A stretch of DNA of 64,000 nucleotides, from assembly GCF_032062105.1 (NCBI RefSeq), contig NW_026930195.1, positions 1 to 64,000 of the forward strand, read 5' to 3'. Positions 1-64,000 of this stretch are shown piece by piece. Both the position numbers and the translations under genes were made by a program. This DNA is from Saccostrea cucullata (taxonomy: Eukaryota). Positions within the stretch are counted from its first letter, which is position 1, and every line of letters begins with the position of its first letter. Under the pieces are notes generated by a model. That model did not search any database and had not been told where the DNA came from. It worked only from the letters and a program-made list of their open reading frames with translations.

Positions 1-11345: not shown

Positions 11346-13657
11346 TAATTTTTTTCATAATGGTTTAAGATCGGGTTCGTGCTGCGCTAAATTCCAAAGG
11401 TCAACATGGTAAACTTGCCAAAAGAAGATGTTAATAAAATGAGTTGAATTTCCGTCTTTTATGGTTTTTTCTTTTTTTTTTTAGATTAAAGGCATGCATA
11501 ACCTCAAAATTTTAACATCAAACACTTTACCTTGGTCATAACTTTTGCATATTATAAAATGACTTTTAGAGAAAAAGGGGGAACCGCATTAATTGCTTAT
11601 GCAATAATCTCAGAATGTTTTTAACGTTAACCCATGGCAACAACAATGAGCATGTAGCAATCATGAAAATTTATTAAGCGCCACATGGCATTTTTTAACA
11701 TGTTTAGAGTGTTATAGTTAACATTTGTACCTATAAACAAACAAGTGACAAGGTTCCAGGCCATAAAAGTTAGACGAGTTTTCTTTCGATCTCAATCTCA
11801 CAGTTACATGTAAAGGTTGAAATAAATGTACAACAAAATATTAGTGAAAAGAGCCTTGAAACATTTTCCAGGGACATAACCAAAGCAAGCCTTCAACTGT
11901 AAAATATGCATGTTTTTATTTTATCTGGGGGTGGGGGGGGTCCACCCAGTCCAAAAAAAATTCCAATCCCAGAAATTTCTTGACAAGCAAAAAAAAAAAA
12001 AATTCGTGGTGGTGGTGGTGGGGGGGGGGGGGTGTAATCTTTGACTTCTACTGCCTCAAATCTTTCACTTTTCATACCCATTTTACACATATTCATGTTT
12101 ACCGGGGGGGGGGGGGTCCAAGGTGACTTTTCTTGCTTTAGTATATACATTTTTTAAACGTGTAAATTCCAGGGGGGGGGGGGTCTGACCCCCCCCCCCC
12201 TCTAGATCCGCGCATGTAAAAAAAAAATCATATTTCTATATTACTCACTCAGATGATCAATATAAAGACGTTTGTTTTGGTCATAATTAATATAGATTTT
12301 CACATTTCAAAATTTTCAAACTTTATTCTTCTAAAAAGAGCAGTGCTAGGGATTTAAGCAGAAAAAAATATGCATCAATTAAAATTTGAAACAAAAGGCC
12401 CAGGGACCACATCCCTCACCTGAGCACCATAGCTTGGATCAAAGCAAAAATCAGTTCAGCCTTGGAAAGATTAAATGTATTTGTGGTCCCGACCTACCCC
12501 CAAAAGGGAGGGGGTACGATGAAGTGATACATGTATCCAATGTAACTTAAGTTTTTCCAGATAAGTACTATTTAAGGTGAGTCAAATAACAAGTTTCTTG
12601 ATTAAAGCTGAAAACTACTCGTAAAAAGGCATAGTCCACCATATTTCCCATTCTTCAACACTCTCCCTACAACCCATATATAAGGAGCAGATCGCTTTTC
12701 AGTTCAATGTATTTTGCTGTAGAGATCCGACAAGTGTAGACGTACATCTTACATGTACATAGCCGTGCTACTCGGTCGCGATGAAATTATCAAAGTTAAC
12801 GAACTTTTTCAAAAACAGTACAAAAGTATCATGAAAAATATAGGTCGATACATAAATGCACATTAAAACAAGGAATAAACGCAAAAATCTAAGACCACAC
12901 AAGGAGGACTACATGTCGGTCACGAGTTTCAAGTGTGCAATCGGGTGTCACAAAATCGAACTGTTTATGTGGCAGTGCCTATATATGAGAACATGTAAAT
13001 AGTACCCAAGAAAGCAAATTCCAAAAGCAGCAAGATATTACTTTAAACCACTGGTACTTTGTTTCCGCGGTTACAGGTAAAGAAGAAAATGATGTGGTGG
13101 TGTTGTGCATGGTGTTGCAAGGTCCAAGGGATGTATACATGTCACAAATGCGGATCCAGTGCCAGTGTGCCGGTCATCCCCCCTTCCGTTTGAAGATTTT
13201 GTACATGTACAGTAATGTATATAAAATTTATATGTCCACTATCCTAAAACCAAGGAAAAAACATCTTTCATTTGTGAACCCCCACTAATGCCCTGCCCTA
13301 AGCACAATGGAGACTTCAGTGCAGCCTTGGACCCCCTGCCTTCTACTGCCCCCCCCCCCCCCACCCCATAACAAATTCCTGTTTTTTTCTCTTAAGATAG
13401 GAGCATTAGCCCAATTTCAGAAAAGTGTGAACAGATAGCCAATGAAACATGCAAATTTATGCTGAAGTCAGAAGGTATTTTAAATAGTGCACGAAGTAGA
13501 AATTTTTTTGCAAATATAAAAAAAAACTTTTTTTTAATTAAATTCAAACATTTGGAAATGAATATATTCTTTGAAAATTAAGGTACATTGCTGGCATTAG
13601 GAATTCTATTCATTTTATCTCAGTTTAGTTCAGTTTATTGAAGTCAAGAGACATATA

Positions 13658-14714
13658 CGAGGGTCATTCAAAAAATACGTAGACAATGTTCCTCATCATC
13701 ACATTATTTTTACAAAGTTTAATATCAGTATATTTTTATATGTAAAAAGATATCTTTTATAGATTTCTGAAGTTTCAATCTATTTGATTAAATGGAAACC
13801 ATGTTAGCCAATTTTGAAAGCAGCATGTTTTGTCACCACGGAGCACGGTCAAAAAACATTGTAACGTCAAAAACGTTAAAGAAAATTTGTCAAACTCACA
13901 AAGCCTTTTCATTTTATACACGGTTAAGTTTGTATCGTATACCTTATTCATTAAAATGTATTGATAACACTTGACACCTAGTATGCTAACAATAATTTGA
14001 GTATACCTTAAATAAGATTGTCAATGTTTTCAAATGCTTTACCATATGTAACTCGGCTCTTACAGGTGCCGCAACAGTGAAGCGCACATCACGTTTCATG
14101 ACGTTACTAACTCTTTTGACAAGATTTTGAACTATAATCGGTTTCTCTGCAGACCGTCCATCGTCCAATTTAAAGTCTTTACCCCTCAAAAATTGTCTGT
14201 TCTATTATAAACAAATACACGGCCCATTTTATGTATTTTTCCTGGTTTCTCCAGTTTTCAAATGCAAAACAAAATTATATTGCTACTCGCTGCTCCGTGA
14301 CGTCCTTTGACGTCATGATTTGTTGCTTTTTTAATCAAGACTATCTTTCTTTAGAAAATGATATCTTTTAAACAAAGCAATGTAATACATTAACTTCTAG
14401 CTTTTGAAGAAATGAAACAATACTAAATTTTAGTATTTAAATTTTTATTTCAGTTAAAGACAATTTTAAAGAGGTATGGCTATAAAAATGAAAAGTTAAT
14501 AATCAGTCAATAACTCAATTTTGACCCTGCTCCGTGACCCCGTTTTTGCTGTCTTAAATCTTTGATAATTTTGACAAAATTCAAGATTTATTCCAATTTC
14601 TTTGCTCAAAATATTTGAATTTGTTGTAAAAATATATGTAGAAATTTTGATTAAAAAATGTCGTTTAATAAAAAAGTTATGGCAAAAGTCTACGAACTTT
14701 TTGAATGACCCTCG
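13658..14714. mobile_element. Tc1/mariner-type MITE
   Basis: TA-CGAGGGTCATTCAAAAA...TTTTTGAATGACCCTCG-TA. Confidence 0.85.
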
Positions 14715-15426
14715 TATCTCACAATCATACATTTTTAATAACAAATATAATGATGAGCTTAACATGCAACATGTACAGTACATATTACATTTTCTATAAT
14801 GTATAAACAAGTGAAAGGCACTATTATTGATGCACTCGCTAGTTGCACAAATTTTCCTAGATTACATTCTTTTTTATTCTGTGTAATAACATGACTAAGT
14901 AACTGTACTAATTTGAGGGCACTTGGTCTTCGGAAGTATAGTACATATGTACACCGTGTTACAGTTTCTATCGAACACGCACAATTTTGCTAAGCCTAGC
15001 CAATGAAATTCATTTTTAATATTTACAATGCAGTCACCATTATTTTCTATCCTTTTTTAGAGACATGCTTGAAGAATACAATTATCACTACTTAAAAAGA
15101 AAAAAAAAACAATATTTAAGGATTTTCTTTTCCCTGACCAGTTCAAGAGGAAATTCATCTAATTCACAATATATTACCATAATGTTATATGTATTCTGAA
15201 AAGGTTACATAGTGCAGTGTGCAGATATAATTATGTTTTGTTGTACAATTTTTAGTGTATTGATGTATACGGGTATACCTATTGAATACATCAAAACACC
15301 CCTCCTTTTAAGTAACACTATATATCATTGTAAGTTACAAAAACAGCTTGATTAATCTTTTGAAATTAATGCTTTACAAGTTTAAAAAAAACACACACAC
15401 AAAATTAAAGAGAATTTGTACACTTC

Positions 15427-15727
15427 GATTGATTGATTGTGTATATTGTTAAACATCTCTCTCTTGAGAATTTTTCACTCACATGGAGACGCCACCACTT
15501 GCCGGTGGAGAGCTGTAAATTTTGTCATATACTTGGCACTGAGGGTCATTGAGCAGAGAGGGATCTTTTTTCGTGCCAGCACCTACTGCGACACGGGACC
15601 TTGGTTTATACGGTCTTCCGAAGGACCGGTCTCCACGTCCCACAGTGGGATTCGATCCCGGGATGTAAGGATTGACTCCTTTGCGACTCTTGAGCAGACG
15701 CTTTAGCCACTGCGCCACGCGGGCGCC
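15427..15727 (-). mobile_element. tRNA-derived SINE
   Basis: Minus-strand head GCGTGGCGCAGTGGCTAAAGCG (A box) and GGATCGAATCCC (B box); about 300 bp; (CAAT)n tail. Confidence 0.8.
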
Positions 15728-17030
15728 TGTAGACTTCGAAAGATGTATGTTGAGTTTCGAAATCCATTGCTTGGTAATAATATATCATCTCATGCAAAGT
15801 GATCAATAATGCTATGAACACTACGGATAGAAATTTACAGTACAAAATATTAGGCTATAATTCTTTTTGTCCCATATTTATATGGCGAGTATTGACTTTG
15901 GACAATTGCAGGCAATTTTTCTGTATTAATTTGTCCTGCTGATTCCCTATTGATGTATTGTAGATTTATTATACCCACTTTGGACAATTGTTTCAAACAA
16001 GGGATGTAGCAACAGGGGGCCCAGGGGGTCGGGGCTCCCCCCCCCCAGTTTTTTCGAACGTAACTTATCACTGTAGGAAATCTTTATTAAAAGGCACCCC
16101 CAACTTTACAGTTACAGTTAAGGGAAATAAAGGAAATGTATTATTGCATTAAAATAAAATTTGGTGCTAGCTAAAGGTGTGCTTTTATTGTTCAAAAAAT
16201 TAAATAAAAATATCATATACCAATTAAACAAACAATGATATTTCAATAAATATTATTTATGCACCTGGAGCAAGCCCCTGTGCACCAAGATGCCTTTTTT
16301 AACTTCATAAAAAGATTGCTCATGAGGAGAACTTTGTGTGGTAAAAATTGTAAATCATGCTAGTGTAACGTGCGGGACCCGAGCGATCTACCTTGGGCCC
16401 GTACTTGGTTATGTCCAAGTCTTATGAGAACAATATGGAATGCAAAATATACAGATTATAAGAAATGCAATATATACAAATACGGACGACGCTTGCCTAG
16501 TGTCAAGTTGAAGCAATATTTACAAATACAAAGGACACTTGCCTAGTGTATAATTAAACGATATGTACGGAAAACCCTGCCACTTGGTTATACAAACTCC
16601 ACTTGGCTATACCAATGCCGATTGCAACTTGGCTGTACCAACGCCAATTGCCACTTGGCTAAACAAATGCCACTTGGTAACACTATAAACCCTTGGCTAT
16701 CTATATACCACTTCGTACTAACCCGCCAACTGGCTAAGACACCTTCGATATACAATATATCTGTTATACTAATTACTTTCACAGTTGTATTTATTAGCCG
16801 TTCGACTTACAATTGTCACTGACAAATCTTCTTTTACCAACAACTTGGTTGCAAACGTACGACACCGTGACCACTGGCCATTCGCCTACTTATATAATCT
16901 TCGTATCAATGATAATAAGTGCGGGAATACGTATCTGTCATTTTCCGAGCATACCTTGCTCATCTTAACTAAACATTTCTTTTTGTTGTATTTTTATTTA
17001 TAAAACATCCTTTCTTGTAAAACCATTTAA

Positions 17031-17345
17031 GGTCAGACGAGACGTTCCTCAAAATCTGTTTTGTATATCTTCGTAATGTATGAAAAATATTCAAAATTTT
17101 CATAAAATTCTGATTTCTAAAGCAGTTTCTAGACGTTTTTAAAATATCCAAACACTTAAACATTTGAAATTAGAAAATTATTTTCTTCCCCGAAGGATTA
17201 TATAAGAAACACTACCCCTGGTATCTTGCAGAAATGCCTGGTAAGGTACCTCAATTTTTTGTGAGTAAACATGTTTAAGTAGCAACACTTCAATGACAAA
17301 CTCTTAGAAAAATTTATCTATTATTAAGGAACGTCTCGTCTGTCC
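17031..17345. mobile_element. MITE with TTAA TSD (Kolobok-like)
   Basis: TTAA-GGTCAGACGAGACGTTCCT...AGGAACGTCTCGTCTGTCC-TTAA. Confidence 0.85.
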
Positions 17346-18944
17346 TTAATCAAATAACCAGTTAATTATATTATTTACAATTATTTATTGATTGTACAAT
17401 ATGGCACAAGGGAGTTAACTCCCAACTGTTTCACTAGTTTGAACACCTAACCGTCTAAGCAAGCTACTCTAAGTATACATACAGTGTTACGTAGAGATTG
17501 TGTCTGTCACTGTCTGACCTGACGTATGTTTACATTGTCTCTCATCAACGTGTTTTACATGTAATATATATATTTTTATTGCGAAATGTACCGGGGTCGG
17601 GGGAGAGTCAGGGCAGAGGCCTCTTCAGGTGTAATTTTCAAAGCAGAGGAATCTCGGGTTAAATGCATGAAAGCCACAAAATGGAAAGAAATCAAAGTAC
17701 TCAGAAGTACAGAGAGCCGGGCTTATTTACAGAGTAGAATGGATTTCTTACATGAATCATGTTTATATTCTGATGAAAAAATTATTTTAAAACTATCAAT
17801 ATAAATGATAAGACACTGACAGTGAGTTTTTCAATCCTAATACCACAGTCCGATTTTGTCAGAATCAGAATTAATCTGGTACCGCAGCTGAATGTAAACA
17901 AACAGGCCAGTCTGGTTCCCTCTCCTGCTTTACATCGTATGTGTAGAGAACTACGGTAACACTGATTATCAAAAAATCCTTACGCTAATGAACTATGTTC
18001 TTTGACTTATGAAGTTTTCAAAGTCATTACTACTAATGTTTGTTTTATATAGATAAAATTTCGTTTTATTTTTGTTGCTTTATTTAGCGTTTGTATTATC
18101 TCAAAAGCGGTCGAGAGTAAGAAATATATTTTTGCACGTAACTTTAAAATGGCGACTATGGGGTCAACATCCTGCCTTGAACAGGATCACATAAGCCGGC
18201 AATTGCTCTTTGAGCAATAAGCCCGGCTAAAAAGCACAGGGACTTGCTCCCAGCGTGTAATACCAGGTAATTATTTATATAAAAAAAATCATTTAGAGAG
18301 TAATCCTAGGGAAGTAGTTGGGTAGCAAAAATGCTTCAAAATGCAGAAAAAAATCAATATTCACCTTTAAAATTCTTTTATGCATATTATTTGCCCACCG
18401 AATTTCTTTTTAAAATGTTAAATTTAATAAAATATTGACCTTCATTTTTCTATGCTTAATTTGTAAAGTACCATATTTTGATAGTTCCCAGTACTTAGCA
18501 TGACCATTAGCAAGTGTGAAATTAAAATTGAATCGTAAACATTGTTGTTTGAATCTCTAGCATTGCTTTAAAAAATTAAAAACAAATTTAATTATCTCCT
18601 GTATCCCGTTTCCATGACAACCGAGGTTATAATTCAAAAATACTTCTACATTTCACAATCAATCACACATTTGTTTAAAATTATGACAGAAAAAAATCAA
18701 ATCTGTAACTATGCGTTGCCAACCAATTTTGATAATTACGGAGAATTGGTCTTAAAATGCTTATGTACAGAGACTTTAGAGAATAACTTTAGCTCCTTGT
18801 AATGTATAATTTTATTAATGTTATAAGTTCAGTAATATTGCTATGCATCAATTAAGAACAAACATTACTATTGTTAGAGTTCAACACTATTTTTTAATAT
18901 TTACCAAGTCATCATTTCTAGACGAAAATAATCAAATCTGTGAA

Positions 18945-19655
18945 TGAGTGCATGTCAAAAGTGGATTTATTTTCTTTGTTGCTAAGGGGAATTTTCTGTT
19001 GCTATGGCAATAAGTACTTGCAAAATATTCCTGGATTCATAAAGAAGTCTCAGAAATATGTTTTTACTTTAAAAATTGATTTTTGTATCCACCGATAAGA
19101 TTTAATTCCATAAATAACTCGCATATTTGACAATTTGTCTCTTTCTCTTAATCAAAACATCCATTTTTGTTGCTAGGCAACCGATTGTAAATATTAAAAA
19201 ACACACGTTTTTGAATTTAAATTCCAAAAGGGAAATTCCTCTGCTTTTATGTAAAATATACCATACTCTTGTATTGTGCGGGAAGTTTGAGATATATGGC
19301 CTTGAAAATTGCCCAAATTTACAAAAATGCTGAATCAGCAAAAAATGCAAAACATGCATATCTTCCATTGCCCGTAAAAGAAATATCTTAGAATAAAAAT
19401 AGTATGTATTGCATGGTTTTATCACTTGAAATGTTTATATTTATGATAACATTATTTAAGAACCCCTCTGGTAATATTCACATTAAATTTCAAGAAATTG
19501 AGAATATATTTATATAGGGTTTGAATAATTAATTTATTTGGTTCATAAGTTCTCACAACCCGGAGCAAATAATTTTCATTTTACATACGTGGTTCAGCAG
19601 AATACCTATGTGTGTACATCAGATAGATTTGTTGAAGAATCTATAAATGATTATC
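18945..19655. repeat. Right arm of the inverted repeat plus a direct copy of about 10110-10260
   Basis: 18945-19495 is the reverse complement of 10480-11040; 19500-19655 repeats TTTATATAGGGTTTGAATAATT...TCTATAAATGATTAT. Confidence 0.8.
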
Positions 19656-19788
19656 TAATTACCAGGAGAAAAGTATTAGGTTATATATATTTTCCAGTTA
19701 ACTTACATAAGTTACAAGCAAATACTTTGAGCTTGTTCCTTGTTGAATATAATTTTATCAAAGAGAAAGGGGAATAATGTAAAATAAC

Positions 19789-19924
19789 NNNNNNNNNNNN
19801 NNNNNNNNNNNNNNNNNNNNNNNNNNNNNNNNNNNNNNNNNNNNNNNNNNNNNNNNNNNNNNNNNNNNNNNNNNNNNNNNNNNNNNNNNNNNNNNNNNNN
19901 NNNNNNNNNNNNNNNNNNNNNNNN
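19789..19924. other. Assembly gap (N run)
   Basis: 136 consecutive N. Confidence 1.
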
Positions 19925-20017
19925 ATAACTGGTTTTCCAATTTCAAATCCGGAAATAAAAAATCAATACGGGTTCATACTTTAAGTCATTTGGCGCGCTT
20001 TTAGTAAGCCTTGCAAG

Positions 20018-20806
20018 ATGGAGAGGAAGAAGCCACGCTCGTCATCATGGTCACGTATTTTATCATGTTTAGTGACAATGATCATGTCTGTAGTAAATGC
20101 ACAATGCGACAATTGTCGCATCGTAGGGAATGTAGCTAATTGCTTAGAGGCTAGGCGAAATTGTGTCTGGATACATACAGATCGTGTGACTGAAGTTCAT
20201 TAGCAGATGCGAGGTCGCGGTCTTATTTTCCCCGCCATTGCTACATGTACCATTGCCCAATATAAGAACAGCATACCACAGATGTGCAATCAGTAAGTAT
20301 GATTGAATATTGTATTGAACAGTGAATGTGTCAATCAGCATTATTGCATTTTGAGATTTCCCATCATTGCATCAAGTGTTTGACCTCGATCTCCTAGCTC
20401 TTGATTTTCATTGGTAGAACCGCGTTAACCTTCACCTTTAGGAAAGGGGGATATTTTCAAAAAGGTTTTTTTTTAACAAGCAAGTGTAGAAATAAATAAA
20501 TGATAAAAAAAATCAACATATTTTTATTTTATAAATTATGAAGACTATTCTGGTATGAGAGAGGATAAATCTAATTATGTCTAGTTGAAAAACAAATAGG
20601 GCATCTTCAAAATGATGATGTGTAAAGTACACAGCAGAATTTTTTTTGCTTAGCTCAGCTCTGACCTGGAATGCCTGGTCTCTTATCAACCCAGAATCAA
20701 CTAATGATAATAAGATCAAAGAAAGGGGAGAAGAATCAATGCCTAAAAATATAGAAACAAGACTTTGTTTTATTAGACAGTTATCTGTTGAACCTTTGTG
20801 TACATA

Positions 20807-20854
<48 letters not shown>

Positions 20855-22341
20855 AAAATAAAAAATATACTAGAAATCATAAAAATATTAGATATATTTA
20901 TGTTATAAAGAAAATAGTAAAAGATCACTATGATTAAATATAAAATATACATAAAGAAATTAATAATTAAGTGGTTTTACATGACCAATATCAGAAATCA
21001 TTATTTGAAAAAAAAAAAAAGAATAAAAAATGAAATCAAGTTGGATGACATATTTACTTTCAATTTTTTAATCTGAAATAGATAAAGAAACAACTACCAA
21101 ATTGAGAACTACCATGGGATTGGGAACAACAACTGAGGAACTCATCACTACCAAAAGTCGGACCATGAGAACAGCATCGACAACTAAGGCGAGACTTGTA
21201 ACACTAACTACCAAAAGTCCGACCATGAGAACAGCATCGACAACTAAGGCGAGACTTGTAACACTAACTACCAAAAGTCCGACCATGAGAACAGCATCGA
21301 CAACTAAGGCGAGACCTGTTACACTAACTACCAAAAGTCCGACCATGAAAACAGAATCGACAACTCAGGCGAGACTTGTAACACTACCTACCAAAAGTCC
21401 AACCATGAGAATAGCATCGACAACTAAGGCGAGACTTGTAACATTAACTACCAAAAGTCCGACCATGAAAACAGCATCGACAACTAAGGCGAGACTTGTA
21501 ACACTTACTACCAAAAGTCCGACCATGAGAACAGCATCGACAACTAAGGCGAGACTTGTAACACTAACTACCAAAAGTCCGACCATGAGAACAGCGTCGA
21601 CAACTAAGGCGAGACTTGTAACACTAACTACCAAAAGTCCGACCATGAGAACAGCATCGACAACTAAGGCGAGACTTGTAACACTAACTACCAAAAGTCC
21701 GACCATGAGAACTGCATGGACAACTGAGGCGAGACTTGTAACACTAACTACCAAAAGTCCGACCATGAGTACAGCTAATAGAGTTAGCGCTGCCTTTGTT
21801 ACTACGCCTGTGTCTAAGGAGGTGACCACATTTGCGTTGAAAGGTATTTCGCATTTTATTATTTATACTATGTGTTTAAACTTTTTCATACAAATAGAAA
21901 GAAGATATGTTTAGGGGAAAAATTTACCTGGAAATGTTTTTGATTCGTAGAATTTATATGAATATATGTAAAATTAAAATGTATATTCAATGTTGAAACA
22001 ATGTAATTAATTTGATGTTTTCAGATATCATGATGTTAACGCTGGAGAGTGTTACTCCTTTTTTGTTGATCATCATTTTAATCATATGGTATGTATGGAA
22101 ATGCGTGTTCAGCAACAAATTAACTGCAACAGCAACTCCCACAACATCTACCTCTTCCACGGAAGCCTCTACCAGTGCAACTACTGCATCTCAAACGGAA
22201 CTGCCAGCTTCTCCCTGTTCTTCATCACTTTCTTATGAAGTTGAAGACCGAGGTGTACAGGTTACACCAACACGCCCTCTTGTAGAAGAAAGAAAACAAC
22301 CTGAGAGGAAGGTTAAGAAGAAGCTTCCATTTAAAGTTTAA
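20018..22341 (+). CDS. Spliced mucin-like type I membrane protein (possibly disrupted; possibly Polinton cargo)
   Basis: Signal-peptide-like N-terminus plus Cys-rich segment from 20018. Thr-rich repeat exon about 21082-21843 is spliced in phase 1 (AAG/GT...TTTTCAG/AT) to exon 22025-22341, which has a TM helix (FLLIIILIIWYVW) and a basic tail. In-frame TAG at 20201 and the first splice phase is unresolved. Confidence 0.6.
20816..20851 (+). repeat. (GA)n microsatellite
   Basis: About 18 GA units. Confidence 0.95.
21148..21772 (+). repeat. Coding 60-bp tandem repeat (TTKSPTMRTASTTKARLVTL, about 10.5 copies)
   Basis: CTACCAAAAGTC recurs exactly every 60 nt, 11 times. Confidence 0.95.
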
Positions 22342-23743
22342 CTGTGGATTGTGTCTCAAATTGCATTAAAAAAAATCTTATACATGTAGGTTGCGGATAT
22401 ATTTGTTTTAACAATATAAAGATAATTTTAAGAGTAAATGAAAGTCTAAGTATCCCTTGTGGATGATATTTGTTTTCTAAGACAATGATGGTATTTTTAA
22501 AAATCATTTTATTTAGATAAGATTTTTTTTTAGCTCAGCATTTTGTGTAAGGGTTTTTTTTTTTGTTTGTATGTGTACATGTACACATCTCCATATTTTT
22601 ATGCAATTTGTTTCAAGAGTAAGTGGAAGTCTTAAGTATCCTGGTAAATGATACTTGTTTTCTATTACAATGGTGGTATTTAAATTTTTTGGTTTTGTTT
22701 ACTAGAGAAGATTTTTTGTTTAGTTTAACATGGTGTGTAGAGGTTTGTTTTTACATACACACATGCACACATTTATTGGCAATTTGGTATAGTGTTATGT
22801 ACAAGTAGCAGTAGTTTTGATTTTTAGTAGTTATTATAACTTTTATTGTTCATTTTTCTTTTGAACAATGCTTTGATTTGTTGTTTTAGGTAATCTTTTT
22901 ACTCATTCAAATCAGTATTATTTTAAATTTATTAATTTCTTGTGGACAAGATTAGAAAAATAAATTCTGAGACTGACTGAAAAGATAAGCTAGGTAAATA
23001 AAGTAAAAACGTAAGATAAAAAAAGAAAAGAAATATCTTCCTATAAACATTCCAATCTGTAGTGTAATATTTAGTGTATTTAATGCTAGTCCCTTATTTT
23101 CTATTCCATCCTCTTTGGTTGTGATTTTTTGTTAAAGAAATAATTTGAAAAATATGCAATTGATATTTTAAAAGATATACATGTTTTTTTGTTTGTTTTT
23201 TTTTTTTCGAGTATAAAAAAAAAAAGAAGTGCCAATAATTTTTGAGATTGATTTTTTTTTTTGTAATTTTCCAAAGTAATTGTATGAACAGTTGTTGTTT
23301 TATACATGAGGTTTTTCATGTAAAATAAAAAGAAAAAAAAAACATAAAAATGCGACATGTTTGTTTAATTGTTCATTCCATTTTTTTTTAAATGGTGCTA
23401 ATCAAACTTTTATATTGTGATATTTTAAAAAAAACACACAAGTGATTGTTTCTGTGTATGATGTTTGTTTTTATCTGTGATTTTTCTTTTTATTTTATTA
23501 TTCTTTTTGTCAGTATTACAAATAAGCAGAGAAACTGCATGTTCCATTCTTTTTTTTTTTAAATAAAGATTTTATATTCCGACAATTGTTATGTTGTTTT
23601 TATCAGGATATTGAGGATTAAAATGGTTTGCAATATGTTATACAACCTTTCTGTTGACTTCAGAGATGAAAAAATTAAATAGCACTTCCTCTTTCATAAA
23701 GCAAGTTTTTAATATTTGTATATTTTTTCCAGAATGATCTACA

Positions 23744-23947
23744 ATGAATACATCCAGGACAAAAGTTCAGTTTAGTGAGATAGTAGTGGAGTATGATATA
23801 TCTCCTGATGAGGATAGGAAAAGTCCCTGGATTCAGATGGCCATTGATCGTGCTCATTTTCAGAGACGTATTAGTTTGTTAAAAGTGAAACTTGAACCTT
23901 TAATGCAGCAAAAGTTAAAACACCTAAAGGACAATGTAAATAAATAA
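23744..23947 (+). CDS. Minimal PPP1R15/GADD34-like (ICP34.5/DP71L-like) PP1 regulatory subunit, 67 aa
   Basis: RVxF motif KVQF, then R.SPW..MA.DR..F.RRI, matching the GADD34 C-terminal pattern KVRF...RQGPWEQLARDRSRFARRI. An in-frame upstream TGA fixes the start. Confidence 0.85.
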   Translation: MNTSRTKVQFSEIVVEYDISPDEDRKSPWIQMAIDRAHFQRRISLLKVKLEPLMQQKLKHLKDNVNK

Positions 23948-23975
23948 TCCAAATATATAAATTTAAGCTTAGAAA

Positions 23976-26900
23976 ATGGAAGGTGAAGGTTCACTTTTAA
24001 AGGAAATCTTAAATTGCTTTGAAAATGAAGAACTTTTGCAATTTTTTGCAAGCTTTCATGGCATTACAGGGGATCCAGATGTTGAACACCGTTTGGAAGA
24101 GCTACGTAGTAATGGAATCCCTCCTAGTGATTTAATAAAGTCATGTATGCATAAAGATGTAGAGGAAAATGGTATTTCATTGTGTAAAAAATTTAAATCA
24201 TGTGAGAGTGAAAGTTGCCACAATTCACTTCAAGTAGGAAGAGGTGAAAACAACTTTCCTTCCACTGATCATGTTAAACCATATTATATATGGAAAAAAG
24301 ACCAGAAAACTTTTAAAAAAAATTTGGCCAAAGACACAACATACAAAATAAAGTTTAATGACAAATGGCGTGGAGAAAAGTTACTAGACATTTACAGTAA
24401 ACTCCACGATATGTTTGATGATGTTTTACAGCAGGCTAGAGGTCACGATGCAGATTTAGGTCGTGTAGTCCTAAGTCACCCAGATTTAATAAACCCTATT
24501 GTAATACCCCTCCAAAGTTGGGAACATTTGAATGCAGACACTGTAATGAATGAGGTTACAAAAGTACTCAACTCAAATGAAGATATAAAAGTAGATGATA
24601 GCTTAATGGTTACAGTTGGATCTATTGATATGCCAAAAGGTGGGGCAAAATTACCAATAACAACATTACTCGGATCAAACAACTCGTTGGAGAGAAAGCA
24701 TTCTACTTTTCATGTTGAAAATGACAACAACAGTTGTCTTGCAATTGCAATTGGGATATGTTTTTTAAAACTATGTGAAAAACTTGACTCTATTAACTGG
24801 AAATCTTTTAAAGAACAGAATACTGGATTATCTAACCTTGAATTAATTATTAAACATCGAAAGGTTTCTCTGAAATTTTACGAGAACATGTTGTTAAAAA
24901 AACGTAAATCAGCTCAGAAAAAGATGGCAACGTTCCTTTGTAAGAAAGCAGGTGTACCCACAAATAGATATTTAGGTTTAAACGACATTCCTATGTTCGA
25001 AAAAATTTTGGATGTAAATATTTTGGTAGTTTCCTCTACTGTAGGTAACAAATTTGTGAGAGTGGTTGAAAATAATGAAAAATCAAATTTATATATATAT
25101 CATGTGGAAAATGGTAAAGAAAAACATTGGCATGGAATCGCAAATATACAAGGGTTTTTCAAAGCTGCATATTTCTGTACGAGGTGTTTAAAACCATATA
25201 AAAGTAGACAAAATCACGTATGCGAAACTACCTGCAATGTGTGTTTGCGGGATAGTTGCTTAGACAGAGGGGGGGCAATGAGTTGTCGTTCGTGTGGTCG
25301 AGTGTGTCGATCGATGGAATGTTTTAGAATTCATAAAAAGAAGAAAACGATCAGAGGTAAAGAGTACCCGAGTCAATGCGATTCTATTTATCAATGCAGA
25401 ACATGTAAAAAAACAATAAAAAATTTGGAAAGAATGCCTGAGAAGCATGTATGTGGTGAGTGGAAATGCACTACATGCTCTCAATACCAAACACATGAAC
25501 ACTTCTGCTTCCAAAGAGGAATGACTGTGGATTTGAAAAAAAGAAATAAAAAATTTATCTTTTATGATTTCGAAACTCGACAAGATGAAACCATACAATG
25601 TGAAAGGGGATTTCGACCATCACCAACAAGATGTAGGAAATGTGTTGGTCATGAATATCAATGTAGTGATTGTCGACTCTGTAAGAATTGCCGCGAACCC
25701 CCCTGCGGTCTCTCACAACATAAAGTAAATTTTGCAGTTTTACAAAAAACTTGTTATAAATGTGAGAATGTTCCACTAACACCCGAATCAACATGCGCTA
25801 ACTGTGGAACACGTTGTAAAAATTGTTCGAAGAGTGTGAAAAATTCGTTTGTAAACCCACCATGTGATAACAAATGCGGAAAACGAGAAATTGTGTTTGA
25901 GGGGGATGATACCGCAGAACAGTTTTGTTCTTATATCACACAAGAGCACAATGCCGGTTCAATTTTAATTGCCCATAATGCAAAAAGTTTTGATTTATAT
26001 CCTGTTTTGGAAGTTCTGATTGATCGTCACTCAATAAGACCTGATAAAATTATTTACAATGGTTCGAAAATTATGTATATGCACGTGGGAAGAAAACTTA
26101 ATTTAACATTTCTAGACTCATTGAATTTTCTGCCAATGAAATTGGCCAAAATACCTGAGACATTTGGATTAAATGAATTGTGCAAGGGGTATTTTCCTCA
26201 TTTGTTTAACACTCGTGAAAATCAAAATTATATTGGTTCTTATCCTGATCCCCTTTATTTCGGTGTTGAATCGATGCAAGCATCAGAGAGAAAAAGATTC
26301 ATGGAATGGTATGAAACCAAAAAAGAACATGAAATATTCAATTTTAAAAAGGAGATGTTGAAGTATTGTAGATCGGATGTTGACATTTTACGTCGTGGTT
26401 GTTTGGAATTTAGACGAATCATGATTAAGGTTACACAGAAAAAAACTGTGGACAGAAAAGACGACGGTACATTGAAAATATCAACAACTCTTGGTGTTGA
26501 TCCATTTGACCATGTTACAATTGCTAGTGTTTGTATGGCTATCTATAAAACTCTTTTTCTGGAGGAGGAAATCGAAATAGAAATTAAAATGTCTGACTCA
26601 ACCAATCCAATATCCAAATGGTATAAAGTTTTCACTGATGGGAATCAATCCAAATTCATAGAAATTGGGGATAGTAAATTTTCCTTGGATGTAATTAGTA
26701 AAGACCCTAACTTTCAAGTTGGTCAAACACGATTTCTTAAAAGCCCAATAGCAGCTGTTCCTTCTACTGGATATGTTGCTAGAGATAATTACAGTAAGAT
26801 TTCCATACAATGGCTAGAATGGGTTATGGAAAAAAGTCGTTTAAACGGCATACCCCTTCATATACGCCATGCACTTAATGGAGGAGAAGTTCACATACCA

Positions 26901-28666
26901 AGTACAAACTACAGATGTGATGGTTTTTCGGACTATACAAAAATACAAACAAAGAAAGGGACGATATACGAATTTTATGGTAAAGTATTTTACCTTATTT
27001 TGTTACATAATTGATAACATTAAATAATAATGAAATTATAAGTTTTCACTCATTTTTTTTTGTAGGTTGTGTATTTCATGGCTGTCCTAGCTGCTATCCA
27101 GATGATAGAAGCACCCTGAAACATTCATCGACAGGGCAATCAATGGAAGAATTATACACCATTACTAAGAAACGAGAAAAGGAATTAAGGGCATTAGGGT
27201 ACATTATAGTTTCAATTTGGGAGCATGACTTTTTGAAACAATTGAAAACGAACAAGGTTTTGAAAGAATACGTTGCAAATCTAGATATTCAAGATAGACT
27301 TAACCCTCGAGAAAGTTTCTTTGGAGGGCGCACAAACGCAATTAAACTTCATTACAAAGCAAAAGATGATGAAAAAATTCATTACTATGACTTTACCAGT
27401 CTGTATCCTTGGACTAACAAGTATAGTAAATATCCCATTGGACACCCCGAAATTTTAACAGACGACTTCAAAGACTTATCCCAGTATTTTGGATTAGCAA
27501 AAGTTAAAGTATTACCACCAAAAGGATTATATCATCCAGTCCTACCCTACAATTCAAATGGCAAGCTGAAGTTTCCTCTGTGTAAAAAGTGTGCAGATGA
27601 AGAAAACCAGGATACATGTACATGTTCTATTGACGAAAGGTGTATTATCGGAACGTGGTGTACCCCAGAATTAGAACTAGCAATTTCAAAGGGATATGAA
27701 GTTTTAAAAATTTATGAAATATACCATTTTAAGGATGCTACACAGTATGACAGATTTTCTGGTCAAGGCGGGCTCTTCTCTCCGTATGTTAACATGTTTC
27801 TTAAAATAAAGCAAGAGTCGTCTGGTTTTCCATCGGGATGCATTTCATTAGAAGATAAACTTGAATATATTCGTCAGTACGAAGAAAATGAGGGCATTCA
27901 ATTAGAATATCATAACGTAAAGAAAAATCCAGGTTTACGCTGTTTAGCAAAGTTATGCCTTAACAGTTTCTGGGGAAAATTTGGACAAAGATTGTTGATG
28001 CGACAGTCAGAATTTATTCACGAATCGGAAGCAGAAAAGTTTTTTAAACTTTTGTCTGACGTTCGAAAAAATGTGAATAATTTTCATATAATCTCAAATG
28101 ACACAGTGCAACTAGAATGGATAGAAGATCCCTTGTTTCCAGGAGTTGATAACAAGACCAACATTTTCTTGGCGTCGTTTACGACCATGTGGGCACGATT
28201 GAAATTATACAGTGTTCTGGACATACTTGGAGAAGATGTCTTATACTTTGACACAGATAGTATAATCTTTAAATCCAAAATTTCTGACGATCTTCGTCGA
28301 CTGCCCATTGGAAACTACCTAGGTGAACTTACGAATGAAATAAAACCCCAAGATGGATTTATCACAGAGTTTGTATCGGGTGGACCAAAAAACTACGCTT
28401 ACAGGACATTGTCAGGAAGAGAAGAATGTAAAGTTCGAGGATTTACCTTGAATTGGAAAAACTCGAAACTTATAAACTTTGATGCTATTAAAAGTATGAT
28501 TTGTACCGGACAAAACGACTCTGTGACAATTACGAACCCATGTAAGATATCCAGAGACAGTCGAAAAAGAAAACTTTTCAACCGAATCGAAGAGAAGAAA
28601 TACCAAATGGTTTATACCAAGCGTAAAATCTTAAGTAATCTGGACACACTTCCATATGGATATTAA
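23976..28666 (+). CDS. polB: Protein-primed family B DNA polymerase, join(23976..26979,27066..28666), 1534 aa
   Basis: Exonuclease motifs FYDFET, AHNAKSFD, YCRSDV; polymerase motifs YDFTSLYP, KLCLNSFWGKFG, YFDTDS. An 86-nt GT-AG intron restores YEFYG/CVFHGC. Confidence 0.95.
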
Positions 28667-28845
28667 CTATATACAAGTGATTAAGATAATCAATGTTTTA
28701 TTCAATAATTGATTAAAATAATGTTTCATTTCTTCACGCTTTTAAAATAAAAATATTGAACACACAATATCGTTTTCATTTATAAAAAATAAAAAAAAAA
28801 GAAAGAAGAGTTTTGTCGCATTCATTCATTGTAGAATTTAAACTG

Positions 28846-29151
28846 TCAGTATTTTATCCAATTAATACTTCTTATTCTGTCAATAGTACTAGTCCTCCTT
28901 CTTCTGGTGATTTCACGGATACCCGGTGGACATCCTTTGATTTGTTTTGGCGTAAATGTCTGTAATTTCTGCGTGCAAGTATCTTCCTCTTGATCATGTA
29001 TGTCAACATTTTCGTTTAAATCCATTTTATTCTCAGATGTATGTTTTAGAGAATCACATTCACTCATCTCTTTTTCCTGGCTATTATCTGTATCCAATTT
29101 GATAATTTTTTGGTACTTTTGTTTGGGGATAAGAATTAATTCCCTAGCCAT
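28846..29151 (-). CDS. Polinton hypothetical protein, 101 aa
   Basis: ATG ORF overlapping the upstream gene by 8 nt; acidic middle, Arg-rich end. Confidence 0.65.
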   Translation of the reverse strand: MARELILIPKQKYQKIIKLDTDNSQEKEMSECDSLKHTSENKMDLNENVDIHDQEEDTCTQKLQTFTPKQIKGCPPGIREITRRRRTSTIDRIRSINWIKY

Positions 29152-29473
29152 TTCGATCTAATCTATCAAAATATTTCACGACTGGATTTAAAATCCAGAC
29201 TAAAAGCTTAGGATTTTTTAACAAAATTGCACGTTTTCGTTTAGACGTTACTTCTTTTGAGCCAAGAAGACGAATGAATGAACTAAAAGGTTTCAAAATT
29301 TTTATGTATCTTCCGTGTAATGGAAAAGATCCTGTATATATGTTCATTGCTATTTCGCTAATAGCATGTAATTGCTGCTCTGTAAGTGTTTTGATAATTG
29401 CCCGCTGTTGATTGAGATCAGCACGAGTGAAAAATCTAAGAAATAATAATTCCCTCCGTATTTGTCGAGTCAT
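29144..29473 (-). CDS. Small basic helical Polinton protein, 109 aa
   Basis: AIIKTLTEQQLHAISEIAMNIYTG resembles the small conserved ORFs next to Polinton ATPases. Confidence 0.75.
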   Translation of the reverse strand: MTRQIRRELLFLRFFTRADLNQQRAIIKTLTEQQLHAISEIAMNIYTGSFPLHGRYIKILKPFSSFIRLLGSKEVTSKRKRAILLKNPKLLVWILNPVVKYFDRLDRNG

Positions 29474-29511
29474 TGTTCCGAAATACTAGATTTTCAAATT
29501 GTAAATCCTTT

Positions 29512-30195
29512 TTAAATAGGTTGATAAATTGTGACATCTTCATTAGGAAGTATATGTGATCTTAGCTGATAATTTTTATCCTGATTTGGTTCTAAGCAGA
29601 TATGTAAATATCCATATTTTTCACGCGTAGCAGATTCATATGCCGATTTAAAATAGATTGAATTTCCCGGAAAAAGTTGAGAACCTAATGTAATGACCTG
29701 ACGACAGTCTCTATAGTTCTTAAATAAAATTACATTGAGGCAGTTTAATGAAATCGTTCGAGCATATTTTCCTGGAGGATAAAGATTTTGAGTCAGAAAT
29801 ATTACACTGATATTACGATGATGGCTAGTAACAGTAAAAAGCTGTACACATTCCTTCGATTCTGCAATTTTTATCATAAGGTCATCCAAAACTAATATTG
29901 TATGATTCGATTCTTCTGAAAATAGCTCGATGTCTTCATTAGAAGGAAGGCCTTTGTGAAACGTTATTTCAGGTATAGTTTTTTTCATCTCATCAAAGAT
30001 TTCTTGATATTCAGAATATGCATAAACTATCTTTTGTGCTGGCCGTATAAACATTCCATATGCACATTCTAATAATTGCTTTGTAAAGTACGTTTTTCCA
30101 CTCTGAGTACTACCACTTATTAAGATGGTAGTTGGTACTGAAAATGGAATCAAAGCCTCTTTTTGCCACCAATTAACAGTAGATACCTGCTCCAT
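29512..30195 (-). CDS. FtsK/A32-like genome packaging ATPase
   Basis: Walker A GSTQSGKT, Walker B ILVLDD, SHHRNISVIFLTQN. Confidence 0.95.
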   Translation of the reverse strand: MEQVSTVNWWQKEALIPFSVPTTILISGSTQSGKTYFTKQLLECAYGMFIRPAQKIVYAYSEYQEIFDEMKKTIPEITFHKGLPSNEDIELFSEESNHTILVLDDLMIKIAESKECVQLFTVTSHHRNISVIFLTQNLYPPGKYARTISLNCLNVILFKNYRDCRQVITLGSQLFPGNSIYFKSAYESATREKYGYLHICLEPNQDKNYQLRSHILPNEDVTIYQPI

Positions 30196-30302
30196 GTTAC
30201 CACTAAAGCAGTAAATAATAAACTACAAATTATTTGTTCCGTCCATCTATTTTATTTAAAAAAAAGAAATTAATATTTCTACTAAACAGACTATATTATA
30301 AT

Positions 30303-30764
30303 TTACCTAAGATATCTGAGCATAAACTTATATACATACATGTCATTCATATGTAAATCATTCGTAAAACTAATGTACACATTTAAAAAAGACTTCTTGA
30401 AATACAATCTCATTATCAAAAAATATAACACATACAATCCACAAAAATCTGATCCTCTGGACTGAATCCTTTGTTTGTTAAAGGTTACTTTGCTACTATT
30501 CCTTTGCAAAAAACTTGCAATATCTCGATTTTGAGACGGAGATTGTCCAAGACTATCAAAATACTCAGCATCAGAAGCATTGCGAATAATGATGGCAACC
30601 CAGTGTTTACCCGGTAGCGGTAAAGGTTCAGTGTTAACAATAAAAGCACTTGGATATTGAGAAACCTTATTTGGTAAGGTATTACATGCAAACACACCCT
30701 GTACAAAATTATCAAAAAGATTATTATTATTTTTAATAATATTTTGCAACTGTAACGTATTCAT
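30303..30764 (-). CDS. Adenain-like (C5) cysteine maturation protease
   Basis: Catalytic motifs GKHWVA, YFDSLG and IQ....DFCGLY are intact. Confidence 0.95.
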   Translation of the reverse strand: MNTLQLQNIIKNNNNLFDNFVQGVFACNTLPNKVSQYPSAFIVNTEPLPLPGKHWVAIIIRNASDAEYFDSLGQSPSQNRDIASFLQRNSSKVTFNKQRIQSRGSDFCGLYVLYFLIMRLYFKKSFLNVYISFTNDLHMNDMYVYKFMLRYLR

Positions 30765-32077
30765 GGTTGAATGTAGTTGATATCACGAGCTTTGTTAATT
30801 TCAAGCAAGGCTGAGTAAGTTGAAAATACCACGGCGTTTAAGGCTTCTGTAGTAGCAGTCTTAAATTTCAGCTCTACTCTAGTATTTCCACGACGTATCA
30901 AGTTTATATACTCTTCTCCAAATCCACAAGGATTGATAGTAAACACGTAAAATGCATAACCTTTCCCAAAGTCTTCTCTGTCTATGTATAAGCCTGTATC
31001 TTTGTTCCACTTTCCACAAGGTTCAAATAATCGCGCATAGGCTGAAGCATAGTTTCCAGCTTCGAAGTCCAATTTTAATGGTCTACCGGGTATACTTTCA
31101 CCGTTAATATAAACACCCACATCTGTTATTGCATACGGTGCAAAATTGAATGGATTGGCTGAGTAGTCTCCATTAACAGCACTTTGAGACAATAGACCAA
31201 TTATTATACGATCAGGTACAGCCTGTGGGAATATATTGTCCCAGTAAAATTCCGTAGATCCTTTCGGTATGGTATTCATCTTCACTTCGTTTCTTGGTAA
31301 AATATATTTGGCTGGGGTAGATTCTATCTGTTTACTGTGATTGATTAATACTCCAGGATCAACTCTCACTTTTGCAACTTTATACACAACATCTAAAAGT
31401 TCTAGTTTGTAAGCAGGGGATGCCTCCGCAGACATGATAATAAATGGTATGCATGATCGGAATAATTTCATGTAAATATCTACACCATTGATAAGGTACT
31501 TATCAAGGTCAAATATATCTTCCATTAAGCTTCCTTCCATTTCAAAAACATTGCTTTTCTGTGTATAAGAATATCTTTCGACTAAGCCTGCATTTCCGCC
31601 ATTATATGCATTTGGATCTGCTAAATTCCCTTCGTCTTTTGTAAACAACTGCGATTGTTTCTGAGATAACAATTCATCTCGACCGCTAAATAATACGGTT
31701 TTCATATAAGCTTTCCAAGGGTAGTTGGTAGTATTCAGAGATATTAATTTGTTATTCAAATAAATATCCATCTGGGAGAAGATGCTTTGTAAAGGCAAAT
31801 TTATTATTCCGGTTTTTTCAGCCGCAGCCAAAGCTTGACCATCAGCTTTTATAATCCTAGCTTTAACATACAGTTTACTTTTCCTGAGATCAATATATTC
31901 AGCTCCTGCTCCAGACACAACAATTTCAATTGGAGTATCTGAGGCACTTATATTAGAAATCGGTCTTGCTTCCGTATAATAAACCTTTTCAACTGCAACC
32001 TGATTGGATGGGGAGGCAAAAAGGGAAAGTTCCATAGGCTGAGCAATCTCTTGGTTTTCACTGCTAAGGAATGACAT
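30761..32077 (-). CDS. Double jelly-roll major capsid protein (PY/hexon-like)
   Basis: 438 aa, beta-rich; ELSLF..P..Q, EYIDL..S.LY, P..IIIGL, NPFNF and FGKGYAFY.F motifs typical of Polinton MCP. Confidence 0.9.
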   Translation of the reverse strand: MSFLSSENQEIAQPMELSLFASPSNQVAVEKVYYTEARPISNISASDTPIEIVVSGAGAEYIDLRKSKLYVKARIIKADGQALAAAEKTGIINLPLQSIFSQMDIYLNNKLISLNTTNYPWKAYMKTVLFSGRDELLSQKQSQLFTKDEGNLADPNAYNGGNAGLVERYSYTQKSNVFEMEGSLMEDIFDLDKYLINGVDIYMKLFRSCIPFIIMSAEASPAYKLELLDVVYKVAKVRVDPGVLINHSKQIESTPAKYILPRNEVKMNTIPKGSTEFYWDNIFPQAVPDRIIIGLLSQSAVNGDYSANPFNFAPYAITDVGVYINGESIPGRPLKLDFEAGNYASAYARLFEPCGKWNKDTGLYIDREDFGKGYAFYVFTINPCGFGEEYINLIRRGNTRVELKFKTATTEALNAVVFSTYSALLEINKARDINYIQP

Positions 32078-32089
32078 TTTTTTTCTAAA

Positions 32090-32626
32090 TTATTTTTTGA
32101 AGATGGTCCTGAAACTGTCAATTTTAAATTCCCTCTTTTTTGAAGTTGTATTTTTTCTTTTTAATTTTCCAACATTAGTTATTTTCTTTTTCTTCGTTAT
32201 TTCCTTCTTTTTCGGTGATTTTTTCCGATTCAATCTTAAAGTCTTGATTTGCTTAATGTAAGTTTGCTGTGATTTTTTCAAAGGTACGCTCTTCTTGGTC
32301 TTCTTTATTGAAGTGAAATTGATATCACCGAGGTGCCTTTTTATACCCTTTTCCAATTCAACATGTGGATTTCCCTCTTGAACATCCTTTTCATGTTCTG
32401 AGATAGCTCGTTCTTCGACGGAAGCTAAAGGAGTTACCAGCTTAGTTGTTTCAGGGTTTTCAAACTGTGCATGTGGCTTTACAGGAATTGAATACGACTT
32501 CTTAATATTACTACCTCTCCCTGTCTGTTTTGGTTTGTACATATAAGGATTGAATTTCTTTTCAGCCATATTTTTATAGAAAGTCTCCCAAAGTTTAGGA
32601 TCGCTTACGTATGTTTGACTATTCAT
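32090..32626 (-). CDS. Lys-rich putative core/DNA-condensing protein
   Basis: Very basic C-terminal half; N-terminal W..FY..M...QTGRG motif; lies between the two capsid genes. Confidence 0.75.
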   Translation of the reverse strand: MNSQTYVSDPKLWETFYKNMAEKKFNPYMYKPKQTGRGSNIKKSYSIPVKPHAQFENPETTKLVTPLASVEERAISEHEKDVQEGNPHVELEKGIKRHLGDINFTSIKKTKKSVPLKKSQQTYIKQIKTLRLNRKKSPKKKEITKKKKITNVGKLKRKNTTSKKREFKIDSFRTIFKK

Positions 32627-33051
32627 TATAAAACAAATGGAATTTTTTTCAGGTGAAGCGTTATGGTCACTGGAGCGTCAAAAAAAGAAATGAGATTTCC
32701 AGCTCTGTCAGTGAGTTTTATACTAATTTGCTGAATTTGGGTATTTTTTATAGGTACATAATATGGTGAAGTATATATAATATTATCTTCTTTTCTATCT
32801 CCCAGGAAAATTCTTCTTAATAATTGCATTTCATTACCTCCTATAAATGTTTCCTCACAAATGTCACAACAAACATATATTTCTGATTTCTTTTGAGATG
32901 GAATCCAGCTTTTTGTAGAAAATTCAGTTAAACCTATCACCCAATAGCCATCAAATTGTATCTGCTTATTAAATTGAGCCCTAAAGCACTGAGGCCTATT
33001 ATCAAAATATTCTGTACTGTCTGTTGATGCTAACACCATCCGTAGACTCAT
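32626..33051 (-). CDS. Single jelly-roll minor capsid protein (PX/penton-like)
   Basis: S..YF.N....F, GYWVIGLTE, IYVCCDI, LLRRI, YVP, I.I.LTD..G and TLHLK motifs. Confidence 0.85.
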   Translation of the reverse strand: MSLRMVLASTDSTEYFDNRPQCFRAQFNKQIQFDGYWVIGLTEFSTKSWIPSQKKSEIYVCCDICEETFIGGNEMQLLRRIFLGDRKEDNIIYTSPYYVPIKNTQIQQISIKLTDRAGNLISFFDAPVTITLHLKKIPFVL

Positions 33052-33093
33052 GTTGAATGGAAGAAATCCATTTGAACACTTTAATTTATTTAT

Positions 33094-34218
33094 TTATTTA
33101 TAATTTTCAATTGATCTCTCAGGTAACCAAGAGTTAAACTTCTTTGGCCACCCTTCCCATTTAACCAAGACCTCAGTCTGCCCGTTTCTTTTCCTTTTTT
33201 GAAGCACTTTTTCTATGCGATAGAGAATATCGTCAGGTTTTTGAATTTTTTGCAGCTCATACTGATAAAATGTTCCCTGGATTGGGTCATCCATAAGATC
33301 ATTCAGCTTATAAATAGGTATTTTCCCTCGCAAATAACGTTTCACCACTTTGAAATATTCCTCTGACCATTTTTGCTGATAGTCTCTTTGAAATGCACGT
33401 TTCAGTTGTGTCATTCTTACATTATCACCTATTTTGAATTTAAATATTGTTTGTTTTTTCTTTCCTTTGCGCTTTGGATCATTATTTTGTTTTCCTTGTG
33501 CTAAATACACAGATAATCTAGTTTCGTCTGCATTTTCGGGTTTTACGGAGGCTGGACTTAGTCCACCGAGAGATCTGTGGGGTCGTTCATTGTAACTTTC
33601 TACAAGTTTTTGTAAAATTTCTACGTATCGATAGGTTTGGTTTTTAAAAAAATACCGATACATCATATTTTTTATTGTTCGTATTACTCTCTCCGCATAA
33701 TTAGCTTTTGTTTCATTTTGAGTATATATTATATTCACATTTTCTTTCACTAGATATGACTTGACCCATCGATTCTTAAACTCACTTCCCTTGTCACTTC
33801 TTAGAACTTGGGGTTTTCGACCATATTTAAATATTTTCTTCAACCCATCTATGATATTTTGATGATGTTTTGATTTCAATGGAATAATGAATAAAAATCT
33901 ACTAAATATATCAATTAAAACTAGTAAGAATCTAAATCCATCGTTTTCTGACGCAATGTTGCCAACATCGGCCAAATCACCATCCCACATAGAATCGATA
34001 GTGTCGACAATAACTTTTGAACGATGAAATTTCCTTCTGATTGGTTTAAACAAACTGTATGCGTCTTCATTATTGAGAAACTGTTTGATTTTTCCTCTAC
34101 CGAGTTTATATTTTCCTTCCTTCTTAACAATTTGATACAGTTTGTCCGGCCCTGAAAAAGCAGCAGGACTACCAGGATGAAAATATATTTTCTTTAGGTA
34201 GTCTTTATAGGTTGACAT
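33094..34218 (-). CDS. Retroviral-like (rve) integrase with C-terminal chromodomain
   Basis: DDE triad GDLAD / RSDKGSEF / AERVIRT; chromodomain YRIEKVL...VLVKWEGWPKKFNSW. Confidence 0.95.
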   Translation of the reverse strand: MSTYKDYLKKIYFHPGSPAAFSGPDKLYQIVKKEGKYKLGRGKIKQFLNNEDAYSLFKPIRRKFHRSKVIVDTIDSMWDGDLADVGNIASENDGFRFLLVLIDIFSRFLFIIPLKSKHHQNIIDGLKKIFKYGRKPQVLRSDKGSEFKNRWVKSYLVKENVNIIYTQNETKANYAERVIRTIKNMMYRYFFKNQTYRYVEILQKLVESYNERPHRSLGGLSPASVKPENADETRLSVYLAQGKQNNDPKRKGKKKQTIFKFKIGDNVRMTQLKRAFQRDYQQKWSEEYFKVVKRYLRGKIPIYKLNDLMDDPIQGTFYQYELQKIQKPDDILYRIEKVLQKRKRNGQTEVLVKWEGWPKKFNSWLPERSIENYK

Positions 34219-34546
34219 ATCTTTTCAAGTGTGTAATATGTTTGATATATTGCTCATTTTATATCATTTTTTTAGCAACAAAAAAAAAAAAAAAACAAAA
34301 CAAAACAAAATAAACCTTACATTCATTTTATTTTTAAAAGATCGCATATTCTCAAACATGTAATGAATAAAATATATTTTAAAAGATTTAATTTTTTTTA
34401 AATATATTTTTAATTATGCATACATAAATATGATTTAATATTGTATAGATTAAAATCAAATACAAAATACAAAGTGTGCAAAAGATATACATATAAAATA
34501 TTATCTCTCTATATATAAATTGTCATTCCGATAGAAATGTCACTTT

Positions 34547-35020
34547 TTAATTTGATGAACGTGTTCTGTTCATAGAAAATCCGATTCTTGATAAATTCTG
34601 CCATTGATGGATATTTACAAGAGGAACGCAAATGTCATTTTCAGTTGGATAATCATCCTGACATTTCTTTAATTCTATTCCCATACCATCTTTTGAAACA
34701 CAGGTTCTCAAAAAAACATTAACAGGGAATTGTGACTGTTCCTTAGGGTGACAGGTTTTGTTCTGGCGCAACTTTTCAAACTTCCCTATTGCACTATTTG
34801 ACATGGTTAGAGATCTTCTGTTTGACTCTTTAGACAAGTTAACAACTACAGAAGTCAAAAACAGGACGATAAGAATCGTCATACCAAATAATTTAGTAGC
34901 TGCAATGGAACTTTTTAACCTGTCTTTAGATGTTGCTGAGAGGGTTTTATTATAATTCTTTATAATGTCATCTACAAATGGAGCAAATTCCTTTTCCGAA
35001 ATAGCAACAACCTCAGTCAT
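34547..35020 (-). CDS. Single-pass (type II-like) membrane protein with a Cys-containing, PC4-like C-terminal domain
   Basis: Hydrophobic LFGMTILIVLFLTSVVV; four Cys and four NxS/T sequons after the TM; NVFL...IEL...PT...N..QW..L pattern. Confidence 0.7.
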   Translation of the reverse strand: MTEVVAISEKEFAPFVDDIIKNYNKTLSATSKDRLKSSIAATKLFGMTILIVLFLTSVVVNLSKESNRRSLTMSNSAIGKFEKLRQNKTCHPKEQSQFPVNVFLRTCVSKDGMGIELKKCQDDYPTENDICVPLVNIHQWQNLSRIGFSMNRTRSSN

Positions 35021-35107
35021 CTTTGTATTCTTTTTAAATAACCCATTTTTTGAATTCTTAACACTTATATATGAAAATGTTTAAATTGTTTGCATCTGAA
35101 TAACTCT

Positions 35108-36118
35108 TCAAAAGTCAAATCCAATGCAAATGTCCTCTTTTTCAGAGTCGTTGTCATCAATATTGAGGGATGATATCTCCTGTTCAGAATCGTCTGCGTT
35201 ACATTCCATTGAAAGAGATTTCGATTCTTTTGGAAAGGGGGTGCATTCTGGGCATGAAAGCATTCCCTCTTGGTTCTGATGGGATTCACTAAACATACAA
35301 AGTTCTACATTGTTTAGTTCAGGGACATAATCATGAAGCTCTTGTAAAGCAGCTTTTAATCGAGCAAACATTGTCTTGTTAAGACATACTCCTTTCTTGG
35401 TAGGTATTGGACTTTCAACGCTCTCTGGTTTCCAATAATGTCTTACATCAACTGTAGCAAACTTTGGTGTTAAGGAAACAAATACACCTCCTCCAATATG
35501 CCATTGTATTTCCGCAGACTGTCTCCAGTAAGTTTGGAGATAGGTGTCAATCTCCTCAATTAATGATTCAAATTTCACCCAGCGCCCTAGGTTAAACGTG
35601 GCTCCTCTTTTTGATGGGAACATTCCTCCATTATTCTCTATGAAATGACGTAAATGGATAATAATATCACCTCTGTAAACTGTGGCCGTCAGGAAAACGT
35701 TATTTTTTTCATCCAAATTTATCTTACATCTTGTTTCTGTTTGCTCTTTTCTTTGATGCGGAGTGTTTGTTCCTTTTTTGACATCAATTATTAGTGATCG
35801 AGCTGAAGCTAACTTCTTTTCGTATTCTGTCAATGTGCTGTCGTCATAATCATTCAGTAGGAGTTTTGATAAATTAAGATGCCCCGATTTCATAAGTGCC
35901 TTGTGCAAACCTGTGAAAGCTTTGGGTCCTCTCCGTAAAATGATGCTTATCAATTTTCTATTTTGTTCGTTGTTAGTTCTCTGTGAGCTTATGGTTTCTC
36001 TCATGTCTTCTGTAATAATCCCGTCTTCATAGAGTCGCTGTGCCACCCAAGTTGCAGTCATATTTTTTACCAGAAGTGAGTAGTTTTTTTTAATGATTTC
36101 TTTGTGCTTGTCATCCAT
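35108..36118 (-). CDS. CARD-PC4-PC4 fusion with C-terminal C/H/CxxC motif
   Basis: Residues 1-87 fit a CARD (L...GIIT.DM.E.I....T..EQ.RKL..I..RRGPKAF..L..AL...G...L..LL). Two PC4-like units (IHLRHF...PSKRG..F....W and VDVRHYW...PTKKGVCL); CMFSESHQNQEG...CPEC. Confidence 0.85.
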   Translation of the reverse strand: MDDKHKEIIKKNYSLLVKNMTATWVAQRLYEDGIITEDMRETISSQRTNNEQNRKLISIILRRGPKAFTGLHKALMKSGHLNLSKLLLNDYDDSTLTEYEKKLASARSLIIDVKKGTNTPHQRKEQTETRCKINLDEKNNVFLTATVYRGDIIIHLRHFIENNGGMFPSKRGATFNLGRWVKFESLIEEIDTYLQTYWRQSAEIQWHIGGGVFVSLTPKFATVDVRHYWKPESVESPIPTKKGVCLNKTMFARLKAALQELHDYVPELNNVELCMFSESHQNQEGMLSCPECTPFPKESKSLSMECNADDSEQEISSLNIDDNDSEKEDICIGFDF

Positions 36119-36189
36119 TCTGACAGGTGTAGACTACTTTTTGCAACAAATGAAAATTCAGTTTCAATTTCTCCTTAAATAGTAGAATT

Positions 36190-36453
36190 TAGTAGGTCAG
36201 GTCATCTAAATAGGTCATGTATCCTGAGGAAAAAGGTCGACCTAATAATTCGCAATTGAGGTCATGACCTGATTCATTATTTGACCTGACCTACTTAAGT
36301 GACCTAAGCCTCCGTGTTTTGACCTACTTAGGTGCCTATGACCTCGGTGACTAGTGTTGACCTGACCTACTTTGGTGACCTTGACCTCAGTGACCTGACC
36401 TTGACCTCATTTTGGCTTTAGAAAAGTGAGTGTCAGGTATACCCTATGCTGCT
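36190..36453. promoter_or_regulatory. Polinton right terminal region with a TGACCT/AGGTCA array
   Basis: More than a dozen TGACCT/AGGTCA hexamers; terminus reads 5'-AGCAGCATAGGG on the minus strand. Confidence 0.7.
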
Positions 36454-37486
36454 CAAAAGACAGTCTTAACAGTATCCATAATCAAGTCAAAAGACTGCCT
36501 TAACAGCATCCATAATCAAGTCAAAAGACTGTCTTAACAGTATCCATAATCAAGTCAAAAGACTGGGGGAGATGTAATTTTCCAATTCTTTGCAATCTGA
36601 TTTAACTGTAATTTCAGTCTTGCCAACTGCCTCATTCTCTGTGATATATTGCGAGTCCTTCTTGGCCCCAACTGATTTATGAGGATTTTCCCAGACACGA
36701 GGATCAATTTGTCACTGACAACAGCATCATAGATCTCGTCTTGCCTCATTTTGGTTAGTATCGTGTCTTTGATTTCTGCTGGAATGTCGTCATTAGATGG
36801 CATGGGTTCCAAGCTTCCACCAAGAAGCAACCTAGCAATGATTCCCTCTTGATGACTGGCATCATTCCAAAGGCAACTTCTTGCATGTCGCCATGATTCT
36901 TTTTTTAAAGAAAAAGCCGAAGGAGTATACACATGGCAGATAGTTTTTGTCAAATGACTTCCTTTGCTTGACCTTTGACATACTATTAAGGAATTTAAAA
37001 CCTTTAAATTATACTTGAGATTTCCTACATTTTTAAACTTGTCCAGGTGTTTCTTCTATTCTTGTTTTGATATTTTTTACAATGTCTCTGCTACATGTTT
37101 TTCTTTTCCATGTTTTTTTTTATTCTTTGACGCAAAACTTTCAAACAGTGATAGCATGATAATGTTTTATTGTAGCGTCTTTTTCCAACTGGTTTAAGGA
37201 TCGTCTTCACTCGAACTAAAATAATATTTTATCTTTGATTATAGCATGGTTAAAGCTTTTTGTGAATGGAAAATACTGTTTTACATACAAAGAAACCACA
37301 GCATCTCCTTAATTAAAACCCACTGTGCATGGACAAAAGATGCACACCAGAGACAAATTTATCTTCCCTCGTAATTAATATACAAATAAATGAAATCTAT
37401 AGAAAAAATTCGATAATCTGTGTTTTATCTGGTGTTGTATTGTATATTTAACAAGACAGACTGCGATCGTCGTTAGTAATAATTAT
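36454..37486. repeat. Near-identical segmental duplicate of 42114-43146
   Basis: Identical ORF translations (36555/42215 and 37015/42675); the copies diverge after CGTTAGTAATAATTATA. Confidence 0.95.
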
Positions 37487-38761
37487 ACGGAAAGCGGAAC
37501 GGAACGGAAAACGGAATTTTTTGTCAAACAAATAACATATAGATTCGATATAAATCAGATAAAAGAGCAATATTATTGTTGTAAAGGTCATTTCTAATAA
37601 AAATTTATTATAGACTTTTACATATTCATGAGTTATACACACCCTCCGTGGAAAAAATTATACTGAAAGAAATTCGACCCCCCTCCCCCTTCCGACACGA
37701 ATTAGGATTATCGTATTTAGGCAAAGGCATATCCCCCTTTTTTCGCTTGTCAAATTTGTTGTATGTTGGAAATTATTTACTGACCCCCTCACCTCTCTTT
37801 CTATTTGTTTCCAATATCAATGTTTTTTTTAGACAAAAATAACTAGCTATGATATTCAGATTATGCACGCAGTGTCGAATTCACGATTCATGAAAGGGGG
37901 AGTGGCAGTTTCGGGTCAGTGTAGGGGCCCACAGGCACATTAAAAATTGATTTATTAAACCTAACATAAAAAGAGGGGCAGATCGATTACAACTTTTCGG
38001 ACCTTTCCGATGAGCGGGAAAACAAACTCATTTTTTACGGGGTTATTGATTTACACCCCCCTACACACATATGTGACGCAAACAAACAAAATTTAACTTC
38101 ATTGAATGCAAAGATTCTGCATTATATATCTACCACATGGAAGTTTTCCAACTTTCTGTCTCCAGAATTTAAATAATTATATAGAAAGCAACTCCATTTT
38201 GAATAAAATCTTAACAACCAGTGTGTATAAGAGATGTTTATTCGAGCTTGTTGTAAAGGTTTGCCCAAACCGTAATCTTAATAATTATTCTAAACATTTT
38301 ATTTCCCTGTCCATGGTTCTTCTAGATATCAAATATTTGCCCCCCCCCCCCCCCCCGTCATAACCTTTTTACTACGGAATTGTTCGTTCAAGTTGACATC
38401 GTTAAATTTTTTGTGAATGTAAATTAATGTAGTAGTTACTGTAGTCTGAAAGATGTTAGAGTTGAAACTTATTCCCCCAACCGAATCAAACAATTGTTTT
38501 CTTTTTGTGTTTGCTTGTCAAATACTTTAAGAGTTCGTTTACCCCCCCCCCTTTTCAAATTCGATTCTAGGTGACTGATATGTTTGTAAATAAAAGACTG
38601 AGCATGGCAATATCAACTTGTATTTAATAGTGGTGAATTGAATGTGTACAAGATATAGCATTTATGATAAAATTTGTATATTTTAAGTGATTTAATCCAA
38701 AAAATTATATATTCCGTTTTCCGTTCCGTTCCGTTTTCCGCTCCGCGTTTTAGCAACACCC
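37487..38761. mobile_element. Non-autonomous TIR element, left terminus truncated
   Basis: (CGGAA)n at left, (TTCCG)n-CGCGTTTTAGCAACACCC at right; same family as 1-278. Confidence 0.7.
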
Positions 38762-38879
38762 GGTTTAAATATATATGCAAACCTACTAAGCCCCTCATCT
38801 GCCGCCAATAACAGACTCCCCACTTTTGCAATTTCAATAGCTGCATCATGCTGCCTGTAAAAGCTTTTGTGGGTGTTAA

Positions 38880-39268
38880 GGACAGATGATACAAACAAAT
38901 AAATGGATGCCAGAATTGGTATTTCTTTTTTGGCTTAATTTCATTGAAAATGATGCAAATAATATATTTCTAGAATAAAAAAAAAATTATAAACCTTCTA
39001 TGATGTTCAAATGTCTGCCTCTGAAACCATCCTTATTACAAATATTTTTCACTTCAAATTCAACTTTTGTGAAAATTTGACTTCATATTTAAAAACTACG
39101 AACTTAAACTTGTTCAGTTTATTATATTTTTCACTTCAAATTCAATTTTGGTGAAAATTTGACTTCAAATTTAAAAAACTACGCAGTTAAACTTGTTCAG
39201 TTTATTCATTAAAGCATGGCTCAAGTCGTTATATTTAAGTTTTTGACAAAAGTTTGTATCATCTGTCC
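38880..39268. mobile_element. MITE with TTAA TSD inserted in the recombinase catalytic exon
   Basis: TTAA-GGACAGATGATACAAAC...GTTTGTATCATCTGTCC-TTAA; removal gives in-frame HDINTHKSFYR. Confidence 0.9.
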
Positions 39269-40627
39269 TTAATATCATGAGCTAGATGACTGGAGTGCCA
39301 TTTTAGCTCATGATCTTCCATGTGCATCAATTGTGAGATGATAGCAATGCATTTCCTTAACCGGGTTGATGAAATAAGCTTAGGCTGTTGACATCCTGCT
39401 AGCTTTGCCTGTTTATTTGGCTTGCCATGCATTGATGTTCTCCAAGCTATTTTGGCTGGCAAAAATGTAGGGATTCAACTTCACATGCTTCTCTGAACTT
39501 TTCCCCCGAGAGAATGTCCAATGCTCGGACCATTTTTTTCTGTCAAAAAATTGGACCTTTCTTTCTTTTTGCCTTCAGTTTCTACCATCTGCAACCTGTA
39601 ATAATTAATGAATTTTATATTTGTAATATTTTGAATTTAAATCTATAGTTAACAAACAAAAACGTAAAAAAAGAAATTAAATTGGTAACAATATTTATGC
39701 ATTATACTTGTGAACACACCTTTTTTAATATCTTTTAAAGTTTTCTGATTACTGTACGCCAAGTTTATATTTCATACTAGTGGCAAATTCTTGTCCAGCA
39801 TATGGAAATTGCTTGAAGAACTATAGGCGGTATTTTGCATAATTTTGTCCCCCAAAAAGTAATATTTTGAAAATTTCTTGGAATGTGTTGAATTATATAA
39901 ATTTTATGAGAAATATGAATTAATAAAACATATAGTTTCAAAGAAAGTTATTGACAATTTTTATGACGTCACAAACTAAGTGGATTTTGTATTATACTTC
40001 CTAAAGGGGACCAAATTTAAATAATTTGAGCTATAATATTTATAGAGCGCAGGCCTGCTCAAGAACAATATTTATACATGTCATTGATATTATCATTTTA
40101 CACATTATATTAAAATATTGAGCTTGATCAGACATGCGCTCGGTGACTTCTTCAGAATAATGACGTTAATTATACCTTTTTTCTGTAGAAATCATGGTAA
40201 TATGAAATTTGTCATTTTCCTGACAACATATCAATTATATATATGACATCATTGCTTATAAAAAAAAATCAGTGCTTTGCAGTCTGCAGATTCCCAGTTT
40301 TAGAACATAATATATTTCTCCGTGAAAGTTTGATTTTGAGGGCAAATATTGGTCATTACTGAATAAATTCCTTTATATATATATACATGTAGCCTTTGCC
40401 CCTTAACTGAAACTAAAATAAATTACCTTGTCAGTAGCTGTTTTTCTACAGGTTTCGGCACACCATATACAACTTTATTAACGCTTTGTTTCCAATTAGG
40501 TCTACTTTCATAGGTGACTTTCAGAAGCTTCGATACCTTGCTGCCTCTTCTGTTATTGAATAAAATAACACGGACTAAGGTCACCTCTGCCAAAGTCCTC
40601 CTTGCAGTAATTTCGCAGGTACGATAA

Positions 40628-41488
40628 GGCTTCCCAGAGAATATTGTAGTGTACTCTCTGCATGAACTTCTCTGAACTACAAATGTATGACGTCATAATT
40701 GAAAATGACGTCAAGTCACTGCATACTTGAGCTGTAATGATGGGGAGAATGTCATAAACTTTACAACTTATTTCAATCTGCATGTAAAGTTGCGTAATTC
40801 TAGTTTAAAATGAACGTGATTTTATCATTTTTTCTAAGTGTAATATATCCGATTAATATAGATAACCTAGCTTGTTTAAGAGTCAGCGTGTTCAAACTTC
40901 GTACGAAAATATACGTTTGACATTTACCCTTTTTTATACCCGTGGACAGAGGCAGAATTCAAAATATGTGTGTAAAAGAGCCTGGCGCAGGTTGTAAATG
41001 AGGATTTATTTAATATCTTTTGTGGAATTATGTAAGAAGAGTTCCCCTCTAACTGAATCTTGCTTGGGAAAAATGAATGATGGCTTTGTTTTAAAACAGT
41101 TGACGATATTGGGCGGAAAATACCTTCAGATTTGTCGGTAAGATGAAGTGAATCTGAAATAAATTGTTCCAAAGAAATAGTATAACATTTCCCAAGCACA
41201 TTTCGGTTTCACAAGGATGCAACGAGTTTATTTATGTGACAAAAATTTATAAAAATTGTGTTAACAACCTGCGCCGAAGCGAATTATTTGAAACATTTCA
41301 AAAAAGAAGAAATGATCGTCACGTGATCAACAAGGTCATGTGACATCGTAACAAATATGTTTATATATAGCATAGGGGATCCTTTATATGAATTTGGCGC
41401 ACTAAAGTACATAACTTAAAAATAAAACTAAAAATCAACTTGGCAATGCAGTGTAACGTTTTAAATGCATTTTAAGCTCCGGGTAGCC
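40628..41488. mobile_element. Older TTAA-type MITE within the recombinase gene
   Basis: (A)TAA-GGCTTCCCAGAG...CTCCGGGTAGCC-TTAA, imperfect TIR. Confidence 0.55.
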
Positions 41489-41835
41489 TTAACAGTACTG
41501 CGTTCTGGACTCATCTCTACCCCTTTTCAATTTATGTTTCTAGATGAAGTTTGAGATTTACTTAGTCGCAGGTAGTTGGCAGGACAGAAGGCTTATTAAA
41601 TTTGTTGGTCCTTAATGATGGCAGAGCAATTGAGGATATTGAGGTTGTCCATTCAGCTGAATGCAGTTGAAGAAAGTCATCTGCACTTTTCTTAACCAAT
41701 GTGTCGTTTTTCCTCAAAGCTACTCCTCGTAGAATTTCCGCAGCTTTAACAAGATTGTAGCCGATGGTTATTGCAAACGAAGGGATTTTGAAGATGGAAA
41801 TCTGCTGTTCAATTCTGGCTAAACCAGGAAATTGC

Positions 41836-42224
41836 TTAACAGCATCCATAATCAAGTCAAAAGACTGCCTTAACAGCATCCATAATCAAGTCAAAAGACT
41901 GCCTTAAGACAAAAGACTGCCTTAACAGCATCCATAATCAAGTCAAAAGACTGCCTTAACAGCATCCATAATCAAGACAAAAGACTGCCTTAACAGCATC
42001 CATAATCAAGTCAAAAGACTGTCTTAACAGCATCCATAATCAAGTCAAAAGACTGCCTTAACAGCATCCATAATCAAGTCAAAAGACTGCCTTAGCAGCA
42101 TCCATAATCAAGTCAAAAGACAGTCTTAACAGTATCCATAATCAAGTCAAAAGACTGCCTTAACAGCATCCATAATCAAGTCAAAAGACTGTCTTAACAG
42201 TATCCATAATCAAGTCAAAAGACT
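41836..42224. repeat. 34-bp minisatellite expanded from coding sequence (about 11 units)
   Basis: Unit CTTAACAGCATCCATAATCAAGTCAAAAGACTGC, which encodes QSFDLIMDAVK on the minus strand; three units also at 36454-36564. Confidence 0.95.
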
Positions 42225-44447
42225 GGGGGAGATGTAATTTTCCAATTCTTTGCAATCTGATTTAACTGTAATTTCAGTCTTGCCAACTGCCTCATTCTCT
42301 GTGATATATTGCGAGTCCTTCTTGGCCCCAACTGATTTATGAGGATTTTCCCAGACACGAGGATCAATTTGTCACTGACAACAGCATCATAGATCTCGTC
42401 TTGCCTCATTTTGGTTAGTATCGTGTCTTTGATTTCTGCTGGAATGTCGTCATTAGATGGCATGGGTTCCAAGCTTCCACCAAGAAGCAACCTAGCAATG
42501 ATTCCCTCTTGATGACTGGCATCATTCCAAAGGCAACTTCTTGCATGTCGCCATGATTCTTTTTTTAAAGAAAAAGCCGAAGGAGTATACACATGGCAGA
42601 TAGTTTTTGTCAAATGACTTCCTTTGCTTGACCTTTGACATACTATTAAGGAATTTAAAACCTTTAAATTATACTTGAGATTTCCTACATTTTTAAACTT
42701 GTCCAGGTGTTTCTTCTATTCTTGTTTTGATATTTTTTACAATGTCTCTGCTACATGTTTTTCTTTTCCATGTTTTTTTTTATTCTTTGACGCAAAACTT
42801 TCAAACAGTGATAGCATGATAATGTTTTATTGTAGCGTCTTTTTCCAACTGGTTTAAGGATCGTCTTCACTCGAACTAAAATAATATTTTATCTTTGATT
42901 ATAGCATGGTTAAAGCTTTTTGTGAATGGAAAATACTGTTTTACATACAAAGAAACCACAGCATCTCTTTAATTAAAACCCACTGTGCATGGACAAAAGA
43001 TGCACACCAGAGACAAATTTATCTTCCCTCGTAATTAATATACAAATTAATGAAACCTATAGAAAAAATTCGATAATCTGTGTTTTATCTGGTGTTGTAT
43101 TGTATATTTAACAAGACAGACTGCGATCGTCGTTAGTAATAATTATATATAAGTACATGACAAAATATAAATCAAATCATTCCCTCCAGGATTATTTTTT
43201 CATTCTTTTAGATTTTCATTTACACAATTTATAGTCATTAAAATAACAACTTTTACTCCTAATTTTAAGAAATTTATTCCCCCTGACCAGCAAGCTATAA
43301 GTTGTTTTCGACTCCTATGAAAAATAATTTTAAAATTACCATCTAAGGTTGATAATACCTTATTCAGTCCACCAGGACCTTTTGTAGACGAGACTGCATC
43401 TGAAATTTTTAATAAGAAATACGCAACTTAATTGAGCGATTCATGTATATATGAGTTGTAACGAAATAAAAAAAGTTGTATAAATAACTATTACTCTTAA
43501 GTTTGTGTTTTCATAAATGTATGGTATAAACTATATAATCACCATTGATGCGAAACTTCTGTGCAGTTGATGTTTTGACTCATCAGTGGTTTGGGTAGGT
43601 TGTGAGACCCTAGTCTTATCTGCAGCATAATGAATAGCTTTTTTACACATTTCTATTTTGGAAAATATACTTTTAATCTAGACACAGGGACTTACCAATT
43701 TCTCTAAATAATCCGAAAAGGCCAAAGTGTGTTTTTGTGACATACCATAAATTAATGCCTTAAAAACTAAGTTAAATCATTCATCAGTGGGGTGAGGGTA
43801 TATGCGCAGCATTGTTAAGGCTTGAATTAGGGGACGGGGCCTAATTTATACGGGAAAAGTTTACTGTGACGTCACACAAAAATATGACTTTTATGTATAT
43901 ATCATAATACCTGAAAATAAAATAATTTGCAACTTTTATCTGTATTAGCATAATAAACAACAATAGAACTTGTCTATGCATTAAAAAACGTTGCTAGGTA
44001 AATCCCGTGTAGCTGGTTTTAAACAAAGCACTGATTGCGATGAACTTGTTTATATGACGTCATTTTGGTAAACATGACGTATTTCATGTACTGTGAGAGG
44101 CAGATTGAGGAATTTTTTAACAATGAAAAATGCGTTTTATAATAAAACAGAATATTATTTACAGGTTTTAAATAGTTGATTAATACCAATGTAGACACTT
44201 TGTTTAGTGCGATTATTCATTAACTTTCCAGAGAATGTATTTTATGAATTATGTCGTGTTTTTATGTACAGGATCCGGTTGTATCAATATTTAATGAATG
44301 ATTAAAGCTTCATTAAACTGATCATTTTTAATGTGTTATTAAATTACGTTGTATCAATTTTTTAATGAACGAATCGGTGCATTAAAGCCTCATTAACTTC
44401 TCTAATTTTAATGAACCCAAGAGGGCTTCTTTAAACGTTCATTAACT

Positions 44448-47400
44448 ATGGCGGCCAACGTAATGTTTGGCCAGTTGGGAAGAAGGAGGGCTGATAGAGT
44501 GTTTAGAGAACGTTTCTCTGTAGAAAACATGACTGACGAGGACATCCGTAGGCGATATCGCTTTGGAAAAGACTCAATTAAACAAATAGTAGAGCTTCTT
44601 GATCCTATTATCGGCCACAGAACGAGAAGGTCGAAGGCGCTATCAACAGAATTACAGGTACATAACTGGTTAAAAAACTTACTTTGTCATACAATGTATT
44701 GTCCAGATGAAAATAGTCAAGAACACCACCATATATACCCCCATTTCCTTGTTTCGGTTTGGTTGATTACGTCACATATTGCGTCACCTGACATTATTTA
44801 CCCATAGATAACCCAAGAATAATGAACCAGGAATAATTCATAATAATTACACATATTTCTATACCTCAAGTGGATTTCTAATAATGTTTTAATTTTTTTT
44901 GTTTGATTATAAACAGCTGAACCGTGACGACAAAATTCTTGATTGATTCTAAATACGAGTTATTCCCCTTCACTTATCAAGGCATATAGGTGCCAAGAAT
45001 CCCCTCCCACAATTTAATTTCTACCCATCATTGCATCAACACGAAATATATTTACGTAGACTGCCTTTTTTAATTTTGCTTGTAAGTAATTTTCTGTTAT
45101 CACCACCCCTAGTTTTTGATGAAAAATTATGCTACATACATTTTTCTTTAATTTATACAAAATTTTATTCACATAAGTGATTGGGATTGGGCAGCAGGCA
45201 AAGCGTATTTTAGCCCTCTCCCTACATACATGATACTTTTTGTATTTTACTAGAAACACTTGAGAAAAAAATAATTTCAATTAAATTCATTTATTCGGGG
45301 GGGGGGTGCAAATAAAGACATAATGTAGGCTGATATATTGAACACTATAAATTTTTTATCTGTTGCGTGAGAATAGTTTTTCTAACATAATATCTATACT
45401 ACACATACAGTATATTTTCGATATTATCGGAGAAAAGTAAACATGAATCCATGCAGTTTGCAGACCATAAACGCGATTTATAGAATGAGTCTACAAACAA
45501 ATTCCTTTTTTCTTTAAAAAAAATAGATTTTGATCGCCTTGAGATTTTATGCCAGTGGAAGTTTTCTTCAAGTTCTTGGTGACACAACCGGCGTCGACAA
45601 GTCAACCGTCTCTCGAATCGTTGTGAAAGTGTCACAGGCGCTGGTATCTCTTGCACCCAGATTTATTAAATGGCCAGTAGACGAGGAGCTAACCAGAATC
45701 AAGAGTGAATTTTTTAAATTAGCGGGCTTTCCAGGTGTTATTGGATGTATCGACGGAACTCACGTGAGGATCCAAGGACCGTCAGAGAATGAACCAGCAT
45801 TTGTAAATAGGAAGGGCTACCACTCAATCAATGTTCAGGCAATATGTGATGATACTGGTATGCAAAAAATGAGATTTGATTTAAGATATATTCTTTTAGA
45901 TTCTTTTAAAATACTTTAAAGAGATTTTCTTTGAAATTACATTTACATCATTTCAATGATTTAGAATTTTTCGGAAATTAGAATAAGAGCTCGAGTAACC
46001 ATGAATAACCGTTGAATACCCCCCCCCCTTCCTCCCCGAGGAAACTTGCATGGTCAGATTAAAATGAATTGAGGAGAGTACTTGTTTAGAAGTGTGCAAA
46101 CGTTTTCTTTTTGTCAGATCAATAGATATTTGAATCACATTAAATGATTTTTAGCACAATCTGCTCAGCAATGCCCCTTTGCCTTAAAGTAAAATTCATG
46201 GACTCACCCAAGCTGTAATTATTGCGCTTTTTTGATGGATTCCTTTTTTGATACAGGTAAATTTACCAACATCGTGGCAAGATGGCCAGGTAGCACACAT
46301 GATAGCCACATATTTAACATGAGTGGGATAAAGCAAGATATTGAGCAGAACTTCCGTTCAATCAACGATGGCATCATTTTGGGCGATAGCGGGTATGCCT
46401 GTAAGCCATATCTCATGACACCATACCTCCGACCCTCCTCTCAGGCCCAGGAGCGCTTTAATACAGCGCACTCTAAAACACGTGTGACCATAGAGAGGAC
46501 TTTTGGTTGGTGGAAACGACGGTTTCATGTCCTTCACTCCGAAATCAGAATGAAACCAGAGAGAGTGTGCACAATAATTGGTAAATATATATATATAAAA
46601 TACATTAATGCAGAATTGTCATTTTATATAATCAACTAGCCTATATGTACTTTGTACAGAAAGAAACATGAGAAAGAAGTAATATAATTCAGAGAGTTGT
46701 ACGTAGTTCCTAGCTTTCAGGATCTTGCTGGTAGATCAAGGAACAAGGATTTATGGCATATTGTAACTGTTTTTGCAAATATGCATTGTTTGATACCAAA
46801 CTTTAAGGTCTTGATCTAAAAAATTACGAGACATTCTGAAAGGGTAGAGGTCACACGTTAAAAGAAAAATCTGTCATCTCACATTAAAAAAAAACAAAAA
46901 ACAAACAACAAATGTTATTAAATTTAAAGCAGGTCAAATTTCATGGCAAAGGTCAATAGTCAAAGGTTACAGTATACATACAGTATACACACATGAAATG
47001 TTAAACCCTTTATATTTAGCTTTTGTTAAACTATATTACAGGCACCTGACATTACTTATTTTTCTTTTAATAAAAAATATACTCCCTACCTAATAATAAA
47101 CCTTTGTTTATCATTATGTCAATCTGATTAAAATCAGATCTTTGTTACGCTCCGAAATTCTGATAGTCGCTGCGACATATAAAAAAATCGGGGAGCGGAT
47201 GGAAGATCTAATTTTAATTAGATTGATCATTATGTATGAGTATATATTTTTTATTGAAAGAAAAATAAGTAATGTCAGGTGCCTGTGTACTATATGTGCA
47301 TTTATAACCGAGAGAAAATCTCACAAACGAATAAAATTACATCATTTATACAGTATACCGCTTTCTATGCATGGTTGTTGGTACAGTTGATTAAAATCAA

Positions 47401-48197
47401 ATCTATAAAGCTATAAAGCATAACATTAAAATCTTTACATTTAATGTACAAGTATGTACGATATTTGTTCGAAAAGTTGGTGGACTGATTCAATAAAATT
47501 GATACTATGAAGTCTATGCTAACATTTATTTAAGGAACATAAAACAACAAAAGGCGAGTAAAACTACATCGATTGTTTGACAAAGAAACCCTACCCCTTT
47601 CTGAGGTAATTACAACCCCTTAATCGTTTGAAAATTTCATCTAAATTTTACGATAAAATTTCATAGAACTTATAGATTGGGGTTAAAATCGCAAATTTTA
47701 AGGTACATTTGTATTATACCACATGGATGAATAAACTGCATTTTTGGATGACAAATGTTCATGTAAAATAAAAATTCAGCTTATACACTTAGAAAGAAAA
47801 CACGTAATCTTTGAGGTTGCGCCGCCTTGACATACCGTTGCTCTCAATAGCATCAACAATTTGTTAACAATATAACTATTACATATAATTATGTTTATTT
47901 ATATGAAGAAAAATGATTCTAATTATCGATAAGTGTTTAAAAAATCATTGATGTATCTTAAGTGGTTTCAATTTTATGGCTCTAGTCCACGAACTTTTCG
48001 AACAACCCTCGTATTTCATTGTTCACAAATAAATTTCACTTTTAGGTGCTTGTGCAGTTTTGCATAACCTGGCTATATTGTACAACGAGCCACCGATGGA
48101 TGAAGATTTCACTGTCGATGGAAATATACAAGGGATTTACAATGGACCCGAGGACGGAAAGAACATCAGGAATTACATAACTCAACATTATTTCTAG
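44448..48197 (+). CDS. Harbinger DDE transposase (HARBI1-like), join(44448..44657,45527..45857,46257..46580,48046..48197), 338 aa
   Basis: [53 protein letters not shown] and CAVLHN motifs; all splice phases compatible. Confidence 0.92.
47038..47286. mobile_element. MITE in transposase intron 3
   Basis: ACAGGCACCTGACATTACTTATTTTTCTTT and its reverse complement. Confidence 0.75.
47459..48011. mobile_element. Mariner-type MITE in transposase intron 3
   Basis: TA-CGA...TTGTTCGAAAAGTT.GTGGACT / AGTCCACGAACTTTTCGAACAACCCTCG-TA. Confidence 0.7.
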
Positions 48198-48709
48198 ATA
48201 GGACTTAAACTTCAGTGACTTGATATGGGGTACTCCTGTTCTTTTGATGTGTAAATGTTATGTGCCTTTTAATTAATATGATTTTAAAAGATGAAGATAG
48301 CTTGTAAACCTTCTATATGGAGCCTCTGGACTACATGTATACAATAATCTTTTTGGACACCGTGAATAGTTTTCGTATTTAAAAGTGCTGATTTAAACAT
48401 GTTGAATATATTATAAATATATACCTTTTCTTTATATTTCATTTTCAACTTAGGAAAAGAAGTCAGATAACTTTCTGGAGACTATAAGTGATTAATTTGA
48501 TGGCTGTTGTATCTATTTATTTGATCATGTATGATATATATAATTTTTTTTTCTATCTGGCACCTACCGACTCCCGTACCAACTGTACAGTACATGTACA
48601 GGTGCGTATTAGATGGTGTAGTTTTCAGAGTTCATTCGCATTTATAAATGTAATTTATCGTATATTTGATTAAAAGAACTAATTCAGTGATGCATGATTC
48701 GTTTATTCA

Positions 48710-51700
48710 TTAATCTTCATTGGGTAAATCTAATTCCAACCGCAATTTTTTGTTCATTAATTGATAATAAATAGTTTGCTCCTGTATCTTCTTCTTCTGT
48801 TCTACCAAAACTTCGTACTGCATTCTTGTAACATCTTCGGGCCTTATTCTTCTACGTTGACTACGATCAGTTGGAGTTCTCGCTGTTTTAGAGCTAAAAT
48901 GTGTAACAGGTCAAGAGTGAATTTAATTTTACTGTAGTGCATTCGGGATAATACGGAAGCCAATTTAGGACTACAAAAATATTTTGATAAACGAATTTTC
49001 GAATTTGTTATAACAAATTTAATTCATTCTAACAATTTTTTTCAAATTGTTATAACGATTTTAATCTGTTTTAACAAATTTGTTGAATTCATTGTAACGA
49101 ATTCTAAAATTTGTTATAACGAATTAATTCGTTAAAACGAATTCAAAAATTTGTTATAACAAATTAAATTCCTTCAAACAAATTCCAAAGTTTGTTATAA
49201 CGAATTAAATTCGTTTAATCAAATTCAATAATCAAAGCTTATAGAAAAATATATATGAATTCGATATAACGATTTGTCGAATTCGTTTTAACGAATTTAA
49301 TTCGTTATAACAAATTATGGAATCCGTTTAAACTAATTCAAATCGTTATAACAAGTTTTAGAATCTGTTAAAACGAGTTAAATTAAGGAATGAAGCGTAT
49401 TTCAACTTATGTTATCCGATATAACATAACTTGGGGGCGGTTACGCTTTATAAACCGCGAGAATTCGTTATATCGGATTCAAAAATATTTTTCGATAGGT
49501 CCTAAATGGGCTTTCGTAGGATAACAATATTCATTGTAAACTGAATTACAATTTTATAATTTGTGGTAGCTTGTAAAGAATTTAAATAAAGCTTTTATAA
49601 TTATGTACCGATACATGTCTATTTATTGAATTGAAAAGATATTCGTGCACATCTATATTAAAAATTAATTTATTTACATATTTGGCTCCATGTTTGTCGT
49701 CGCAGTCGTAGTTGGCTCATCTGTCGCAGATACATGCACTTCCGCCGCCACGGTTACCAGATTCTGTGCTACATGTAGATCGGGACACTCGTTTAACTCT
49801 CCTTCGTTGAGTTGATTGCTTGCTGTCGGAATGAGAAGTTCCGTAAGCATGGACACAGTTTGTGGTGATCCCAATACCGGTATCTCTATGTTGCCTTCGT
49901 CTGTTCAGAAAAAAAATTATAATACAAAAAAGAAATTCTGCTGCTAATTACCCAGAATATAAATTTAACATATTTCAAATACTACAAAGTCCTTGGAGGG
50001 CTATAGACTGCATAAGGAGGGTGGAAAGGGGGTGGGTGGGTTGATTTTCAGAGTAAACCAAAAAGTAGCCTTAGACACCCCCCTTCCACAATGAGAAAAA
50101 CAAATCCCACTTAATACTGTAAAAAAAAAGTGATCTTTTTTCAGTTAAAAAAAACATGCCGATCCCACCCCTCCAATAAAATAAGATTTTCAGTTCTGTG
50201 CAATCTGTTTTCTTTTTTGTGTGTGTCACTGTGTGTGTTGTGTTTGTTTGCTTGTCAAAAAAATATCCAAGTCCTTCATTTGTTACGGCTGATTGTGGAC
50301 TTTGATCCCCTGAAAAAAAACACGAATATGCCCCCTGAAATTTGACAAAATTTACACATATGGCATACAGAAAATTCCATCATTAGATAAACAAAATCAT
50401 GACGAAACCTTTTAAGGTAGACCACCAACTCAAATATTTCATGTAAGTAATGTGCTAAAATAGCTAAGGACCATCGTCGGAAACCCACGACCAATCTGGC
50501 ATATACGCTTATATTAATTGTTCGTGGGTTTCAGACGATGAATTCATAAGGACACTTTTAATTGTCCATCACACGAAAGGTGGCGTTGTTAGTACGATGA
50601 CGTCATTTTGTGAATGAATGTTGAGGGAGTTAGGACTGTTTTATTTTGCCTGTGTGTCGATCATAGTTGGGCTTGAAAGAAGAGACTCTTGCGGCTTTCT
50701 GTTTGGAATATTTAACTGAAACTAAACAAGGTAGATGATTCTGATTCAACATACCGAGGCATATATTTTAGCTTTTCCTTGTGTAGTTTACAAATTACTG
50801 CAGTGATATAAAAACAAAACAAAGGGAGAATACTGGTTTATGTATGAAATGACTTTTCACAATGTTTGGTCGAAATAGTTTTTCACAGATTTCAGCTTTA
50901 TCTACTTTACTTTAGTGAGTGAAACCAAAATTTCTCTTATAAAGTTACGTTAAGATGTATTATCAATTATAGAATCAAGTCAATCGTTGCCATTTGCACA
51001 CAATTGAGTGATTGACTTGAGAAAACAATTAATTTATATAGCTACTGCCCAATTCATAATTTGATGATAATTAAAAGGACCTCTTCGCAGGTATAGAAAA
51101 TGTTTTGATATTATTACATTTAATTTATACTTTAGATGATATTGATAGTTATTTTGGTGCATTTACACGATATTTCTTCTAGGGTACATGTAACGTAATA
51201 GATCATTTTGCAACTTAATTCCGATTGAACGTTTATCTAGAATACATCACCCCACCCCCTCACCGAAAAGAAATAAGACCCTTACAAATCAGTCAAGTAT
51301 AATTGCCCTTATTGGTCGATATAACATTTAATATACGCAATTCATTATTTTTTAACCTACAATACTACATACTACATTTTTTTCTTTAAATCACAAAACG
51401 TGAGGCGGGGGGGGGGGGGGGGGGGGGGGGGGCAAACAGCCTTTCAATTAACAATCCCCCCCCCTTGCGCTATGCCTTTAATTAGTATCTAATATACTGT
51501 GTTTCTTACAAGTTAGGAACTCAAACCTACCAGGAGCCTGAGTCTCGAATCCAGACAATCCAGTAAAGGTTGGAGAATCTTTATAGATGTCGATAATTTT
51601 TTCGCTGACCGTCGACAAAGGTTTGGCGCAGGGTCCTCCTCCCGTTCGCCTCTGTGAAAGTTTGTTGTTGCTAAATTCCTTTTTTGCCGTCTGGTGCATA

Positions 51701-51936
51701 TTCGTCCATTTGGTTTTAATTTCTTTAGTTGTGCGACAGGAAACCCCTAAGGCATTAATTTGCTCAGTGATGTTGTCCCAAACTTTTTTCTTTTTCTCGT
51801 TGGTAACGCTGTTTGTGAGTTTGCTATTAATGATGTCAACATTTCTCTCCACTAGATCAGCTAAAAGTTGAATTTCACTTGAATCGAAATTTTTCCCCCG
51901 ATTTCTTTTGTTTTTAAATTGAATTCCATCAGTCAT
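48710..51936 (-). CDS. Harbinger Myb/SANT-like DNA-binding protein; exons 51936-51531, 49900-49678, 48893-48710
   Basis: RGKNF...E..LL...V...K.K.W..I...IN......RT..EI..KW..M...RTGGG. Phase-compatible GT-AG introns; C-terminal coiled coil. Confidence 0.88.
48952..49518. mobile_element. MITE with TACG...CGTA ends and 6-bp TSD (IS3EU-like)
   Basis: GGATAA on both flanks; internal TTGTTATAAC repeats. Confidence 0.75.
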
Positions 51937-52650
51937 TGTGCAGCAGGAGTTTTTGATTTTCGATGAAATGACGTTTCTTTATGATATATCCTTTTAGACG
52001 CTCGGAATGGGTTAGATGACGTAATTTTTAATTTTTGCGTCATAATTAAAATGAGTTCTAATTTCGCGGATTTTTAAACTAGTTTTATTATAGGTTATTA
52101 GTAAACAAAGGAAACGCCCACGGAAGTGGTAACGCAATGCATTACGGGATATCTTTTAATGTTAATAGACCTTTAATGAATTCTTAAATATTTAATGATT
52201 CATTAAGTAATAACACTCTAATGAAGGTTTTGTACAACACATTTTAATGACTTTATTAACTAATGCATCATTAAGAATTTAATGAATCATTAGGCTTAAT
52301 GATTCATTAAATTTAATGAACCGTTGATACAACCGGGTCCAGGTTAGGTATATTTTACATCGAGATGCACCATAAAATCGTACTTTCGCAAGGGCATACA
52401 CTGCATAGATCTTAATCATTTTTTGAATATAGATAAAGGATATAATCCTTAAGTGGAAAAGTGCTGCTGCTTTCTTTAAATCAAAGGTGTGATTTCATAA
52501 GTACACAAAATATTTGGTAAAAGTCTTGCATTTTTTTACATTGGCCTATTTACTTAAAAATTTAACTATTAGGCTAAAACGCGAATTCTATTCAAAGCAG
52601 CAGCACTTTTCAGAAACTACAAAGTATGCAGAAAGAATTAAAAGCTTGAT

Positions 52651-53990
52651 TTTTTAGCTCTACTGGTCAGAGACCAGAAGAGCTTATGCGATAGTTATGC
52701 GTCCGGCGTCCGTCCGTCTGTCTGTAAACAATTTTTTTCAAAATGCTACTCCTCTTACAATTTAGGTTTGATTTCAGTATAACTTGGCACACAAGTAGAC
52801 TTCACTAAGATACATAAAATAGTGCATCGGTTTTTGATTTCGATGAACGGTGTTGCCATGGTTACTAAAAATGAAATTTTCTGTTAAATTCCTTTAAAAC
52901 GCTACTCCTTCTACAGTGTTTGTCTGATTTCAATATAACTTGGCACACAAGTAGACTACATTAAGATACGTAAAATAGTGCAACGATTTTTGATTTCGAT
53001 GATCGGTGTTGCCATGGTTACTAAAAATAGAATTTTCTGTGAAATTCCTTAAAAATGCTACTCCTTCTACAGTTTTGGTCTGATTTCAATATAACTTGGC
53101 ACACAAGTAGACTACACTAAGATACATAGAATAGTGCATCGGTTTTTGATTTCGATGAACGGTGTTGCCATGGTTACTAAAAATATAATTTTCTGTAAAA
53201 TTCCTTAAAAACGCTACTCCTTCTATAGTTTTTGTTTGATTTCAGTATAACTTGGTAGACAAGTAGACTTCACTAAGATACATTGATTAGTGCATCGGTT
53301 TTTGATTTCGATGAACGGTGTTGCCATGGTTACTAAAAATAGATTTTTTTTGTGAAATTCCTTTAAAACGCTACTCCTTCTACAGTTTTGGTCTGATTTC
53401 AATATAACTTGGCACACAAGTAGAATGCACTATGATACATAGAATAGTGCATCGGTTTTTGATTTCAATGAACGGTGTTGCCATGGTTACTAAAAATAGA
53501 ATTTTCTGTGAAATTCCTTTAAAACGCTACTCCTTCTACAGTGTTTGTCCGATTTCAATATAACTTGGCACACAAGTAGACTTCATTAAGATACATAGAA
53601 TAGTGCATCGATTTTTTGATTTCCATTAACGGTGTTGCTATGGTTACTAAACATAGAATTTTCTGTAAAATTCCTTTAAAACGCTACTCCTTCTACAGTT
53701 TTTGTCTGATTTTAGTATAACTTGGTACACAAGTAGACTGCACTAAGATACATAAAATAGTGCATCGGTTTTTGATTTCGATGAACGGTGTTGCCATGAT
53801 TACTAAAAAAAGAATTTTCTGTGAAATTCCTTTAAAACGCTACTCCTTCTACAGTTTTGGTCTGATTTCAATATAACTTGGCACACAAGTAGACTACATT
53901 AAGATACATAGAATATTGCCTCGGTTTTTGATTACGATGAACGGTATTGCTATGGTTACTAAAAATAGAATTTATTGCGAGAATCCTTTT
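52651..53990 (+). mobile_element. HINE/Helentron-like element carrying a ~156-bp satellite (about 8 units)
   Basis: TTTTAGCTC...CTGGTC.GA.ACCAG.AGAGCT head and (GTCC/GTCT)n, then CTACTCCTTCTACAG about every 156 bp. Confidence 0.8.
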
Positions 53991-54322
53991 AAAACACTTT
54001 ATGTACTTAGGAGGAACATAATGTAACTGTGACACAATGAATGGACAGGGTGTTACTACATAGGGTACCACCTTTCAAAGCTTTAATATCTACAGTTACA
54101 TGTATTACAATTGTACTTTATTAGTATAACAACTTGTATACAGCGTTGTACCTAATTGAAATAGCATTGGGCTGTTAATAGCCAGGGAATTACATAGGTG
54201 GGTAAATTCTCAAGACCTTTGGTCTTTTTGACAACCCTGACTATATTTGATATTTGTTATCTCTTTGTTTAGCTGCCCCTTTTTTTAAATAAAATTTCCT
54301 ATGAATAAATTGCCCAATCTAC

Positions 54323-54625
54323 CTGTTTGATGAGAGCACGGCATTTCTTTAACTGCTTTCTAACCAAGAATCCTTTGAATACAGCCTGAATCAGTACAGT
54401 AGACGTTCTGATTTTTTGGTAGAGTCCTCTGGCTTTTTTGCCTCTACAACAGGCCTGTATAGTCACGGCTGATGCTTTGAGAGCAAGGTATTTCTTTCGG
54501 GTTTCTTTCATCGTACGGCGTGCTCTAAAGCGAGTCTGGATAATCTGCGCTGACTTTTTCACTTTCCTGAACCTCTTTTGGTTGATAGATTGACGAATGA
54601 AAGATTGAACGGTAATTGCTGCTTT
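54323..54625 (-). CDS. IQ-motif repeat exon (ASPM-like), 303 nt, phase 0-0
   Basis: TTTTTAG acceptor and CAG/GTAGAT donor; VQSFIR, IQTRFRA, IQACCRG, IQAVFKG. Confidence 0.7.
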
Positions 54626-56414
54626 CTAAAAAAACAAATAGATTGATCAAAATCAAAAATCTAGTATTCAATGCTGTAAAATGATACATGTAATTAATTT
54701 TCAGGAGGTTATATGGGCTAGAACAACAAATATGTCATTAAATAACATACATGTAAAAGTATATAAATATTTCTTAATTTGGTCACCATATTGTCGTTAT
54801 AGCATGTATAGATTACAGGAATTTGAAATTCATGCAGGAACAAAACTTAAAGTCACTGTAATATTTTAAAAAATATATCTATATTCCAAGTAATCTAAAA
54901 AGTAAAAAGTGTTGAGTATTCCAAACATGCCTATATTTTCCCCCTATCAGGGACTTTTACCACAAGTAAAAGAAATAATTTCATAATAGGTGCTAAGGTA
55001 GGGAAATTGGGTCTTATGGACAGCTCTGAGTATATTTGATATTTGTCTCCTGTATTTTGGTAGCTTTTTGTTTTCTTTTTTATTATTAGAATTAAATTCT
55101 GATATTTTTCAAGTGATTTTTCCCATAAAAAATGGTCCCATCTACCTGGTATATGAAGGCACTGTAAAGTTATTTCTAGGCTCCAAAAAGTGATCCATAT
55201 TTTTAACATTTTGACGTTATACCTTTGTAGATTGACTTGTATCTCAGACAGTTGAAACCTCGCCACTAACTAGCATCCCGTGACATCAGTGTTTTACAAA
55301 CATATCTACGGAAGCGTAAATGGCTCTACACTTGTTGTGTAATAACTTTGTATATTGTCTTATTTTGAATCAACTTATCAACATATAAAGTGTTATTCCT
55401 CCTTATTTATGCCCATATTTTAAATTGTTTTAAGAATTTTTAACATAATAGAAGGCATCTTCTTTTGTTCAACAGATTTTATTGCTTTAAAATTTATCGA
55501 CTGAAATACGCAGCACAGTTAAGGTGCGCAATGGAAATATCAATTAAGTTTTGTATTTAAAAATGTATTCGTAATCGGGATGGCGATTATTTTTAGTATA
55601 TTATTTATATCGGATAATTATAATTATGATTAATAACTACATATCGAGGACGATTATATTTTATATTTAGACTAGTCACGTGATGCGGCAGTCACGCGAT
55701 TTTAGCACATTGACTTGAAGTATTGATGTTACATATAAATGTCACTAGTGCAAGGGCATAACCAAGATAAATTTCCAAGTTTAGTACATATTTTCAACAC
55801 GCATTATAGTTTCTAAAAAGTGCTGCGATCCTGTCTAAATTCTGCAATTTCATTGTTAAAATTATACTTGTATGACCGAATGCTATATTTTTTGCTGGTC
55901 AGCGGCTTGAAATATTGATATAATTAAATTGTTTTTAAGATTTCATCAGGATCGCAGCACTTTTCAGATACCTGAATAGATCTATAGTTGAAATATAAAA
56001 GCTTACTTTGATCCATAGAGTGTATGCCCTTGCACTAGAACGATTTATTAAGACCCCCCACATTACCCTCCGATGTACTTGCATACAAATATACGGCAGT
56101 GTCAATTAAATACGTAATGTACAGAAAATATATTAATAAAATAGTGAAGAAGACATTAAATTCAAGTTATTGCCCCATATAATATCTGTAAATAATATTT
56201 TATTTAATTAGAGAATGCATATTTTGTTGAGAAAATATTACTTGATCTGTCTCTCACTGCATACAAACTACGTCACGTTGTAAGAAATGACGTCATATTG
56301 ACAAGGGTATTGCGATCAGTGACTTGTTTATAACTTGTTATGTGGGATTTAACTAACGACAAAACAACACGCTGTAGTAAATTTTATGTAGTTTGATGAT
56401 TTCTTACTGGTTAA

Positions 56415-58101
56415 GGTAGGTCGCAGGTTTACTGCATAAAAATTCTTACGAGAAAACATATCCTGAAAATTTGATATAATGTTCCTCAGAATTCACAGTA
56501 TATTATCTGCAATTTTCATTAAATTTGCCTACGTAGTTTTAATGCTATAGTACTGTAAACGCGGTATTGTTTTTAGTACTTTTTTACGCTTTACTATTGA
56601 AATGTAGGGAAAAATGACGTTTTAAGCCAATTTTGTGAAAATAGTTTCTTTTAAAACGATTGAATAACTTTTTAAATACGTAGACGAATTAGTCAGGAAT
56701 TTCAAAATGTGAAGATGAGGTAAAAGCAAAACTAATAATTAAAAAAAATCAATATGTCTTCTCGCTAGATTTTTTGCTAAATAATTTCAAAGTTTCCTTT
56801 TAAACTGCTAAAATGTTGCGTTTATGGCGTTATTTATATCTACAGCGTCATTTGTTGAACGCAGTCACGTTTACGGTACGAGTATAAAAATCTTGACTTT
56901 TGGAATATGCAAGATTTAAAAGGTGACATAGATACAAAATTAAACTTTATCAATCATTTAATTTATAGCGGAAACATATTAGTATGACCAGCAACTAATG
57001 TTCACTAATGTAGTGAAATTCATATTCTGAACACAAAGTCAGAATGAACGGTATTGTAAACATTCCTCGTGCACGAGAATTAACGTACAGCGACAACAAC
57101 GCGAATGATAAAATAAACATTACTACCTGTATTTTTAAGAAATCCATGGTCGATAGGATATCAGGCATAACGCAAAAGTCAGATGACTTTATTCGAAATC
57201 TGTAAGAAAATATCCCGATACCGAGGATAAGCGGCCGGGGGGGGGGGGGGGGGTTTACCTGCAATGCTCTTTCTATATTAGTCGCAAGCTATAGTATATG
57301 GCCCTATTAAACATTTGTGTTTGTTTTGTTTTAATTTCAAATTTCAATACGCAAAATGTAAAACACTTGCATTTAGCTTTTACGCTTTCAGCTTTTGTCA
57401 GATAAAAGATCAATATTTAGAACAAATGATACTGTTGTTTACAGTGTCATATAGATCTTACAGGCCAGGTGTTTGTACATGCATAAATTTGATTTTTAAA
57501 TGTATGTAACAATTTATTAGCCAGCAAACGGCTTATAAAAAAAACAAAAAAAAAAAAAAACAGGAAAATGCATGAAATTAAATTTAACGTTTTTTTGTGA
57601 TGAGGATTTCCATTCTGAAAAACTATACGCAAATTTTCGCCCAGGCTCTGATTTGCAGTGCAATACGCATGCTTCCCTGACTTTTCCGCTAAGCAATTTT
57701 TATTCATGATAACTTTCTTTCTGCATAACATAATTTTTACGCTGATTTATTCTGATTGACTATTAGCAGTTTAGTTACACTTACAATATATATTATTCCT
57801 TTCATTGGTATAGTATTTAATTAGTCCCAAGACATAACATATAATCACATCAGAATTCAGACTCAAATTTAATGATACATATAAAACATGTAAGAGGTTT
57901 AAGTACAAAAACATGCACTTTGTATATTAATCTACTTGATTTGTACAGACTGGAAGTCATTTGCAGAGAATTTAGCGGGAAACAACGTAACTTTACCTTT
58001 GTGACGTAACCGAGGTCATAATCAAATGTGCACAAAGCAACCGCTCGAATCGTCAAATTTGTGCACCAAAACTGATGACAAAAGCAAACCCGCGACCTAC
58101 C
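56415..58101. mobile_element. Kolobok-like non-autonomous element with TTAA TSD
   Basis: TTAA-GGTAGGTCGCAGGTTT...AAACCCGCGACCTACC-TTAA. Confidence 0.85.
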
Positions 58102-61076
58102 TTAAATTAGCAGATAAACTCATTTTGTGGTATTTTAAAGAAATGTTGTATGACGTATATTGTGTATGATGTCATAGTCAAGTTTTCCCGTACAAATTAA
58201 GCTCCGCCTCCTTTTTAGACGGAGGCTTAGCCTCCGCTCTATTGGTACCGCTCATCTGAGGCGGAAGGGAATTTGCGATCGCCATCTAGCGGCAAATCAC
58301 GTTAACTTTGATTAGCCTGGTCCCCAGGCTCATACTTTCCAAGGCAGGAGTACACGAAGCAAAACAGGGACAGGGAACCAGGCTAAATTTTGATAAACTG
58401 GCCTGCCTGTCTGATATCAGATATGCGCTGTATACAGACAGGTGATCAGTGATGTATAGAGTCTGCTGCTGACAAGCTCATTGGCTGATAAACACTCTCG
58501 CTGACACAGAATTTAAATTGTCGGGGAAACCAAAACAGATCACCGAGTGTAGTTCTCTGCATCTGATTTTGATGCAATTAATCTAATTCGGTCACAATTT
58601 TTTCCAAAAACAATACATAATTCTTTTTTTTTCCTCATGAACCTATAATTATCTGACCTCGCCTGAGGGCTTTTAAATTAGTTTGCGAAGGTCCTATCAC
58701 ATTAATACCCTACATTACCTAGGTAAAAGAAATCTGCATCATTGTTTAATTGAAACTGACATATTTTAAATGTTCACTCACTGACTCAGCAGAGAGCTGC
58801 GTCTTATCTGTTTATAGCACAGGTACAGAATCTCTGCTGCATCTATTTTTAGAATTCCTTATCACATATATTTCAGAAGATTTTGCAAACTATTTAGATG
58901 GGACAAACTGACCCACATGTTTCTATGTTTACATGACCAAAACAGTGGCTTGAATCTTACTTTGTGGTGTAAATTAATTAAGTAATATTATGGCTAATCT
59001 GTGCAAAAAAAGGATGCATTAAAACACTGTTGTCATGGAATCTGCAATAGTGACTCAAAGTATGCCCACAAAAAATATATGCAAGGAGTTAAATTTATTA
59101 GGTTTCCCAAACCTTGGAGAGATATTGAAAAAGTGTCAAAGATGGGTGAATGCTTGTAAGCGGTTTATTGGTGGATCCAAAGGAGGGTAGGTTCCGGGGT
59201 TGGAAGCCCCCTTTATTTTTTGTCAAGTGGAGAGAGAGAGAAAGAGAGAGAAAAAATATTTTCCGAGAATAAATTAAAATACATGTATTTGTACGTCTAA
59301 CTTATGTATTAAATAGATAGATTCTCACACATTAAGTTTCTTCCACTCACTATTCCCTTTTATATGAAAGAATATAGAGTATACAGTACAACCCTAGAAC
59401 TCCCCTTTCAAAAATGGCTGGATCCACCTCTGAAACGGGAAGGATTTTCCACGAAATTGGGTATTATCCGTAAAATCACATATAATACTGGATATTAGGG
59501 TATCGTTGAATCCATGAGATCTAGTATTAAGGCGTTGTAATCACTTTATTAAACTTAAACAATGGGATGGCACATTTTGCGGTACGTGTCAACTTTCACC
59601 TGGATGCAAATGTTTTCTTAAGGTATCACCAGTCAAGTAAGAATTTGGAAGTCAGGATTAATGCACACTGGAAAATAAAAGCTATAGAGCTTAGTACATT
59701 TTATGATCTGGACCAAACAGGCGTTTGTTCTGCTTAATATTTTTCATAATGTTTGAAATATTTGCATCCTCTTCATGTTCATTACCCAACACAACAGAAT
59801 TGTTAATCAAAAGTTGAATGTGCATGTTTACATCTATGCATTGATATATCTGAATGCTTGTATCTCAGCTCCTTTTAGTCCTGAAGAGTTAGATATACTA
59901 AAGTACTTTTGGTTTTCTCACATTTCAGGAAGCTCTTACCATGAGTCACTAAAGAATTCAAATCAATATAGTTTATTGCAATTAGAGTGGTTTGCCCTTT
60001 CGATGAAAAATGGGAATTCAGTAAATTACATAATTAAACATTAGACCACGATAAATAAATGAAGAAGATGTATTTGTGAAACACTCTGGCCCCCCGTGTG
60101 GCAATATAGCGAAGATGCAAATTTAATATATTGGTACCAAAAGTATGGTATTCTTACTGGAAATACAATTGTGAAATATGAAAGTAGGCTAAGGCTAAAG
60201 TTAATCCATAAGTACGGAAATCTCCAAGGTAAAGGTCAAAAGGTCATGATTGTTGGTATGCTATGAAAGGTCTTCCCACAAAGAATACATATGTGAAGTA
60301 TGAAGCCCTAACCCTTCAAAAGTTATGAAAAATGATATTTTTTTTAAAGTAGGCCAAACTCCAAAGTCAAATGTCTTGCTATAAAATGAAAGGTCTTGTC
60401 ATAAGGATTAAATATATAAAGTATGAAAGCACTAACCCAAAACCTTTTCAAGTTATGGTCAAGATTTGCTTTATAAAAGTAGGTCAAACTCCAAGGTCAA
60501 AAGGTCAAAGTTCTGGGTCTTCTTACAAGGATTACATATGTACGTTTAAAAAGCACTATTTATCCCTTACCATTCAATACTTATGGCCAAAGTTAAAGTT
60601 TCTTCATAAGTATGGAATCTCGTAGGTCAAGGTCAAAAGGTCAAGCTTGTTAATATCTAATGAAAGGTCTTTCCACAAAAATACAAATATGAAGTATAAA
60701 TGTCCTGGTATCTAATGTTCAAAAGATATGGCCAACTACCTTTAGGCAAATGTTGGGGTCAGAATATGAATAAAAAATTCCCAAAGAGACAACAAATCAT
60801 CATGTTCATTCCAAGCCTCCGTCTATCAGTACTTTCAGTACTTTGATTGTAACCTTAACTGTGCTGCGTAATATATTGGTTTTCAGATATTGATTAAAAC
60901 AAGATATTTAATCATATCGATATAATATTATTGGCATGATAAAATAAAGATATAGTTATATGACTTTTAATTTATGAATATATGCTGTAAAGAAGTCAGG
61001 ATAAAGTGTTTTTGAATTATTTTGGCAGGGGCGGGAATTCGACCACGGATTTTTTCCGTTATTTCCTGATTATGAC

Positions 61077-61235
61077 AACGAGCACACGGCAGGTGTGACC
61101 GGTCGGCAGGGGATGCTCACTCCTCCATGGCACCTGATCCCACCTCTAATGTTTTGGAGGTCCGTGTTTGCTCTGCTCTTATTTTGTATATTTGTTTAAT
61201 GGACGTTGAGATTGAATACTGTTCGTTATTTTCAT
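61077..61235 (+). repeat. Fragment of a common bivalve interspersed repeat (probable retroelement 3' end)
   Basis: GGTGTGACCGGTCGGCAGGGGATGCTCACTCCTCC.TGGCACCTGATCCCACCTCT recognised from memory; family not certain. Confidence 0.45.
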
Positions 61236-61698
61236 ATCCTTCCAATGAACCTTCACTTCACTCGGGATTCAGTGAAAGCTTGCATGTATGTATCATGTGA
61301 GGATGTATGATTAAAGGCTGAAGCAAATTAAATAGTATATTAAAAAGGGGAGATGGAGACAAATTGAAAGTTATAATCCATAGTGGGCTTTTGCACCGAT
61401 CACCACTCTTTTGAAGAGGGGGAGACAAGAGTATCTTTGTGTCTCTCATCCAGCTCTAAAAAAAAAACTCAAAAAACTGAGTACAGCAGAGATCCACTGA
61501 TACATGTATGTCACCAAATTTGAGAAAATTCTCGCAGTTAGAATATAAAATCTCTGGGGTGATTTTCTTGTTATCAATTTATTTTGGCTGACACTTAATT
61601 TGTTGATAAGTCGATAAAATATAAGACAATATACTAAGTTATTACACAACAAGTGTAGAGCCAATTACGCTTCCGTACATATCTTATCATCAGAATTG

Positions 61699-62000
61699 TA
61701 CGAAAGCCAGGTATGCTCAATTTCTGAGAAGATGAAAAAATTTAACTCGTTAGAACAAGTTAGTTATCTCGTAATAACAATCTATTTTTCTCGTTATAAC
61801 GAGATTTATTATAACAAGATAATTAATTTGTTATAACGAGATAAAACAATGTCGTTATAAGTAGATAATTATCTCATTATAATTATCTCGTTATAACAAG
61901 ATCCTAACTTGTTATAATCAGATAACCAAGTCGTTATAACGAAATAATTAATTCAATAAAACCAACTAAATATCACAAATGAGCCTATCTAACTTTCGTA
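61699..62000. mobile_element. MITE with TACG...CGTA ends (related to 48952-49518)
   Basis: TACGAAAG...CTTTCGTA; flanks GAATTG/GAATTT; TCGTTATAAC repeats. Confidence 0.65.
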
Positions 62001-62061
62001 GAATTTGATAATACGGTTTTTTTTTAAATTAAATTTTCCATGAATAAATTGTCCAATCTAC

Positions 62062-62350
62062 CTGTTTGATGAGGGCACGGTGTTTCTTTAACTGCTTTCT
62101 GACTTGGTATCCTTTGTATACAGACTGAAGCAGTACAGTAGACGTTCGGATTTTTTGGTAGAGTCCTGTGGCTTGCTTGCTTTTTTAACAGGCCTGTAGT
62201 TTTAAAAGTAAGGTGTTCATTAGGGTCTCTTTCATGGTACTTCGTGCTCTAAAGCGACTCTGTATAATCTTCGCTGACTTTTTCACTTTCCTGAACCTCT
62301 TTTGGTTGATAGATTGACGAATGAAAGATTGAACGGTAATTGCTGCTTCT
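62062..62350 (-). pseudogene. Degenerate duplicate of the IQ exon
   Basis: Collinear with 54323-54625 but with an altered acceptor and an internal deletion; the flanking intron sequence is also duplicated (54290-55310 vs 62030-63060). Confidence 0.7.
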
Positions 62351-63142
62351 TAAAAAAACAAATAGATTGATCAAAATCTAAAATTAAGTATTTAATGCTG
62401 TAAAATAATACATGTAACTAATTTAAGGAGGTTTAATTAGCCACAACAACAAGCAAGTCATCAAATTGTATATGTATATCAATATTTCTTACTTTCAATT
62501 GCTCACCAAACTGTAGTTATAGATTACTAGAATTTGAAAATCATGCAGTACACTTCTTAAATTGACAATGTAATATTTTAAAAAGGAAATATCTGTATTC
62601 TAAGTAATCTAAAAACTAAAAATGTTAATCAATTATTCCAAACATGGATATATTATCCCCCTATCAGGGACTTGAGAGGCAATGCTACAATTAGAAAGGA
62701 AATAATTTTATAATAGGTGCTAAGGTAGGGAAATTCTCCTAACTCTGGGTATTATAGGCAACCCTCGGTATATTTGATATTTGTCTCCTGTATTTTGGTA
62801 GCTGCTTGCCTTTTTTATCATAATTTAATTCTGCTATTTTTGAATTTTTCTCTAGTTTTTCAAATGATTTTTCCCTAAAAAAATGGTCCCATCTACCTGT
62901 TATATGAAGGCACTGTAAAGTTGTTTCTTGGCTCCACAAAGTGATACAATGTACATATTTTTGACATTTTAACGTTTACCTTTGTAGATTGACTTGCATC
63001 TCAGACTAACACTGATTGCCATTAGCTAGCAGATCAGACCGCTGCATCAGTGTTTTACAAACACATTTTGTTATCATTGATATCAGAAATTAATAATGCT
63101 GTTTTTTTAATAGAATTTTCATGAATAAATTGTCCAATTTAC

Positions 63143-63385
63143 CTGTTTGATGAGGGCACGGTGTTCCTTTAACTGCTTTCTGACTTGGTATCCTTTGAAT
63201 ACAGACTGAAGCAGTACAGTTGACGTTCTGATTTTTTGGAAGAGTCCTCTGGCTTGCTTTCCTCTAAAACAGGCCTGTATAGTCACGGCTGCTGTTTTCA
63301 AAGCAAGGTATTCATTTCGGGTCTCTTTCATGGTACGGCGTGCTCTAAAGCGACTCTGTATAATCTGCGCTGACTTCTTAAATTT
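63143..63385 (-). CDS. Third, 5'-truncated IQ exon copy (ASPM-like)
   Basis: KSAQIIQSRFRARR...IQACFRG...LQSVFKG with CAG/GTAAAT donor; similarity stops near 63380. Confidence 0.5.
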
Positions 63386-64000
63386 CTTATTTTAAAAAAG
63401 CAGCTAAATGTGTCACTTCTTTGTAAAATATATTTCTTATTTTCTCCCAATTTTGGATCGTTGCGTTACAATCTATGACATCTGTACTTTCTATTTACCA
63501 ATAGAAGTTTTCACATAATTAATTTCATTACAGTCAATGGATGATTTTATCACACCAATCAGCCAAATTCATGCTGTCAATGAAATTTTTCTCTTCAACT
63601 AAGGATAAATATGCCAAAAATTATGTGAAATTTTGTCCGAAAAATCATGTTTACATAAAATAAACGTTAAATAGAATATATATTTGAATAAAAAAATATG
63701 AGCCCCACCTTCCATTTAACTGATACAGCATTTAATATGAATGTACAAGAAAGTTGTGTCATTGGTGTTTCTATTTTTGTTTTTGCTTCAAAAGAGTTAT
63801 CATTCCTGATTAGAAAATATAAACAGTCCTAAGTCATATTACATCACTTCTCACCAAAAACAACAGAAAGTGTTCTTTGATATTCATGATCAGAACATAT
63901 TAATGGACTTCAGAAGTAAAAAAGTACACTAGTACAAACTTTTTTGTCAGTGATGTTTCCATGTTATTTCAAAACGATTTTAGATATTCATTGAACTCTT

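Follow-up and report, generated by a model that had tools for sequence, protein, structure and literature searches.

A Polinton of a Saccostrea oyster with conserved GADD34-like and CARD–PC4 accessory genes and nested insertions in its left arm

The cargo of an element found in an oyster bears on the question of whether animal Polintons truly have a viral mode of replication in their hosts. The element lies in the first 64,000 nucleotides of contig NW_026930195.1 of Saccostrea cucullata (assembly GCF_032062105.1), the stretch that was analysed and that is referred to here as the window. The original prediction placed at 20018–36453 a complete and activation-competent endogenous virus of a bivalve-like host, with an anti-defence toolkit at both ends, and the host is indeed an oyster. 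Flanking accessory regions and anti-apoptotic cargo of Polintons are already published, accessory regions at both ends having been described for Mavericks (PMC8097293). We consider it rather probable that the locus holds a recent copy belonging to a Polinton family of oysters, with conserved cargo that is likely used in a virus-like phase of replication, and that this particular copy is likely too swollen to be packaged whole.

The element is a genuine Polinton of a Saccostrea oyster, combining a protein-primed family B DNA polymerase (polB), an rve integrase, a packaging ATPase and a protease with a terminal inverted repeat and a 6-bp target-site duplication. All core ORFs are open in the window copy, which confirms what had been claimed for the replication, capsid and integration genes, and every motif of the polymerase, integrase, ATPase and protease that was looked for in the ORFs was present. 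The polB gene (23976–28666, plus strand; 1535 codons in total) has two exons, with PF03175 in each, around an in-phase GT–AG intron at 26980–27065, and relatives break at the same place. The remaining core genes are on the minus strand. Two small conserved ORFs of 101 and 109 aa (28846–29473), kept in relatives, occupy the positions of pz and pm in the Maverick gene order (PMC8097293), a likeness that is positional. They are followed by an A32-like packaging ATPase (29512–30195) with Walker motifs and a Pox_A32 match below the cut-off (E 5e-4), an adenain-like maturation protease (30303–30764) with Peptidase_C5 and C48 above the cut-off, and a putative major capsid protein (30761–32077), assigned by its position, length, conservation (75–83% identity in 7 relatives) and a weak match to the DJR-like profile PF21738 (E 0.065, below the cut-off); a profile search found no solved relative of the latter. 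A basic 178-aa protein in the pw position and a 141-aa putative minor capsid protein (32090–33051), both assigned by position and conservation, matched no Pfam family, and the retroviral-type integrase with a chromodomain (33094–34218) has rve (42 bits) and Chromo above the cut-off together with the DDE residues.

The genes for polB, integrase, ATPase and protease, the two putative capsid genes and the small conserved ORFs have the same neighbours as in vertebrate Polintons/Mavericks (Barreat and Katzourakis 2021, PMC8097293), which also share the repeats with a doubled trinucleotide, the 6-bp duplication, the two-sided accessory regions and the length of about 20 kb. In contrast to the vertebrate elements of that source, the oyster end motif is (AGC)2 instead of (AGT)2 or (AG)3, the ATPase is on the capsid strand, and polB and the accessory genes have introns, whereas vertebrate Mavericks are intronless.

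The right terminal repeat (36265–36453, 189 bp) ends in (GCT)2, the element closing with ...CCCTATGCTGCT at 36453, and is followed by the target-site duplication CAAAAG (36454–36459, plus strand). The left end expected by the original prediction, CAAAAG and then AGCAGCATAGGG, was located, but at the end of other contigs (C2006 and C11242), on which the same six bases precede the left repeat and the host flank is the same. The repeat on C2006 is identical to the right one over its 189 bp, so that the element has a perfect terminal repeat with the end motif (AGC)2 and CAAAAG on both sides, its ends lying on two contigs; the join of C2006 to the window contig is proposed from the common flank and the duplication. 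Both ends and the 6-bp duplication are found on a single contig in the relatives C6359, C21451, C1504 and C6239. No left terminal repeat is present anywhere in the window, and the element is not complete within 20018–36453, since it begins far to the left of 20018. A left repeat at the N run was considered and rejected, as the corresponding stretch in sister copies measures 177 and 55 bp and contains no repeat. In the sister copies, the left repeat lies 3.6 kb upstream of the point matching 19925, beyond the accessory genes and not between them and polB; the accessory genes thus belong to the element, as predicted.

Seven related elements of the same genome were compared. Right ends are 97.9–99.7% identical at three different flanks and two other DNA runs contain the element with few differences and, therefore, the family is young. 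One of these runs (X1) barely covers the host flank of the window, and the insertion looks polymorphic. The flank is present as a tandem duplicate, one carrying an empty site, with the target bases at 42114–42119. Loss of the cargo from sister copies would have spoken against the original prediction, but they keep it, and dN is lower than dS in all 20 cargo comparisons (GADD34, 6/6; CARD, 5/5; double PC4, 5/5; membrane PC4, 3/3 pairs; mucin tail, one pair). Judging from these alignments, the accessory genes are family cargo under purifying selection.

To the left of polB in the window lies the gene of a 67-aa GADD34/CReP/DP71L-like protein (23744–23947, plus strand), a predicted PP1 regulator that matches PF10488 with 41 bits (cut-off 26; E 1.8e-10) and has PPP1R15B (CReP; E 2e-8) and DP71L (E 7e-6) as its nearest solved relatives. 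Its RVxF-type PP1-binding motif is KVQF, and such a motif occurs in 6 of the 7 element ORFs tested. In the eIF2-alpha-binding pattern of Rojas et al. 2015, taken as quoted in PMC5346070, W, A, D, R, F, R and I match in the window ORF, with Ser for Gly/Asn/Leu and His for Arg before Phe as departures; a relaxed pattern fits 6/7 element ORFs. The arrangement, about 70 aa with the PP1 motif and then a W...A.DR..F..RI helix, is that of ASFV DP71L, HSV ICP34.5 and the host GADD34/CReP (PPP1R15), but in contrast to all of them the oyster gene is encoded by a 20-kb integrating element, shows the two departures and varies in position, some elements having it to the left of polB and others having it at their right end. 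The protein would bind host PP1 via KVQF and steer it to phosphorylated eIF2-alpha, so that translation stays on, as with DP71L. The mimicry of GADD34 against translation shut-off that had been suggested is thus backed by the PP1 motif and by most of the eIF2-alpha motif, as a predicted function.

The GADD34-like gene is present in 7/7 close elements, although its ORF is short in C9894, has no in-frame PP1 motif in C12981 and has a degenerate motif in C1504. Among 7 distant elements it was found in only one, and not in C6239, which belongs to these seven and is fully bounded; by this distribution, the gene is dispensable. The host genome has its own long, multi-exon GADD34 and the short form is, therefore, a separate gene. 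GADD34-like ORFs were also seen in unrelated elements, next to a polB and an ATPase gene on L181 and next to a double-jelly-roll gene on L196. A word-index search with the 67-aa protein gave no match, and a profile search with its family gave 1616 proteins at E ≤0.001; among the 20 of them looked up, 17 were nameless, two were a 'hypothetical protein' and one was the host's long gene. Against IMG/VR, the profile matched one large-virus contig.

At the right end, the gene at 35108–36118 (minus strand) encodes, according to Pfam, a CARD fused to two PC4 domains in tandem, which are PUR-repeat-like; the protein also has a Cys/His tail (model pLDDT 71). The CARD matches PF00619 with 48 bits and, in the predicted model, its best fold match is the CARD of Apaf-1 (0.9–1.1 Å rmsd), while the tandem PC4 model resembles PURA repeats I–II (TM 0.69 by target); the nearest solved relatives of the parts are the Apaf-1 CARD, PC4 and PURA. 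The modelled domains are thus akin to PC4/Sub1 and PUR-repeat proteins, which bind single-stranded nucleic acids, and, unlike these, are fused to an Apaf-1-like CARD and accompanied by a membrane-anchored single-domain paralogue with a Cys pair. The gene is found in 7/7 close elements, and a double PC4 adjoins the integrase in 14/14 other elements, 7 of them without CARD. The double PC4 is consequently a core replication gene first, probably for a single-strand DNA-binding protein, onto which the CARD was added. This makes it a candidate single-strand DNA-binding protein for these elements, whose tandem domains would coat the displaced single strand in protein-primed replication.

The neighbouring ORF (34547–35020, minus strand) is hydrophobic and encodes a predicted type II protein with two conserved Cys residues after the membrane segment. 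A profile that did not include it detects it at E 1.2e-11, the family profile matches solved PC4 at E 1e-5, and its alignment with the CARD–PC4 family reaches E 1e-4 (hhalign). The hydrophobic segment and the Cys pair occur in 29/29 homologues checked; within the family, the window protein has diverged furthest, and the model predicted for it is weak (pLDDT 51). By profile comparison, this right-end membrane protein is a membrane-anchored PC4-fold paralogue, with a gene in 4/7 close elements. Both proteins foreseen at the right end are, therefore, present, but the PC4 part of the larger one is a core gene with an added CARD. The four-part anti-defence toolkit is only partly supported: relatives retain the cargo under purifying selection, but the double PC4 is a replication gene in the first place, and a part in defence would be conjectural for the two membrane proteins.

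In a capsid tree of 12 rows, rooted at the midpoint and built without C18125, C12981 and C13789, the 6 CARD-bearing rows lie on one side of a 100/100 branch, but a single recent gain of the CARD is not established, because C5768, with a 39% capsid, also carries CARD–2xPC4. The 18 CARD loci inspected of 29 matches are all of Polinton type, and no host CARD partner was identified among them.

The added CARD likely acts on CARD signalling of the Apaf-1/caspase type, as a decoy or a plug, so that the cargo would keep infected cells alive and producing protein. The mucin-type protein described below and the membrane-anchored PC4 are likely located at the surface or in the lumen; a glycan shield or an attachment role would be a guess for the former. 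A translation-rescue gene is useful to a virus and of little use to a transposon; an infectious phase is, therefore, indirectly supported by the conservation of GADD34 mimics and CARD fusions under selection across the oyster elements. A stronger version, which we hold only tentatively, is that oyster Polintons are actively circulating viruses with a compact counter-defence kit new to this class of elements, made of a DP71L-like PP1 hijacker, an ssDNA-binder whose Apaf-1-like CARD would silence death signals at the replication site, a fast-evolving mucin-type surface protein and an extracellular or lumenal PC4, and that GADD34 mimicry recurs in unrelated lineages. It is less probable, and on the whole doubtful, that the cargo is replication housekeeping, in which the CARD would be an oligomerisation handle for a cooperative ssDNA-binder and the GADD34 mimic would ease ER or proteotoxic stress from capsid overproduction or germ-line activity. 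The constant place of the double PC4 beside the integrase fits this explanation, as do the similar evolutionary rates of the CARD and PC4 parts, the finding that the CARD is never alone at the 18 inspected loci, several of which are broken, and the ability of CARDs to form filaments, filament entries being among the fold matches. However, the 7 distant elements do without the CARD, its closest fold is the Apaf-1 CARD at about 1 Å, and the known viral GADD34 mimics counter translation shut-off (PMC5346070).

The preferred reading, a recent copy with conserved cargo that has become too long, also depends on the left arm. The three-exon type I membrane gene at 20018–22341 (plus strand; exon phases 1/1–1/1, consistent in sister copies) comprises an exon with a signal peptide and a small Cys-rich domain (20018–20292), a Thr-rich exon of 60-bp repeats (21082–21843) and an exon with a transmembrane segment and a tail (22025–22341). 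Mucin-type exons are present in 6/6 close left arms examined, with the same layout in relatives, but exon 1 of the window copy has a frameshift near 20195 and runs into a stop at 20201; the frame is kept to the splice donor in 4/4 sister copies, among which C6105 has its own stop. The left mucin-like protein of the original prediction is, thus, a real gene and family cargo, but not open here.

Further left, 1–9172 is the end of a second, Polinton-type element with an AGTAGT terminus, nested in the left arm and running off the contig start. It is likely a gene-less palindromic satellite: its terminus has 26 exact copies across the genome, and the C10596 copy (20.9 kb) has a 6-bp duplication, mirrored halves and no listed ORF of at least 130 aa in 20 kb. 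Its matching left junction is absent among the 26 terminus matches. Since 9172 is the exact end of another element, a simple loss of the Polinton left end was rejected. A segment of the left arm follows (9173–10262), with a 250-bp high-copy repeat and exons of a minus-strand gene (one near 9506–9799); it is 95.5% identical to C10189 and 89% to C6105, its repeat part occurring in many places. A nested high-copy DNA transposon of about 9.3 kb (10255–19616, boundaries approximate) has inverted ends of about 700 bp and matches 40/40 scored candidates, out of 605, at ≥94%. The two insertions bring the element to 38 kb or more, whereas the family length is about 20 kb (about 20.1). With its length roughly doubled and one cargo gene broken, the window copy is not supported as activation-competent or as intact, subject to doubt about the assembly. 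Nevertheless, sister copies and satellites could be supplied in trans with the proteins of its open core genes.

That doubt leads to a further alternative, in which the copy would be whole and activatable and the nested pieces and the frameshift would be artefacts of collapsed near-identical copies. Five contigs (C2006, C11242, C10737, C14543 and C19792) end inside the element, with only one core of the subfamily assembled, which is the mark of a collapsed repeat; at the right end of the nested transposon, stretches of transposon and Polinton alternate (19492–19662), as a hybrid consensus would show; the flank occurs twice in tandem and includes an empty site; and the sister copy C10737 has an indel in an open gene, so that indel errors are possible. 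Nevertheless, the left arm is otherwise colinear and is broken at 9172 exactly, to the base, at a terminus of Polinton type, the frameshift region bears several substitutions as well, and a LINE fragment cuts both of the other left arms that extend to the mucin repeat (C10189 and C6105), all of which make this explanation unlikely. Co-option of the element or its cargo by the oyster, e.g., in defence against large DNA viruses, a possibility that has been raised for the Mavericks of vertebrates (PMC8097293), is very improbable, given that the insertion looks polymorphic, that the copies are young and occupy different sites, and that selection was detected between mobile copies and not at a fixed locus.

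Expression, proposed as a check on the element, was close to zero in two poly(A) runs of one study (over 14.7 kb, 9 reads out of 12.8 million in one run and 39 out of 11.3 million in the other), with no reads in the bin covering most of the GADD34 ORF. RNA-labelled 'metatranscriptome' contigs were rejected as evidence of expression and are likely DNA, because they retain the polB intron and cover host flanks. Scans of IMG/VR gave no related locus for the capsid or CARD–PC4, and a phage collection gave no match. Among known systems, adintoviruses (Starrett et al. 2021, PMC8502044) are likewise of the Polinton type, being viruses of animals with host-modulating accessory genes, including Bcl2, IAP, gasdermin-like and the Rb-binding 'Oncoid'. 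One supplement of that work contains no GADD34, CARD, PC4, mucin or phosphatase term, and its main text has neither PC4 nor phosphatase; conversely, PLA2X, gasdermin and IAP families were not detected by Pfam in the oyster element. The GADD34-like, CARD–PC4, membrane-PC4 and mucin cargo is not mentioned for Mavericks in the available part of PMC8097293. No publication was found on GADD34, CARD–PC4 or membrane-PC4 cargo in Polintons, and the sole co-mention of Polinton and PC4 uses the latter as a cluster label. Two metagenome contigs, L185 and L187, share the gene order of the oyster element. Named homologues of CARD–PC4 come from Saccostrea, Crassostrea and Ostrea; gene models annotated as 'CARD-PC4' in oysters may be miscounted as host immune genes.

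The element whose right end lies at position 36453 is a bona fide Polinton, one of an established class of elements. The window covers the first 64 kb of contig C12332; its closest named protein matches come from Saccostrea cucullata, with up to 99% identity, and the host is therefore an oyster. Between 23976 and 34218, the genes for a protein-primed polymerase, an ATPase, a protease, an integrase, and two putative capsid proteins, together with three small conserved ORFs, are all open, and every catalytic motif searched for in the core enzymes was found, the motifs being those of the respective families. The polymerase gene has a single, in-phase intron, and its relatives are interrupted at the same place. 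The two capsid ORFs are assigned as such by position, conservation, and a sub-threshold profile match. The 1.17-Gb genome also holds a second, far larger Polinton-like group, with dozens of capsid matches at 31–36% identity and open frames of about 480 aa.

The cargo was compared with 14 other elements that have core genes, seven of them close (capsid 75–83% identical) and seven distant (46–55%). The 67-aa GADD34/DP71L-like ORF (23744–23947) has counterparts in all seven close elements, in one of the seven distant ones, several of which are incomplete stretches, and in contig C22890. The window's copy and those of C6359, C18125, and C22890 are located to the left of polB; the remaining carriers have the ORF at their right end. 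The double PC4 (CARD-PC4, 35108–36118) adjoins the integrase in all 14 elements, and its CARD is present in 7/7 close and 0/7 distant elements, as well as in the still more distant C5768. The right-hand "membrane protein" (34547–35020) is a member of a membrane-anchored PC4-domain family, found in four of the seven close elements and in C15415, whose profile matches solved PC4; it has 40 database homologues, and a hydrophobic segment and a Cys pair occur in all 29 checked. Some relatives (contigs C622 and C11113) have, at their right end, a further small Trp-rich ORF (~90–100 aa) next to the genes for membrane-PC4 and the GADD34-like protein. In the left arms, Ser/Thr-rich or transmembrane exons of a mucin-type gene (20018–22341 in the window) were recognized in six of six close and four of six distant elements examined, and a first exon with a signal peptide and a Cys-rich stretch in C6359, C18125, C21451, C1504, C9894, and C22890; these sequences are hardly alignable between elements, yet the layout is kept. 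Pairwise dN was below dS in 20 of 20 cargo comparisons, with synonymous sites mostly near saturation. The genes had been seen correctly in the original prediction, but the PC4 pair, taken there as pure cargo, belongs to the core.

Because the 67-aa protein can be aligned with CReP and DP71L across the PP1 motif and the helix after it, and the host GADD34 gene is long and separate from this ORF, the element protein would likely recruit PP1 to eIF2-alpha. Its sequence differs at two sites from the eIF2-alpha motif pattern quoted in PMC5346070. The predicted model of CARD-PC4 (pLDDT 71) matches the Apaf-1 CARD and PURA repeats I–II. Since the two PC4 domains form part of the core gene set, the pair is read as a single-strand DNA-binding protein that would act during strand-displacement replication. 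The CARD would be an add-on to this pair, with a role as decoy more probable than one as scaffold.

The right terminal repeat (36265–36453) is followed by CAAAAG, and no second copy of it occurs within the 64-kb window. A genome search returned nine exact copies of the element's end, two of which, at the termini of contigs C2006 and C11242, are left ends that follow CAAAAG and the host sequence found ahead of the empty site at 42114–42119 in the window; thus, the left end that had been predicted exists. A left end at the N run is ruled out, since the sister copies C10189 and C6105 cross this position in 177 and 55 bp; their left repeat lies ~3.6 kb further out, which gives a family length of ~20.1 kb. 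In the window, the left arm resumes at 9173–10262, behind a high-copy DNA transposon of ~9.3 kb, and joins, base-precise at 9172, an AGTAGT-type terminus present 26 times in the genome. We infer that C2006 runs into the window's contig and that this copy would span at least 38 kb. This join is weakened by the hybrid-looking right end of the nested transposon, by a left junction matching the nested AGTAGT element being on no contig searched, and by five contigs terminating within the Polinton whereas one core is assembled. With these interruptions of the left arm and a frameshift in exon 1 of the mucin-type gene, the completeness and competence claimed for this copy were overstated.

The right ends at three distinct flanks share 97.9–99.7% identity, and two DNA runs of other studies contain the element in long stretches that differ at few positions, the window's host flank being covered by one (X3) and hardly by the other (X1). 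This points to a young, low-copy, and polymorphic family, contig depth not being equal to copy number; the junction of the window's insertion was not among the matches listed from these two runs. Regarding expression, poly(A) reads numbered 9 and 39 in two runs of one study, about half of each being read. RNA-labelled contigs are ruled out as support for transcription, because they cover the element evenly, retain the polB intron, and extend over the host flanks.

Outside this genome, named CARD-PC4 proteins come from three oyster genera. A GADD34-like match occurs in 19 metagenome loci: two have the gene order of the oyster clade, one has the match between polB and ATPase, and one beside a double-jelly-roll gene, the remainder being host-like or uninformative. 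GADD34-like ORFs within Polinton-like contigs of other lineages (L181:744–7000, L196:273–2471, and L192:547–2156) suggest that the mimic may have been captured repeatedly. Two papers report accessory regions at either side of Mavericks (PMC8097293) and Polinton-type cargo comprising Bcl2, IAP, gasdermin-like, and Rb-binding proteins (PMC8502044); one supplement of each had no match to the cargo terms, a text search that annotated genome maps in figures would escape. Searches on polintons with GADD34, PC4, PP1/eIF2/DP71L, PP1c, or caspase recruitment, in a literature that leaves out most subscription journals, and on cargo and immune evasion in molluscs (for oyster terms, listed titles; for PP1/eIF2/DP71L, the 20 papers listed of 160) returned no account of this conserved set of GADD34, CARD-PC4, membrane-PC4, and mucin cargo.

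A multi-exon minus-strand gene, one exon of which is Gln-rich (window 9506–9799; L036:2500–5000), adjoins the left terminal repeat; it has related exons in C6359 and C18125, is split by nested elements in the window, and gave no Pfam match above cut-off. The nested element (1–9172) belongs to the AGTAGT-terminus family, which makes 6-bp duplications and of which one copy (C10596:13664–34534) is 20.9 kb long, palindromic, and without genes. Inside the nested element, 2281–2500 and 3272–7883 hold TTAGGG-like arrays and 346–349-bp tandem arrays, and a further tandem array with a 156-bp unit occupies 52740–53995. The right flank is duplicated (36454–37487 and 42113–43147, 99.7%), the second copy having an empty target site; the junction at 37487 sits within the end of a repeat, and the duplication is either a tandem duplication or an assembly artefact. 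The insertion target (41835–42225), a tandem repeat with a 34-bp unit, breaks up a long reading frame on the minus strand, and one of its units includes AGCAGCAT, the octamer with which the element's end begins. The flanks of other insertions are unrelated.

What the first reader, a model, noticed from the sequence alone, without database searches (positions are those of the whole stretch)
23744..23947. Polinton-borne minimal GADD34/ICP34.5/DP71L mimic directly upstream of the DNA polymerase
Seen: an intronless 67-aa ORF 28 nt before pPolB, with KVQF followed by DRKSPWIQMAIDRAHFQRRI. Known: the RVxF + PW...A.DR..F.RRI module is the PP1- and eIF2alpha-binding core of PPP1R15A/B, captured by HSV (ICP34.5) and ASFV (DP71L, similar length) to reverse translational shut-off by PKR/PERK. 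Inferred: this Polinton encodes an antagonist of the integrated stress response, a function expected of an actively replicating virus rather than a passive transposon. I know of no description of this in Polintons but could not search.
Basis: partly seen in the sequence, partly recalled or inferred. Interest (0 to 1): 0.92.

Follow-up and report, generated by a model that had tools for sequence, protein, structure and literature searches.

The report
Polinton-borne stress-response phosphatase adaptor gene
A virus-like Polinton transposon in an animal genome carries a tiny conserved gene resembling the proteins that herpes, pox and African swine fever viruses use to switch protein synthesis back on in stressed cells, but with one substrate-contacting residue changed and no sign of expression in the data checked.

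Summary
Observation confirmed. The 67-aa ORF (23744-23947, +) ends 28 nt before pPolB. It matches Pfam PP1c_bdg above the cut-off (E 2e-10) and solved PPP1R15B and DP71L chains. It lies in a real Polinton with pPolB, integrase, ATPase, protease and both capsid genes. The right TIR is in the window; a matching left end with the same 6-bp flank is on another contig. The genome gives 76 matches in three element contexts. The pPolB-upstream position is subfamily-specific (4 of the top 30 loci); 16 of 30 sit beside a CARD-PC4 gene. The core is under purifying selection like core viral genes. PP1- and actin-contact residues are kept, and so are DP71L's two critical hydrophobic positions. However, the Arg591 equivalent, a main eIF2alpha contact, is His here and in 73 of 113 relatives, while the host's eIF2alpha pocket and own PPP1R15 are canonical. 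Best reading (about 0.65): a minimal PP1/G-actin adaptor that dephosphorylates eIF2alpha. Main rival: a PP1 decoy or retargeting subunit. Four RNA runs gave no evidence of expression, so 'actively replicating virus' is not shown. Ten paper searches found no description in Polintons.

The parts
23744..23947 (+). 67-aa minimal PPP1R15-like ORF (PP1c_bdg)
23762..23773 (+). RVxF motif KVQF (PP1 docking; PPP1R15A 555-558)
   Evidence: role from PMC10743859 and PMC5346070 passages
23816..23872 (+). R25..W29..D35..F39..R41R42I43: PP1 Arg-pocket, Trp switch and actin/eIF2alpha helix; H38 (23855-23857) stands at the Arg591 position
   Evidence: helix 28-66 in the AlphaFold2 model, mean pLDDT 85.4
23734..23775 (+). 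13-codon out-of-frame upstream ORF overlapping the start; an overlapping one is also in L004, none in L002; significance unknown
23976..28666 (+). protein-primed PolB in two parts, separated by a GT..AG intron-like segment at 26980-27065
29512..30195 (-). A32-like packaging ATPase
   Evidence: Pox_A32 E 5e-4, below cut-off
30303..30764 (-). adenain-like cysteine protease
   Evidence: Peptidase_C5 and C48 above cut-off
30761..32077 (-). probable major capsid protein (double jelly roll)
   Evidence: DJR-like, weak, E 0.065; position in the module and 153 genome matches; label partly from recalled Polinton anatomy
32626..33051 (-). probable minor capsid protein
   Evidence: conserved beside the integrase in relatives; label recalled, no informative Pfam hit
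33094..34218 (-). rve integrase with chromodomain
35108..36118 (-). CARD + two PC4 domains accessory gene; the usual neighbour of the PP1c_bdg gene in related elements
36265..36453 (-). right terminal inverted repeat ending at 36453, flanked by CAAAAG; identical over 190 bp to an element end on C2006 that has the same 6-bp flank
20018..22341 (+). left-arm, probably spliced mucin-like membrane protein gene (signal/Cys piece, 60-bp repeats, transmembrane piece), syntenic in sister elements; shows the ORF is inside the element
   Evidence: exon structure inferred
9173..10262 (+). left-arm segment of the same Polinton, 89% identical to a sister on C6105 and separated from the rest by a nested 9.2-kb element

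Best explanation
The ORF is an accessory gene of a Polinton lineage, captured long ago from an animal PPP1R15 gene (directly or through another virus) and cut down to the ~60-residue core. The protein docks on host PP1 through KVQF, E16-Y17 and R25. Its helix (W29 onward) binds G-actin through F39, R42 and I43 and presents D35, H38 and R41 to eIF2alpha. The result would be a holophosphatase that removes Ser51 phosphate and keeps the element's mRNAs translated in a stressed cell, as DP71L does. Shown: homology, motif conservation, Polinton location, selection. Inferred: PP1 binding (very likely), actin binding (likely), eIF2alpha-P dephosphorylation with an Ala-His pair in place of the usual x-Arg (likely, unproven), expression during element activation (not seen).
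For: Pfam and PDB matches. Residue map keeps the equivalents of R578, W582, D588, F592, R594, R595, I596 and DP71L L57/L61 as L50/M54. DP71L also lacks Arg at the 587 position (Val) and suppresses the stress response with only this core (bioRxiv 2025.02.28.640897 section 8). pS > pN in 66 of 66 non-independent pairs among 12 copies; against the syntenic C6359 element the core has pN 0.17, pS 0.67, like the ATPase at 0.16/0.64. Polinton relatives with Arg at the 591 position exist (38 of 113 clusters), in the same element contexts and tree group as His forms. Host eIF2alpha contact residues, PP1 genes and actin genes are present. Actin co-fold: weak support, score 0.48 against best control 0.17, at least 31% contact agreement, partner pLDDT at least 55; that mark was reached by 51 of 78 solved and 2 of 108 mismatched pairs, passes at 0.60 or under are more often wrong than right unless likely beforehand, and a like complex is solved, so it shows likeness only.
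Against: H38 replaces Arg591, which is buried between eIF2alpha Met44 and Tyr81 and salt-bridges Asp83; R591A is among the strongest loss-of-function changes (PMC8500838 passages). The host pocket is unchanged and the host's own PPP1R15 keeps Arg, so this is not adaptation to a changed substrate. One study holds that the C-terminal 70 residues alone have marginal, unselective activity and that substrate capture needs the middle region, absent here (PMC8633803 passages). The linker has PPP1R15B length, which bound PP1 less well than DP71L's. No expression: two poly(A) runs laid 11 and 43 reads on 14.5 kb, depth 0 and 0.14 in the ORF's bin; two metatranscriptome contig sets were patchy to flat, included intergenic DNA and showed no joint at the pPolB intron.
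Confidence: 0.65

Rival explanations
1. PP1/actin-binding decoy or retargeting subunit: the His-type proteins still occupy PP1 (and perhaps actin) but no longer act mainly on eIF2alpha. They either compete with host PPP1R15 and prolong the stress response, or steer PP1 to another host or element substrate.
For: The substrate-facing pair is Ala-His in 68 of 113 clusters against Cys-Arg 17 and Tyr-Arg 15, and His is kept through both codons (CAT 14, CAC 4 among distinct loci), so it is selected rather than decayed. A DP71L mutant that binds PP1 without dephosphorylating gave the highest eIF2alpha-P ratio among the mutants (PMC5346070 passage).
Against: All other eIF2alpha- and actin-facing positions (W29, D35, F39, R41, R42) stay conserved, which a pure PP1 sink would not need. 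His and Arg forms occupy the same gene slot in related elements. PKR fills the same eIF2alpha cleft with Phe, so a ring side chain can fit there (extension to His is inference).
Confidence: 0.22
2. Same biochemistry, but serving an intragenomic transposon (germ-line or stress-triggered self-synthesis) rather than an infectious virus; the gene then says nothing about virions.
For: All copies seen are integrated or of unknown state; no expression or particle evidence. Purifying selection between copies arises under transposition too (general knowledge). Seven of 10 further capsid-bearing elements lacked the gene in the ~20 kb fetched.
Against: Capsid, protease and ATPase genes are intact and constrained. 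Every characterised minimal PPP1R15 mimic I read of is viral. CARD-PC4 and mucin-like membrane genes also look like host-interaction cargo (inference).
Confidence: 0.4
3. A recently captured host fragment or passenger with no function for the element (retrocopy or last-exon capture from this host's PPP1R15).
For: The host gene has an intron inside its RVxF codons and acceptor-like sequence precedes the ORF. The AU test did not formally reject grouping this subfamily with the host gene (p 0.054).
Against: Only 33% identity over 46 aa to the host's last exon. The ORF encodes the Lys that the host has on the other side of the intron. Synonymous sites near saturation with low pN. Eighteen element-borne sequences form one side of a branch against 7 cellular and other viral ones (92/96, not starred, 58 columns).
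Confidence: 0.03

Closest known systems
ASFV DP71L (PDB 9nb9)
   Same: Stand-alone ~70-aa protein made only of PP1- and eIF2alpha/actin-binding motifs; E 6.7e-6; RVxF, R, W, D, F, RRI and the L57/L61 positions shared.
   Different: Carried by an integrated Polinton, not a large cytoplasmic DNA virus; His in place of Arg at the 591 position; linker one residue longer; function untested.
Cellular PPP1R15A/GADD34 and PPP1R15B/CReP, including this host's single PPP1R15 (C21801, C18042)
   Same: Same C-terminal core; best PDB hit PPP1R15B, ungapped over residues 3-44, E 2.3e-8; 55% over 42 aa to a bird PPP1R15B.
   Different: Lacks the 500+ N-terminal residues, the ER-targeting and middle substrate-binding regions; no intron; 33% to the host's last exon.
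Other viral mimics: HSV ICP34.5, canarypox CNPV231, iridovirus MyD116-like proteins
   Same: Independent viral captures of the same core (PMC13712846 passage; a poxvirus-like locus L070 and a 70-aa homologue in L071; weak fold hits).
   Different: These fall outside the Polinton group in the tree; L070, L071 and DP71L keep the Arg.
Polintons/Mavericks (adintoviruses, polintoviruses)
   Same: pPolB, integrase, ATPase, protease, capsid genes, TIRs, 6-bp target duplication (PMC8097293 passages).
   Different: Accessory genes named in the papers read (Oncoid, PLA2X, GasderminX, cupiennin, Bcl2, IAP, VLTF3) include no PPP1R15 mimic; pPolB here has an intron-like break, whereas intact vertebrate elements have none.

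Membership tests
PPP1R15 / PP1c_bdg (PF10488) | Profile match above the curated cut-off | tested here: met
   41.1 bits against 26.1
PPP1R15 / PP1c_bdg (PF10488) | RVxF motif, phi-phi positions and Arg-pocket residue for PP1 | tested here: met
   KVQF, E16-Y17 as in PPP1R15B, R25
PPP1R15 / PP1c_bdg (PF10488) | Invariant Trp and actin-contact residues (W582, F592, R595, I596) on a helix | tested here: met
   W29, F39, R42, I43; helix 28-66
PPP1R15 / PP1c_bdg (PF10488) | eIF2alpha-facing residues R587, D588, R591, R594 | tested here: inconclusive
   D35 and R41 kept; 587 is Ile (Val in DP71L); 591 is His, a departure
Viral eIF2alpha-phosphatase adaptors (DP71L, ICP34.5, CNPV231) | Binds PP1 and lowers eIF2alpha-P in cells | not testable with these tools
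   Needs bench work; a PP1 or eIF2alpha co-fold was not run
Viral eIF2alpha-phosphatase adaptors (DP71L, ICP34.5, CNPV231) | Expressed during replication | tested here: inconclusive
   No transcript evidence in 4 runs; the element's other genes were also near silent in the poly(A) runs
Polinton/Maverick | pPolB and retroviral-type integrase | tested here: met
Polinton/Maverick | Packaging ATPase, protease, major and minor capsid genes | tested here: met
   Protease above cut-off; ATPase and capsid hits weak, supported by conserved order in relatives
Polinton/Maverick | TIRs with AG..CT ends and 6-bp target-site duplication | tested here: met
   Sister C6359 has both TIRs and a GACACC duplication around the gene. 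For the window's copy the left end is on another contig with the matching CAAAAG flank; the physical join is inferred, and the target is a tandem repeat
Polinton/Maverick | Virion formation | not testable with these tools
   No data

The most novel reading that the evidence does not exclude
Polintons of aquatic animals are true viruses that fight host translational shut-off. One ancient PPP1R15 capture spread and moved between gene slots across deeply diverged Polinton families, and the dominant Ala-His form is a new way of engaging eIF2alpha, or a PP1 subunit with a new target. It would be the first stress-response antagonist in this group and a handle for catching Polintons in their replicative phase.
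Probability: 0.4. Interest if true: 0.85.

Novelty: new variant of a known kind. Interest (0 to 1): 0.7.

Why it matters
Whether animal Polintons are transposons or viruses with an active phase is a long-open question. A selected, widespread antagonist of the eIF2alpha stress response predicts where to look: cells with eIF2alpha-P high, with this gene expressed early. It also adds a large natural set of 60-85-aa PPP1R15 cores (148 clusters) that differ at a key substrate contact, useful for the unresolved question of how PP1 holoenzymes select eIF2alpha and for work on minimal stress-response suppressors such as DP71L.

Tried and rejected
Single-sequence word search found nothing; the profile search did. 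The 'longer' search gave only 2 proteins among 7998 scored and is weak evidence on fused forms. PHROGs gave one weak unrelated hit and phage records none. Foldseek on viral structures: no match at E <= 0.001; the top hits were an iridovirus MyD116-like protein and a herpesvirus ICP34.5 at E 0.18 and 1.0. No left TIR in the window. An upstream coding exon was considered and rejected: the acceptor-like sites fall in three different phases in L001, L002 and L004 and the window's frame has a stop just behind it. Stress-gated uORF control was considered: not conserved in L002. Metatranscriptome coverage was rejected as evidence of expression: it includes intergenic stretches and an unspliced intron, and no silent control stretch was laid. 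The idea that the gene is universally linked to pPolB was rejected. Rojas 2015 (PMC4500263) is not held, so its motif definition was not seen. Host taxon and host eIF2alpha kinases were not tested; a PKR-like kinase is reported for the Pacific oyster (PMC4883820 passages), which may or may not be relevant. Earlier scan findings: none on this gene.

Full report
Observation. The ORF is as described: 23744-23947, + strand, 67 aa, 28 nt before the pPolB start. It matches Pfam PF10488 at 41.1 bits (cut-off 26.1) and the solved chains of PPP1R15B (E 2.3e-8, ungapped over residues 3-44), DP71L (E 6.7e-6) and, weakly, PPP1R15A. A composite motif occurs once in the window and never in 100 shuffled windows. 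AlphaFold2 gives an extended N-terminus and a helix over residues 28-66, mean pLDDT 85.4, the layout known for the PPP1R15 core.

The element. Downstream lie pPolB, an A32-like ATPase, an adenain-like protease, probable major and minor capsid genes, an rve-chromodomain integrase and a CARD-PC4 gene. The right end is at 36453. Nine places in the genome match the terminal 28-mer, 8 exactly. Two of them (C2006, C11242) have the flank CAAAAG that also follows the window's end, and C2006 is identical over 190 bp, which fits a young insertion with a 6-bp duplication. The join across contigs is inferred, and the target is a 34-bp tandem repeat. The left arm is interrupted by a 9.2-kb element with ~550-bp inverted ends (10359-19596) and by part of a second, distant Polinton ending at 9172. 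The sister on C6359 has both TIRs and a GACACC duplication around the homologous gene, so the gene lies inside the element.

Distribution. The own genome gives 76 matches among 150 scored of 243 candidates. Of the top 30 loci, 4 have pPolB directly downstream and 16 a CARD-PC4 gene; 10 show no window Polinton gene within 1.5 kb. Larger stretches tie several of those 10 to a distant, high-copy family with a 31%-identical capsid gene, where the domain ends an overlapping reading frame; C905 and C18781 remained without Polinton context in what was fetched. Of 10 further capsid-bearing elements picked from the 153 matches, 3 carried the gene within the ~20 kb fetched, all close relatives and all beside CARD-PC4; 7 did not, and for several the fetch may not cover both arms. 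So the gene is patchy and has changed position. Outside this genome, a profile search gave 148 clusters, 120 listed, all without an informative name. Metagenome contigs gave 7 loci; one (L076) shows the gene in a full Polinton module and another (L075) beside CARD-PC4 and integrase. Viral contigs gave 2 loci, one poxvirus-like and one of another large DNA virus by my reading. The host range is not established.

Selection and origin. Among 12 copies chosen to span subfamilies, pS exceeds pN in 66 of 66 pairs (medians 0.77 and 0.36); the pairs are not independent and the copies were found by protein similarity. The synteny-chosen comparison with C6359 avoids that bias: ORF core pN 0.17, pS 0.67; ATPase 0.16/0.64; ORF tail 0.47/0.82. 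The host's own PPP1R15 (C21801 and C18042) has a ~550-codon exon and an intron inside its RVxF codons, and is 33% identical over 46 aa. In a 25-row, 58-column tree the 18 element-borne sequences form one side of a branch (92/96, not starred); grouping this subfamily with the host gene is disfavoured but not rejected (p-AU 0.054). An earlier 39-row tree gave weaker support (82/77) and dropped 6 rows that my motif filter missed. One old capture is favoured, not shown.

Mechanism. Mapping on PPP1R15A (roles from passages of PMC10743859 and PMC8500838): RVxF, R578, W582, D588, F592, R594, R595 and I596 are all kept, and DP71L's L57/L61 (PMC5346070 passages) correspond to L50/M54. Position 587 is Ile, but DP71L has Val there. 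The departure is position 591. Arg591 sits between eIF2alpha Met44 and Tyr81 and pairs with Asp83, and its loss strongly weakens the enzyme; here it is His. His is found in 73 of 113 clusters with the motif (7 of 120 lacked my pattern), Arg in 38. It covaries with the preceding residue (Ala-His 68) and is coded by both His codons. The host's eIF2alpha exons keep Y32, M44, the Ser51 loop, K79, Y81 and D83 (numbering from the motifs), and the host's PPP1R15 keeps Arg. The His form is thus a selected variant, not decay and not a match to a changed substrate. A co-fold with a host actin exon gave weak support: 0.48 against best control 0.17, at least 31% contact agreement, partner pLDDT at least 55. 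The mark was reached by 51 of 78 solved and 2 of 108 mismatched pairs, passes at 0.60 or under are more often wrong than right unless likely beforehand, and a like complex is already solved. I put an eIF2alpha phosphatase adaptor at 0.65 and a decoy or retargeting role at 0.22. PMC8633803 (passages) argues that the bare core is only marginally active, whereas DP71L works with the core alone (bioRxiv 2025.02.28.640897, section 8).

Expression. Four runs were laid on 21950-36400. Two poly(A) runs gave 11 and 43 reads, with depth 0 and 0.14 in the ORF's bin. Two metatranscriptome contig sets covered 30 and 25 of 30 bins, intergenic parts included, one contig ran unspliced through the pPolB intron, and no silent control was laid. 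This looks like DNA. One contig spans the ORF with no difference inside it. There is no evidence of transcription, and none for an active virus beyond intact, constrained virion genes.

Prior knowledge. Paper searches: Polinton+GADD34 0; Maverick+transposon+ICP34.5 0; Polinton+integrated stress response 0; Polinton+phosphatase 1, 3 listings, unrelated by title and abstract. Broader searches listed 30 of 59, 40 of 241, 15 of 24 and 40 of 94 papers, none joining the two topics in the listed counts; two searches were for background. Read further: PMC8502044 (passages, section 3.2, one supplement searched without hits), PMC11131425 (passages, one section, a supplement of only 4,040 characters), PMC8097293 (passages, one supplement), PMC11161782 (term search, 0), PMC13712846 and PMC4883820 (passages). 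Limits: most subscription papers and Repbase are not searched; Rojas 2015 is not held; the 391-protein table of the DP71L preprint could not be seen. The ESM Atlas holds a 71-aa cluster with PF10488 in 29% of members and one member labelled Preplasmiviricota, so such a protein is probably already deposited as 'hypothetical'.

Verdict. Real, conserved and inside a Polinton. It works most likely like DP71L and belongs to the PPP1R15 core family by profile and by PP1/actin residues; the eIF2alpha test is inconclusive. New variant of a known kind: a known viral trick in a carrier where I found it undescribed, with a conserved change at a key contact. Interest 0.7.

Noticed in passing
window 26980-27065: pPolB is split by a GT..AG intron-like segment; an intron-like segment ending before the same downstream codons is in C6359, C21451, C11954 and metagenome locus L076. 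Intact vertebrate Mavericks are reported intronless.
   Followed up: partly
window 35108-36118 (-): CARD + two PC4 domains gene, conserved in close relatives; distant relatives match only the PC4 part. Possible apoptosis or immune modulator.
   Followed up: partly
window 20018-22341 (+): Probably spliced mucin-like type I membrane protein gene with subfamily-specific tandem repeats, syntenic in C6359, C18125 and C22890.
   Followed up: partly
window 10359-19596: A 9.2-kb element with ~550-bp inverted ends (96-97% complementary), nested in the Polinton's left arm; not identified.
   Followed up: no
window 279-9172: Part of a second, distant Polinton family (AGTAGT end at 9172, zinc-knuckle gene pieces, 346-bp tandem array, TTAGGG-like runs) nested in the first.
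   Followed up: partly
L046/L047 (C17250), L084-L092, L072-L074: In the distant high-copy family the PP1-binding domain ends a 167-188-codon frame that overlaps a more conserved 135-158-aa ORF; neighbours include a zinc knuckle and a 166-aa protein that looks macrodomain-like from recall (no Pfam hit).
   Followed up: partly
G000:C18125 395753-419599 and C22890: The two ends of the C18125 element are of different TIR subtypes with no target duplication, while its right flank matches C22890's left flank; a chimera or mis-assembly is possible.
   Followed up: no
P0002: A 3428-aa protein with 25 stretches matching residues 5-38 of the query; not examined.
   Followed up: no
window 36453-36752 and 42113-42412: A 100% identical 300-bp repeat beside 34-bp tandem arrays, right of the insertion site.
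   Followed up: no

Follow-up and report, generated by a model that had tools for sequence, protein, structure and literature searches.

Introduction

A standing question is whether the Mavericks (Polintons) of animals are inert transposons or act as viruses exposed to host immunity. Several described proteins resemble the product of the Maverick gene reported here. Equine herpesvirus 2 E10 (vCLAP) is a viral CARD fusion without PC4 domains and is a BCL10-derived activator of NF-κB. In the oyster Crassostrea gigas, the protein CgCARDCP-1 reportedly contains a CARD and two PC4 domains. The title of the paper on it, as cited in PMC9223095 and PMC9330033, presents it as an LPS-recognising NF-κB activator (Wang et al. 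2018, PMID 29751033). The first of these, a scallop paper, refers to it as an oyster PC4 with expression in haemocytes and mantle and treats the PC4 expansion in bivalves as host evolution (PMC9223095).

The iridovirus vCARD (GIV-CARD), encoded by a large DNA virus, consists of a CARD alone (91 aa) and has no DNA-binding domain. It inhibits apoptosis and lowers caspase-8 and caspase-9 activity (PMC4457926). Adintoviruses have been reported to carry Bcl2 and IAP homologues (PMC8502044), and mollusc Polintons with VSR-bearing polymerases have been described (bioRxiv 2023.08.22.554363). The adintovirus gene MOSUB is known from Branchiostoma (lancelet) and Bos-associated insect adintoviruses (Starrett et al. 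2021, PMC8502044), and the map in the searched part of the supplement places it beside the ITR. The words "card" and "caspase" do not occur in that part of the supplement.

The gene described here encodes a 336-aa CARD-PC4 fusion rather than a stand-alone CARD, although it may act in a similar way to vCARD, and like MOSUB in that map it lies next to the terminal repeat. CgCARDCP-1 is described as a host gene; here the family is a Maverick gene. The architecture is probably already in print as CgCARDCP-1, and the gene was probably mistaken earlier for an oyster immune gene. The CARD-PC4 fusion is a conserved Maverick gene built from two known kinds of part. No literature linking CARD, PC4, or CARD-PC4 to Mavericks or Polintons was found in a search that left subscription journals, Repbase, and bioRxiv supplements outside its scope. 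Term searches of PMC11662393, PMC8328476, and bioRxiv 2024.03.25.586562 returned nothing relevant.

Results and Discussion

The Element and Its Right End

The window, defined here as the whole 64-kb stretch of Saccostrea cucullata DNA that was analysed, contains a Maverick/Polinton (adintovirus-like) element with the CARD-PC4 gene inside its right end. Features are listed in Table 1. This copy reaches left to approximately position 19492, and no left terminal repeat of the Maverick was found within the 64-kb window. The terminal inverted repeats fit the AG...CT ends of Mavericks, with TGCTGCT at the right end. The right-end repeat is also the left end of two sister copies on other contigs (C10189 and C6105).

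Identity with two near-identical copies (99.1% and 99.7%) stops at approximately 36452-36453, and the flanks differ beyond this point. The start codon therefore lies approximately 334 bp inside the right end, and the CARD gene is the first gene inward, as the initial annotation had it. This order holds for the present copy; a small PP1-binding ORF stands between the CARD gene and the right end in 6 of 11 related elements.

Two other placements of the ends were rejected. An AGGTCA cluster at 6408-6434 matches nothing at the right end and was dismissed as a left terminus. An element running on past the repeat at 36453-43147 was dismissed because the sister copies diverge at 36453. A 6-bp target-site duplication is present at the CARD-less element C22279 and absent at C18125; the left end is missing in this copy. 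C22279 (L057-L059) has AGTAGT ends and terminal inverted repeats longer than 5 kb, with two-repeat PC4 and PP1 ORFs in both arms.

Table 1. Features of the Maverick and of its CARD-PC4 gene (window coordinates).
Feature	Position	Strand	Basis or remark
Maverick extent within the window	19492..36452	.	
Right terminal inverted repeat	36174..36452	.	TGACCT units, ending TGCTGCT
CARD-PC4-PC4-C/H/CxxC-acidic tail gene	35108..36118	minus	336 aa, single open frame
CARD, residues 1-90	35849..36118	minus	Pfam and AlphaFold2 model
Two PC4 repeats, residues 128-268	35315..35737	minus	predicted to form one intramolecular Pur-type ssDNA-binding domain
C274/H280/C289/C292 knuckle	35231..35314	minus	predicted zinc-binding; also in the CARD-less family
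Acidic C-terminal tail	35111..35230	minus	low-confidence; 13 D/E and 3 K/R among its 40 aa
157-aa ORF with hydrophobic segment	34547..35020	minus	between CARD gene and integrase
Maverick integrase with chromodomain	33094..34218	minus	rve 1.4e-10, Chromo 1.1e-8
Probable minor capsid (penton) protein	32626..33051	minus	named from position and size; no significant Pfam match
Probable double jelly-roll major capsid protein	30761..32077	minus	weak DJR-like Pfam match, E 0.065
Adenain-like cysteine protease	30303..30764	minus	Peptidase_C5 4.6e-5
A32-like packaging ATPase	29512..30195	minus	Pox_A32 5e-4, below curated cut-off
Protein-primed DNA polymerase B, two ORFs	23976..28666	plus	DNA_pol_B_2 E 2e-18 and 2e-24
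Predicted GT-AG intron between polymerase ORFs	26980-27065		86 nt
67-aa PP1c-binding protein (GADD34/ICP34.5/DP71L-like)	23744..23947	plus	KVQF motif; PF10488 E 2.2e-10, above cut-off

The probable major capsid protein is 75-83% identical in sister elements, and its size and position fit a capsid. A gap at the intron position of the polymerase gene recurs in related elements. In C1504 (L037:7222-7683), a small ORF with a hydrophobic segment lies upstream of the PP1 ORF and gives a weak single PC4 match (E 2e-4), which hints that ORFs of the 157-aa type may be PC4-related. The left arm of the element contains a probable spliced membrane glycoprotein at 20018-22341 on the plus strand. Its beginning is rich in Cys and signal-like, and it has tandem repeats of 60 nt that are rich in Thr (21027-21926) as well as a hydrophobic segment. 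Related elements also contain Thr-rich ORFs.

Domains of the CARD-PC4 Protein

The initial annotation had divided the protein into a CARD in the first ~87 residues, two PC4-like repeats, and a C/H/CxxC tail, and each part was recovered. Pfam CARD matches residues 7-87 with an E value of 1.3e-12 (48 bits against a cut-off of 23.9), and the CARD signature motif RRGPKAFTGLHKAL corresponds to residues 62-75. Pfam PC4 matches two stretches with an E value of 1.6e-12 (47 bits against a cut-off of 25). The residues C274, H280, C289, and C292 are each at least 90% conserved in an alignment of 97 sequences.

A full-length AlphaFold2 model was built with 47 homologues and has a pTM of 0.47. It contains a confident helical N-terminus and a confident beta-rich middle with a low-confidence linker between them. 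Residues 1-90 model as a helical death fold with a pLDDT of ~80-96, and this part aligns with the Apaf-1 CARD over 90 residues (Z 17.8, rmsd 1.1 Å). Residues 125-300, which comprise both PC4 repeats and the C274/H280/C289/C292 knuckle, reach a mean pLDDT of 95.5 when modelled alone with 97 sequences.

The PC4 Region and MOSUB

The PC4 part is a known Maverick gene. Its top viral structure match is adintovirus MOSUB (E 1.3e-6, TM 0.66), and other Mavericks carry MOSUB without a CARD. MOSUB models match the PC4 part alone, whereas a full CARD is fused in front of it here. CARD-less ORFs with both PC4 repeats, ~170-235 aa in length, lie near an integrase in 10 of the 15 contigs examined. Intact orthologues of this CARD-less kind are widespread; at E<1e-10 the query is matched by 352 representatives.

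The same fold occurs in PC4/Sub1, in repeats I-II of Pur-alpha, and in a phage T5 PC4 homologue. The beta-rich middle of the full-length model aligns with PURA repeats I-II at Z 14.1 (rmsd 3.8 Å over 134 residues). The two-repeat domain aligns with Pur-alpha at Z 11.6 (3.5 Å over 129), with the T5 homologue at Z 7.3, and with human PC4 at Z 5.9. PC4 is a homodimer of single repeats, in contrast to the two repeats in one chain and the C/H/CxxC knuckle found here. Two repeats per chain is the type I layout of Pur-alpha (PMC7549692).

Residues R86 and W89 of human PC4 align with R226 and W229 in repeat 2; repeat 1 lacks an equivalent of W89. In PC4, W89 stacks on DNA (PMC4350104). R157, K170, R226, W229, and K242 are kept in 47 of 47 homologues. 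Binding of the region to ssDNA is predicted from the MOSUB/Pur-type fold match and the kept R226 and W229.

Copies, Genomic Context, and Selection

The CARD-PC4 gene has 91 matches in this genome (120 scored of 126 candidates). Genomic context was covered for this genome and four metagenome contigs. The integrase lies directly downstream in 13 (11 of 11 plus 2) of the 20 other CARD-bearing contigs with flanks examined. Of the remaining seven, two end at the edge of the contig, three contain nothing beyond a truncated CARD and the PP1 ORF, one has a fragment of the polymerase, and one is a broken copy in which no core gene was seen. Gene order is shared in all four CARD-bearing metagenome contigs.

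These contexts bear on the idea that the gene is a host gene or a domesticated oyster immune sensor, as CgCARDCP-1 is taken to be, that merely lies inside Mavericks. Annotated host loci exist in Saccostrea, Magallana/Crassostrea, Ostrea, Mytilus, and Pinctada, and the citation of CgCARDCP-1 as an expressed oyster PC4 points the same way. Against this, each of the 10 intact copies that were analysed in this genome is a single ORF with a Maverick integrase next to it, and the 120 scored candidates include no intact copy standing alone. The CARD-bearing elements also form one clade in the capsid tree (below), and host caspase CARDs span two exons. We regard a host gene as very unlikely.

Selection was estimated as Nei-Gojobori dN/dS among the 10 intact copies (45 pairs). 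For the CARD, the median dN/dS over the 20 of 45 pairs with finite dS is 0.21; the corresponding value for the PC4 repeats, from 25 of 45 pairs, is 0.16. pN is smaller than pS in 44 of 45 pairs for the CARD and in 45 of 45 for the PC4 repeats. Both domains are under purifying selection.

Sixty homologues were found, and those with names come from Saccostrea, Crassostrea/Magallana, Ostrea, and Pinctada; the closest named one is a Saccostrea cucullata protein at 99%. Pfam CARD is present in 12 of 58 more distant proteins, which were chosen mainly by length, the named ones being from Pinctada and Mytilus. A Haliotis homologue has a partial CARD by our own profile. The Atlas holds a CARD+PC4 cluster of 61 members, mostly molluscan. 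A homologue search with residues 1-92 returned only 3 close copies, and no stretch of the diverse homologue alignment was conserved enough for a scan.

This genome also has several broken or truncated copies, as would be expected of a host CARD that had been inserted by chance and was decaying neutrally. The CARD dN/dS of ~0.2 refutes that reading, and the fusion is retained over 25-99% protein identity and several bivalve genera. Neutral decay is thus extremely improbable, and the fusion is neither unique to this copy nor drifting.

Of the 93 Pfam CARD matches in this genome, 25 lie on positions of the CARD-PC4 family (assigned by hand). This matters for shellfish immunology, in which counts of gene families, and one or more genes published as a "host immune gene", may have to be reinterpreted.

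Origin of the CARD

A FastTree phylogeny of the two PC4 repeats was built from 151 rows after 25 of 176 had been dropped for short coverage. In it, a single clade of 37 (support 95) holds 27 of the 31 CARD-bearing proteins. Eight of the 10 CARD-less rows of that clade, which start at most 10 residues from the domain, may be fragments. The four CARD-bearing outliers allow for further captures.

In the capsid tree the CARD-bearing elements form one clade (8 of 8, support 100), and in the integrase tree 10 of 11 group together. The exception is C5768, in which no polymerase matching that of the window was found in the stretches examined; a large ORF with an endonuclease VII match is present instead. 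Its misplacement and its different large ORF suggest movement of the fusion between lineages. The Maverick in C5768:44000-64000 (L101, L050) is divergent, with a capsid ~39% identical, and its CARD-PC4 fusion has no CxxC tail.

The nearest host CARDs are those of bivalve CARD-caspases of the caspase-2-like kind. The best host match is a scallop caspase-2-like CARD with 49% identity (76 bits), and bivalve caspase CARDs are up to 49-50% identical to the viral CARD. Apaf-1, the best PDB match, was rejected as the donor because its identity is 22-23%, compared with at most 49-50% for the bivalve caspases. A quick tree over 89 columns groups the CARD with bivalve caspases weakly (support 82). Two "host" rows of this tree are not clean: P0230 is a truncated family member, and L108 lies in a virus-like island.

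On this comparison of sequences, a host caspase is the likely source of the CARD. In the oyster's own caspases the CARD is divided between two exons, which makes capture through mRNA plausible. Bivalve caspase CARDs are joined to a protease domain; the viral fusion has none, its R13, D27, and D58 are replaced, and it is net basic.

A gene-dense island at C5660:1-19000 (L181, L096) contains a CARD with one stop that is sister to the C5768 Maverick CARD (support 97). It also carries a TRAF zinc finger with MATH, LDLa repeats, and two BIR domains. No Maverick core genes were found in C5660:1-19000 by tblastn. The island is possibly what is left of a different large DNA virus that carried its own set of death-signalling genes.

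Remodelling of the CARD Surface

The CARD of the window has Y13, Q27, and S58 at positions where caspases have R13, D27, and D58, and it keeps R54. Host caspase CARDs have R13 in 17 of 17, D or E at position 27 in 16 of 17, and D58 in 17 of 17. Within the oyster family, Y13 is present in all 42 rows with a residue at that position. S58 occurs in 42 of the 47 rows and R54 in every one of the 47; position 27 is G, E, R, or Q. An aromatic residue at position 13 also occurs in 9 of 29 other host CARDs, and Y13 is not unique to the family.

R13 and R54 correspond to R13 and R56 of caspase-9. These two form the type I interface and pair with acidic residues of a neighbour (PMC13626777). A set of 11 viral CARDs has a median net charge of +7, against 0 in a set of 17 from caspases; the viral rows are related and not independent. 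A basic face with little acidic face could permit docking without extending an assembly. A complex prediction of the viral CARD with a host caspase CARD (P0214) scored 0.00; alignments were not used, and the result is evidence neither way.

The same features may also be read as those of a CARD that now serves a structural purpose within the SSB and has lost contact with host signalling. Its roles would then be an extra basic DNA-binding surface, nuclear import, or a docking site for the acidic tail or a viral partner. The net charge of ~+7 and the joint replacement of R13, D27, and D58 fit such a role. Residues Y99, L103, A106, R107, and S108 of the linker helix are invariant in 47 of 47 homologues, which suggests integration with the rest of the protein. 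However, the intact CARD-less orthologues indicate that the SSB does not need a CARD, R54 and the RRG motif are kept, and the full-length model (pTM 0.47) gives no confident packing between CARD and PC4. Repurposing is in our judgement doubtful.

The PP1-Binding ORF, Expression, and Free Virus

Homologues of the PP1c-binding ORF are present in 8 of 11 related elements and also in CARD-less oyster Mavericks. The African swine fever virus counterpart prevents translation shut-off and activation of the pro-apoptotic CHOP (PMC5346070). By analogy with this pro-survival type in other viruses, the PP1-recruiting ORF would favour a pro-survival programme. No link between Polintons and GADD34 was found among the literature matches listed.

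The ORF weighs on a further alternative, in which ssDNA clusters the CARDs and so activates either NF-κB, with a pro-survival effect like that of E10, or cell death for virion release. A DNA-binding domain joined to a CARD has the layout of a nucleic-acid sensor. The title of the CgCARDCP-1 report states NF-κB activation, and E10 was recovered in the fold search (E 0.015). Set against these points, the acidic face and R13 are lost, which does not suit a two-faced, filament-extending CARD, and the presence of a PP1 recruiter in the element suggests that the cell is kept alive. The CARD of this gene, unlike the BCL10-derived E10, is nearer to caspase CARDs. CgCARDCP-1 is, moreover, only putatively a member of the CARD-PC4 family, which C. 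gigas does encode (P0268, P0338, P0339). An activating role is unlikely.

RNA reads from four runs (X1, X2, X8, and X9) were examined over 22000-36450, and no gene-specific RNA signal was found in these runs over that interval. Two contig sets cover 30 and 29 of 30 bins at a flat low depth, unspliced intron included, which is consistent with DNA carry-over. Two polyA runs yielded only 13 and 43 reads across 14 kb. A scan of viral contigs for free virus returned 5 pattern matches, of which 0 were confirmed.

Proposed Role of the Fusion

In the reading that we prefer, a caspase CARD captured onto a Maverick SSB would act as a one-sided decoy that damps caspase-type death signalling during replication. 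We put the balance of probability for it at about even.

The two PC4 repeats, as one Pur-type domain, would cover the single strand that the protein-primed polymerase displaces, and the acidic tail would behave like that of other SSBs. A single lineage would have acquired the CARD, probably in one event within the main bivalve clade. Its basic helix-4/5 surface (R54, K55, R62, and R63) would have been kept and its acidic partner face lost. The CARD might then dock on a host CARD without passing the signal on. Fusion to the SSB would concentrate the decoy where viral ssDNA, a likely trigger of DNA-damage caspase signalling, builds up. The PP1-recruiting ORF would counter translation shut-off in parallel.

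The initial annotation had proposed either a viral SSB with a CARD decoy or a DNA-templated scaffold that triggers death. The viral origin, the SSB-type fold, and a genuine CARD are supported. The decoy fits better than the death-triggering scaffold because the caspase interface residues are replaced, the acidic face is reduced, and a PP1 ORF is carried along. GIV-CARD serves as a model for such a decoy (PMC4457926). Several points count against a decoy: the change of R13 to Y removes one basic interface residue that it might need, the CARD tree is poorly resolved, the RNA runs gave no gene-specific signal, the scan of viral contigs confirmed no free virus, the CgCARDCP-1 title speaks of NF-κB activation, and most Mavericks have no CARD.

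A broader reading is offered tentatively, with less than even confidence. Bivalve Mavericks would be true viruses with an anti-immune kit, in which the SSB brings a charge-remodelled CARD to replicating DNA and caps death signalling, together with a PP1 recruiter. CgCARDCP-1 and part of the bivalve CARD and PC4 expansions would then be viral cargo. Within this reading the CARD is possibly unmasked only when DNA displaces the acidic tail. A captured death-domain gene held under selection on a replication protein, alongside a PP1 recruiter, is the kind of gene that an actively replicating virus keeps. If true, the coupling of a CARD decoy to a DNA-binding protein would represent a new means of directing immune interference to the site of replication.

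Other Repeats and ORFs in the Window

Two 1,035-nt copies of another repeat, 99.7% identical and composed of 34-nt tandem units, were identified at 36453-37487 and 42113-43147; one of them abuts the right end of the Maverick. Pieces of a Harbinger-like DDE transposase and a Myb/SANT ORF are present at 44448-46639 and 51478-51936. A zinc-knuckle ORF lies at 1517-2020.
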